64,000 nt of DNA, taken from Lama guanicoe (lineage: Eukaryota). The position numbers and the translations under genes are program-made. Of the stretch, positions 1-64,000 are shown piece after piece; within the stretch, counting starts at the first letter, position 1; every line of letters begins with the position of its first letter. The stretch is taken from the NCBI GenBank assembly GCA_013239625.1, contig MU053629.1, positions 1,391,567 to 1,455,566 on the forward strand. Reading direction: 5' to 3'. The notes below the pieces were generated by a model. It worked only from the letters and a program-made list of their open reading frames with translations. It had not been told where the DNA came from and did no database searches.

Positions 1-702
1 AAATTTCTCAGAAGTTGGACACGTTCAAAGGAGAAAATGGAAGTTGTATTCCTGTGAGAGAAGGGGCGATCGGATATAGAGGGACAGCAGGGAGGATGCA
101 GACAGCAGGTTTAGTGCACACTGCTTCTCAAGAGACAAGAGGACATGCAGTAGAGAATTCCTGTTGGAACTGGGAGACTCCTGAATCAAAGCGGTGACGA
201 AAAAATCTGGCTTTCAGATTTGGCTTTGAGAGTCATTGGTATAAACTTGAATGTTGATCCTTGAGTCCAGATGAACTCTCTGAGGCAGAGATGAGCAGAT
301 GGTCACACACTGAGGTCTGGGAAGTGCTCCTAGTGAGGGCTAAGAAGGAAAAATGCAGGAGACGGAGAAAGAGATTCTGTTCCTTATTTTAAGTTTTTTA
401 AAATGAACATTCTTAACTAATTGGTTTGTAACCTACCCATTGCTTTATTCTACAAGTATGACAGTACTTGGCACACTCAGAGTTCACTATGTGTTAAAAA
501 ACTAGTTTTGTCAGTAATTACTGCTGTTTATGTGGGTTTTTGAGATGCTATTACTTAACTCTCAGACTTAGTTCAGAAGAGACCACACCCTTTTTATGTC
601 TTCATTTTTTTATTATGAATTTTAGACAATTGAACATTGTGTATTGAAATACTAGCCTCTCACTGAATGCCAAGAGTCCCATCATCCCTTGCTCTTTTCC
701 AG

Positions 703-816
703 GTCTTTGGTGGAAGAGTTTAGAAAGACACTGTGTGCTTTATGGCAAGGTAGCCAGACTGCATTCAGCCCAGAGTCCTTATTTTACGTTGTTTGGAAGA
801 TTATGCCGAATTTTAG
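703..816 (+). CDS. USP3: USP3 coding exon (approx. human exon 8); the gene's 5' part lies upstream of the window
   Basis: ttttccag acceptor and AG|gtaagt donor; translates (V)SLVEEFRKTLCALWQGSQTAFSPESLFYVVWKIMPNF(R), recognised as the USP3 catalytic domain. Confidence 0.96.
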
Positions 817-958
817 GTAAGTATTATTTAATGAAGGCTATTTGAAATATTAATACTAGTCCTTACCCTGTTCCTGAGACGATTTTCAACAAAGTGGTGG
901 TATTCTAAACAATAAAGGCTAGTATTTGTTGGTTTTTTTTTGGGGGGTGGGTTGGACC

Positions 959-3900
959 TTTTTTTAAAAAACATTTTATTATTGAGTTATGGTCATTTTA
1001 CAATGTTGTGTCAAATTCCAGTGTAGAGCACAATTTTTCAGTTACACATGAACATGCATATATTCATTGTCGCATTTTTTCTCTGTGAGCTACAAGATCT
1101 TGTATATATTTCCCTGTGCTACACAGTACAATCTTGTTTATCTGTTCTACATTTTGAAATCCCAGTCTGTCCCTTCCCACCCCCCACCCCCTTGGCAACC
1201 CACAAGTTTATATTCTATGTCTATGAGTCTGTTTCTGTTTTGTATTTATGTTTGTTTTGTTTTGTTTTGTTTTTAAGATTCCACATATGAGCGATCTCAT
1301 ATGGTATTTTTCTTTCTCTTTCTGGCTTACTTCACTTAGAATGACATTCTCCAGGAGCATCCATGTTGCTGCAAATGGTGTTATATTGTCAGTTTTTATG
1401 GCTGAATAGTATTCCATTGTATAAATATACCACTTCTTCTTTATCCAGTCATCTGTTGATGGACATTTAGGCTGTTTGCATGTCTTGGCTATTGTAAATA
1501 GTGCTGCTATGAACATTGGGGTGCAGGTGCCATTTTGAAGTAGGGTTCCTTCTGGATATATGCCCAGGAGCGGGATTCCTGGGTCATATGGTAAATCTAT
1601 TCCTAGTTTTTTGAGGAATCTCCATACTATTTTCCACAGTGGCTGCACCAAACTGCATTCCCACCAGCAGTGTAGGAGGATTCTCTTTTCTCCACAGCCT
1701 CTCTAGCATTTGTCATTTGTGGACTTTTGAATGATGGCCATTCTAGCTGGTGTGAGGTGATACCTCCTTGTAGTTTTGATTTGCATTTCTCTGATAATGA
1801 GTGGTACTGAGTATTTTTTCATGTGCCTATTGATCATTTGTATTTCTTCCTTGGAGAATTGCTTGTTTAGGCCTTCTGCCCATTTTTGGATTGGGTTGTT
1901 TTTTTCTTATTAAGTCATATGAACTGCTTATATATTCTGGAGGTCGAGCCTTTGTCGGTTTCATTTGCAAAAATTGTCTCCCATTCCTTAGGTTGTCGTT
2001 TTATTCTACTTCTGGTTTCCTTTGCTGTGCAGAAGTTTGTAAGTTTCATAAGGTCCCATTTATTTATTCTTGCTTTTATTTCTATTGCTTGGGTAGACTG
2101 CCCCAGGAGAACATTTTTGAGATGTATGTCAGATAATGTTTTGCATATATTTTCTTCTAGGAGGCTTATTGTATCTTGTCTTATGTTTAAGTCTTTGATC
2201 CATTTTGAGTTTATTTTTGTGTATGGTGTAAGGGAGTGTTCTAGCTTCACTGATTTACATGCTGCTGTCCAGTTTTCCCAACACCATTTGCTGAAGAGAT
2301 TGTCATTATTCTACTGTATATTCTTGCCTCCTTTGTTGAAGATTAGTTTACCAAAAGTTTGTGGGTTCATTTCTGGGCTCTCTGTTCTGTTCCATTGGTC
2401 CATATGTCTGTTTTTGTACCAATACCATGCTGTCTTGATGAATGTATCTCTGTAGTATTGTCTGAAGTCTGGAAGAGTTATTCCTCCAGCCTCTTTCTTT
2501 TTCTTCAGTAATGCTTTGGCAATTCTAGGTCTTTTGTGGTTCCATATAAATTTTATTATGATTTGTTCCAGTTCTGTGAAATATGTCCTGGGTAATTTGA
2601 TAGGGATTGCATTAAATCTGTGGATTGCCTTGGGCAGTGTAACCATTTTAACAATATTGATTCTTCCAATCTAGGAGTATGGGATATCTTTCCATTTTTT
2701 TAGGTCTTCTTTAATTTCCTTAATGTTTTATAGTTTTCCATGTATAAATCTTTCACCTCTTTGGTTAGTTTTATTCGTAGGTATTTTATTACTTTGGGTG
2801 CTATTTTAAAGGGGATTGTTTCTTTACTTGTTCCATTGATTCATCATTAGTGTAAAGAAATGCAACTGATTTTTGTACATTAATCTTGTAACCTGCTACC
2901 TTGCTGAATTCTTTGATTATATCTAGTAGTTTTTGTGTGGACCTTTTAGGGTTTTCTATATATAGTATCACGTCATCTGCATATAGTGACACTTTGACCT
3001 CTTCTTTTCCAATTTGGATCCCTTTTATTTCTCTCTCTTGCCTGACTGCTGTGGCTAGGTCTCCCAAGACTATGCTGAATAGGAGTGGTGATAGTGGGCA
3101 GCCTTGTCTTGTCCCAGATTTTAGTGGGAAGCTTTTGAGTTTTTCACCGTTGAGAACTATGCTGGCTGTAGGTTTGTCATATATAGCTTTTATTATGTTG
3201 AGATATGTTCCCTCTATACCCACTTTGGTGAGAGTTTATCATAAATGGGTGTTGAATTTTATCAAGTACTTTTTCTGCATCTATTGAGATGATCATGTGG
3301 TTTCTGTCCTTTCTCTTGTTGATGTGATGTATTACACTGATTGATTTGCATACGTTGAACCACCCTTGTGTCCCTGGGATGAACCCCACTTGATCATGAT
3401 GTATAATCTTTTTTATGTGCTGTTGGATTCTATTTGCGAATATTTTGGTGAGGATTTTGCATCTATGTTCATCAGTGATATTGGCCTATAATTCTCTTTT
3501 TTGGTAGTGTCTTTGCCTGGTTTTGGTATCAGGGTGATGGTGGCCTCATAAAATGAGTTTGGGAATATTCCCTCCTTTTCAATCTTCTGGAAGAGTTTGA
3601 GAAGGACTGGTATGAGTTCTTCTTTGTATTTTTGGTAGAATTCCCTGGTGAAGCCGTCTGGTGCTGGACTTTTATTTGTAGGGAGGTTTTTTATTGCTAA
3701 TTCGATTTCATTTCTAGTGATCGGTTTGTTCAAGTGGTCAGTTTCTTCTTGATTCAGTCTTGATGGACTGTATGTTTCCAGAAACTTGTCCATCTCCTCT
3801 AGGTTATCCATTTTGGTTCTATATAGTTTTTCATAATATTCTCATATGATATTCTGTATTTCTATGTTATTTGTTGTAATTTCTCCATTTTCCTTTCTTA

Positions 3901-4222
3901 TTTTGCTTATTTGTGCTATTTTTAATTTGTGAGTTTCATCAGAGGTTTGTCAATTTTATTTCCTCTTTCCAAAAACCAGCTTTTTGTTTGATTTTTTCGA
4001 TTGTTTTTTTTTAATCTCTATTTCCTCCCTGATCTTTATTATTTGCTTCCTTCTGCTGCTTTTTGGGGTTTTTTTTTGCTCTTCTTTTTCTAATTCTTTT
4101 AGCTGGTGGGTTAGATTGTTTATTTGAGATTGTTCTTTTTTCTTGAGGAAGGCCTGTATCGCTATAAACTTCCCTCTTAGCACTGCCTTTGCTGTGTCCC
4201 ATAAATTTTGTGTGGTTGTGTG
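959..4222 (-). mobile_element. 5'-truncated, relatively young LINE-1 (ORF2 RT and C-terminus plus 3' UTR), antisense to USP3
   Basis: Minus-strand ORF2 fragments ([24 protein letters not shown]-type C-terminal region [12 protein letters not shown]) broken by stops and frameshifts; 3' UTR and short A tail at the left end. Confidence 0.95.
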
Positions 4223-6279
4223 TTGATTTTTTAAAAGGAGAAGAGCAGAAGTTCAATATATTCGACTAGATAGATGAATGTGTTTGTATAAATAATAGAT
4301 AGACCTTAGAAATGTCTTTAACAAGAGGGTAGGGCATTTTGTTGTTATAAAAACAAAGCCCTTGTAAATAATTTATGTGCCTTTGAAAAACAAAGTAGAC
4401 AAATTTTCCTTGATTCTTTCAAAATCTAAGCAATAATTATGATCATACACTGTATTGTTATTTGAACTTAAAAAAAATTCCAAATGTAGTCAGTAGGAAA
4501 CTATGGTATTGTATTCACTGTTCTGGATTCTGAAGACCTTAGAAGACTAGTGAAGTCCTTTGGGATTCACTTTCCAGAAGATAACACAATGACCAGGGTC
4601 ACCTAATGTGGCTGTAAAGTCACTGTGTTTTCCACATTCTCTGTCTAGTCTTACGTGAGTAGAGAGCCATCCCTGCTGTCAGAGGATGCACCCTCTTGCC
4701 CTAGGTTGGTCATCCCTGTGGGGAATCAGGTGTCAGCAGATTTGGGGCCCTGCAGGTGTTTGACAACAGCCTTTGCCACCTTCTGCTGATTTTACCCTTG
4801 TGAAGCAAGTCGTGGTTCTTCCTAGTCATGGTTGTGGCGCCTAAAGTACATCTCTCTGCTTCTTTTTTGAAACAGCATGCTGTAGTGAGACAGCAATGTA
4901 TCTGGCTCTATTGTCTAACAGTGGTTTAGACATATTGATAGTTTGGAGAAGTGTTTAAAGGGTAACAACTTCAAAGGACTATAATTTGTTGCCTTACTGA
5001 AGAGTCTAGCCTTGAGGATCAGATGTAATTGACTCTCATTACCCTGGTCTTTGTTGTGAAAGAAACTTCTTTTATGTTTGATGTCATTTAAATCCCCTCT
5101 CAGGCGAGACTAATTTTGTAAGAACTTCAGAATTTCTTGACTCTAAATAGGAAAGGTAGAAATAACTGTTAAGTTACCATTGATCAGGCTCGGATTTAAT
5201 AGAAAATTTCTAACAGTCACCTACTCAGACTCTTGATAGGGATTTAATCTTTCCGTTTTATTATTATATAAAAATAGCTTCCATTTGGTCAGAATCAAAA
5301 CAGTTCCTAGTCTTAGAAATAGAGACTTTTCGTTGTCTAGGGAAGGTCACAAATTGAAACAGATGCCTATAACTTAACCTTTATAAAACAGCTGAGTGTT
5401 CCATGATCTTCTGTAGGTCAAAAAATGTGTTTCTAATGGTAAAGGAAACATTAGAAAATAATGTATTTTGATACAAGAGAATCATGGTGTGGTTGGATAT
5501 ACTTTTAATGTACAATGTACATTACTTGTACAAGTCCATATACTTGTATATTATTTATACAAGTCCATATACTTGTTAATGCACAGTGGCAGATTGTTTT
5601 AAAAAGGGATGGATGTGTGTTTGATGAAAATGCAAATTGATGTAACTACAAGGCCCTAGTTTTCATGATCCATTTTAGAAAATGCTTAGACATTAGGTTA
5701 TTTTGGTAAGAGAAAAAAACATTTTTATATGTGATAGAATTTGAGATGTGACCAGAAATACTAATCTTACCTTTGAGTCACGAAAAAAAAGTTGTGTTGA
5801 AAAAGTTTAAAGCACCTCCTTGGATCTCGAAAGGAACTGTTAACTTTGAATACTTTTGACTGTGAATTTTAACATTTATAATAATCTTAGAAGAAATACT
5901 TGAACATATGTTGATATTTAGTTGCTAAATAGTTTAGAAACATTTATGAAATGCTAAATGCTAAATTGACTTCTGATTTAAGTTCCATTGATTAGGCAGA
6001 TCATTTCCATAATTTATAATTCCCAGAAGAAACTTAAGGAAAAGGGGGAAAATATGTATTGAGGGAAATTCTGGTTGTAGTCCGTATTTTCAGACTTGTT
6101 TTTAAGTTGTAGAACTCTTTCTTGAAGAGACTTTAATGTGTAAACGTGGAGAAAGTGAGGAAGAAGAAGCAGGGAGCCTCCCTGGGCTCTGAGCGGCAGC
6201 CCTTCCGGGCGTGCTGCCCTCCCGCTCCGGCGGGGCCCGCGGGGCCGTACGGGGACTGACAGTTTCTGTTTGCTCCAAG

Positions 6280-6426
6280 GGGCTATCAGCAGCAGGACGC
6301 CCACGAGTTCATGCGCTACCTGCTCGACCACCTGCACTTGGAACTCCAGGGCGGTTTCAACGGGATTTCCCGTCCAGCAATTCTGCAGGAGAATTCTGCT
6401 CTGTCTGCAAGTAACAAACGTTGCAT
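6280..6426 (+). CDS. USP3: USP3 coding exon (approx. exon 9) with the QQD box
   Basis: ctccaag acceptor and AT|gtaaga donor; GYQQQDAHEFMRYLLDHLHLELQGGFNGISRPAILQENSALSASNKRC; phase fits the previous exon. Confidence 0.96.
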
Positions 6427-8639
6427 GTAAGATTTGGCTGCTTCTTGCTTTCTAGGAAGACTTCAGACATTCCTGTTGCTGTGATTGTTTGTTACATTTG
6501 TAATGGACAGCGGAGAGTGTTCCCGGACCTCTGCTGAAACTTTTGTGCACTTGGAACTTTGTGTCCAAGTGGACTAGCACATGCCTCCTGCTTCTAGACC
6601 AGAGGCATCTTGTATTTATTTGCATCTTGTGGTAGCTAGGATTGTTATTTACTATAAATTACTTTAGTTTATATACAATTTATGCACTTAAAAGTTTTCC
6701 TCCAAATGTACTGAATAGTGGGTAGGAGACAATTTTCATATACTGAAATAATTTGTTCCCTAATAACGAAGGCTTACAGTATTTTGAATGTGAATTTTCC
6801 TAAAGCCTCATTTTGGACTTATATTTGCCTAGAATATGTCTGTTTTTAGTCAAATTGAGGCATTTGTAAGTTTTCAGAATTCTTTCTTTCCTCTCTATAT
6901 GAACAAAACAGACCTTTTAGTTAGCTTTCCCAGGTACTAAGTCCCCCAAATGTACATTGAGATCAGAATGTTTGTTTTGCTTGAGGAAGGGATAGTTGAC
7001 TTGTATTTCAGCTTGGATTTTGGTTAATTGTAGTCTCCTATTGCTCAGATTTTTTTAAAAAAGTTTTATATTGACTTGTGCAGGAAAGGAGTGTGTAAGA
7101 CAGACTCCCCAAAGAAAGAGCGAAAAGAGTAAGTAATACACAGGGGAGGCTGCAGTATTACTGCCTGGCTGTCCGCAAACCGGATTTCGTGTGAGATGGG
7201 GCTTTTTCATCACAGAGCAGTCTCACAGCGACACACAGAGCAGCAGCGACCCTGGCCTTGTCAGCAGCGCCAAGAACTGCCTGCTTCTTCACATGCTTGG
7301 CCCTCCAGCTCCCTGTGGCTGAGATTCGCATTAGACTCCAGTACAGAAGGGAAGGGGCCTGTGACCTGGGGGCACTGTTCTTGCTGCCAGCACCAAGTTA
7401 CACATGGCAGTCAGTGAAAACTTCCGCTCTGTACCTGATGCTGGTGCTTCAGGCCCAGGGGAGATTAGGCTGGGTTCTATCACGGACAGTCCGTGTGAAG
7501 TGGGGGGGGGTCTTCATTATTTGACACCCAGGTGCCCTGATGGAGTGAGCGTGTGACACTCACAAGGTATTCCTTCAGTAACTAATGAGTTTTCAGTATT
7601 AACTCTTTGTAATATTTTCAAGAATCGTAGTTGTACATTCCTTTAGTGAGTTAGGAACATAAATTAATAACAGATATTCAAAATTCAGGTTTCCTTATAA
7701 TTTCTTAAATTCACTAGATACATTTCAGGATCAGGATTGTATTTGCTAAAACTACAAAATTTATTTACTTGTATAAACACATCGAACCCTACTGAAGGTG
7801 GGGGTGACAGACATATATGGCAGATGGGTTTTATGAATATGTAGAAAATCATTAGTGCCAATAAAAAGGACCTTCACAGCATAACAGCCTGTGCAGGTAG
7901 CCAGTATGTAAACACTTAGTGTTCAGTATAACAAATAGAACAGCGACTTTGAAATTGCAAATGTTGTTTTAAGTCATTGTATACCTAAACTTAATGTCAT
8001 ACACATCAGATAGCCAAGACTTGATTAATGTCTTTTTTTTCAGAGGAAGAAGTTCTACAGGAAGAAGTACATTGAGTTTAAATGTACTGTTTGTAATAAG
8101 GCAGTTTCCATTTTAATGAAAGGCAGCCGTGTATGTGAATGTCAGTATGAACGGATCAGGCCTTTTATTTCCAGTTGATTTTTTAAAAATGTGCCCCTTG
8201 TTTATGACAGGCATTAAATCTAAAACCTGAAATAGCCACTATATCCTGTAACTCCTAATGTATCCTCCCTTTTTAATTAACTAAAGCCATATATCTTATG
8301 AACAACTTTTAAGAAAAAAAGCCATTATATTTCTTCTGCCAGTAAGGAAGCCCTTTCCTAGAAGAGGAAGCAAACTTTAAAAAGAAGAGAATTGCTTGGG
8401 TAGGTTTTGTCTATCTCTGCAGTAGGTTTAACTTGGAGCAACTCACAGTACAGTTCAGTGTGCTGGAAGTGTTACTGATGGCAAGTACAGAAACCACCTC
8501 AAATTGCTGTTAAGAAAAAAGAGCAATTCACAGGCCTAAGTAACTGCAGAAGTGCCGTCACGTGTGTTAGCACACTAGGTGAGGGTATGTGTCTGCTGCA
8601 GTCTTGTTAACGAAGCACGCAAATGAAGCAGCCTCAGTA

Positions 8640-8800
8640 TCCACTAATATCGGTTCAGTTCAGAGAAGGAGCACACTGTTAGGAGCAGGTGCTCATACCA
8701 GACCAGCTGTGTGAACTTGGACCAAGTTACTTAACCTTGAACCTCAGCTTCCCGGTCTGAGAAATGGGGATAATGGTGGAATTATAATAGTGTTTTAAGT
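8640..8800. mobile_element. MIR SINE remnant
   Basis: MIR core-like 'tgtgtgaacttggaccaagttacttaacc...cctcagcttccc...gaaatgggataat'. Confidence 0.6.
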
Positions 8801-9349
8801 GAGCTTTTTAAAAGGCTTGTTGACAGTAACACCCGGCACTCCAGCTGTGAAGTGATACCTCCGTCAGTAATTACTAAATATGTATTAAATTTGTTTACCT
8901 TTTCCCCCCCAAATACAACCATCTCAAAAATCTAAAACCATCTTTGATGGAAGTTGTTGTTCAGAGTAAAGTGAGAGAGCTCCTTGAGTACTAGGAGGCT
9001 TTGCAAAGGCTCCAGTGTACAGCCCCCTCTTTCCTGAGGGTACGCTTGGGAAGAAAGGGGCCCGCCTGCCCTGAGAGCAGGCATGTGCGTGATCTGCTTG
9101 TTAGTAACGGCAAGCGCTCAGTGTTGCTCGTGGAGAAAGTGGTGAGACTGAAAGAGGGCTGGGGGGAGGCCAGGCAGTGGCTTAAACCTTTTATTTCGTA
9201 TACGTCTATTAGAGCTTTGAAGGTTTTGTGTTTTTAATACTTAAATGAATATATATGATGTATATGTCCCCCCAAAGGGAGTCACCTGTAGGAGCTCTTA
9301 GACACATTTAGGTTTTTTGCTGAGTTTCCTGTGTGGTGATTTTCTTTAG

Positions 9350-9455
9350 AAATGGAGCATCTACAGTCGTCACGGCGATATTTGGAGGCATTCTCCAAAA
9401 TGAAGTTAACTGCCTCATATGTGGGACAGAATCTAGAAACTTTGATCCATTCCTA
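9350..9455 (+). CDS. USP3: USP3 coding exon (approx. exon 10); splice donor missing at the expected position
   Basis: tttctttag acceptor; NGASTVVTAIFGGILQNEVNCLICGTESRNFDPFL followed by 'ttttacatc' instead of the required G|gt. Confidence 0.9.
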
Positions 9456-9620
9456 TTTTACATCTGGATGCATGATAGTGTATTAAAATAATAACTGTAA
9501 TGTTTCCTTTGAAAATGAAGGCAGTAAAGAGATAAATGTTAAAAAATAATTTCAAAAACTGATGTATTTTGAGTGTAGTTATAAGCTTTTAACAGTCCTC
9601 TACTTTCCTTTCTTTTTAAG

Positions 9621-9701
9621 ACCTTTCATTAGATATTCCAAGTCAGTTCAGAAGTAAGCGCTCCAAGAATCAAAAAAATGGACCAGTTTGTTCGTTACGA
9701 G
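9621..9701 (+). CDS. USP3: USP3 coding exon (approx. exon 11)
   Basis: tctttttaag acceptor and G|gtaaag donor; (D)LSLDIPSQFRSKRSKNQKNGPVCSLR. Confidence 0.95.
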
Positions 9702-10499
9702 GTAAAGATACTTTAACGGTCTAGAATTCGTTTCCCCCCTTGAGTAGCTGGACAGATTTCTAAGCTCCATCCACATGTGCTGTGTTGTTAACTGTTCTGA
9801 TGAATTTGTGTTGTAACTTAACAAAAGTGAAACCTGAGTGTCGCTTTCAAGCCAACAAAAATCGATTTCGCAAGAATGCCTGCCAGAGATTTTAGGTCAA
9901 ACTAAATATTTCTTACCTTTCTCCTCTTTATAAATACTAATTTTAAACTTAAAAGTCTATAGCAAAACTTTTTCTGATCTAGTGAAACACAGTTTATTCT
10001 CTGGATGTTCCACTAGAACACAGAGAAAGAACACTTATAAAACTTTGCCAAATTACAGTGTCATTTAATCTGTTGTATGACTAATAATTTGAGAACTCTA
10101 GTGATGATACAGCTGTTGGTTAAGCCTGAGGCCTTGCTTTTAATTGCAAGATTTTTAAAATTCACATTTACGCTGGGAGATTTTTGAACAAACGTTTTCC
10201 CTTGATGAGTGTTAACTGCTTAGTCAAGGCAAAAGACCTGCCCGTGACCAACCACTAACATGACTATGTTTTCTCTTCATTCATAAAAAGAAACTAGGAT
10301 AGAAAAAAGAAACAGGATCTAGCTTGCGTGCTCTCATTAAGCACCTCTGCACTGAAGGCAGATAACAGAATTCCTACCTTGAATTGCGTGTCCACTACAA
10401 GTAATTTTCTTTTCCTCTTCAACTGTTTTAGGAAGTTTTGTCATAATGATTAATAAACATATAATATCTTTTCTTAGCAAATAGAAGATTCTGTTGATC

Positions 10500-10680
10500 T
10501 AGAACTGCACGGTCCAGTATGACAACCGTGTGCCTATTAAAACTGAAAACTGGGCTGCCCAGTTACACTAGCCACATTTAGAGTGCTCGGTAACCACGGG
10601 CGGCTAGTGGCTGCTGTACCGATCAGCACAGACGCAGGGCGTTTCCATTGCTGCTCAGGGTTCTGTTGGACAGCGCTGCT
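10500..10680. mobile_element. MER3-like hAT-Charlie DNA transposon remnant
   Basis: 'cactagccacatttagagtgctc...gctagtggctgctgtac...gttctgttggacagcgctg' matches my recollection of MER3. Confidence 0.6.
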
Positions 10681-11449
10681 CTGGAATCAAGTTACCCTGC
10701 AAAATGTACCCGAATACCCTTTGTAGATGCTTTTCGTGTGTTCCCCACCTATCCAACAGTGTTGACTGTCTCTTTTGAACAGAAGTACAGAAGAAATTTA
10801 AGGAAGCCCCCATCCACTCCACTTCCCCCTAAAATAGTGGCTACAGTATGTGTCTCCAAAGCTCTTCTTTGGCCTATTTGAGATTAAGAAAATAGCACAA
10901 AGTAGCAAAAGTCACCACTTTCCCTTTATATTTTTGGCACATGAATATAGGCTAACTGAATCATAAAACAAAGATTTGATCATTGAGAGGGGAAGTCAGT
11001 GAAACTATATAAATATAATTGGATTGTCAGACTTGATTTTTGTTTTGTTAAAGAGCTTACTGTCAGCTTTGAAAAGTGTATGATAGGGTCTGGTAATGCT
11101 TCTTTCTCTTTTTGTTTACCACTAGTATCAATTAAGAGCTCTGTTTTTTTCTTGGACAATGCAGTGTGTGATGAATTAGAGTTGACTGATGTCCATTTCT
11201 TTACTAAATGGGGATGGAGATGTGTGATTACCTGATAAGTCTTTTGCTTTTACGTGCTTATAAGTCTACTTGGCAAAAATTTCTTGTGTGCTTTTTTGGA
11301 TCTGTAATTGTTAAGGTTAGCTTTCATTTAAAAAGCAAAGGTGATGGTGAGAAAGACCACTGGCATCTGAAATTATTTAACTTTGAAAGGATGCATAGTA
11401 AGACAGGTTAAGATAACCCCAGGTCTAAAGCCTAACAAAGGTGTATTCA

Positions 11450-13200
11450 AAAAGAAAAGAAAATGTCGCTTATTCTTACTAATATTATATAAATCAAAGA
11501 CTCCTAGATAAAATGCTAGCAAATAGAATATAGTGCTGTACTAAAGCAATGGAGACCAAGTAGGATCTATTCCAATGATGCAAGACTGATTTAATCAGTA
11601 ATGGATTTGGAATTTTATCAAAATCTATTTGGGCATTTTAATTTTTCTTCTCCCAAAAAATCATACTAATATTAGAAGAAAAAAAGTGCTGTTATTATAG
11701 AAATAGACATGGATTATCCATGTCATAACTACTAGTGGTGCACTAATGACTTTCCATTACAGTCAGGAATCTGAGTGAGGGACGAGGCACTAGATGACGA
11801 AAAGAACCAAGAATAAATACTGAAGAGGAAAGACCAAGGTATCGACACACCTAGAACGTTTCAGGAGGATCAGCTGGAAGTGGGGAGGAATGTGTCACAG
11901 TAGCTGTCTCTGGAGAGCAGGGCTGAGCAGGAGGTCTGCCTTTCCAGCCTTCAATTAAAAATTAAATGCAGATACTAATTTGGTAAATAAGTTAACATGG
12001 AGCTAAAAAGTAAAGTTTAGTCAGATGGCCAAATGGAAAATAAATAGGCAAAACAATTGCTTTCCTGTATATAGCAAAGGATCCTATTCGCAGTTGCAGT
12101 GAAAGCTCAGAGTACTTAATACAGTTAATGAGAACTATGCAAGACCCCGATGAACAAATTATAAAGCGTTACAGGACAGACAGAGCCATGGCACGTTCTT
12201 GGGTGAGAAGACCCAACATGACAGAGATGTCAGTTTTCCCCAAAATTACTCCCTAAACTTATTCTAGTTACTTAAGCATTTCTTCCATACACAGATATTC
12301 TTAAGAGAGACTAAAAAGGTTTTAAAACAAACATAATGGAGCAGGGAAGAGATGAAGCAAGTCATGGCCTAGAAGTACTAAAGCAGCAGGTGCTGGGCAG
12401 GAATGTGTAGGTCGGGATGTGTTATATGGCAAAGGAAGAATTTCAAATCAGTGGAGGAAAGAAGAAAGTAGTCAATAAATGGTATTACTGTAAATGACAA
12501 TTTATGTGGGAAACATGAATTTTGTCCCTAACTCATATCTTCCCAAAGTAGTTAGAGGTTTCGGGATTTAGTGTGAAAAATGAAACCACAGGGACATTAT
12601 AGGAAAACATCATCTTTTTGATCGTGTTGTAGGAGGGAGATCCTTCCAAGTATATCACCAAGGCCAGAAACTCATAAATTTAACTGTATAATGGTAAACG
12701 ATGCCATAAACAAAAGTACAAAAAGATGATAAACTTGAAACAAAAATTTGTAATACATATATGAAAAAGGAGGAAAAATGCATGTGCTCAATTTACATCT
12801 GAAGAAAATAAGTGTCACTTATTCAAGAAAGTGTAAGTGAAGCAAAACTGGTCAAAACGATACAGATGAATCCATCGTTAGTGAGTTTTGGGAAGTGGGC
12901 GTGCTCATACTGATGGAGTGTAGGCTGGTACAACTGTTTTCAGAGGGTGGTGGTCACCATTTTTAACAGGCGTTTTTTTTTTAGACATAGTCGTTTCACT
13001 TGTGAATGTGGACAGTAACGTATATAAAAGGTATTCATGGAAACAGTGTCCACCAGTAGGGCCCTGGTTTAGTATCTTGTGGCGTTTAAGAAAGATAAAA
13101 CTGATCAACAGCTAGGCCACAGAAAGGTAGGTGTAAAATACTGTAGAGCAAAAAACACTATCCATGGAAGTATGAACAGAAACTCCATGAATTCTACCAT
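11450..13200 (+). mobile_element. Highly degenerate ancient L1 (L1ME-like) ORF2 remnant
   Basis: Scattered ORF2-like motifs (ctagcaaatagaat, gaccaagtagg, attgctttcctgtatat, agatgtcagttttcccc) in an A-rich strand. Confidence 0.55.
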
Positions 13201-13856
13201 TTGTATAAGGGTTTTAAAAAAATATGTGCATTAAAATCCTTGAGCAGCATACGCCTTCTGTACACCATGGCACATGTATATTGTTTTTTCCCCTCATGAA
13301 ATACAGTCAAATACAAATGAAAAAGTTAAGCAGTTTCCTCAGATCCTTCACGAGAGACGTGAAGGTACGTAGAGAAAAAACAAAGCTGGGCTGAGATTTG
13401 GGTGCTGGGTGCCTAGGGGACTGTCCACTGGCCACCTGACACTTCTACATATGAGCTCTCAAGTGAGGTTCATATTCGTGATGCTGCAAAATATTTAAGT
13501 AATACATTTCAAGACCATTCAGACAGTGAAAATGGCAAGTGTCAAATCTGTGAATGTCAAGGTGTTGTATCTAGACAGTCTTCCTTTTAAAGAAGTGTTT
13601 ATGTGTATATGTTTACATCAAAGAAGGAAAAACCTTTCTGTGTGTATGGTATAACTCAGGGACAAATTAGAAGAGCATAAAGAGTAAAATAAACATCCTT
13701 TATAATCCTGTAAGGATAATTGTATGTAATAATAAAGCTTGCAGTGAAGGCCTGTGGAAGCAGATCTGTGTTCTGGGCAATGGTAAGGGGTTAAAGTCCT
13801 CCTCCTGCCCCCTTCCGTTTTGGGAGTCATAGCCACAGCAGTCAGAAGGAAAAAAA

Positions 13857-15535
13857 AAAAAAAGAAATCCAAATTGGAAACAAAGAAGTAAAGCTGTCAC
13901 TGTTTGCAAAGGACATGATGCTATACATAGAAAACCCTACAGAAGCAACATGAAAGCTACTAGAACTCATCGATGAGCTTGGTGAAGTTGCAGGATAGAA
14001 AATCTATCCTACACTTTCTATACACTACCAATGAAATAGCAGAAAAATAAATTAAGGAAACAATACCATTTAACATTGCACCAAAAATAAAATACCTAGC
14101 AATGAAGGTACCCAAGGACACAAAAGACCTGTACTCCAAAAACTGTAAGATGCTGATAAAAGAAACTGAAGGTGACATTAACAAACGGAAAGATATACCA
14201 TGTTCTTGAGTTGGAAGAATCAATATTGTTAAAATAGCCATACTACCCAAGGCAATCTATAGATTCAGTGCAATCCGTATCAAATTACCAATGACATTTT
14301 TCATAGACCTGGAACAAAAGAATGTTAAAATTTGTGTGGAAACACAAAAGACCCCAAAGAGCCAAAACCATCTTGGAAAAGAACAGAGCTGGGGGAATCA
14401 TGCTCCCTGACCTCAGACTATGCTACAAAGCTACAGCAAACAAAACGTGGCACTGGTACTGGCACAGAAACAGACACAAAATCAATGGGACAGGACAGGA
14501 AGTCCAGAAATACACGCACACACAGATGGTCAGTTCATCTACGACAAAGGAGGCAGGAACATACAAGGGAGAAAAGAGTCTTTTCAAGAGGTGGTACTGG
14601 GGAAACTGGACAGCTACATGTAAAAGACTGAAATTAGAACATTTGCTAACACGCACAAAACCAAATTCAAAATGGATTAAAAGACTTAAATGTAAGACCA
14701 GATACTACAAAACTCCTAGAGGAAAGCATGGGCAGAACATTCTTAGACATAAGTCACAGCACTGTATTTTTTGAACTAGCTCCTGCAGTAATGGAAATAA
14801 AAGCAAAAATAAACAAATGGGATCTAATTTAATTTAAAAGCTTTTGCACAGCTAAGGATACCATCAACAAAACGAAAAGACAACCTACAGAGGGGGAGAA
14901 ACTATTTGCAAATACTGCAACTGACAGGGGACTCATTTCCGATATATACAAACACAGCGCCTACATCTTAATATCAAAAAACCAAATAATCCAATCAAAA
15001 ATGGTCAGAAGACCTAAACAGACATCTCTCCAAAGCAGACAGAGATGGCCAACAAGCACATGAAAAAATGCTCAGCATCATTAATTGTTAGAGAAATGCA
15101 AATCAAAACTACAATGAGCTAGCACCTCGTATCAGCCAGAATGCTGGAGAGGGTGTGAAGAAAAAGGAACTCTTCCACACTGTGGTGGGAATGTAAATTG
15201 GTGCAGCCACTATGGAGGACAGTGTGGAGGTTTCTTAAAACACTAAAAACAGACTTACCGTATGATCTAGCAATTCCACTCCTGGGCATATACCCAGAGA
15301 AAAATATAATTCAAAAAGACACATGACATGCACCCTAATGTTCATAGCAGTGCTCTTTACAATGGCCAGGGCCTGAAAACAACCCAGATGTCCATCAACA
15401 GATGACTGGATAAAGAATAAGCAGTATATATACACAATGGAATACTACTCAGCCTAAGTGAAGTAAGCCAGAAAGAGAAAAATGCCATATCATATCACTT
15501 ATATGTGGAATCTAAAAGGACACAAATGAATACTT
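13857..15535 (+). mobile_element. L1 ORF2 3' fragment in sense orientation, with internal deletions
   Basis: ctgtttgcaaaggacatgatgctatacatagaaaaccc (FADD-like motif), KFVWKHKRP...[15 protein letters not shown]; continues to the ORF2 end. Confidence 0.92.
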
Positions 15536-16989
15536 ATTAATAACTTACATGATTGATTTCTTGAATACATAGGCATATTTGACTGTGCTTTATGATTGGA
15601 TTATTGCATTCTGTTGGTTCTTACTCTGTGGTTGCCTTTATTCCTTTGATAACTACGTAGAGCTTTACAGCTTTTTAAACTTAAACTGTTCTTAGAAACA
15701 ATGAAACAGTACACACCTGTAATTTTTAAGTGGTTTTATCTCTAAATGAGTTGCTTTTCCTAGAATAAACTGTTTACCTCCCCCCAAAATCTTATCAGTA
15801 AATGTAATACAGCAGAACAGATAAAACCCATAGGGAGTTGACTGTGTTGTTGGGGTAGTTCTCTACAAATCCAGCTAGGATTTGTTATGTTTCTTGATTA
15901 AAACTCCCTAGAGGCTGCCCACGGGCATGCCAGTCTTCTAACCTGAGCACTGTCTAGGGTACAGAACAGGCACGGGGCTCCTGAGCCTGCCGTAGTGTCG
16001 GGACGACGTGTGAGAACACAAAGAGGGCTCCTAGAGGCAGCCCGAGCCACCATTTTTTAATCCTGAGAGTTAGGAAAACTAGGCTCAGCTTGTACTGCTT
16101 GCTCATGAATCGTCTGGCGGGCCCTTCTGTTCCACTTTGGATTATGACGTGTGGCCTCATTTGCAAAGGAAGGAACTCTGTACTGCCTATTGCGTAAGCC
16201 GGCTGTGTGACCACCTGCTGGTCAACCTGGGCTTAAGCCTTTTGAAAAGACAAAGAAGAATACAAAGGAAGAAAATGCTGGAAAGCAAAAAGATGCTTGG
16301 GGAAGGTGAAAGGAGCCTCTTTTGTGTCAGGGAGAAGATAAGGACTGGATAGTTGCTGGAGAGAGAGGCTTTGTTTTCAGAAAAGGAGCAGGATGCTGCA
16401 GGGCCAGGGCCAGGTGCTGTGCTCGGGGACCTGCTCGTGGAAAGCAGCCGGGGCCCCCGTGGAGAGCGAGGGCGGCCCGGGCGCTGCAGAGGCGCCCCCC
16501 AGTGTCGTGGCGGGAGCAGGAACCAGCGCGTGGTCCAGTATTTCTATGCATTTTACATTTTGGTCTCAAAACGTGCAAGTAATTTGCTGTGAAATGTTAA
16601 TATAGTCTTTCAATAATCTCAACATTCCTAAGGGTATCATAGTCTTGAAATGCGAGGTTCTAAATAATTATCAAAGGAGATTTCACAATGCCACCTGCTA
16701 ACTTCCCAGTAGCCCCCCCTGCATGACCGCACGCTCCCACACATGGGGAGGGGCCCTGAGTGCACCGGTGAGGCTAACTGTAGGGGAAAAATGACGCCCC
16801 ACTGTCGAGTCGGTTCTGCCTGTCAGTGCTGTGTGGCTTGGGGAGACCCAGGGAACGGTGTCTCGCTGGCGTCACACGGCCACTTGCTTAGTGTGGGACT
16901 GAGAGGCTGAGTGACTTAGCATCTCAGTCATTCTTGGCTACTCCGTTTGTTTATGAACATTTCAAGCAGATACTGATTTTCGCTTATTT

Positions 16990-18600
16990 TACAAAAGTTT
17001 TTTATGTTGGTAAAATATACATACATTTTCCCATGTTAATTTTTCAGTGTACCATTCAGCAGCATTCAGTAAACTCACAATATTACGCTGCCATCACCCA
17101 CCACTAGTTCCAGAACTTCTGTTTACCTTCTGGAACAGACACTGTACCAATTAAACAGTAACCCTCATTCCTGTCTTCCTAGCCCTGGTACCTCTGGTCT
17201 ATTTTCTATGAGTCATACTGTTATCCTTCTATGACTGGCTTATTTCACTTAGCATGTTTTCAAGGCTCATCCATATTATGGCATGTATCAGAACTGCCTT
17301 CCTTTTTAAGACTGAGTAATACTCCACTACACATACATACCACATTTTGTTTACCCTGTAATTTGTTGAGTAAACGGGTTGTTTTTGCATTTTGCTTATT
17401 GTGAATAATGTTGCTGCACACGTTTAAGTGTACAAATCTGAGTCCTTGCTTTCAATTTTCCTGAGTCTATACCTTGGCTATATATATATATCTAGATCAT
17501 AAGGTGATTCCATTTTGAGGAAATGCCGAACTGTTTTCCACAGTGGCTGCAAAATTTTACATTCCCACCAGCAACGCGTGAGGATTCTAATTTCTCTATA
17601 TTATACCTAACACCTGTTATTTTACTTTTTTAAATAATAGCCATCATATTGTGAAGTGGTGTCTCATTGTGCTTTTGACTTGCATTTTACTAATGATTAA
17701 TGATGTTGAATGACGTGCTTATTGGCCATTTGTGTGTCTTCTCTGGGGAAATGTCATGAAGCTTTTCCCCTGCATTTTCTTCTAAGAGTTTGGAGTTAAT
17801 TTTTGTATGTGGTATTAGGGGAGGGGCTAACTTCACTCGCATGTGGACATCCGGCTTCCCTGGCGCCATCTGGTGAAGACTGCCCTCTCCTCACTGAATG
17901 ATCCTGTTACTCTGGTCAAAGACCTGCCGACCCTAGCTTGGGAGGGTTTATTTCTGGACTCCCTATTCCGTTTCAGTTTATGTCAGCACTACAGCTGCAT
18001 ATGGAATAATCCATGAACATGGGATCTATTTCTATTTTTACATCTTTATAAATTCTTCAGCAGTGTTTTATAGTGGTTTTTTGCCAGTGTTACCTACTTG
18101 GTTCAATGTTTTACTAAGTATTTTATTCCTTTTTTATGTTAATGTAAATGGGATTGTCTTAATTTTCTTTTTGGAAAGTTTGAAACAATTTCAACTTTTC
18201 ATTGTTAGTTTACAGAAAGTTGATTTCTATGTGTTGATTTTATATCCTGTAGCTTTGCAAAGTTCATTTATTAGTTCTAGCAGGTTTTTAAAAACCAATT
18301 ATTTTTAGGGTTTTCTACATAAAAGAGCATGTCATCTGCAAACAGATAATTTTACTTTTTCCTTTTCAATTTTGATGCCTTTATTGCTTTTTCCTTCCTA
18401 ATTGCTCTGGCTAAAAATTCCACTACTTATGTTGAATAGAAGTGGCAAAAGCATCCTTGTCTTGTTCCTAACTTAAGAGAAAACTTTTAGTCTTTCACTA
18501 CTCAGTATGATTATTTGACAGGAATTTTTCATACGTGGCCTTTATCATGTGGAAGAAGATGCCTTCTTTTGCTACTTTATTGAGGGTTTACATACTAATT
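16990..18600 (-). mobile_element. Older degenerate L1 (L1MA/MB-like) 3' part
   Basis: gactggcttatttcacttagcatg, acattcccaccagca, catgtcatctgcaaacaga, gttgaatagaagtgg: minus-strand ORF2 and 3' UTR motifs. Confidence 0.85.
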
Positions 18601-21600
18601 TTTAAATGTGGAAAGTACTGTTTTTCTTTCCTGTATCTAACCCACCTCCTCCCCTGCTCCCCAAGGCCACATACAGCTTTTTACGTGACACAACCAGTAC
18701 TTACTGCTGGAAGTCTCATGATTTCAGCTTGAGCGATTATAAGCACCATGGTGATCAGCCTACAGGGATTTACAGGACCAGCCAGCCTGCGGGAAAGTCA
18801 GGGCTCCTTGTAGCTAGAGATGTGGAACTTGGGAGGTCCCTAAAGACAGCATCACTTCAAGTTTACTGTTTGTGTCTCGCTTCAAGAAATAAAAGGTCAA
18901 AACAGTATAACCTTTCCTAGGAACCATCCTTGACATAAAATAGCAAGTGGGCAATGTTGTATTCCTGAGATCTGTTAGGACAAAGGGCTCAAAAAAAAAG
19001 GAAAAGCCAAGGGAAGGCGCGAGCAGGATGCACACTCAGGCACTGGGACCAGGGAGCAAAGGCACATTCAGTAATGCCTGGTGGGGGGTTCCCAGCTGAA
19101 GAGGGCGACACAGGAAGATCCTGAGCTTCCCTCCTCCACAGACGCACCAACTCTACCCCTACGTATGGCGCAGCTGCCCCTGAAAAAGCTCTAAAAGCAG
19201 ACGGACCCCTGCACGTTGCCGAGGCACGCAGGTGAGGTGGAGACCGTCTCACCGCAACCCCACACCGGGAGGGAACGCAAAGCCCACAGCTTCTCCCTGA
19301 GGAAGGAAGGGTTTGAAACCCACAACAGGCACCCCAACTTTTAAAACCTGCACCTGAGAAACGAGGCCTCAAAACATCTAATTTTGAAAACCAGCAAGGC
19401 TTGTGTCCACGAAACCGGGGATGCTTAGAAATGTCTCTTAAAGGGCTCGGGCTCAGACTCAATTGCCTTAGGGCCCCCTGCAGAAGCAGCCATTTGAAAA
19501 GCAACCAAACGTTACGTGAAAGTGGTTATCTGTCCAAGCATCATCCTGAGGGGCAGAGGCCCACCGGCACGTTCTCCGGGGATGGAGGGCGGGCGCCGTC
19601 TGTGTGTTCCCTCTCCGCCTGGCTAACACCTGCAGGTGCTGCCTTGTGTGCGCGCTCACGCTTTTTTTGTCTTTGGTGGGTGCTATCCTTAAGCTCCCTC
19701 TCTATCTTTGCTCCTTCCAGCAGGCACCATCTTCAGGCTCTCCTCTGCCTGAGCACCTGTATCTCCTGGAGGGGAGCATTTACATGCATCTGATGCCCTG
19801 GTTTTTGCAGCTCCCGCCCAGGGCATGCCCCTTGATCTCCTGGTTGTGGACCAGAGGGGCTCGCATTCACTACTGGCGCCCCTGAGACTATAACAATTGA
19901 GACACAGTTCTTGGCAAATGACCATCCCCAGGGCACTGCACAGACAGCAGACTGAAATACACTCGGTCTTTCTAAAACTGCTTGTCCAAGAGCTCGGGTC
20001 TGAGGGATGGGCGTCCGGTCTAGCACATTTCTAGGGACCTACAGAGTTGCTCTCAGGGAACAGAGGCCAGTGGATGCAACCTTTGTGCTCTCCCTCTTCC
20101 TTGCTATAGCTCACCAGTATTTTCCAGAAAGGAACTTACACCCTTGTCTGGCATCCCAAATTCCACAGTTGCTGTCAAGGGACACCTTTATATCACCTGA
20201 CTCTGGGGCTTATGTTTACAGGTCCCGCAGGACTCTAACCAATGGAGAAAGCTCTTAAACAGCTATCACCCTCCAGACACAGCACGAAGCAGCAGACCTA
20301 GGGGTGCAGTCTTTCTTTGAAAGAGGCATATTAGCGTATCATCATAGCTACAGCCTGAGGCGTGGACTTCTAATTAAAGACACATCTAAAGGCTGGCTGT
20401 ACTCCTTTCCAAAGACCGTGGAGGATGGGCACTGTCTTTATTTCTCCCTCTGCCTTGCTCCACAGCTCCAGTATCTCCATGGCTTTTACCCATGTCTGGT
20501 GCCCCATTTTTTTTTTTTGTGGCTGGAGCCCATGGGATACCCTTTGGTTGCCTAGCTCTGGGGACCAGGGCAGGCTTGTGTTCCTGGATCCCACAGAACT
20601 GTAACAATTGGAGATACAGTTCTTGGCAGGCTACCACCTGCAGGTCACTGCCCATATAGCAAACACACGCCAAGTCTTCCTGTAAAAGAGACCAGTATGC
20701 TTGTCCTGGAGTTTTGGGGCATGCTTCTGCGTCAGCACTCGTCTAGGGGGCCTGAGGAGATACTCTCAGGGAACACAGGCTTGGGGACGCCCCCTTTGCA
20801 CTCTCTCTCTGCCTTGCCACAGCTCACTGGTATCTTGCAGAAAGGAGTTTATAACCTCGTCGGGAACCTTGATTTTTTGACTCTGGTGGGACAGCTAGAA
20901 ATCACAGGCTCTCGTGGCCAGTGGGGCTTGCTTGTGGTCCCACAGGACTGTATATATTTGCATACATTAAAAGCTGCTGCATGAGATTCTTCCCTTGGGA
21001 CAGTGACGTGTCTCAGCATACCTCCAACTGCTGGGAACTATTAAAAAAAACCAGGCATCTGCTTGGACAGTTACATAGGTTTGAGGGACAACCAAGAGCT
21101 ACCGCATGGTTGAACAATAAAGTTCGTCTTCTGAGTCCTTCAGGACTCGGAGAGGGGGCTGTGGTAGCAAATCCATAGAGTCAAGCAAAATGAAGAAACA
21201 GAGGGCTATGTTCCAAATGAAAAAATAAGAAAACCTCAAAAAAACCTCACCTTAATTACACAGATAAGTGGTTTACCTGATAAAAATGGTCATAAGGATG
21301 CTCACTGATCTCAGAAGAATAGATGAGCAATAGTAAGAACTTCAACACAGAGAGAAAATGTAAGTATCAAGTACCAACTTCAGCAAAGAGAAAATATAAG
21401 AGCTGAAGAATAACTGAAATGAAAAATACACTAAAGGGGATCACAAAAGATTTGATAAAGGAGAAAAAGGTATCAGTGAACTCAAAGACAGGGCAGTGGA
21501 ACTCACCCAATCAGAGCAGCAAAAGGAAAAAGTTTTAAAAAGTGAATTTAGCTTAGCGGACTTATGGGACAACATCAAGCAGACTAACATTTGCATTAGA

Positions 21601-24247
21601 GGAGTTCCAGAAGAAGAGAGAAAGGGGCAGAAAATTTATTTGAAGAAATAATTGCTGAAAACTTCTCTAACTCAGGAAAGGAAACAGACATCCAGATCCA
21701 GGAAGCCCAGAGAGTTCCAAAAAGTTGAACCCAAAAAGACCCACACCAAGACACATTATAATCAAAATGTCAAGTTAGAAACAAGGAGAGGATCTTAATT
21801 TTTCAGTAGAAACTTTGCAGGCCAGAATGGTATAGCACAAAATATTCAAAGTGCTGAAAGAAAAAATTTCCAACAATAATATTCTACCCAGCAAAGTTAT
21901 CCTTTCAGAGTTGAAGGGGAAAGAGTGTTTTCCAGTCCCGCAAAACCTAAAGGAGTTCATCACCACTAATGAAGGGCACTAATTAGTAACAGAATTATGA
22001 AAGTACAAATCTCACTATTGAAAGTAAACATACTGTAAAGGTAGTGGATTAATCACTTATAAAGCTAGTATGAAGATTAAAAGGCAACAGTAGTAAAACA
22101 AAAATAAATTACTACAGTAATTAAAGGATACACAAGATAAAATGCTGTGAAACCAAAAACAAAATGCTGGGAGGTTTAAAATGTGGAGCTTTAGAATGTG
22201 TTGGAACTTAAGCTTTTATCAACTTAGATTGATGTAAGTTGTAAGCCTTAGATATAATAATATAAGCTTCATGGCAACCACAAAACAAAACATACTAGAT
22301 ACACAAAAGATAATGAGGAAGGAATCTGAGCATACCACTAAAAGTCATCAGACCACAAAGGAAGAGAGCAAGAGAAGAAAGGAACAAAGAGGAACTAAAA
22401 TACAGCCAGGAAACAGTGAACAAAGTGGCACTAGGTACATGCCTACCAATAGTTACTCTAAATGTGAATGAAGTAAATTCTCCCATCAAAAGACAGAGCA
22501 GCTGAATGGATAAAAAACAAGACTTGTTTATATGCTGCCTACAAGAGACTCTTTCACAAAGAGTGAAAATGAAGGGATGGAAAAACATACTCCATTCAAA
22601 TGGAAACCAAAAGAAAGCTGGAGTAGTTCTATCAGATGAAATAGCTTTTAAAACAGAGACTGTAATAAGAGACAGTGATGGGTGTTACATCATGATAAAG
22701 GGTCAGTCCAACAAGAGGATGAAACATTTGTAAATATTTAGGCACCTAGGAGCAGCTGACTATGTAAAGCAAACATTAACAGACTTAAAGTGACAAATAG
22801 ACAGCAATACAATCAATAGTGGGGACTTTAATACCCCAATTATATTGATGCATAGATCATCCAGACAGAAAATCCATAAGGAAACATTAGCCTTTAATGA
22901 CATGTTAGATCAGATGAATTTGTTAGATGTATACACAACATTTCATACAAAAGCAACGGAATACATGTTATTCTCAAATGCACATGGACTATTCATCAGG
23001 TGTATAATATATAAAGGCACAAAACAAGTCAGTACATTTAGGAACACTGAAATCATATCAGACATCTCTTCTGCCCATGATGCTATGAAACTAGAAGCCA
23101 ACTACAAGAAGAAAATTGAAAAAAGTCACAAACGTGGAGATTAAAACAACTTGCTACTGAACAATTGATAGGTCAAAGAAGAAATCAAAAATCAAACAAT
23201 ACCTTCAGAAAAATGAAAAGGGAAGTAAAAGACACCAAACTTAGGGGATACAGCAAGATTAGTTTTAAGAGAGAAGCTCATAGCAATAAATACCTACCTC
23301 AAGCAACAAGAAAAATCTCAAAGAACCTAACTTTACACCTCAAGGAACTAGAAAAAGAACAAACGAACCCCAACCTTTGTAGAAGGAAGGAAATAACAAA
23401 GATCAGAGCAGAAATAAATGAATTTGAGACTGAAAATAGAGAAGACCAATAAAACTAAGAGTTGTTTCTCTGAAAAGACAAACAAAATTGCCGAGTCTTT
23501 AACTATGATTTACCAAACAGAAAGAGAGAACATTCAAATAGATAACAACCGGAAATGAAAAAGAGACACTACAACTTGCCAAACTATGCCAAGTATCATC
23601 AGAGACTACTCTGACCAATTAGTATGCCAACCAGCTGGACAACACACAAGAATTTCTAGAAACATACAATGTACCAAGACTGACTCATGAAGAAACAGAA
23701 AATCTGAACAGACCCATTACTAGTAGGGAAACTGATCAGTAATCAAAGTCTCCCAACAAACAAAAGTCTAGGACCAGACAGCTTCACTGGTGAACGCGCC
23801 CAAACATTCAAAGAAGAATACAGTATTTTTCAAACTCTTCCAATAAACAGAAGGGGAGGGAACCCTTCCAAACTCATTGAGGCCAGCATTACCTAATATC
23901 AAAATCAGACAAGGACACCACAAAAAAGGAGGAGAAGAAAGCTTAAAGGCCAATATTCCTGATGAACATAAACACAGAAATCCTAAAAAAAAAAAAAAAT
24001 TTAGCATACCCAATTCAGCAGTACAGTAAAAGGACCATACACCACGAGCAAGTAGGGTTTATTCCAGGCATGCACGGATGGTTCAACATCTGCAAAGTCA
24101 GTCAGTGTGATATACCACATTTACAAAATGAGAGATATAAATTATATGATCATTTCTATAGATGCAGAAAAAGTATTTAAGAAAGTTAAACATCCATTTA
24201 TGATTTTTAAAAAAAACCTCTCAAAGTGTGTATAGAGGGAGTACACC

Positions 24248-24365
24248 CCGAGAAAAAGAATAAGAAACTGAATATATGTATATTCATGTATGACTGAAGC
24301 ATTGTGCTGGCCACCAGAAACTGACACAACATTGTAAACTGACTACACCTCAATAGAGAAACAAA
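24248..24365 (+). mobile_element. Short young L1 3'-end fragment nested in the older L1, with a 14-bp target-site duplication
   Basis: agagggagtacacc at 24234-24247 and 24366-24379 flanks 'gtatgactgaagcattgtgct...gacacaacattgtaaactgactacacctcaata' plus an A-rich tail. Confidence 0.85.
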
Positions 24366-25026
24366 AGAGGGAGTACACCTCAACGTAATAAAGGCCACAT
24401 ATGCCAGGTCCAAAGCCAACATCATACTCAGCGGTGAAAAGCTGAAATCCTTCCTTCCAAGATCAGAGGCAAGACAAAGATGTCCACTCAAGCCACTTGT
24501 ATTCAACATAGTGTTGGAAGTCCTAGCCAGAGCAGTTAGGCAAGAAGGTGAAACAAAAGACATCCAAATCTGAAAGGAAGAAGTAAAACTATCACTATTT
24601 GCAGCTGACATGGTATTATATATAGAAACTCCCAAAGACTGCACCAAAAAACTGTCAGAATAAAATGAATTCAGTAAAGTTGCAGGATATTAAGTCAACA
24701 TACAAAAATCTGTTACATTTCTGTGTGTTAAGAATGAACTATCAGAAAGAGAAATTAAGGAAACAGTCCCATTGACAACTGTATCAAAAAGAGTGAAACC
24801 CAGAAATCTAACCAAGTAGGTAAAAGACCTATATTCAGAAAACTACACAACATTGATTACAGAAATCGAAGGTGATACAAACAAACAGAAAGAGACCCTG
24901 TGCTCACAGGCTGGAAGAATCAGTGGGGAAAATGACCACACTGCCCGCGGCAGTCTACAGGTTTAATGCAGTCCCTGTAAAATACCAGTGGCATTATTCA
25001 CAGAACTAGAACAGATAATTCAGAAA

Positions 25027-25052
25027 CACACACACACACACTCTCTCTCTCT
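25027..25052. repeat. Compound (CA)n(CT)n microsatellite within the L1
   Basis: cacacacacacacactctctctctctc. Confidence 0.85.
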
Positions 25053-25329
25053 CAGTACCCAAAGCCATCTTGAGAAAAAAGAACAAAGCTGGAGGTCTTA
25101 TGCTCCCTGATTTCAAACAGTCATCAAAACAGTATGGTTTTGGCATAAAAAGAACAGAATAGAGAGCCCAGAAATAAACCGTACGTACATGGTCAGTTAT
25201 TTTATGACAAAGGAACCAAGAATACACAACAGGGAAAGGACAGTGTCATTTGTGTCACTTATCTGATAAGGGATTAATATCTAAAACATATAAAAAAACT
25301 CAATAGCAAAACCCCAAACAATCTGATTA

Positions 25330-25516
25330 CAGTTGACCCTTGAGCAATGAGGGTTTAGTCCATGTATAATTTATAGTTGGCCCTTCATACCCAGTCCTTT
25401 GCATCCACGGATTCAGCTCACCACAGACCATGTAATACTGCAGTTTTTACTGCTGAAAAATATCTGCACGCAAGTGGACCTGCACAGTTCAAACCTGCGT
25501 TGTTCAAGAGTCAGCG
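25330..25516. mobile_element. Tigger2a-like (TcMar-Tigger) non-autonomous DNA transposon nested in the L1
   Basis: Imperfect terminal inverted repeats cagttgacccttgagcaa ... ttgttcaagagtcagc, preceded by TA. Confidence 0.75.
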
Positions 25517-25959
25517 ATAAAGAATGGGCAGAAGATCGGCCTGGACATTTTCCCAAAGACATACAGAGGGCCATCAGGTACATGAAAAGATGCTCAACAT
25601 CATTAATTATCAAGGAAGTAAAAATAAAAACCACAGAGAAATACCACCTCACACCTGACAGAATGGCTGTCATCAAGAAGTTAACAAATAACGAGTGTTG
25701 GCAAGGACGTAGAGATAAGGGAACCTTTGTGCGCTGTTAGTGGGAATGTAAATTGGTGCGGCCACTGTGTATGGAGTTTCCTCAAATTAAACGTAGAACT
25801 ATCATACGATCCAGTAGTTATACTTCTGGCTTATTCATCCAAAGAAAATGGAAACACTAATGTGAAAAGATATATGCACCCCCATGTTCATTGCAGCATA
25901 GCCAAGATATGGAAACAACCTAAGTGTCCATTGATGGATGAATGGATAAAGAAAGCGTG

Positions 25960-25980
25960 ACACACACACACACACACACA
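25960..25980. repeat. (CA)n microsatellite
   Basis: acacacacacacacacacaca. Confidence 0.9.
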
Positions 25981-26595
25981 GGAATATAATTCAGTCATGA
26001 AAAAGAATGAAATCTTGCTATTTGGGACAACATGGATGGATCTTAAAGGCATTGTGCTAAATAAAGTAAGTTAGAGAAAGACAAATACCATATGATTTCA
26101 CTTATATATGGAATCTGAAAAAAAAAACAGTTCATAGACACAACAGATTGGTGGGTGCCAGAACCAGGGGTGGGGGTGGGCAAAAGGGGTGAACAGAGTC
26201 AAAGAGTCAAAATTTACAAACTTGCACTTAGAAAGTCAGGGAGAAGGTAATGTAAGGCACGCCGACTATAGTTAATACTGCACTGCATATTTGAAAGTTA
26301 CTAAGAGGGTAAATCTTAAATGTTCTCATCGGAAGAAAAAAAATGTTGTCACTTATGTATGGTGACTAATGATAAGTAGGTTTACTGTGATCAAAGAGGG
26401 CTGCCGCACAGCGTGCCCCTGCACCACTCTAGGGGGTGCCATTCACAGACACTGGCTCATCACATCCTGGAGAACCCATTTCTTTATCGTAGTGGAGGGT
26501 ACAAAAGCATGCATATTTTTCTCTGGAAAACATTAATTCTTTACAGAACAATACATACATGTTTATACGGACTTCTGAATATACTACTAATATAA

Positions 26596-26800
26596 CAGGA
26601 GGCAGCAAACATTTTTTATAAGGGGCTAGATGGTAGCTATTTTAGGCTTTGGGGCAAATACTGTGTCACAACTACTCGCTCCTGTGGTTGTGGTATAAAA
26701 GCAGTCAGAGCATATAAACGAGTGGGCAGACTTTAAATGCAGTTTGGAGCAGAACCAGGTGGCTGGATTTGGCTTGGGGCCAAAGTTGACCAAACTCCAG
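26596..26800. mobile_element. MER58A-like hAT-Charlie element
   Basis: caggaggcagcaaac...attttaggctttg...cacaactactc...ggctggatttggc...gttgaccaaactc resembles MER58A. Confidence 0.7.
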
Positions 26801-27381
26801 ATTACAGTTAAATCTTCAAAAGAAAAAATATCCAGGTCATCCAGGGGGGTTTGAGTAGAGTGTGAAACAAAGGATTCACGGGAGATGAAGTAGCAGGAAG
26901 GTCAGTAATGCAGCTTCTGTAATCCGTGTTTGCTCTTTAATAAGTTATGGCTGTGAAAATGTTTGATCTAAATTTGACTTTTGTATGAACTTGGCACTTT
27001 GTCCTTTGTTATGTAAGATATTGAGAGAAAATTGCTATTTTAACCTTGATTTCATTAGGGAACCATTTTTGTCAGAATTCTCCAGATTAATTCTTTCATT
27101 AATAATAGCAAACCCAGCAATATCATCTGTCATTCATTGATTGTCCCCAGATGCCAGGCACATTATACACATTATTTGTCTTCCACACAACAGTTCTTCA
27201 ATGCAGACTTTTTTTGGTCTCCATTTTGCAACCAAGAAAGGCTGACTTTCTCACGATCATGTAGCTGATAAACCTGAGATCTGAACCTGAGCTGCTCAGC
27301 TTCAGAGTTCAGTGTCTTTTCTGCAGCACGCTGCCTCTATAAGAGATACCCTGTTTTAATGCTGCCACAATTTGGTTTTAG

Positions 27382-27500
27382 ATTGTCTTCGCAGTTTTAC
27401 TGACTTAGAAGAACTTGATGAAACAGAGTTATACATGTGCCACAAGTGTAAGAAAAAACAAAAGTCCACTAAAAAGTTTTGGATTCAAAAACTACCCAAG
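27382..27500 (+). CDS. USP3: USP3 coding exon (approx. exon 12)
   Basis: ggttttag acceptor and AAG|gtaagt donor; (D)CLRSFTDLEELDETELYMCHKCKKKQKSTKKFWIQKLPK. Confidence 0.96.
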
Positions 27501-27689
27501 GTAAGTGTTGAGTTTTAAATTATAATGCAATTTTGAGGGGAAAAAATGCTTATGACCGATTGGGAGACAAAGTATTTTTCTAACTTTATACTATGTGATC
27601 TGTTCTGCATCGGTCTCTAGGGTTTTCAGTAAAGCTAAATAAACCCTTTGAGAATTCATAAGTAAATGTGTCCTGGTCACCATTTACAG

Positions 27690-28482
27690 TGTGTGGAGGG
27701 GGGCGTTTTCCCACTACGCCACTAACAAGCAATTCTTTGACACCGTGGGTGTCCTGCAGTTCAGCCCAGTTCTGACAGCCCCACAAGACCGTCCTCCCCA
27801 TCAGACCCCCGTCACAAGCCCAGGCTGTTACCCTGTGCATGCTTCTCCACAAAACCACAGACTGACGGCTCCCACGGCCCCTCCCCGGACTTCAGACACT
27901 TGAGCTGCAAGTCCACGTTGTGACCTGTGCTTCTGACTGACTGGCCATAAATCAGAGGTTCCCACGGCCCCCTCCTTGCGTTCTATTAATTTGCTAGAGC
28001 AGCTCATAGAACTCAGGAAACACATTTACTCACTAGATTACCGGTTTATTACAAAGGATGTTAAAGGATATGAGTCAACCACCAGATGAAGAGATACAAA
28101 GGGTGAAGACTTGAACAGAGGAGCTTCTGCCTCGTGGAGTTTGGGGCCCGGCATGGTGGCAGGTGGAAGCGTAATGGTTCCCCAACCTGGAAGCTCTCCA
28201 GACCCTGTCCTTTTGGGCTTCATTCCACAGGCATGACTGGTTAAGTCACAGGCAGCCCAACTTCCAGTCCCTCTCCCCTCTGGGGGTTCGGGGGGTGGGC
28301 TCAAAGTTCCAGCTCTCTCGTCTCAACTGGCTCTCTTGGCCACAAGCCCCCGTACCTCATTAACATAACAAAAGGCACTTTTATGGCACTCTTCACTTGC
28401 AAATTTTAAGGGTTTTAGGAGTTCTGTGCCAGATAAAGGAGACAAAGACTAAATACATATTATTATAAATCACAGTATCACA
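27690..28482 (-). mobile_element. Solo LTR, MER21-like
   Basis: TG...CA ends; 'gctagagcagctcatagaactcagg', 'ccggtttattacaaaggat', 'tattataaatcacagtatcaca' are typical of a reversed MER21. Confidence 0.75.
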
Positions 28483-28641
28483 GTGAGGTATTCATGGGAG
28501 AAACGAGTAACAAGAATCAAGAGAAAACCTGGTAGGCCGCCTAAAAATTATTTAAGAGACAAGTAGTTAACAAGTAGTTAATTCTGACCGAAAGGTAAAC
28601 CAAGTGTGTGTTCATAATTTTTGTCTTTCTCTTTCATCCAG

Positions 28642-28755
28642 GTGCTGTGCTTACATTTGAAAAGATTTCATTGGACAGCATATTTAAGAAACAAAGTTGA
28701 CACATACGTAGAATTTCCACTGAGAGGCCTAGACATGAAATGCTACTTACTAGAG
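28642..28755 (+). CDS. USP3: USP3 coding exon (approx. exon 13)
   Basis: catccag acceptor and GAG|gtaagg donor; [38 protein letters not shown] (USP LKRF motif). Confidence 0.96.
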
Positions 28756-28912
28756 GTAAGGCGATCACCGCCGTCAGCCGGGGGGAAAATGGCTCTTCAG
28801 TGAAGTCAGGTTTTCGCGGAGGGAAGGTAGAGGAGGCTGAGGGAGGGAGGTGCTGATGTCACTGACCACTGCTCCTAACTCAGCCTGGGGCCCCGTCTGC
28901 CTTGCCCTGCAG

Positions 28913-28980
28913 CCCGAGAACAGCGGCCCGGAGAGCTGCCTGTACGACCTCGCTGCCGTGGTGGTGCACCATGGCTCTGG
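28913..28980 (+). CDS. USP3: USP3 coding exon (approx. exon 14)
   Basis: ccctgcag acceptor and GG|gtgagt donor; PENSGPESCLYDLAAVVVHHGS(G), start of the His box. Confidence 0.95.
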
Positions 28981-29299
28981 GTGAGTGTGCCGGGGCGCTC
29001 CTCAGGGCGGGGGGCGGCACAGCGAAGGCCCCCAAGTTTGTACCACTCTTGGTAATTCTCCTCTAACTCCCTAAACAATGGATTCACTCTGTTAAAGTGA
29101 AGGAGTGAAGGAGAACTTTCCTTCAGTGTTGGTGGGCAAGAATAGGCCTGAGGGGGTGTTGCTAAGCATGAAGAGAAGGCACATAAAAGCAGAGGGGAGA
29201 AGCTTGCATTTGAGCCTAGCGTTCAGAATCCACCCAGTGTCTACAAAATTCTGACTAGTCTTTACTCCATCTGGTATTTAAATGGGCGGAAAGGGGGGA

Positions 29300-30050
29300 T
29301 TATTTAGAATAACTTACTTCATGTCATCTAGCTCACAGGTGCATTTCTTATTTTGTTAGGTAACATTCTTGGTCACTTTCTTTCCCTGAAAGCCTGGATT
29401 AGGGGCGTATACCTTCTGATAGTTGATCTGCTTGAGAATGGCAGCTTTTCCTGCAGACTTGGCAAACCACTCTCCATGCTGAAAATTCTTTTTTCCCTCT
29501 GAACTCTGTAGACACTGTTCCACTGACTTTACCATTCATAGTTATAAATGGCAAGGCCACATGTCTGTGCATTTCTGGTGTTTTTTGCCCTCCTGAAGGT
29601 TACAGGATTCTGTCCTTAGGCTTAAGGAGTTACATCAGACGTATTTCTGTTTGGTGTTGACAGGGACACCTTTAGTCCAGTGTCTTCAGCTCATGGAAGT
29701 GTTTGTTCCACCCCAATCTGTTTTCTTCTGGAACCCCTATTAAATGTATAGTGAATTTCCTAGATCTTTCACACATTTTAACTATTCTTTAATGATTTCC
29801 ATCTTTTTGTTTCTAAAGACTGCCATGGCTCCCCCCACCCCAGATCACCACTCTTGGCTCATCTGTATCCAAGCTGAAGATTAGCTCCTCCATGAAGTTT
29901 TTATATTGTGGCAATCACATTTTTCTGATAACTCTTTTTCATAACAGCCTATTTTTGTTTCATGGTTGCAATATCTTTGTGAAGCCATTGGTACTAATTT
30001 GATTTTCTGCATTAAATTCCTCAGTGGTTAACTATTTTATCATTCTTCCT
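29300..30050 (-). mobile_element. Very old L1/HAL1-like remnant
   Basis: T-rich strand with 'ttcagctcatggaa' and 'ttcttctggaacccctatt' motifs; weak support. Confidence 0.35.
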
Positions 30051-30718
30051 GGCATTTCACTTCCATATTATTTTTCTCCCCTCAAGGGTTTGCTTTTTCG
30101 TTGTTTATTCAGAATCATCATAACCAGTGCAACTGGCTGTTCTGGGTAAAGGGGAAGGGCTTCTCTAGCAGCTGACGGTCTCTGCTCTGCTCTGCCTGCA
30201 GGCTCCCCGCTCGCTGGGAGGGCTGACCCGGGGCTCCCTGTGTGAGTGGGGGGGTCACGCGGAGAGAGAAAGGCCCTTGGTGCCAGAGGAGGAGGGGAGG
30301 AAGGTGCTTCCTTGAAGGCAGCTCCTAAGGCTCTCACGGGAAGTCTGGTCCTGAGTTTTCCACAGGCCTTGGCATGTGCTTGTTAGGTTGAAAGCTCCTT
30401 CCCTGTTTGGTTTCTCCGTTAATCCAGTGCCCTGTGAATACTGCTTTGTGTGCTCCAGAAAACCCTCAATTTCTAGTCAGTCCACAGCTCTCTCCCTCCT
30501 GCCTTCCAGGGTCAGTATTATCCTGGTCATTTCAGTGGGTTTTGCGGCGATAAATATGTGAGCTCAATCAACCTTCTTAAACTACAAGTCTCCAGAATTG
30601 GTTCTTAAATAACAGGACTTATTAAAACGTATTGTTTATCTCATAATTTATATGTTTGTACAGATCCCTTTGTGATTTCTGTAGTCTTTTCCTTTGATCA
30701 TTTGACTTTCCCTTGCAG

Positions 30719-30884
30719 AGTCGGTTCTGGACATTACACGGCATATGCAACTCACGAAGGCCGCTGGTTCCATTTCAATGACAGTACTGTAACGCTGACC
30801 GATGAAGACACCGTAGTGAAGGCCAAGGCCTACATCCTTTTTTACGTGGAACGCCAGGCTAAAGCTGGATCGGATAAACTTTAA
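30719..30884 (+). CDS. USP3: USP3 last coding exon, with catalytic His and Asp and the stop codon
   Basis: ccttgcag acceptor; [54 protein letters not shown]; His codon 30732-30734, Asp codon 30780-30782, TAA 30882-30884. Confidence 0.97.
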
Positions 30885-31474
30885 TACCTCCTCCCAATCA
30901 TTATTCATCAACTATACCGGACAAACATTTCCAGTTTTCCATAAATACTTGATCCAAGATTTAATTTCATTATGCACTTTTCAGTTTCCTATTTTGAGTT
31001 TAGCTTTATTTTGTCAATGGTAGTGACGTACTGAACGTGGGCACCAACTAATTTCTTTTTAGTTCTACCAGAAAACCTCAGCAGATGTTTTGATTTGCTG
31101 CTTTAGTTGTAATAATTCAGTTTTTATACGTAGTTTCAGGAACTTAGTTCTACTTGACTTTTTTATATTACTGTTTTCAGTTCTCACTCTGAGGCACATT
31201 TGCATCAATGCTTTGTACTCTCACATGCCGAAAGCAAGACGTGTTCCTGATGGTGCAGAGCAGAGTCACCGCCTGCTGCCTTCTCACAGCCGTGGTGGAG
31301 ATCAGGTTGGCTCTAAGTCAAGGACCATGTGTGCACGTAGCCTGCGGCCACGAGATCTCAGTGACTGCTCAGTAATCATTCTCTTTGCTTGTAAACGGTA
31401 ATGAAGGGCATCATTACGTAGACCGGGTGACTGCTGATCTTGGTACCCCTCAAAGCTGCTGTTTATCAGCACCC

Positions 31475-31484
31475 ATTAAATAAA
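31475..31484 (+). terminator. Candidate USP3 polyadenylation signal
   Basis: Overlapping ATTAAA/AATAAA (attaaataaa) about 600 nt after the stop, followed by a T/GT-rich tract. Confidence 0.6.
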
Positions 31485-32559
31485 TTTGTTGGTTCAGTTG
31501 TACCTATACTGCAAATTCAAAAATTACTTATACTTTTTCCTTCTGGTTTGGGGACATTTTTTGTTTTCATGGAGGAGACAGGGGTACGGAAAAGTCCAAG
31601 TAAGACCAAATACACTTAAGTCTTTAAAAAACTCTGTGACTCAGCTACATGTATCCAGGTGTTGTCCGGTGTGATGAAACCATAGCTCGGTCTGCCCTTC
31701 TGAGCCAGCGCCTAGGTCCCCGCTTAGCTGCGGCTCTGGGATGAACCGCACACCCACGTCAGTCCTGCTGCTTGCTTGGCCATCTGAGGCTGAGACGATA
31801 ACCTCAGAATTGATTCTGATGCACCTGCACTTCAGGCAACACCGTGGGGTCTGTTTCCACCAAAGGAAACTAGAGTTTTTCCTACTCTGTAAGTTTTAAC
31901 AACCCTCATAGGCCTATCCTGATAGCAGAGCAAGATGAAAGCATTCTCATTTTGCATGAAGTAAGGTTTCTTTTCTTGAGTTTAGTAGCCTTCGTTTTAA
32001 AGTTGTTTTCAAGGAAAACAGGTACCAGCACTATTTAGATTCAACTCAACTTCAAGTCCGGAACCAGAAGCCCATCTATGAAGGTAGCTGTGACTTCTGC
32101 AAGTGCTCCAGGCCAGCCCACTGACCTTAGGGCGCTCGGGGCATGACGTGCAAGTTCATGAGAAGGAAGGGCCTCCAGACGGGCCTGTGGGCTGTGGCCG
32201 CGCACATTTTCGTGTTCACTCCTTGTCCCAACCAGTATTCTCCTCCCTTCCCAGTTCTCTACGCTTGTTACAAGGGGCAGGATGTATTTCTTATTAAGCC
32301 AGCCAACCAGGCTTTTTGTTAATTTTGTTTTTTCTGTTAAAAGGAAAAACGGCCCAGAGTTTCTTAAGTGTATGAATGTAAAAAAAAAAGGTCGGGTGGC
32401 TCTCCTCCCAGGTCGGACATCTGAAGTTGCAGGAGCGATGTGCTCCATTTCCACTTTAATACTAGCTGGATAATCCCGCATTTTCTCAGAGCAGAATACA
32501 TCTGGGAAGCACTTTAATATGACCAGGAGCAAATTACAACTGTGTGTAAACTTGTACTA

Positions 32560-32745
32560 GCCAGTACAGCGGTCAGTGGCCGTATGTGGGTCATTACATG
32601 TTCATTTTTATTAAAAATAAGTTAAAAACCCAGTTCTTCAGTCACACTGGCCACATTTCAAGTGCTCAGCAGCCACACCTGGCACAGGACCGGGCAGGCC
32701 TGGGACAGCTCCACCCGTGTGCAGTTCTCTTAGACAGCCTGCTCT
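32560..32745. mobile_element. MER3/MER33-like remnant
   Basis: cagttcttcagtcacactggccacatttcaagtgctcagcagccaca. Confidence 0.6.
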
Positions 32746-35700
32746 GCATTTTCACTCCAGAGAAAAAGGCTTTGCCTTAGAACTTAGACACAGAGACCAC
32801 AGAGGATAACTAAGAAGGAAGCATGTATTTAAAATAGCTTACAATGCTGAATTACACAGGTCAAGCTACATGAAATTGTATTTGATTTTTGATCTACAAA
32901 AGTGACAGTTTCACACAGTTTGATCTGTATCAGTACATTAACACATTTCATCGAACTTGAAATGTGCACCTCCTTTGATCTTGCTCTTATGAATCCAGGC
33001 CCTTTTGCTTCGAAGGCACACAGCTGTAACTTCTAACACGGGCTTAGATCATCAGTCTCTGAATAGGCAGTGGTTACAACTCCAACAAGGAAGCCTCGGG
33101 CAGTGCTGATGGGGGAAAGTGGCCTTTATACCAGATGGAACTTACAACAGACCAGACTCCTTTGTTGGGGAACTGGTCCTCGACGGGCAACACTGTCGGC
33201 GTAGGAGATGAACATACCTCCCCTTTGAATTGTATAGTGTTTTTCTTTCTTTTACTTCAGCAGAAGTGTTTTAAGGATATCACGAAGGTCTTTGGAAAAG
33301 TGACTGGATCCATCTGAACTGTGCACTTGAACACCAGTGATGTAAATGTGCCAATTTGTATTTTAAAATTTAACTGTGCCGCCTTATCACACCTACTTCA
33401 AAGGCTGACCCTTGTGCTCTCCGGGGCTCTTCCCTTGTGCCGCGTCGCCTCTAGCACGTGTGTGGCTTCTCACTCAGCTCGTGCTGAGGCAGGGCCTCGT
33501 GCCGAGTCACAGGGCTCTTTGGAACAAGAAAACTTGCTCAGAAGTCCTCCCACACAGGTGGGTGACAGGGACAGTGTGTGACAACACAAATCTCTCTCCA
33601 TGGTGGAGAAACCTTTGCTTATCCACTGTATTCTGCTCAGTGTCTAGTGATGACAAATGTCACAGAATTAAACCAGCAAAGCGTATGGCCCGGGTTAAGT
33701 GTTAAATGTGTATCTCACCTGTGGAACCTCCTTAGCAGCTTGGTTTCTGGGACTGGGGACATGCTTATTTCCTGAAGCCAAACCTCTCCTTCGCTGGGTT
33801 AGTATACGAACGTCTGCTTAGATCCACTCGTCCCACCTCCATCATCCTCTGATTTCTCTCACGTTCCCTCTGTTCCTGACGTGGCCTTTCCACTCGGGTC
33901 CTGGGGAAGCTTCTGCAGCCAGGACATGTGTCCCAGGTGACTAGCGTGTGGCTGCAGGAGGGCGCCCCCAGCAAGGCAGAGGGGGGCGGGTGGTGGCGGC
34001 GTGCTGCAGCCCAGGGTCTGGGCATGGCCTCACCGGGTGCACACCTTCCCCCTCAGGTCTGCCCAGGCTGCCCTCCACTAGCACTGGCTGGGCTGTGATG
34101 TGATCATTCCTGCTAAAACCTAGTTTGTATGATGCCGAGAGGATTAACTGTGCAAGTGATCGACTTCATTTACGTTGTAATCACATCCCTTTTCTGCTTC
34201 ACCAGCCTGAACTGTTTTATGGAAATACCATTAAAGATCTGGTCTCTTTCCTTTTGACATTACTTCTGAACACTTTTCAGTGGAGCAAAGTAAATGCAGT
34301 ACCTGCTCAAGCTACAGGCCTTGTGAGTCAGTCAAAAGAGAGTAGTGGGTTTTCACAAACCCCTCACTGCGAGGGGCTGCTGGAGTGACCCGAGGGGCAG
34401 GTGGTGGTCGGAGCTCTCCTCTAGTGCCTGCAGGCAGGCACCCTCGCTAAGGGACTTCATCCTGTCTTTCCTCATGACACTGTCTATGTAAAACTGAGGA
34501 CCACTTGCCTCCTTCAGAGCCAGATTCTACCCTGAGGAACGAGCTCTGGGGTTCTGAGCAACGGATCACCTTATTTTAAAGTCAAATAGGCCAAATAAGT
34601 GCTGTTAAAAATACACGTTCTGCTTTACGGTAAGCTCCTAAACACTGCCTCGCTTCCCCATGCCCCCTGCAAACCGAAGAAACAAGAACCACCCTGTGTC
34701 TACACCCAGCATTTTTCTGTTACCTATTTGGCTGTTCCTATCAGTCTTCTAAAATTGAAGACGGAGGCGCCTGCAACCCAAATGGTTTTGCCTTCTGCTC
34801 CCATATCGCACGCTTCCTCTTGGCTGCTGTGCTGCTCAGAGGCTGTGCAGCTGCTGCTGCCGCAGCCAAGAAGCAAGAGGCAGGGCGCTGGCATCACAGC
34901 ACCCCGGGCCGCAAGCCAGCTCCCTCCCTGCAGGCAGGCCAGCACGCGGGCCCCCCTGCGTTCTGGGATGCTTCCCGCAACCCAGAAGCAGCAGAGGGGC
35001 CAAGCCCCACCGCTTGCCCTGCCCGTCTCCTGCTGCTCGTGCAGGGCTGCAGGAATATGGCTGGGAAACCTCAGAAACCTCGGGGACCAAGGTGACTCCC
35101 TGCTATGGCTGGCATGCTCACACTGCTCTGCCTTTCAAGAAGGTGAAAGACCCAGGGGTCAGCACTCCGAAAAGTACTGGTTTTGAAAGGATCTGGGAGG
35201 GAACGCGGCGATAATGAGGCTTCCTACTAAACCCGACTGCGCTGCAGCACTGCCTTCTGCGTGGATGAGCACAATGAGAGCCCAGAGAGGGGCTGTGGCT
35301 GTCCGCTGAAACTCTGAACAGCTAAAATGATCAGCTTGAAACATTAGCAGTAGCTAGTCATCCTTTCCTTGAGAAACACTTCTTCCATTTGGCTGTTTCT
35401 TGGTTTATGTTGTTTTTAAGAAAAGACACCCCTTCCACTTCACCTTGTCAATGTCTGGGTAGCTGAGGCCGAGAGGACACAGGAGCGGGCTGGCCCCCGT
35501 CCTTCCTTGGCTGCGTTCTGCTTTTACAGGCACAGCTGCACCAGGCCTACCAGGTTGTAGTTCCAGGAGAGGGAGCCGTTCCTTCCAACCCCAATTACAG
35601 GGGGGAAGGAGCAAAGGTAGCCCCTGAGGTGCTGCTCGCTGGTCTAGCAGAGGACAAGCCGGTTCCTCACCTCACCACTGACCCTCAAACCAACCAACCA

Positions 35701-36645
35701 GTACACGGGGCCGGCAGTTCACAGGAGGGGGACTGTGGTAGTGTCGGCCGAAGGACTGGGAGCAAAGCGGTATTAGATAATGGATCCATGGATGAAACTC
35801 TCAGTTACTTCAGGGAGGGAGAACTTAATGCTGCTTACTGCCAGGAACTGAGGATGTAAGGAGGATGGTGTGTGGCTGGCTCAAAGGGCAAGCTCAGACT
35901 GAAATACTTCAGTTTAAAGTTGTTTCAAAAGTTTTGTAATAAAAGCGACCTCATTCATCCTGACATTTTGGGAAATACAGGCTAGATACAGCAGAGCACA
36001 CCACTGGAAAAATGTAACGCCAAGTGAACTTAAGATGTGACACAAACACACAGAAGAACCTTGGAGAGAGAAGTTACTTAAGATAAATCTTTCTTGAAAC
36101 AACTCAGGGTAAGAATAGAGCCAGTTGGGAGACCAAGGAAATCCCTTTGCCTGGAGGAGGCAGCAGGATTGGAATAATTTAGCCTATTCTGGGAACTACC
36201 ACTACTGAGCAAAAGTACCAGAAAAAAAGAGGTGTTACCCATGGCTTCTGCTTATACCTCTGAGTACAAAACTGTCACCCTTAGCTCTTTATAGACAACA
36301 GGCTTCATCCCACTAAGGACAGAGCAAAAGACTCATACTGATGTCCTAGAAAATATGAACAGATACTGTTTACAATTATAGTCCCTCCCAGTGAGTACAG
36401 ACTGCAAGCGCAGACAGAGGGGTCTACCAGCCAGCTTGAGTGAAAATGCCTCAGGAAAAGCCAAAAGAGCTCTCTGCCTAACACCACTGTCAGCTAAAAA
36501 GAAAAGAAAAATCCCTTTTAAGGGATTTAACTTCAATATGCTGCTTTTCTGCCAGGATTTTCAATTCCTCTGAACAGAAGCTGAGCCACAGACGGCTGCA
36601 CGTATGTCTGGGTCCTGGCTTCCCCCTTCCTCAGAGCAGCCGCAC

Positions 36646-36689
36646 CAGTTGCTGGCCAAAAATAAACACCATTCCTCAACCATATATGT
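36646..36689 (+). promoter_or_regulatory. FBXL22 proximal promoter with muscle-type motifs
   Basis: E-box CAGTTG 36646, MEF2-like CCAAAAATAA 36656, MCAT CATTCCT 36670 and CArG/TATA-like CCATATATGT 36680, all 84-127 nt upstream of the ATG. Confidence 0.6.
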
Positions 36690-36772
36690 CCACCAGCCCA
36701 GAGCTGGGGAGGAGCGGCAGGAGGTAGGTCAGGTCCCTGGGCTCCAGCCACACTCAGTGGCTGCCGCGCACC

Positions 36773-37107
36773 ATGCACATCACCCAGCTCAACCGGGAGT
36801 GCCTGCTGCACCTCTTCTCCTTCCTGGACAGGGACAGCAGGAAGAACCTTGCCAGCACCTGCCCCCAGCTTCAGGACGTCTTTGAGGACCCCGCACTCTG
36901 GCCCCTGCTGCACTTCCGTTCCCTCACAGAACTCAAGAAGGACAACTTCCTCCTGAGCCCGGCGCTCCGGAGCCTCTCCATCTGCTGGCACTCCAGCCGC
37001 GTGCAGGTGTGCAGCATTGAGGACTGGCTCAAGAGCGCCCTCCAGAGGAGCATCTGCAGCCGCCACGAGAGCCTGGTCAATGATTTCCTCCTCCAGGTGT
37101 GCGACAG
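36773..37107 (+). CDS. FBXL22: FBXL22 exon 1 (F-box domain)
   Basis: gcaccATGc start; [43 protein letters not shown]...FLLQVCD(R); AG|gtaggc donor. Confidence 0.96.
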
Positions 37108-37734
37108 GTAGGCCACATGCCGGCTCTGCCATCCAGAGCTCTCTGAGGCCTCTGTGGGCAGGGAAGAGCCAATTACAGACCAGGATGGCTCCGCCTCAGG
37201 GAGCCCCAGACTAGGCCCAAGGTAGGCCTCCCAGGCCCGCGCACAGCACAGTCCTCAGACGATGGATAACATCACAGGGGAAAACAGGTGCCAGTCCTCC
37301 CCCTAGCCTCACACGTCCTCGAGCTGCTTCTGCAAAAAGGAAGAACAAGGCTTCCGCTGTCCCTGCCTTTCGGGCAGCTGTCCTCTCTGGCACCCATTAA
37401 GTGCTGGGTGGGTCCAGCTAGGCCTCAGTTTTCAAGGTCAGGCCCCAGGAAAAGGTTCCAACATTCAGCAATCAGCTCACCCCTTACTTTGCCCCTGGGA
37501 AGCAAACCCTGTGAAATGCAGCTGAGGAAGCAGAACTAGGGTGCCCTGGGTTAGCGGAACCGAGCAAGGTCCTGGGAGCAGGGGTAGCAATAAATAATGG
37601 TTTCCTATTAGATAAATAATGGTTAACTAATCTCTACAGCAGAAGGACAGAGTGTTTTAGCCTAAGTTTTCAAATGAGTAAACCAAAGCTCTGCGAGGTT
37701 ATGTCATTTGCTCCATGGTCTATGACTGCTGAAT

Positions 37735-37842
37735 TTCAGCAAATAAGAATTCAAGAGGCCCAGTTAAATTTGATTTCAGGTAGATGGAATAATGTTTGGC
37801 ATAAGTACACCCCAAATACATCTTGTATTTGATGTGTCAACC
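37735..37842. mobile_element. MER53-like hAT remnant
   Basis: cccagttaaatttgatttcag...cataagtacaccccaaata. Confidence 0.45.
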
Positions 37843-38399
37843 CACCCCGGGCACAGAGGCTGAGCCACAGGCGAGACTCCCTTTACAGTCACAGCCTCCT
37901 GCCCAGCAAACACCAAGCAAGAACTTATGTCTTCAGCCAGGCTCTCACTGAGCCTTCACTGGTCCTGTCCTGCCTCTGAGGAAAGGCACTCCCTTGGTTA
38001 CTAAGTTCAGCCAATTTGCTGCCACCCAGGTTTAACAGCTGCTGTATCCTAGCAGCCCGGCAAGGAATCAAAGGAAATAATGTAGTGGCCCCACCCTTTT
38101 TTTTTTTCCCCCTAAGGCAGTAGGAAGAAAACAGAAGATGGACTTGGGGCTGGACAGGACACTGCCATTTTGATGGGTTCAACAAGGCCCAGACTCAGAC
38201 AGGAGGGTGACATATATTGGGGGTAGTGGGGCTTGCTCTGAAGTTGTTCCATTCTTGTGAGAGAACCAGGTTTAATCGCCTCAACCAGTAAGGTGTGGAG
38301 TGGACCTTCCAGGCCACTGTGTGTGCACAGCAAGGGTCCCTAGTGTCACACACAAAAGCAAAGGGCTTTGTGGTCAAGGTTCTGTGCTGAGTCCCCCAC

Positions 38400-38550
38400 T
38401 TCTGCTACATTTGAACATGTGACCCCAGCCCAAATATTTAGACACTTTCAACCTCATTTCTTCATCTGTAAAATGGGATAAATTACCTTATCTCACAGGC
38501 TAAAAGGATTTAAAGACAGAGCAGCACTGGCACATAGTATTGTTGAGTAT
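38400..38550. mobile_element. MIR remnant
   Basis: cctcatttcttcatctgtaaaatgggata...gcactggcacatagta. Confidence 0.65.
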
Positions 38551-38967
38551 CCACTAAACCTAGTTCTTCCAGTAATCAGCTTGGTGGGGGGAGGTGTTAG
38601 AGGAACAGCTGAAGACGGCAGGGCAGGGAGGGCGCTGGCTCCTTCTCTCTCTGGTTTCTTCCTGCATCAGCATTATTCCAGATTCTTAGAGGAAGGGATC
38701 ACTTAACACCTTTGGGCTTGAACACCTTCTTAATCCTTACAACCACCCTAAAGGTAATAATTTCTCCCACCTGATGATGAGGTGGTTCACACATTTGTTC
38801 TGGGTCACAAAGCAAGTAAGTCAGAGACAAATCACTTGAGCTCCCTGGGCCAGTTTCCTCTTTCACAAAACTGGGGTGGAGGGTTGATGTGAAGACTAAG
38901 GAAGGCATGTGAACTCAGGAAGAAGGGATGTACTCAGTGTATGAATGTGGCCATGCTCAGTCTATTT

Positions 38968-38993
38968 CCTCCCTCCCTCCCTCCCTCCCTCCC
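38968..38993. repeat. (CCCT)n simple repeat
   Basis: cctccctccctccctccctccctccc. Confidence 0.85.
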
Positions 38994-39949
38994 TTCGAAG
39001 CTGAGCTGGCCCAGGCAGGTGTAGTCAAGGGGCTATGGGGGAGACTGATGGGGAAAGGGAAAATCCTGGGGCCAGACTCCAGCTCCCTCTGCCTACAAGC
39101 CAAATCCTGCACCCACCAGACAAGTCCTTCTGGACTGGAAGCAGTCTGGTTCTGCTTGCTCCAGGGAAATAATGGGTTACAATTGCCTAGAGAATACCCT
39201 GTGAAGGTTCTTGACACCCCAGATCTCACTTAAACCTCACAACCACTCCACTGGTAGGCCCCACCCCCCTCCAAGGTAAAGTAAGGTTCAGTGAGTGACT
39301 TAATCAAGGTTACACCACAAATAAGCCAAGTCCAACTTTGCTCAAGGTCTCTCTCTCCAGCAGGTGCTGGTAAGGTAGGGCAGAGAGACCCCCAAGCTTT
39401 CTGGACAAGCTGCCCATGTCCCTGATTGTACCACTTCAGGCCTGGGTCTAGCTACCCCTGGTTCCTGACCTTTTCCAGTAGGGTTGCCCCACTCAACTGA
39501 ACTGAAATCAGGTGCTTAGAACCCACAGCCAAAACTCGGAGACCGCCTCCCATGGCCTCAGGGGTTGAAATGGACCTGTCTCTAAGCCACCCCACAGGAC
39601 ACCCTTCCTCCTAGTTCCCTACTGTCAGGAGCATCAGGGCCTCCAGGGTTTGAAGCTAGACTGGAAAGATCACCATGCACTGCTTCCCTCACCCACACGC
39701 AAGTCCATAGAAAACCAAAGAAAGTACAGTCGTCCCTCCTGCAACCAGCAACCCCTAAGCCCACAACAGGACTGGGACTTGGTTCTTCACTGGGTGCTCC
39801 TGGGACTAAGAGCCCAGGCAGAGGCAAATATGGTGGTGTGGAGTAGCAGAAAGAGCAGGGGAAGAGAGACAGAAGCCCTGGATCAGATCCCGGCTGTGTC
39901 ACCGCGGACCAGTTCCTGAAACCCGCAGTGCCCGTTCCTCCTCTGTAAA

Positions 39950-41060
39950 ACGCTGGGGGCCCTGCCGGGTCTCCCAGAGCTGGCACGGGGACCAACCAAC
40001 CAGGGAGCTCCGGGACGGGGCGTGGCCTGGGGCGGCCGCGCGCTACCACGCTAACCGCACCCTCCAAGGCCCCAGCCCGCGGTCACCGCGTTCTCTCCGC
40101 AGGTGCCCCAACCTGGCATCCGTCACGCTGTCGGGCTGCGGCCACGTCACCGACGACTGCCTGGCGCGTCTGCTGCGCTGCTGCCCGCGCCTGCGCGCGC
40201 TGCGCCTGGAGAACTGCGCGCGCATCACCAACCGCACGCTGACAGCCGTGGCGGCGCACGGGCGCGCGCTGCAGACGCTGCACGTGGACTTCTGCCGCAA
40301 CGTGAGCGCGGCCGGCCTGCGCCGCCTGCGCGCCGCGTGCCCGCGCCTGACGCTGCGCGCCGAGCACAGCGCAGCCATGATCCCCGATCAGCCCCCGCGC
40401 GGCCCCCACGCGCCCAGCGCCGCCCTCCGCAAGCTGCTGCTGCGCTAGGCCTGTCCCGCCGTGGGGAAGACACCTGTCCTGGGCCTCCGGGCGGAAGGAG
40501 CGACGTGGCTTCGAACTCTAGTTCCTAGACTGCCGTCACATCCTCAGCCAACACGGGGATACAAACGCCTACCTCACATTACGATTTTATACATGGGCTG
40601 ACTGCGAGCTCAGGTGGCGGAATAGGAAAACACTCAGGTGTTTCTCACTCAACACTAGCATCCTTCCCTGTCTGCCCTGCGCACCGGGTTCTCTTCCTGG
40701 CTCGACCCGCAGTGGCAGGAGGCCCTACCCCATCCTCGGGGGGGCTGAGGCTTCGGAAGGAGAGGGGTGAAAATAACCAGGGCGGGGAGGCGGGGCCACC
40801 CCGAGCTCGCCGGCCGCTCTCTGGGCGGCGGCAGGGCTCCGAGCTGGCCAAGCGCAGGGCGCCCTGGGAACAGGGAAGAGTGACCACCCCCACCCCGGCC
40901 CAGCGGTCCTGCGAGTGATCTCGGTGCTACCACAGCGGGAGGAGAGGAATCGCGGGCGCAAGGACCAAGGGAGCCATCCAACCGGCTACCTAGGCTCCCG
41001 CAGGGCCTTTGCTCCACGCCCAACCCAGCCCACTCGCCTGTTTTCGGGCAGATGCATTCC
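39950..41060. promoter_or_regulatory. Intragenic CpG island over FBXL22 exon 2 and 3' UTR
   Basis: Very high GC and CpG density by eye; GC boxes at 40780-40795 (gggcggggaggcgggg). Confidence 0.8.
40103..40448 (+). CDS. FBXL22: FBXL22 exon 2 (cysteine-containing leucine-rich repeats, stop)
   Basis: ctctccgcag acceptor; [72 protein letters not shown]...KLLLR*; spliced CDS is 681 nt (226 aa). Confidence 0.93.
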
Positions 41061-41156
41061 TAGGAGTGACTGCACACGCAATTCTAGAAAATCCGCCTGT
41101 CGATGTGATTCTTTCACAAATTGCATTGTTATCCTTATTTTCTACCGTTTACCCAT

Positions 41157-41249
41157 AATAAAAGGGGGGGGGGGAGAGTCATTTGAAAAGCCTAAAGCAA
41201 AGACTTAAAAACAAAAGCAGCAGCCCTGGTTAAATCCTTTGATAATAAA
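41157..41249 (+). terminator. Candidate FBXL22 polyadenylation signals
   Basis: AATAAA at 41157-41162 and 41244-41249, about 700-800 nt after the stop. Confidence 0.55.
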
Positions 41250-41569
41250 ACCGTTAAAAGCTGATGTAAAGTTAAAATTTTACCTGCTAGATTTGCTGGA
41301 CGTGGGCACACGCCTGGACTTCAATTTCAGGGCTTTAGTCACTGATGTCTCACCTTTAGCCACCAAAGTCTCTAGGTCATCGAGCAATCTCTTGGTCCCA
41401 GGTACACAAGAGAGGGTGGTGGTGGAGGAAACTTTGGGCAAGAGGAGAAGGCAGGGAGGATTGTGGTCTGGCTCCTCCCATCACCAGCTGAGACCAAGGC
41501 CCTGTAACTACCTGAGGCCAGGTGTTTCTTCTTTGTTAAAGGGGCTCTGATCCTTACTCACAGGTACCT

Positions 41570-41900
41570 TAATTCGTTGCCAAATATTGGGAAAACAGCA
41601 AGGAAAAAGAGACATTCTATTCTCAAGGAGCTTACGTTCTAGTAGGGCAAGACACAGTAATTGGTGTCTAAGAAGATAGTAAGTACTGGAGGAGAGGGGA
41701 AACACAGGGTAAGAGGGTATCTGGGGATTGCTGGCAAGTGCTGGGAGAGGGGGAAGCAACTTAAAAGGGGTCGACCAATATTAAGCCCTATTGAGAAGGT
41801 GGCATTTGAGAAACAAAGTGAGAGAGGGAGCATTTGGAAGGAAAATATTCCAGGCAGAGGGAACTGCCCAGTGCAGAGACCCCAGACTAGGAGCATGGCT
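41570..41900 (-). mobile_element. L2 3' remnant
   Basis: tctcaaggagcttacgttctagt...gagaaggtggcatttgag...ttccaggcagagggaactgc. Confidence 0.65.
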
Positions 41901-43259
41901 GTTATTCCTGTGTATGCATTCCTATGTTACAGGAGAGACAAGAGAAAAAAGGGATGAGGGAGGCCTCACAGGTTATTATCATTATGAGGATGAAATGAGA
42001 GCTGAAGATGCTCCACCCAGCCTACCCCAGCAGAAGCCAGGCCCCTAGATGATAATCCATGTGAAGGCCCAGAGGCGCTAATTTCTCCAGGCAGAACCTG
42101 TGGGCAGGCAAGCAGCACTCCAACCAGCTCAAAGCCCTCCAAGGACTGCTGAAGGCCTCAGTTGCTGCCCCTGGGCCCCTGGTTGCACCAGAGCTTAGCC
42201 CAGAAACCAGTAGCCACAGAGCCAGACCGGCCGGCATAATCCCTCCTCGTTCCTGGGTGGTGAGAGCCAGCCCCACCAGGCCACCAGCTGCAGTGGAATG
42301 GGAGGGCCCACCACTAGCCTGTGAAACCTAGGCTGCTTCCATGATTTTGCAGTTTACCCATCACTGCTCTGGGCTCCCGAGAGAGGCTTTGCCTGGATTT
42401 AAATTTTCAACCACTACTGCAAACAATGTTGAAAGAAAGCTCTGGCTTCCAGGGAGTTAAATGTTTAAAATGGAGCCACTTAAAGCCCAAGGCTTTGCTT
42501 TCATCATCTCTGATAAGCCCCAATTCCTAGAGGTCCTGTTTGCCTTAAATTGGTGGTTCAGTCTGGCAAACAATGGGTTCCTGGTTTCTAGTTCTCCCCT
42601 GACCAAGGGCAGAAGAACCCTCTCTAAACCTCAGCTTTCTTATCTGTGTGTTGGGATGGCTAAAGAATCCTCCTTGCAGAGTTCTTTTAAGGATTATGAG
42701 ATTGTGTTTGTAAAGCAGAGGTCACTGTAAGTTCAGCTTGAATGTGGGTAACCTGCATTCCCCTGAGGCTCCTTTTCCCACAGAAGCTCTTTTATAAATA
42801 AGGGTGCAGTTCCCTTTGATGCGTAGTAAACCCCCACATGCCAGGACTGCAGTGATCACGGAACGAAAACTGTGCGGACAGCTGTGTCCAGCATTGTTTC
42901 TGAGGCTCTAATTCGGCCCCGCCCTCTCCTCGGGAGCTTTGGCTCCCTGAGCCTGGGGCCACCCGAGGTGACTCTCCACTCTGCCTTCTAATAGTCACTG
43001 TTCACATCACCAGGCACTGAGTAGAGCACTGGACAGAACACAGTGCCCTGCTTAATCTAAAAACACCTTTCAATGACTTCTCTCAGATTTTCATAGAACT
43101 AGGGGCACTGCGTGCCTGATTAATCCACCAACTCATTCATCTCACAAACATTTACAGGCTGTTGGCCATGGGCTGGACCAGGCCTACCTCAAGAGAGTCC
43201 TCTAGTCAGAAGACAGGCAGAGAGCAGGGTGTCTGGAGTGCTCTCTCAGCTCTGCCATC

Positions 43260-43380
43260 CATAACTTCTGACAAGTTATGACTTCTCTGAGCCTCCGTTC
43301 CTCTATTTGTAAAATAGGACCATACCCTGTTTGTGATACTGCAATAAGACTGTGTCCAAATATGTAGTGCCTGAAAGGCA
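43260..43380. mobile_element. MIR remnant
   Basis: caagttatgacttctctgagcctccgttcctctatttgtaaaatagg. Confidence 0.6.
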
Positions 43381-43805
43381 GACATAGCGAAAGGCATCCC
43401 ACATCTGCAGGGAGCTAGAAAAGCCAAGCCAGAACCCACAAGGCTCAGGCCTGAGGAAGCAGCAAGCTGGGTTTACATAGGAACACCTGATGGAGGACAC
43501 AGCCTTTGAGCTGAGCCTGGAAGACTGAGCCCAGCTCCCATAAGGTTACTGTCAGCAGGCACAGCTCAGCGAAGGCAGAGTCAGGAAGCCCAATGCATGT
43601 CCAGAGAAGGCTGAGCTGGGGGCGCTGGGAGCCTGACTTGGTTCCAGAGCTGCCTGGCGATGGCTTGGGAGTCATCTGTGCTCTCACAGCCTCCATTAGA
43701 ACAGACTGCAGACGCACCCCAGCTCCTGAATGGTTTTCACTCAGTTCTGGCCGAGGCGAAGTGAAAGTCAGGGGGAAGGTGCAGAACCTCAGCACCAGGA
43801 CAGGA

Positions 43806-43822
43806 CAGTGCCCCCTGGTGGG
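43806..43822 (-). promoter_or_regulatory. CTCF-binding motif between FBXL22 and the HERC1 3' end
   Basis: Minus strand reads CCCACCAGGGGGCACTG, close to the CTCF consensus CCACCAGGGGGCGC. Confidence 0.55.
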
Positions 43823-46239
43823 AGGCTAACCCCAGTCACCACGTCTTACTGGCTGGTCTGTGCAGGAACCTCAGCCCCAGCAGAGACTGGGGCCACAGGC
43901 TCTGAGGTCAGGGACTCCAGATTGCTCTCTGGGAGGCAGAGTCTGTGGCAGGGCATCGTGCTCTGAGGCTTGTCTTACAGGGACGTGCTGGCCTGTTTTG
44001 GCACAGGCTGTTTGCAGGGGACTGACTGAGCCCCCTCAAGGCCACCACTGGTGTGCTGACAGGGAGCCAGGACTCCCAGCTCTAGTCTGTAAGTTCCTGT
44101 GATCCAGCACTTTCCCTCTGCGTCTCTTGGTCTGTAAAGGGAGAGATCATCTGACCCCTCAGCCCTAAGATGCCTCCAGCTGTGGGATTCAATGCCCAAG
44201 ACTTGCTTTTTGCTAAAAGCCAAGTTCACCAGATGTAGGTTTCACCTGACTGGTAGTGCTGGGCAAAGGCCACAAAGCCGGGAGGCCAAGAACCAAGCTG
44301 CACCTTGAGGGGCCCTGGGGAAATCTTAAATTTTAAAGGCTAAGGGTCAAAGTTCTCTCAAGACTGTTTAAAGGTGACAAAAACTGCAAGGACCTGTTAA
44401 CTGAATGAGCCTAGCAAACAACAACAGCACAATGGCCTAAGCCTCAATGGGGGCTGAAAGCGAACTATGGGACCCCCCCCACACACACACAGCTGCACTA
44501 GGCCCATTTCAACTCCTCAGATCAGGGACTCACACCTCCCCCTCTCTCCCAGAGCTTCCACAAGTCAAGAGAATGAAGAAGAATGACAGGTCTCCAGCAA
44601 AGAAATGGCATCTGTTATAAAGCCAAGATGTCTGTGCAGGTTAGACCTCCTGAGAAGCCCATCCACTAGGCCTGGCAGGTGAGACCTGGAACCATGAGTG
44701 TCAGCCTGCTGTTGAGTGCCCGTCCCCTCAGTCCAGGTCAAACTGGCAGCAAAGGCCAGTGCCTCATGAAGGTCAAGGCCTTATTTTGATTTAAAATATT
44801 CTCTGAGACTGCAGGTGTAGCCTTCAGCTCAGCACACTCTCAGCCCAGCCCAGCAAGAGGGAAGAGTCATTTGTCACCAGGAGCCATCTGAGAAGGCCCT
44901 AAGAGACCCTTCCTGGCGTTGCCCAGATCTCAGGAGCACAGAGGCCTCTCTAAGAAAAGTTCCCTCCTGACCCAGTGGCCGGGGCAGTGCCTTCTGACCC
45001 ACCGAGTCAGTGCTTCAAGCACAGAGCCCTTCAGAGCAGCTCTCAGATCAAGTATTAAAGGCTTCCGAGGGTCCCCAGAAGCTGTGGTCTCTCTCTGAAA
45101 CACAACTCCAACTGAAGTCTCTTTTTCATAAAACCAAGATGTCAACATTCTAAATATTATCAGGCATATTCACTGGGAAATATCCACGTACCACATTATC
45201 TTAGCCAGCAAAACCGTATTTTCCTTCCAGTTTCTCTTTGCAAACACACGCCTTTTCCCTTCCTTGTAGAAAACGACTGCCCGTAAGGCTCCCTGTCTGG
45301 TGCCTCCCTTGGGTAGGCTGTCAGCCGTGACCTTGCCGTGAAGCATACTAGAAGCGGCTCGTGGCATGAAGTTGCAGTGGACGAAAGAGACAAGCCACCC
45401 AAAGGCCTTGCCCTCTTCCTGTTCCCACTCCCAGCAGCTGGAGCCTTCACGGCTGCTCTCCAGATGGCCCTTTCTCCCAGAACCGGATGCTCATTCTGAC
45501 ATGACTGAGGAAGCGAGCACATTGCCCAGAGCCTCCAAGGGCTGGATGTAAGCTCCAAGGGTATAACCCCTTCCCCAGCGCCCTGCACAACTCCCCTCCA
45601 TCCTTCATTCAAGGAGACAGAAGCCACTCATTAGTTCTCATGTTAATTCACACATTCACTCACTCATTCACATGGTCACTTGTTCATGTATGCTTAGTGC
45701 CTACCTAGTGTTAGCTGTCCTTTCTGTCCGCCTCCCATTTGGCTGCCCTTCCAGTGCAGATGACACGTTACTGTAAACTGCCCTGCTCTTTATTTCCATC
45801 AGTGGTTTTTTCACAGGCGGGGTCAGAACTGCATTCCTCTGGTTATCTTCCTCCTTGCCTAGCAGAGATCCATCCTGTACCAGGTCTCCTGGGGCTATTA
45901 CAAGAAAGGCTGCTGTTAGCATGTGACATTTTAAGCCAGCTACGGAGGAGGAGGAAGGGTAGTGTGAAAAGGAAGGGCCATGTGGCTGACACAAGGGCCC
46001 TGGAGTGAGGGAACACAGTGACAGACCAAGGATGACAGAACAAGTGAAGACAGGGGCTTCCACCTCGGGGGCTGATGCAACCCACGTGGCCCTCTGCTAT
46101 GTCACCAAGCAAAGCCCAGTGTGAAGAATGTTTCTGAGGGTCAGAAAGCTGTCAGAGTGTGACTAGCCTGAAGGCGCACTCTCTCTCCATCAGAAGCTCC
46201 AATGACAAAAGCATTCCATGTGCTGATTCCTGAATCGGC

Positions 46240-46245
46240 TTTATT
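46240..46245 (-). terminator. Candidate HERC1 polyadenylation signal
   Basis: tttatt (AATAAA on the minus strand) about 430 nt past the HERC1 stop, at the end of an AT-rich 3' UTR. Confidence 0.65.
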
Positions 46246-46676
46246 TCTCTGCATAAGGAACCCTGCACAGGCAATTCAAATTAAAACAAAATAAATATAT
46301 GAATATTCATGTAAAACTGTCCTTTCTAATGAACAATTATACACAATGTACAATTTCGTGTTCACTGGGTGGGTTTACAAAAATGTACCATTCCCAACTA
46401 AAAATGCACCAAAATGGTTCCATGCAAACTTATCAAAAGTGACCAAAAATATGGAGGAAAAAACCTGACTGAGAGCACTTTGTCATTTTTTTTGTACAAT
46501 CACAGAAAAATAAAAACATCTAGTTTCTTTGTTACATTAAGAGTAACTAAATGTGGCCACTGTTTATAATGTCGATTTATGTTCCTAAAACATCTATGTA
46601 GTTACCATAAAAGTCTATCAACATGAAATTGGAAGTGAGCATTACTGAGAAGAAAGGGGCGGCGGTGCCCTGGCGG

Positions 46677-46862
46677 TCAGTAGTCGGTGTCGGAGCCCTC
46701 GGCGTTGTCCACGTTCCGCGACAGCATGTAGTTGTCCATGTCTATCGAGCGGCAGTTGTTGATGGCGTAGCGCAGGCGCTCGGCCATGACCAGCTGGCTA
46801 GAGTAGGGGGGCAGCCTCAGCTGGAAGAAGCAGGTTTGTGAGGTAGGCAGACTGTCGTAAGG
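46677..46862 (-). CDS. HERC1: HERC1 last coding exon, with the HECT catalytic Cys and stop
   Basis: cag acceptor; PYDSLPTSQTCFFQLRLPPYSSQLVMAERLRYAINNCRSIDMDNYMLSRNVDNAEGSDTDY*; catalytic Cys codon 46830-46832. Confidence 0.97.
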   Translation of the reverse strand, partial: PYDSLPTSQTCFFQLRLPPYSSQLVMAERLRYAINNCRSIDMDNYMLSRNVDNAEGSDTDY

Positions 46863-48269
46863 CTGTGGAGAGAGAGACCCAGAGCCGTGGCTGCAGCAGC
46901 AGGGTATCATGGGGGAGCGGGGCTGCCCGTTCCCACCACCCCAAGTCGGGAGGGCATCCTCCCTGCCTTCAGGTGGATCCCACAGACACGGCTGACCGCA
47001 TGGCCACCCTGGGAGGGAGCAGAGACTGGCCGTGGCGGGCAGGGTGCAGGCTCTGGTGTCCCGTACCATCTAGGCTTTTGGCGAAGACGCTTCTTTCCTG
47101 TCCTCACTCCTCCCGTGCCCTCACGTGCACAGTGAGGAAGAGCCCTGACTGGCAGGGTTATTTGAGGGCACACAGTTTGCACAGTGCCATGGCTGCCAGC
47201 ACAGAGCCCAGGTGAGGAGGCAGTGAGTGAAATCCCAGCCCATCCATTGAACTGACAGCCGATGCGGTTATGGAAAATGATAGTTATGATAATTAGCAGT
47301 AAAACAGGAAAGGGCTGGGGTTAGATTGTTAGGTGAAAAAAGCAGAATAAAAAATTCTAAACGCGTTCATGCAAAAATGTGTGTGCTTGAGGCAAAGACT
47401 GGAAGGAAGTACACAAAGCTGAAAGGTGAAAATGGCGACCACTAAAGAGACAGAACTCCTGTCCCTCCTTGCAAACACTGTCCTGCTCTGTAAACACAAC
47501 TATTTCCCAAACTATTTGTAATGGCAGTAACAACTTTGCATTGTTTTTATAATTTTTTAAAGACTACTTTTTAAAAAAGAAGCCACCCTCTCTTTCTTGT
47601 TCACCTCCTTGAAACCAGCCCTCCTCGTCCTCCTCAAAGCCCAGCATCAGGTGAGTGCATTTCGAAGAGGCAGGAGACGGAGGGCCCAGAAGCCTTGTGG
47701 TGCCAGAGCCAGCGGTGACACAGACAGCTCAAACGCAGAAAAATCCCAGCCCACAGGCACTGACCAGTGATGTCAGCAGGTGGCTCTGATTTGGAAACTA
47801 GAGAAATGGTTTAAAAGCCACAAAGGAGAGACCCATAGCGCTCAGTCTTCTGAGGCTAAAAACCTCCCAGGCAGCGGATTAGTGGTGGCTTAACTCCTGG
47901 GATGGCAGGGTAGCCTGGGACAGAGAGCAGGCAAGGCTTTTTTCCAAAGTTGAATAGAAGCAAACCATTTCCCCCTCCCTACCTCTCTCTGAAGCAACAA
48001 AACAGATTTACAACTTATAGTTTCTGGCAAGTCATGTAGAAAATTTATGGAAAGGCCCTTTCATAGCCCTTCCTGTGCATGGCCTCTCCAGCAAGTCTAA
48101 CCCAGGAGTAGAACTCAGGCAGGCAGCCTTGGGAGGCAGCAGGCAAGGGACAGCTTTGACTACAGCAACTTCCAGGAATAGTCACTGGAAAAACACCAGA
48201 AAGACACACAGTGAAACCTGATGAAACTGGCTGGAAGGGCCCTTGTGTGGAGAGGCCCTTTCTGTTTCC

Positions 48270-48780
48270 AGAATAAACACATGGACCCAGCACCTGGGGA
48301 CTAAGGGAAGGAGAAAGAGGGAACACAGACACTTCAAACTTTATGCTGGATTTGGGGGTACACCAAGTGTCCAGGAGGTGGATATAAGGAGATCTAAGTC
48401 TGCCCTCAGGAATAGTCAGGGGCACAGGAAAGCATTCAGGAGGGCTTCCTGGAAGAGATGACACTGATGTTGGGCTTAAAGTATGAATAAGTGCTTGCCA
48501 GGCATAGATAGAAAAGGGTGGGAGGAGAACTCACTAAAGCAGAGGGAATAGCCTACACAAAGGCTTTTAAAAGAAGATTAAAAACAGCATGGTCAGTCTG
48601 GAGAAAGGCAAGCAGCCTATTATGGCCAGAACATATTGAGTGTCAAGAGGTGATATCAGAAAGTCGGCACAGGACTGACTGTCCTGGAGTCAACACAAGG
48701 GGCCCCTGAACGGTGTGAAAGGAGGAGAGTGACATGGTCAGATGGGTGCTTGAGAAAGATGACTCTGGCAGCAACGTGCA
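48270..48780 (-). mobile_element. L2 remnant
   Basis: agggcttcctggaagagatgaca...gcagagggaatagc...gagtgacatggtcagat...gaaagatgactctggcagca. Confidence 0.6.
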
Positions 48781-49326
48781 CTTAAGGCTCTAAGCCCTTT
48801 TATTCCTAAGCCATCTGTCAAAACAGCAGCTGGGCCGGGGCTCTGCGGCAGGGCCTTTCATCAGGCCACCGAGAAGCCGCACTGCCTGCTCCGTGATGCA
48901 CATACCACAAAGCAGCCGCGGAACACGTTCCTTCTGCAGCACGTGCACCAGTGAACAGTATCTTCATGAAAACAAGTAAACAAGGCCGTGTCCCAGTACG
49001 CAAGTCACACAATGGAAAGGTGCGGGAAGCAAGAGGCAGAGGCAACATGATGACCCTTCTGCCAGGCTTAGCTTTCACTCAGGAAGATTTACCAAAGGTT
49101 GTTAGTTATCCTGTGCTTTCTACATCCGTTTAGGACTTTTTTCACTGAAGTTATGTGATGTTTTTGAACAGGTTTTTCTATGATTTTTTAAAAATCTGGA
49201 AATTCCAAGCATTAAACCTGAACTGGCAGGCCCACTTGACGGTCACAGTTTGGTATTCCCAGCACGCAAGCCACAGGAAGCAGTAAGGACGGGTGCTATC
49301 AAGGAAGGAAAAAATACCTTACTTAC

Positions 49327-49632
49327 CCTATCAACCTTCATGATTTGAAATCTCTGAGAAATGTCAGCAGTGTTGGCTGGTAGTCGAGATCTTCCAGACA
49401 CAAACCTCATGAAAAGCACCCGCTCCTCGTTGGAGAACTCCTCCAGCGTGTGCCAGAACCACTGCACCAGCTGATGCTGCTCGTCCACCTCCCGGTACCG
49501 CACCACCTTCTTCAAGACTTCTACAGAGATCTCGGGCATGCCACACACCATCTGCTCCAGCTGCTTCGCTGTGAGGAGGGACAGCAGCGGCACGGGGACG
49601 ATCCAGGACATCCCTTCTCGGACCGCAGCCAC
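49327..49632 (-). CDS. HERC1: HERC1 exon (HECT domain)
   Basis: VAAVREGMSWIVPVPLLSLLT...QWFWHTLEEFSNEERVLFMRFVSGRSRLP...KVDR; tag acceptor and gtaagt donor. Confidence 0.97.
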
Positions 49633-52106
49633 CTATTCCCCGGAGAGGGCGTGTGTTCAGCGTGTGCGGACTGGGCACCCCCGGTGGGCCCAACCGGGCC
49701 GAGCACTGCGTGCCTGCTCACCTGCTCCCAGACCCTCTACCTGTCCCTCAGAACTGGCGTGACTGCACATGGCCCACCTTCCTTGCCTGTGACCCTTTGT
49801 CTGAGCTCCTCTCTGTCTGCCTGTGGGACTCAGACACTCCTTCTAGTCCTGGTTCAAATCAATTCAGGAGCCCATTTTCCCTCCCCCCACGACATCCCAG
49901 TCCTCCGGGGCCCTCCCTGCGGCCAGCCCCACCCACTCATACCCCTCATCACACAAGGTTGTGGGCGGTTCCCCTATGCTATGTGGGGTATACCCCGTCT
50001 TCTCATCAGGGTGAGAAGCTCTTGGAGAATGTGTCTAGAGCTTCTTTTGTTTCTATAATTTGTATTTTCTTTTGAAAATAGTTATATCCTGTTGTAAAAG
50101 TTATTTGTGGTAATTGTAAAAAAAAAATAGTTGGACAAGTACAAAGAATGAAGTAAAACTGAGAAGTCCTTTTGTAGGAAGCCAGTAGAAAGGGCAGAGA
50201 ATTTAATCAGGAGACTTGAGTCCTGAATCTCAGCTCCACCACTTCTGTTAATTTTTTTCATCTAAAAAATAAGGCAAATAATGGCTGCTCACATGATTAT
50301 GAAGAGAACTTTAAATAAGCCTGTGTGACTGGGTAGTCAGGAGGGGAATGCCGAGAGGGTGCCGCTAGAGGCTGTCCACACTGTCTGTTTGGAAAAACCC
50401 CTCCAAGGTTGCACAGCAGTGCCTCCTCTATACACAGACCCATCACTGTCTGAGGTTTGTTTCATAAATACTTCTCCACTCTTGGCCAACTCAAAACCAT
50501 CCGCCATAAACAAAACAAAACCAGAGACCCTGAACAGGAGCCACCCCTCGGGGAAGGCCCTGGAGTTATGACTGTACAAGGCCGTCATGCCCAGGGATAA
50601 AGAAGGGACTGGCAGCAAGGGTAGTCTCTACTGACAATAAAGGGAATACCCAGCCAAATTCTGCCAAAAACCAAGCTGTCATGCCTGGTAGGATAGAAAC
50701 CAAAAGCTGTCTGGAAAAAAAAGAGACTGAAGTACAGGGCTGGCTGCTTGGGTGAGGGACAACTGGGGAGAACTATGGGAAGAACATGGGGTTCTAAGAG
50801 ATGAAGAGGAAGTGAAAGAGGAAGAAGGCCTTGTTACCAAGAACGGAACAAAGCCAGGGCAGAGCAGAGCACAGCTGATGGAGAGCGGAAGGTCAACCTG
50901 ACCCTCAGAGGACGGGCTAGCACGAGCCTGGACCCCGCAGCTGAATGTGGCTCTGCCTTGAGTACACCCTTCATTCCTCTGCACTCTGTGAAGGGGTGAC
51001 AGTAATCCCTACGTCACAGAGCAACTAGGGGAGAAACTGCACACGAGGGTGCCGTGAACCACACCTGGCACGCAGGAGCTGATCGATACATTTTTAGTCA
51101 GTTGTTCACTCTGTGCAGATTGAAAAATATTCAAGAACTGGAGATGAGCCTTAAGCCCTGTGTAAACAGCATCACTGACAGGACCCACCCTCACTAAGCT
51201 AAGGGATAGAGTATTCTGATGAGATGTGGCCCAAAGTCAGAGTCAAAGAAGAAACCGGGAGAGAAGGGTGTAGGATATATATGCTCCCAATTAGCACACA
51301 GCCTCAGAGCCCGCATCCAGCTCTTGGGAAGAGCCCAACATGTTCTGCAAATAAGATATTACTGAAGTAGCTATTAAGGACTGTATAATGAAAGCCACCA
51401 TTTTTGGAGACAATATTCATTTCTATGGTCACTCATCATACTCCCATCATTTATTAAATGCTTACTACGTATCAGCATAGAACAAGGATACACAGGTTAT
51501 ATATAGGAACTACATTCTTCATTCAATATCCTACATGCTAATTGAAAAAAAAAGACCAAACTCTGTCGTCTCGTTCTTAGACCACAACAAGGAGTATGTG
51601 ATACCCTGAGGAATTTCTAGGTAACAAAAAAGACCTCTACAGTTACAGACCTGGAGGAAGGTTGGTCTGGAGAGGAGCATTCTCAGCTGAGGGTCAAAGG
51701 ACTGCAGCAGGAGGGGGAAAGGCACTCATGTGGAATTGCCAGACCAGTGTTTAGGGGGTCATTCACATAGACCCTGACTGACCCAGCTCGACTGGGGACC
51801 CCGGGCTGGGGGGAAGTAAGACACAAAGACAAACAGGACTGGGGAAGAGTGAGAAGGTAGGTTCTGAAGGCCTGAGTTGAGACCTTGGCCTCAATCCAAC
51901 CAGTGATTGATTCAGAGCTCACCTAAGGCTCTGAGTAAGGACATAGCAGGTCCTGAGAAATGGCCTGGAAAGTGTCTGAATAGGGGTTGAAATATAGATG
52001 CAAATTAATCAACAGTGAATTCATACGCCAAATAGTAGAAAGCAGACCGCTCTTGTTTGGAGACAAATGCAAACTCACATGCACCTCCCAAAATGTTTCA
52101 ACTCAC

Positions 52107-52259
52107 CTGTCGATCCATTTCATGAAGCCGATACTCAATGGCCCGCTCCACATACTCCTTCCTGTTGGAGAATGTGAGTGGGATACTATTCCCACCAGGG
52201 ATTATAGGAACCATTTTGCCATCAGCGCTCTGGCCAACAAAAGAATCAAGAGGAATCAT
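52107..52259 (-). CDS. HERC1: HERC1 exon (HECT domain)
   Basis: MIPLDSFVGQSADGKMVPIIPGGNSIPLTFSNRKEYVERAIEYRLHEMDRQ; tag acceptor and gtgagt donor. Confidence 0.96.
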
Positions 52260-52766
52260 CTAAGAATACAAGAAAAAAGAATTTACTCCATGACAGAAAT
52301 GACAACAAAAAGTGTGTTTCACACAAATACAGCAAATCAGCAACAAAATCAAAAACTTTAAGGATAAAAACAAGGCAACTGAGAGAGCTGGTCAGGCTAC
52401 TTGATCAGCAGGGAATGTGCTGACTAATCTGGCAGTGATTAAAAACTGAGGTTGAATCCCTCTGGCTCCAAACCAGGTTTGATGAACTCTGGTCACCCCA
52501 GGCCTCCCTCTCCTCCTGGGTTCTCTCTGTCCTGCACTCTACCAGGCAGAGAATGGGATCAAAAGGGAAGGAGCAGAAGCTGGGTCCTGGTGCTGACTCT
52601 ATCTGTTAGCAGCTATTTAAACTGCTGGGGTTGAGCTGCCAAGGACAGCAATGGGCTATGGGCTATGGCGTGGGTCAGCCAGACAGCAAGTGGAAGACCG
52701 CATCTGAGTTTTACACCGAACAATTCTAGTCAACGCCAGCAGTAACACGGATCAGCCAGGATGTAC

Positions 52767-53019
52767 CTCATGGAAACTCTCCTCGGTAATCCCGCTGTCT
52801 TCAATGTGAAGAATGCTGTTGAGGGTCTGCACGTAGAGCAGGTCCACCTCCTCCAGGTCTTCCAGTGTGAGTGGGACGCAGCACAGCTGTTTCCACACCA
52901 GAGGGGCCAAGTGGAGGTCCAGAGGCTTCTTTGTGCGAATGGCAACCCCCATTAAAATGCCCAAGAACTTAAACTGGATTAGGTGCTCATCAAGACAGGC
53001 AGAGGGGTTAAAAAGGAAC
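52767..53019 (-). CDS. HERC1: HERC1 exon (HECT domain)
   Basis: FLFNPSACLDEHLIQFKFLGILMGVAIRTKKPLDLHLAPLVWKQL...EESFHE; cag acceptor and gtacat donor. Confidence 0.96.
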
Positions 53020-53109
53020 CTGCAGAATTAAAGGAAATATTTCAAACAAAGTTGTCCTCATTTCTGTTAGAAGTAAGTTATCAAACAGCTATAGCATTAG
53101 TCATTAGTT

Positions 53110-53236
53110 ACTTAACTTAGTGGGGCTACTTAACTTAGTGGAATGAAATTTAAAATTCAGTTCTTCAGCTCCTCTAACCACATTTCAAGTGCTCAACAGC
53201 CACATGTGGCCTGTGGCTATTGTTTTGTACAGCACA
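53110..53236. mobile_element. MER3/MER33-like remnant
   Basis: aaaattcagttcttcag...ccacatttcaagtgctcaacagccacatgtggc. Confidence 0.65.
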
Positions 53237-53639
53237 GGGACTATAGTTTGAATTATTTTTGGAAGAACCAAAAAAGGATAAGTGAAAGATCTATTACTTT
53301 TTAAGCTGTCTGCTCAAGGATGCCCTATTTCCTCAAATCATCGCATTTATCATTCACAAGTCCATGAAGCAGGATTCAAAATAAAAAAAAATTAGACAAA
53401 TATAGGAATAATACACAATTACAAATATGAAGTACTATGATACAGCATATCAAAGCTTTTTAATGAATTTTAATTCATTGAGGGGCGGCCATGTAGGCCT
53501 TCAGAAACACAAAACAAATCTGGTTTCATTACCAAGTCTGAGTTTCCTCTACCTCTCTATATTATGCTTGAGTTGGTCCCATAATAAACAACAAGTCATG
53601 ATGGAAGTGCTTCAGCTTCCTACCTGTAGGAGATCTGTG

Positions 53640-53760
53640 AAAAGGGAGTAATTACAGTTCCTATTCCTTAGAGTTAGTGAGGATTCAATGGGATAATACA
53701 CGCAAAGCCTTTAGAACAGTGCCTGGCATGCTGTAAGCACTCAATAAATGTATTATTGCA
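53640..53760. mobile_element. MIR remnant
   Basis: gtgaggattcaatgggataat...tttagaacagtgcctggcatgctgtaagcactcaataaatg. Confidence 0.75.
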
Positions 53761-53786
53761 GGCAGTCACCTGCTGACTGCCCTTAC

Positions 53787-53863
53787 CTGTCCCTATTGTA
53801 ACCCACTTCTGCAGTAGCATTGGGAGAGGGTATAAGAAGGTCAACAATACCAGTTTCAAGTTC
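53787..53863 (-). CDS. HERC1: HERC1 exon (HECT domain)
   Basis: ELETGIVDLLIPSPNATAEVGYNRD(R); cag acceptor and gtaagg donor; phases fit both neighbours. Confidence 0.94.
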
Positions 53864-54668
53864 CTGGAGAAGAAAGAAAAACATTTTTTTTTTAGAAATG
53901 ACAAATGCATCAAGAAAATGAACCAATTACATTAAAGATCATACTGAAAAGACATATTGAAGAATTTGTAATGCTATATGACAACCAGCTATCTCTACAG
54001 TCATTTCTGTGGTTGTAATTTGAAACGACTTTAGGAACTTCTCCATGTAGAAAATATCCTGCAGTATGTAGAGCTACGATGAAAAAGTAAATCTAGGCAG
54101 GAGCTGGGGTATCTGTGAGCAGGGTAGAGTGATATTCAAATAAACTTAATAAATGACAGTCAAGTATTATTTCAGTCACAGGGTTTATAAGAAAACTCTT
54201 GCTACCAGGCAAAGCTGGAAGGGTCAGAGCTGATCTGTGGAAGCAAAGCTGCCAGTGCAGATCTTAAAATATGAACTGGTTCAAACTCTTAAGATTTATT
54301 TTTCTCATTTTCCTGGCAGTTCTACTTTATTCTAAAAGCACCAAAATAAATTGGAGCACTTGGGTGGTCCTGGATTTGTCTGTTAAATAAATGCAAACAT
54401 GTGGTGTTGCTGGTTCCTCTGCCAGTGTTATGTAGCACAGCAGATGGTCACTGGTAGATGGCACTTATTCAGTAAGGTATCGTCACAAAGTTTCACAGAC
54501 TCTAGCAGTAATTCACCTCTACATCATTAACAGTATGACTTCATGCAAGGCTCACAAATGCATTCTTGCTTACATTTATAAAGACATGCCAGACAGAGTA
54601 ATCACTGAAAACAGTAAAATGGCCAGTGCTTGAGTGGACAACTCAGCAGGGACACTGCATGAATGTAC

Positions 54669-54834
54669 CTGGCACATCTCTGTGATCGTGTCATCAAACA
54701 CTCCTCCAGCGTCATCAGCCCCTTCTCCAACCAGCTTAACCTTCCACGCTCGGGAGGGCAGGCGGAGGTCTGATGCATTCAGTTTAACTACTTGTCTCGC
54801 TATCTGAACAAAGATGGGCTTACACTTCCGTCCT
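54669..54834 (-). CDS. HERC1: HERC1 exon (start of the HECT domain)
   Basis: GRKCKPIFVQIARQVVKLNASDLRLPSRAWKVKLVGEGADDAGGVFDDTITEMCQ; aag acceptor and gtacat donor. Confidence 0.95.
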
Positions 54835-55094
54835 CTTTAAAAGAAAGGGAAAACGGAGTGAAATACAACTCTTCCAAACCACAAAAGTCGCTTGAAAACA
54901 TTTTCGCATCAATGAACGAACAGGCCAGCTTAACAACAGCCAAACACTGTGCGAGGCCCACTGTAACCACACTGGGTACTGATGTAAATACTGTTACTAT
55001 CCTACGTTACAAGCGAGGAAACTAAGGCTCACAGGAATTAGTAATAACATCCACCTAAAAAATGCTAGTTAGAAATACATATGCATATGCTAAC

Positions 55095-55264
55095 CTGGTT
55101 GATATCCTCTTTACAGTAATTTGAGGTCCATAGTTTTTGCCTTGAACCATGGTTTTTCCTATAGAGCGCACCATCGGGAGGGTGTAGACTCTTGGAGCTA
55201 ACAGAGGCCGAAGCTGTCCCTGCACAATGCCCCACGTTCCAGCATTATAATGAGACGTACTGTT
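55095..55264 (-). CDS. HERC1: HERC1 exon
   Basis: NSTSHYNAGTWGIVQGQLRPLLAPRVYTLPMVRSIGKTMVQGKNYGPQITVKRIST(R); cag acceptor and gttagc donor. Confidence 0.95.
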
Positions 55265-56327
55265 CTGTAACAGAAAGTTAGCTTAGCAGAGACGGTTCAA
55301 GCTAAGGCTTAAAAGAAATAACACTTCTCAGTTTTAGAAATGTACTTTAAAAGCGTAAACCTGAGTATTAGTCATTATCAGCAACTTTTTCAAAATATTC
55401 TTTTCTGATAAAACATAATTATCAAAAACTTAGAAAATACAGAAAAGGACATACCCACAAGCACACAAATAAAATCATCCATAATCCTACCATATGGAGA
55501 CGGCCCCATGAACACTTTCATCTATTTCCTTCCAGTTTCCTTCCTTTTCACATTTTGTTCAGCTCATACAATTTATACGATTTTCTGCTGCTTTTCTCAC
55601 TTCACTTTATATCATAACATTTCTCCCACTCATTACCAACAGTTTTCTAATGCTCTGTTTAGTGCTTCACAGTATTCTGTAGCTTGGTTGATTATATAAT
55701 TCTAACAATGATTTGCCAAATCTCTCATATGCTCATGACTGGTTACCCAAAGGATTCTTGACTGACAGATTTACAAACTAATATACATTGTGGCAGGCAT
55801 GTCTACACATTAAACAAACAAACTTAACACAGCCAGCTTGCCTTCTTCCTAAATTACTCGACTGTTCTATAAAGGCAATCAAATAGCCAAATTTACTTTA
55901 TCTGCCCCACCTACCCCTCCACCGGGTATGCTTATTTGTAAGGAGAGCAAGAAGTCTCCTAAATTTCTCAGACCCATTCATATAACCACCATGACTGTGG
56001 TGCTAACATCTTTCTGTGCTTAAGTTTTAAAATCATATACTAGATTTTGTAGAGAATACATGCTTAGCCATTCATACTTCCTTGAACTTTGGATAAAACA
56101 AAACACAGAAGGAAGACCACTCTGTGCCCAAGAGCATGACTACCTGTATCTGGACTGCCCTTAAATCAGCAATAAAATGGGAACAGAACTGCTGCCCCTT
56201 CTACATCTCTTGAGAGCTGAGGGTTAAAAGCATTACCCATGGAAGAATTTTCTGAAGGCTAAGAAAAAGGCCCTGGGACCTAGCGAGCATGCCACGGGCA
56301 CTGCTTCTTCCCACGCCAGCATGTTAC

Positions 56328-56497
56328 CTGGTTGTTGGGGCTGAGGTTCAGGAGCCTCCAGGACGAGTACATGAGGTCAGAGAAGTGGTAAAGCAGCCGG
56401 AGCCTGGCCCTCGCGGTGTGAATGCTCACCTCCCTCAGGGCCCCGTACTGGGGTGGCACTGCGTCGGGCAGGCCCAGCTGCAGGGGTACGGACACAC
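56328..56497 (-). CDS. HERC1: HERC1 exon
   Basis: VSVPLQLGLPDAVPPQYGALREVSIHTARARLRLLYHFSDLMYSSWRLLNLSPNNQ; cag acceptor and gtaaca donor. Confidence 0.95.
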
Positions 56498-57219
56498 CTG
56501 CCCAGGATGCAAATGCACACTTGTAAAGGAAAATGCATTGTTTTCATTTGTAGTGTTTTGAAAAATTTCAAACGTACACAGAAGTTGAGATAAGTGTACA
56601 ATGAATACCGATTCCAACCACCTAAATCTGATAATCAATATTTTGCTATATTTGCTTTATCATGTATTTAACAATTCCTCTATCCATCAATTCACTTTAA
56701 TTTTTTGATGTACTTGTGCTGGTCTTTAAAAACATCTTTTTATTTATCATTATGAAAATTTGTTTCTTCCTCCTTTAATTTAGTTTCCCATTTAACACTG
56801 AGACTTAAACAGTTCCTTCACAAAAAAACAAAAACAAAAACAAAACAAATTCTTTCTTTCATATTCAGTAACTGTTATCTTCATAATAACACAAGATGTG
56901 GGCCAGGACTAAGTAGGCAGTTCTGGAAAGTGGAAATGGGTAATTCAGCAGAGCCACCTCCCACACTCTCCAGGGATCTGACAGAAAGTGACCATGACAC
57001 AATGAAAGATACAGGCTAGGATTCATGGAGGTTTTCTACTACTTTTTATAGAGCATAAGAGCTCTATAAAAGCACAGACTACAAGGACAGTACTGGTGGT
57101 TATCCTCTTATACAAATGCACAAAAGACTAAGAATGAGATACTCAACTTATTTGAGTTTCCTGTAAGTAAAGCTTCATACAGCTTAATTCTCAGAGGCGT
57201 TTTCCTACTATTAACAAAA

Positions 57220-57450
57220 GCTAACACTTGCTGAGCACTTTTGTGTGCCTGGCATTGTTCTAAGAGCTTCACATGAATTGGTTCATTCACTCCTATAGCT
57301 CTTTACATACAATAGGTGCTATTATTACCCTCCTTTTACAGACAAGGAAACTGAGTCGCAAGGTCACTCAGCTCAAAGTGGAGGAGCCAGGATTCAACCT
57401 GGGTAATGTGGTTCCAGAGTCTGAACCTTTAGCCCCCACGCTGTATGGTC
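57220..57450. mobile_element. MIR remnant (reverse orientation)
   Basis: tgtgcctggcattgttctaagagcttcac...ttttacagacaaggaaactgag...ggagccaggattcaacct. Confidence 0.75.
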
Positions 57451-58491
57451 TTTGTCCTGAAGCAGAAGAGGAAAGCCCACTGGAAGCTGAAGAGGCCCCT
57501 GAGTACCTGAAACTGTCAGTACACGGGCAGCGCTGATCATTCTGGGTACTGTTAACCAGAAACCATCTCCTGCTTGTTTGAAATCTACTTGGCAGTCCTA
57601 CCTCACTCTCTTATGGTATCTAAGAGAAAATAATCTCCATAGGGAGTGCTTCCCAAAGACCCCTCTAAGAAATAGAGAGGTTCCCAAAAAGGGATGAGAA
57701 TGCTGAGCTCCCAGGCACAAGGTCACTTCAGGGACGTTCTAGTGCCTCAGATGCCAGAGGATGGTTTTAGAAAGAGCTTGAGGGTCTGGGGAAGAAATAG
57801 CCCAAATATGAAGAAATGCATTAAGAATGATAAATATCACACTTAAGGCAATGGTTACGTTTGTGGGGAACAGAAGATGGATCCAGTTGCTGAGTAGGGT
57901 GTTAAGTACACAAATATGCATTTTATTTTCTTTATTTTGTTGTAGATCTATAAGGATTTCATGATAAACTAAAAAGCAAAACACACAATACATAGAAACA
58001 GCCAATCAGTCCTGCCACACCCTGGAGTAAAATGGTAGCAGTCTGGTTTTTTTTTTTCCCTCTGTCAACGTACAGACAACATCATGTTTCAATCGGTTGA
58101 CTGGGGTGAAGAATTTGACAAGCGATCTCAGGGCTTTTCACCTTTATTCCTAACATCATGTCTTAGAAAGCTACAACTCATCACTTTTATATATAAAAAA
58201 ATACTTAGTTATACTTAATTGGTGCTCTAAAACTATACATTTTGCTTGCCTAAATGGTGTTTTTCTTTTTTGGGGGGAGCAGAGAGGGATTGCTTTGTAA
58301 TGAAACCTGCAGGAGAATCATCTGCTCTGAAAGTGTTCACAGAGCTGCAGCACAGAGTGCTTTGGTTGTGTGGGGGAAGGTTTGATACTTTCAGAATGGT
58401 GCCTGGATGCAGCCTGAGGCTGTCAGGCAGAGCGTGCAGCTGGCGACTGCTGAAGGAGAAGCTGCAGGAGCGTGGACATTTCACCCCTCAC

Positions 58492-58630
58492 CTGGTGCTC
58501 TTGGCGGGACAGGCGGCGCTGTCCATGCAGCACTGTGGCAGCGGCCAGCCGAGATCTGCCGAACATTTTTCCCCTGCAGAACTGTTACCAGGGTTGGTTC
58601 TCGAACATGGTTGGTGTGGCCTAAGCCAAG
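58492..58630 (-). CDS. HERC1: HERC1 exon (end of RCC1-like domain 2)
   Basis: LGLGHTNHVREPTLVTVLQGKNVRQISAGRCHSAAWTAPPVPPRAP; cag acceptor and gtgagg donor. Confidence 0.95.
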
Positions 58631-60009
58631 CTGGGAATAAATTACAAATACACAGATTCAATTAGAAAGAGGAAGAGAGGAAGACAAGATGATAAGATTT
58701 GTCTTCGATGGTAGCAGATATAAATAAGTTACTATCTGTATCAAGCAACAGCAACAAAATGATGAAATTAATTCTGATTTTCTCTAACAGAAAGATCCTC
58801 ACAGCTTATAGTGTCTCCTAAAAACTGAGCGGCAACAAGGCCGAATTTAGCAGAGGAGTCTTATTGAATGAAAATATCTTTGGATTCCACTTCTGGAGAG
58901 GAAATAAATTCTTGGAAATTTAAAAAAAAATTTCAGAGTGATCTATAGAGCTTTCCCTTAAAATGCATTGGTTTCTTGATTTTCAACATCAATTGCCTAT
59001 GTAACAATACATACACAATCATAAAAACATACACAGAAGCAGATTCTCATCTCCAGATCTCTGTTCTTAGAGTCTGATTGGGACACCCAGTGTTTTAGAG
59101 GCTGACCACCTCAGTGTCATCAGGGAGGATCTTGTCAAGGCCCTACCAGGGACCTCCCAAAGGTGTCTTCAACATCAGCTCTCTCCTCATTAAGACAATG
59201 TGCAACCACAATGATGAACGGATTTCTCATCCGTTAATATAGTGATAAGGAGACCACAGAGCCAAATGAGGCTACTATGAATGATACTGGACCTGGAACT
59301 TGCAGGCCCCTGGCTCTAGGGGAAGCCAGATGCAGAGGAGATTTATGGAGGAAAGAGATGTGGCTCTGCACATGGACTTGAAAGCCACGGTCATAGCAGA
59401 CACCTCAGACATCCCCCACCAAAGTGTCTCCCTCTGCCATATACATATACAGGACAGGCTGACCACATCAACCTCTTGAGTCTTTTCTCCACCTCTTAGA
59501 GGCTCAGTTTGCTCCTCTGCATAATGTGGGTGACAAGACTTCCTGCCCAAACACAAACATACTTTGCACACTGTTATATTATAAAATATAAAAGTATTGT
59601 TGTTTCATTTTTTCCATTTTCCAGATCAACTGATGTTCCTAGGACCTAACCTCATGTATTATCCTAGTGAAAACAATGATAATGATGACAGTAGCAAATA
59701 CTTACATGTGCCACTTACTATGTGCCAGGCACTTACCAGTGCGTGTACACACACGCATACACTCATTAATTCCCTTATCCACTTTGTTATATTGTCACAT
59801 TTTTTAAAAAACCATGATATAACACCTTCTTGGCCACAATCAAGAGAGAGACAAGCATAACTAGCCTCAAAACAATCAACAAAATGGCAGTGACGTGCGT
59901 GAGGCATCTGGGTCGGAATTATGAGTCTCCTCCCTTATCCCTTTGCCAAAGGAGGAATGTGGTCAGATTTCTAGAACACGAGAGAGCAGCGAGCGAGATA
60001 AATAGCTAC

Positions 60010-60179
60010 CTGCCCTTCTGAGTTGCTCCCCCAGGCATACACATCTCCAGTCGATGCCAAAGCAAGTGTGTGCTCAGCTCCAACTGCCACGTCTTCGATG
60101 ACCACTCCAGCCAGGACAGGGATTTGCTGCGGTCGATTGTGGTTGCGAGCACGCCCCTCTGGCAAGCCTATCAAACGAT
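60010..60179 (-). CDS. HERC1: HERC1 exon (RCC1 repeat)
   Basis: RLIGLPEGRARNHNRPQQIPVLAGVVIEDVAVGAEHTLALASTGDVYAWGSNSEGQ; cag acceptor and gtagct donor. Confidence 0.96.
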
Positions 60180-60699
60180 CTGAAAAAAATAGCAGGAGGA
60201 CATTTATGGATGGTACCCCACAGTCCTTTTATGTTTCCTAACGAGTCGTTTAATGTCTACAGTGGTATGCCAGTGGTGTATATAACTCACTGGGGCAAAA
60301 GCTGCTCTTCTGGGAAGGTATACTGGATTCTGAGTGAATAAAGTTTGAACCTATTTCTCTGCAAAATGTCAGCCTCCTTATTTATAAATATTAATGAAAT
60401 TAAATTTTAAGTTAGTAGCTTATTTCAAACCAAAAGGCACCTCTAGCATCCTAATGCTCGAGAGGACTGGCATTCAGTTCACCAAGGCCCTAAAGTTCTT
60501 GCATTCTAAGATAAGACATCATTCAACCTGTCTTGTCCTCAACTTCCTAGCCAACATCACTACTTACCTTTGCTGCCAAACTTCTAGAAAGTGCAGGCCA
60601 GCCCCTGCTGCTCCACATACTGCAGACCTGTTTGGCTTGGCCTTCTGCAGCCGAACTTCCCCTCTTATCACTGCACTGAAACTGTACTCTCAGAAGTCA

Positions 60700-61260
60700 T
60701 GAGTAGCTCCTAGCTGCCCACTACAGCAGCCTCTTCTCCGGCTCCAGCCCACAGAGCTCCATCTCACCTTCTGATAATGTGGCCTTGCAACTTGTGCCCC
60801 TCAGAGACTCTGCCCTATCCTGGCTCACCGGCTACCTCTCTCTCCATCTTTTTAAAGTCATCTCTCCCAAGTCCTCTTCCTGTGCTCACCTGCCCTTTGC
60901 TCACATTTTTAAGAGTCCTATCCTTTACTTTTTTCATTCCACACTCTCTCCCTGGATTTCTTAGAGCCTATTAACATGGCTTTAACTACTACTATTATGC
61001 ATCATGCAAACCTATATCTCCATAACCAATCACTTTGGAGTTCCAGATCCAAACCCCTAGTAACTTGCCATTCATGTATCTAGAGTAAATGGCTCCAATT
61101 CAATATAACTAAAACTAAGCTCCTTACCTCTTTCTCCCAAACCAACTCACTGTCCTCAGTCAGTGGCATCAATGTTCTTCCAAGACTAGAAACTTCAATA
61201 ATGACTTACTTCTTCCTCACATCTGCCTCACATACTCCTTAGTCACTACGATTCGCCAAG
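60700..61260 (+). mobile_element. L2 remnant
   Basis: catggctttaactactact..., aactaaaactaagctcctt, cagtcagtggcatca; pyrimidine-rich. Confidence 0.5.
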
Positions 61261-61706
61261 AAGTCCCACTTATGAGATGAATATATTGCCATGGATTATG
61301 AATTTACTCAAGATTTGAATCCGGAATGCCTATGAATTCCTAAGACCTGAACCCCCAGTCCCCATGAGGGCTGGGAAGTGAGGCAGGACTGGAGGAGACA
61401 GTGTCTGTGGCAGCATGGCAGAGGTAGCCGAGAGGAGGAGGGGCAGGGCTCTGGCAGGGACTCTTCTAGCAAGAATGAAGGCTCTGGCATGAGGGGCCAT
61501 CAATGGGGAGGAGAGTCTGTCCGTATGACAAATATCATGAAAGAGGAGCAGAAAAGCAGCTAATGAATGAAGGTCATAGTGGCCAATCATCATCCAGAAT
61601 GAAAAATGACTCAATTTAGCACACTTTCTATAAAACTGGAAAGCAAGTATTTCCATAATACATGTGTACACAAAACAAGCAATGTAATGCCTGGAAAATG
61701 CCTTAC

Positions 61707-61809
61707 CTTGACCAAAGGTATACACATGACCGTCTTTGGTCAATGCAACAGAAAACTGGGTTCCACAAGCAACCTTTTTTATTCCAATTCCACAAAGGAC
61801 ATCAACTTT
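61707..61809 (-). CDS. HERC1: HERC1 exon (RCC1 repeat)
   Basis: [34 protein letters not shown]; cag acceptor and gtaagg donor. Confidence 0.96.
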
Positions 61810-62835
61810 CTGCAAAATAAAAGTATAAGACACATACTTTGATTCTGCCTACTGGCATGTATAAACTCAAAGAGTATCTTCCAGTAAAAATACTAATATA
61901 ATTGCCTACCTGTTTCTAGCCAAATCTACACTCCTAAATGTTATTTTCTTGTATCGCTCTGCAAACTACTTGAATTTGGGGGAGCACTGCTAAGAGGGCA
62001 GGGGTGTTTGACTAATATCCCCAGGACCCCATGTGAAGGGGAAGCATTCCTCTGGGTAACAGAGACCAAAGAGAATCCTGTGGCCTTTTAAAGAACACTG
62101 CAAGACCATTAAAGCCATGGGCTGCACCCAGTTACTTTTCCGGCTTTCAGAGCTGACAATAACTGCTTTACATGTTCCCCAGAGAGGGCTTCCTTGCTGT
62201 ATGTATCCCTAGCTGATATTCACCAGTCTAGCTATCAAGATGTCACAGAATAGATATGACAGTGAATATGGAGTCGAATAAAAATTGGGTATTTGTAAAT
62301 TATGCTGCTTGTTAAATGTGTTAAAAACCCACATAGGAGAATTGCACAGGAAGTCTTCTAAAGAGCCAAGAAACCTATAATGTGAATAAAAGCCTCTAAT
62401 TTATTTGTTTATACACATGGATTTCCTAATACTTTTAAAAAGGAGGTGCATACCTGTATAATTCCGCAGTAATAATAAGCTGAAATGGCAGCTGCAAGTA
62501 TAGAGTTACAAAAGATTGTTCATGGTTCCCCCCAAGACACCCTGGAGATATGTCTGTAACTACACTTTCTCTACATGGGAGGTAGTCTTACACTGTTCAG
62601 CCTGTGACAAAGACAGCGGCTTGTCCTTGCAGAAAGTTTATATCCAGTTCAGTAATTAACAGCTTATTTAAAATCAAGATCTAGAATGCTGGAAACTTAA
62701 GAATAAGCAAAGAAAGTTTCTAAACTTCATTATAAATGACCAAAAATGTTAAAGGTAAATTACTTCCAACTAAAAAGAAGGAGTGACAGATGAAAACTAT
62801 ACCGTCTGAAACCCTAGATTAAAGACAGTACTGAC

Positions 62836-62958
62836 CTGAGGTGAAGATTTTGCAGTGGAATTTCCTAAGCCTAGTTTTCCGTAGTCCCCATCTCCAAACG
62901 CCCACACCATGGAGCCATCTGCTGACACCGCCAAAGTGTGGTTTAAGCCACAAGCCAC
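62836..62958 (-). CDS. HERC1: HERC1 exon (RCC1 repeat)
   Basis: VACGLNHTLAVSADGSMVWAFGDGDYGKLGLGNSTAKSSPQ; cag acceptor and gtcagt donor. Confidence 0.96.
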
Positions 62959-63637
62959 CTGGAGAAATAACAGGGTGGTCCATGAGGCAAATCACAATAC
63001 CTAAAACACATGCCTATAACTGGGACAATTTTCCTCCACTTCAGTGAAAAACTTGGCTATGTTTCCAAAACTTTTTATTAGTTTCAGGGCCTTCTATATA
63101 TGTTAACCAAAATGTGTCAAGAAGAAAAAGTTCCTAATGTCTACAAACAAAAAACACATTTTTTTCCTTCAAAGTAAAATCCTTCCCTGTGGCTAACTCT
63201 GAATCAGAGAACACAAAAGATAGGAAAAAGTACCTATGATTAAAAAAATACTCATTCATACCAAAAACAGTCTAAGGGATGCTATAGTAAAAGATAAAAG
63301 TATCTTGTTTCATCTCCCTGTTAAGATATCATCTCAATGGGTACAAGACAGGGACAAATACTGCTTAAGAGCAGTATCTACTAATGCTGCAATTCAGCCA
63401 TCTACTTCCAGGCTCCAGAATAGGAGTTAGAAAACCTGTATTGTGTAAGGCTTTATAACAAGTTATATCCTGAAGGGGACTCTGAATATTCACATCCTGA
63501 ATTAAGACATTCATCTGTTTATCAATTATCAATTAGGCCAAACAAAATGCACATCAGGTTAAGTATAACTGGTGATTCTGGTCTTCCTAAAGGACGGTGT
63601 CTAAGTGCACACAGAGGAATTAAGAAAACTATGATCA

Positions 63638-63823
<186 letters not shown>

Positions 63824-64000
63824 CTACGAACAGAACCAATAAGAAAAAAATTTGAAGAAGAGGGTATACTAAGAAAGACATCAGTCACTTTGGGTTATTA
63901 ATACAGCAGTATTCTTTAAATAAACTTCACTCACAACTCAGGATCTTCAAGGCCAGTTATGTCCTATCCACCCATGTGGCCCTCCTGCTCCCCCAAGTCT

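What the first reader, a model, noticed from the sequence alone, without database searches (positions are those of the whole stretch)
9431..9620. USP3 exon has lost its splice donor: possible loss-of-function allele, pseudogenisation or assembly error
Seen: the exon reads ...GAT CCA TTC CTA and continues 'ttttacatctgg'. The next exon starts 'AC CTT TCA' and needs a phase-1 G to form the conserved Asp of FLDLSL, followed by GT; neither the G nor the GT is present. Every other USP3 junction in the window is canonical. Read-through hits TAA at 9489-9491, and skipping the exon shifts the frame; both outcomes remove the catalytic His and Asp. Two weak in-frame cryptic donors exist: ATA|GTGTAT at 9478 (adds FYIWMHD and changes D to N) and TAT|GTGGGA at 9421 (removes 12 aa, including a CxxC cysteine). 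Inference: a small deletion removed the exon's last G and the donor. USP3 is an H2A/H2AX deubiquitinase, so a natural hypomorph or null would be notable.
Basis: partly seen in the sequence, partly recalled or inferred. Interest (0 to 1): 0.8.

Follow-up and report, generated by a model that had tools for sequence, protein, structure and literature searches.

The report
USP3 splice donor deleted, shared with paralog
One exon of the deubiquitinase gene USP3 has lost its splice donor through an 11-base deletion that is also present in a truncated duplicate of the gene, so it is either a pseudogene lesion copied into the working gene or a mix-up of the two copies during assembly.

Summary
Exon C (window 9350-9455) ends ...GATCCATTCCTA and runs straight into TTTTAC, with no G and no GT. 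All 12 acceptors examined are AG, and 10 of 11 donors are GT.

The 5' part of USP3, up to about window 13.7 kb, is segmentally duplicated in this genome:
- **C5553** is about 7% diverged and keeps the ancestral junction CTAG|GTAAGG. This shows the window lost 11 bp (TAGGTAAGGCA, with TA microhomology).
- **C1232** carries the same deletion. It is letter-identical to the window over 9384-9794 (411 bp), although the two copies differ by 4-10% in most of the region.
- **The whole locus** is a mosaic of such exchanged tracts.

The window is still the parent gene. Its last exon is single-copy in the genome, the gene order is UCH, then F-box/LRR, then HECT/RCC1, and all other exons are open and conserved.

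The lesion therefore moved between paralogs. It is either real gene conversion giving a loss-of-function allele (about 0.5) or paralog mixing in the draft assembly (about 0.35).

The deciding read test failed.

Predicted effect if real: the 165-nt intron is retained, a TAA follows at 9489-9491, and the His and Asp boxes are lost.

The parts
9350..9455 (+). USP3 exon C (106 nt; encodes NGAST...CLICGTESRNFDPFL). The acceptor TTTAG| is intact, but the 107th base (G) and the donor are missing.
9453..9456 (+). Site of the 11-bp deletion (TAGGTAAGGCA relative to copy C5553). The 2-bp TA microhomology allows it to be placed anywhere between 9453/9454 and 9455/9456.
9384..9794 (.). 411-bp tract letter-identical to the truncated paralog C1232 (29388-29798). 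It contains the deletion, the K-to-N codon (9438-9440), the short intron and exon D. 26 consecutive informative sites have window = C1232 and differ from C5553.
9456..9620 (+). 165-nt intron that now has no 5' splice site. It is predicted to be retained.
   Evidence: retention is inference
9489..9491 (+). In-frame TAA reached by read-through (adds FYIWMHDSVLK).
9421..9422 (+). Cryptic GT in phase 1 (TAT|GTGGGA). Its use would remove 12 residues, including the second Cys of CLIC. Score 66, against 78-99 for the real donors.
   Evidence: scoring matrix recalled
9478..9479 (+). Cryptic GT in phase 1 (ATA|GTGTAT). Its use would add FYIWMHD and give Asn instead of Asp. Score 53.
   Evidence: scoring matrix recalled
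9621..9701 (+). USP3 exon D ((D)LSLDIPSQFRSKRSKNQKNGPVCSLR), with canonical AG and GT.
703..816 (+). USP3 exon A, canonical junctions.
6280..6426 (+). USP3 exon B, canonical junctions. Positions 6285-6666 are letter-identical to copy C5553 (382 bp), a second exchange tract.
27382..27500 (+). USP3 exon E. It lies outside the duplicated segment and so exists only in the parent gene.
28642..28755 (+). USP3 exon F (UCH profile positions 150-184).
28913..28980 (+). USP3 exon G.
30719..30884 (+). USP3 last exon, with the His box and Asp (UCH profile 211-254) and stop TAA at 30882-30884. It is single-copy in the genome.
1..13709 (.). The part of the segmentally duplicated USP3 5' region that lies in the window. 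The duplication continues upstream of the window, and both duplicates lose homology at about 13264-13711.

Best explanation
An 11-bp deletion (TAGGTAAGGCA, bounded by a TA microhomology) removed the last base of the exon and the GTAAGG donor.

The deletion lies in a 411-bp tract in which the parent USP3 gene is letter-identical to a truncated, pseudogene-like duplicate (contig C1232). The locus around it is a patchwork of tracts exchanged between the parent and its duplicates.

I read this as non-allelic (interlocus) gene conversion between USP3 and its truncated duplicate. As a result, the parent allele in the sequenced animal carries the lesion together with two neighbouring codon changes (K to N, E to K).

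Predicted consequences (inferred, not shown):
- With no usable 5' splice site, the 165-nt intron is retained.
- Translation stops at TAA 9489-9491.
- The message is exposed to nonsense-mediated decay.
- Any protein made keeps the Cys box but lacks the His and Asp boxes, so this is a loss-of-function allele.

Whether the allele is heterozygous, polymorphic or fixed is unknown.
For: Shown by tool results:
- **Deletion.** It is absent-donor in the window and in C1232, while C5553 keeps CTAG|GTAAGGCA.
- **Identity tract.** Window and C1232 match exactly over 9384-9794 (411 bp). The longest run in 2000 permutations was 95. 26 consecutive informative sites have window = C1232 and differ from C5553.
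- **An older exchange.** The neighbouring 9024-9383 differs between window and C1232 at 15 of 360 positions, below the usual level. An intermediate divergence like this is not what an assembly collapse alone would be expected to produce.
- **Mosaic locus.** 30 of 165 200-bp windows show zero substitutions between window and C1232, and the rest spread from 0.5% to 13%. The figure is 1 of 164 for window-C5553 and 0 of 170 for C1232-C5553. There are 27 exact matches of 120 bp or more between the parent and C1232, the longest 1203 bp.
- **Copies kept apart by the assembler.** Isolated single differences are preserved inside the near-identical blocks, so the two copies were not simply merged.
- **Close markers.** Window-specific bases at 9383 and 9369 lie only 70 and 84 bp from the deletion. 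That is shorter than 100-150 bp, which I take from recall as a typical short-read length; I did not see how this assembly was made.
- **The window is the parent gene.** The last exon is single-copy. The gene order is UCH, F-box/LRR, HECT/RCC1. All other exons are open.
- **No good replacement donor.** The remaining GT sites score 40-66, against 78-99 for the 10 real donors (recalled matrix).
Against:
- USP3 is otherwise perfectly conserved here, including the four downstream catalytic exons. The lesion must therefore be very recent, or not real.
- Draft assemblies are error-prone in exactly this kind of segmental duplication. A popped indel bubble inside a tract shared by two paralogs would give the same picture, and its discarded branch would probably be too short to survive as a contig.
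- The other long exchange tracts look like parent-to-duplicate transfers, because they carry conserved exon sequence. The direction needed to import a pseudogene lesion into the parent is not the direction seen elsewhere at this locus.
Confidence: 0.5

Rival explanations
1. Assembly artefact. In the animal, the parent gene has the intact junction and only the duplicate C1232 carries the deletion. Because the two copies are almost identical here, the assembler (through a collapsed repeat node, bubble popping, gap filling or polishing with mis-mapped reads) wrote the duplicate's version into both contigs.
For: - The tract is exactly identical in the two contigs.
- The genome is a draft of 55,231 contigs with N gaps of variable length in this region.
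- Redundant leftover contigs exist. C46508 is 100% identical to part of C1232, and C32780 is a 261-bp variant of C5553.
- Every other USP3 exon and junction is intact and conserved, which is what an undamaged gene would show.
- From general experience (recalled), single lesions in conserved genes in draft assemblies are often errors.
Against: - This rival needs the two copies to differ only at the indel, and perhaps the SNP 13 bp away, within 411 bp that have no other difference.
- The assembler kept isolated single-base differences between the two copies elsewhere in near-identical blocks.
- Window-specific bases lie 70 and 84 bp from the deletion, so single reads of 100 bp or more (a typical short-read length by recall; the method of this assembly was not seen) would have phased them.
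- No contig with a parent-like intact donor exists. Two searches found only 4 places, and only C5553 has the donor. A bubble branch shorter than 200 bp might simply have been dropped, so this is weak evidence.
- The window has no N in 64 kb.
Confidence: 0.35
2. The deletion is real and arose in, or is fixed in, the parent gene, and USP3 stays functional because a cryptic in-frame donor is used. The candidates are 9478 (adds 7 residues, Asp to Asn) and 9421 (removes 12 residues). The duplicate then acquired the deletion from the parent by conversion.
For: - Both GT sites are in phase 1 and precede the TAA.
- Downstream exons remain under apparent constraint.
- The other exchange tracts look like parent-to-duplicate transfers.
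Against: - Both sites score far below all 10 real donors: 53 and 66 against 78-99 (recalled matrix).
- Either product alters the strand next to the zinc-binding Cys pair of the USP fingers. One loses a Cys of CLIC, and the other breaks the FL(D)LSL segment. That this would be damaging is inference from general knowledge of USP folds.
- Zero differences in 411 bp means the event is too young for downstream conservation to say anything about function.
Confidence: 0.08
3. The window copy is itself a dead duplicate, and the working USP3 lies elsewhere in the genome.
For: At least four copies of this exon exist in the assembly.
Against: - The last exon has one match only. The other 5 hits are 35-46% identical and lie on other contigs; I take them to be other UCH-domain (USP-family) genes, but they were not examined further.
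- Both long duplicates end at about window 13.7 kb and lack exons E to H.
- The window has the expected neighbours, F-box/LRR and HECT/RCC1 genes.
- At every site where the duplicates share a change, the window keeps the conserved residue: N in the -7.2k exon, Y in exon B, V in exon C.
Confidence: 0.02

Closest known systems
Pseudogene-templated gene conversion lesions, e.g. CYP21A2/CYP21A1P, SBDS/SBDSP1, GBA1/GBAP1 (recalled from general knowledge; no call)
   Same: A functional gene sits beside a diverged, non-functional duplicate. A short tract of perfect identity carries a defect shared with that duplicate (here a splice-site deletion plus nearby codon changes) in the functional copy, while the flanks stay diverged.
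   Different: - The transfer is not shown at read level.
- The direction of transfer is not established.
- The duplicate is a truncated 5' copy that has no stop codon of its own in the exons examined.
- Nothing is known about allele frequency or phenotype.
Collapse or mixing of segmental duplications in draft genome assemblies (recalled from general knowledge; no call)
   Same: Two contigs share an exactly identical stretch inside otherwise diverged paralogs. The genome is a fragmented draft with leftover redundant contigs.
   Different: The same assembly keeps single-base differences between the copies in other near-identical blocks. A neighbouring tract has an intermediate divergence of about 4%, which collapse alone would not be expected to produce.
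Usp3-knockout mouse (Lancini et al. 2014, as described in the abstract of PMC4731422 and passages of PMC11247611)
   Same: If the allele is real and homozygous, the animal would lack the USP3 catalytic domain, as the knockout does.
   Different: The mouse allele is engineered, and its phenotype is known: viable, shortened lifespan, more spontaneous tumours, and decline of blood stem cells. Here neither zygosity nor phenotype is known.

Membership tests
USP-type deubiquitinase (Pfam UCH, PF00443); USP3 orthologue | UCH domain with Cys box and His/Asp box | tested here: met
   4 of 7 exon translations hit PF00443: Cys-box exon E 1.2e-6, exon B 1.7e-5, exon F 5.6e-5, last exon 1.8e-10. The 3 short exons without a hit include exons C and D.
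USP-type deubiquitinase (Pfam UCH, PF00443); USP3 orthologue | Identity as USP3 rather than another USP | tested here: inconclusive
No vertebrate USP3 was available in the protein collection (0 hits). No USP3 catalytic chain is in the PDB copy, where the best matches are USP4 and USP15. It is supported by the gene order UCH, F-box/LRR, HECT/RCC1, which I recall as USP3-FBXL22-HERC1.
USP-type deubiquitinase (Pfam UCH, PF00443); USP3 orthologue | Uninterrupted coding sequence across all exons | tested here: not met
   The frame is open from the Cys-box exon to exon C and from exon D to the stop. It cannot be joined across the C/D junction, which is read with X.
Canonical GT-AG (U2-type) intron | GT at the 5' end of the intron | tested here: not met
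   The intron begins TTTTAC at 9456. The AG at 9619-9620 is present.
U12-type (AT-AC or GT-AG) intron | 5' consensus (A/G)TATCCTT and a branch site close to the 3' end (consensus recalled) | tested here: not met
   The 5' end is TTTTACAT. The ancestral state in C5553 is an ordinary GTAAGG donor.
Interlocus gene conversion between paralogs | Tract of identity much longer than chance allows, flanked by diverged sequence | tested here: met
   411-bp run against a maximum of 95 in 2000 permutations, with a mosaic of A-type and B-type site runs.
Interlocus gene conversion between paralogs | The tract exists in the organism's DNA at the acceptor locus, not only in the assembly | not testable with these tools
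Processed (retro)pseudogene | Absence of introns | tested here: not met
   All copies keep the introns and are colinear over 37 kb to more than 54 kb.

The most novel reading that the evidence does not exclude
This mammal carries a natural null allele of the H2A/H2AX deubiquitinase USP3, possibly at high frequency or fixed. It was made when a truncated USP3 duplicate exchanged a 411-bp tract with the working gene and so shared its splice-donor deletion with it. This would be a wild counterpart of the Usp3-knockout mouse, and it would show that this duplication family actively endangers its parent gene.
Probability: 0.15. Interest if true: 0.65.

Novelty: new member of a known kind. Interest (0 to 1): 0.4.

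Why it matters
**If the allele is real.** It is a natural loss-of-function allele of a genome-stability gene. Its engineered loss in mice gives more spontaneous tumours, a shorter life and failing blood stem cells (PMC4731422 abstract; PMC11247611 passages). The mechanism would be the same one that causes several human recessive diseases. The animal or population carrying it would be a natural model.

**If it is an artefact.** It is a concrete warning for gene-loss screens. A single clean-looking splice-site deletion in a conserved gene can come from paralog mixing, and the duplicates reveal it.

**Either way.** This genome holds a previously unnoticed family of partial USP3 duplications with frequent sequence exchange. 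Any annotation or variant calling at this locus has to take that into account.

Tried and rejected
- **Read evidence.** The look-up of sequencing runs listed 24 runs. Nothing was laid, so these shares say nothing about the junction.
- **Reference proteins.** The search for homologous proteins with the exon, set to longer proteins, gave 0 hits. The PDB search with the exon gave 0 hits. The PDB search with the last exon found only other USPs. I therefore had no orthologue to align, and polarity of changes relies on the paralogs and on recall of the human protein.
- **U12-type or other non-canonical intron.** Rejected (the ancestral donor is an ordinary one).
- **Window copy as the pseudogene.** Rejected.
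- **Inferring the assembler's k-mer size from C32780.** The right end has 61 identical bases but the left end has 159, so this was inconclusive.
- **Sampling 200 kb more of the scaffold for its gap pattern.** Not pursued.
- **Earlier notes of this scan.** Nothing near the window, no look-alike windows, and one unrelated bacterial note for 'USP3'.
- **Literature.** A search for 'USP3' plus 'segmental duplication' listed 10 of 40 papers, none about a USP3 duplication in a non-human mammal judging from titles and abstract starts. I make no claim beyond that one search.

Full report
**1. The observation**

The window carries the 3' two-thirds of a UCH-domain deubiquitinase gene on the + strand. 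I mapped eight exons in the window:
- A 703-816
- B 6280-6426
- C 9350-9455
- D 9621-9701
- E 27382-27500
- F 28642-28755
- G 28913-28980
- H 30719-30884, with TAA at 30882-30884

Four more exons lie in the 40 kb upstream, which I fetched as L024-L027.

Exon C reads ...TCTAGAAACTTTGATCCATTCCTA and is followed directly by TTTTACATCTGG. There is no G to complete the codon with the AC that opens exon D, and no GT.

All 12 acceptors examined are AG. 10 of the 11 donors are GT, and exon C is the exception.

Read-through adds FYIWMHDSVLK and stops at TAA 9489-9491. The ancestral exon would be 107 nt, so skipping it shifts the frame.

A Shapiro-Senapathy-type score, using a matrix I recalled from memory, gives:
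- 66 and 53 for the two cryptic sites
- 78-99 for the 10 real donors
- 91 for the ancestral donor

**2. The gene and the locus**

Pfam's UCH model (PF00443) matches 4 of 7 exon translations. These include the Cys-box exon and the last exon, which covers profile positions 211-254 with the His box and Asp.

Spliced by coordinates, the frame is open from the Cys-box exon through exon C, and again from exon D to the stop. X stands at the break.

Downstream lie an F-box plus LRR gene on the + strand (36.7-40.4 kb) and a HECT plus RCC1 gene on the - strand (46.7-61.8 kb). I recall this order as USP3-FBXL22-HERC1.

The name USP3 could not be verified with a tool. The protein collection returned no vertebrate USP3, and the PDB copy holds no USP3 catalytic chain.

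**3. USP3 is partly duplicated in this genome**

A search of the window's own genome (2.05 Gb, 55,231 contigs) with window 9300-9720 found four places:
- the window itself
- C1232, 99% identical
- C5553, 87% identical
- C32780, a 261-bp contig, 92% identical

BLAST of the fetched contigs gave these relations:
- **C1232** (76.8 kb) is colinear with the parent from window -23.2 kb to +13.7 kb.
- **C5553** (101.9 kb) is colinear from beyond -40 kb to +13.7 kb.
- **Common end.** Both lose homology at the same place, about 13264-13711.
- **Shared tail.** The two duplicates remain colinear with each other for about 23 kb beyond that point, so they descend from one composite duplicated unit.
- **Further copies of the tail.** The tail has copies at 83-85% identity on three other contigs.

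The duplicates keep their introns and lack exons E to H. The last exon is single-copy in the genome: the other 5 hits are 35-46% identical and lie on other contigs, and I take them to be other USP-family genes without having examined them. The window is therefore the only full-length USP3 locus.

**4. What happened at the junction**

C5553 reads ...GATCCATTCCTAG|GTAAGGCATATTTTGC. The window and C1232 read ...GATCCATTCC-----------TATTTTAC.

The lesion is thus an 11-bp deletion (TAGGTAAGGCA), bounded by a 2-bp TA repeat. It removed the last exon base and the donor.

C5553 is itself a dead copy. It has TGA in place of AGA in this exon, a 5-bp deletion of the acceptor, and many amino-acid changes.

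C1232 has several amino-acid changes but no stop in the exons examined. Apart from the donor deletion it shares with the window, the splice sites of those exons are intact.

C32780 is a near-copy of C5553, with 3 differences in 261 bp. It ends 19 bp before the deletion site, so it says nothing about the donor. A search with the intact-donor version found it only in C5553.

**5. The deletion sits in an exchange tract**

I classified 761 variable events between 4216 and 11020.
- **Core tract, 9384 to 9772.** 26 consecutive events have window = C1232 and differ from C5553. The exact match runs 9384-9794, 411 bp. In 2000 permutations of the differing columns, the longest run was 95.
- **To the left, 9024-9383.** Window and C1232 differ at 15 of 360 positions, which is lower than the usual level. 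This looks like an older exchange.
- **Window versus C5553.** Over 6285-6666 (382 bp, including most of exon B) the window is identical to C5553 instead.
- **Upstream.** The parent and C1232 share exact blocks of up to 1203 bp between -15.7 kb and +0.3 kb.

In 200-bp windows, the counts with no substitution are:

| Pair | Windows with zero substitutions | Spread or median |
|---|---|---|
| window vs C1232 | 30 of 165 | rest spread from 0.5% to 13% |
| window vs C5553 | 1 of 164 | median 7.0% |
| C1232 vs C5553 | 0 of 170 | median 7.7% |

The locus is a mosaic, and the lesion travelled with a tract shared by the parent and C1232. The tract also carries two derived codon changes, by comparison with C5553 and with my recall of the human protein:
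- AAC (Asn) where C5553 has AAG (Lys), 13 bp from the deletion
- AAA (Lys) where C5553 has GAA (Glu), in exon D

**6. Real conversion or assembly mixing?**

*For a real event*
- The intermediate-divergence tract next door is not what a collapse would be expected to produce.
- The assembler preserved isolated single-base differences between the two copies inside near-identical blocks.
- Window-specific bases at 9369 and 9383 are only 84 and 70 bp from the deletion. Reads of 100 bp or more would link them; that is a typical short-read length by my recall, and I did not see how this assembly was made.
- The window is free of N over 64 kb.

*For an artefact*
- The identity is exact.
- The assembly is a fragmented draft with redundant leftover contigs.
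- The region has N gaps of variable length.
- Every other part of the gene is intact and conserved.
- The other long tracts look like parent-to-duplicate transfers, because they carry conserved exon sequence.
- An indel bubble inside a tract shared by two loci could have been resolved the same way in both contigs. Its discarded branch would probably be too short to be kept.

The decisive test was to lay DNA and RNA reads on the junction.
- The look-up of sequencing runs listed suitable runs.

My estimates are:
- about 0.5 for a real conversion-borne loss-of-function allele
- about 0.35 for assembly mixing
- about 0.08 for a real deletion rescued by a cryptic donor
- about 0.02 for the window not being the functional gene

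**7. Mechanism if real (inferred)**

The intron is only 165 nt and its 3' splice site is intact. Without a 5' splice site, exon C, the intron and exon D would be recognised as one 352-nt exon.

That exon contains TAA at 9489-9491, far upstream of the last exon junction. By the general rule for premature stops, the message should be subject to nonsense-mediated decay.

Any protein made would keep the zinc-finger and the Cys box but lose the His and Asp boxes, which lie in exons G and H.

Use of 9421 or 9478 would keep the frame. It would, however, delete a Cys of the CLIC pair or insert seven residues before LSLDIP.

**8. Comparison with what is known**

The pattern matches pseudogene-templated conversion lesions known from human disease genes such as CYP21A2, SBDS and GBA1. 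I cite these from recall; no call supports them. It also matches the known failure mode of draft assemblies in segmental duplications.

USP3 is described as a histone H2A deubiquitinase of the DNA-damage response. Usp3-deficient mice are viable but show (abstract of PMC4731422; passages of PMC11247611):
- more spontaneous tumours
- progressive loss of B and T cells
- declining blood stem-cell function
- a shortened lifespan

A natural null is therefore conceivable, and it would be notable.

One literature search ('USP3' with 'segmental duplication') listed 10 of 40 papers. None concerned such a duplication in a non-human mammal, judging from titles and abstract starts.

**9. Verdict**

- The new context, a partial USP3 duplication family with exchanged tracts, explains where the lesion comes from.
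- Whether the working gene of the animal really carries the deletion remains open, and a simple paralog-aware read or cDNA test would decide it.
- Interest is moderate.

Noticed in passing
window 36728-37108 and 39810-40445 (+): Two exons of an F-box plus leucine-rich-repeat gene lie directly downstream of USP3. Pfam gives F-box-like at 1.1e-5 and LRR at 3.8e-6. I recall this neighbour as FBXL22.
   Followed up: partly
window 46680-61848 (-): The 3' end of a large HECT plus RCC1-repeat gene lies on the minus strand. HECT hits reach 9.6e-25 and RCC1_2 reaches 3.2e-12. I recall it as HERC1, convergent with USP3 and the F-box gene.
   Followed up: partly
window 6285-6666: This 382-bp stretch covers most of exon B and is letter-identical to the otherwise about 7% diverged dead copy C5553. 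It is a second exchange tract. It carries conserved exon sequence, so it probably went from parent to duplicate.
   Followed up: partly
window about 938-4217: This segment of about 3.3 kb is present in the window but absent from C1232 at the colinear position, and only partly present in C5553. Pieces of it recur elsewhere in both duplicate contigs at 72-86% identity, which looks like an interspersed repeat insertion.
   Followed up: no
window about 13264-15500 and 21000-26000: The common end of both duplications (13264-13711) lies just before long open frames on the + strand, at about 13800-15500. These frames and those at about 21000-26000 look like LINE-type element fragments by eye; no family search was run. 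A repeat may have mediated the duplication breakpoint.
   Followed up: no
G000:C32780 (L004, 261 bp) and G000:C46508 (557 bp): These are small leftover contigs. C32780 differs from C5553 at 3 places in 261 bp and keeps an AG acceptor that C5553 lost, so it is a fourth copy or the other allele of C5553. C46508 is 100% identical to C1232:40597-41153.
   Followed up: partly
G000:C5183:3241073-3245072, C4240:7415819-7419164, C7703:49926-54129: The non-USP3 tail of the duplicated unit has further copies at 83-85% identity on three other contigs. The USP3 fragment was therefore captured into a wider segmental-duplication family.
   Followed up: no
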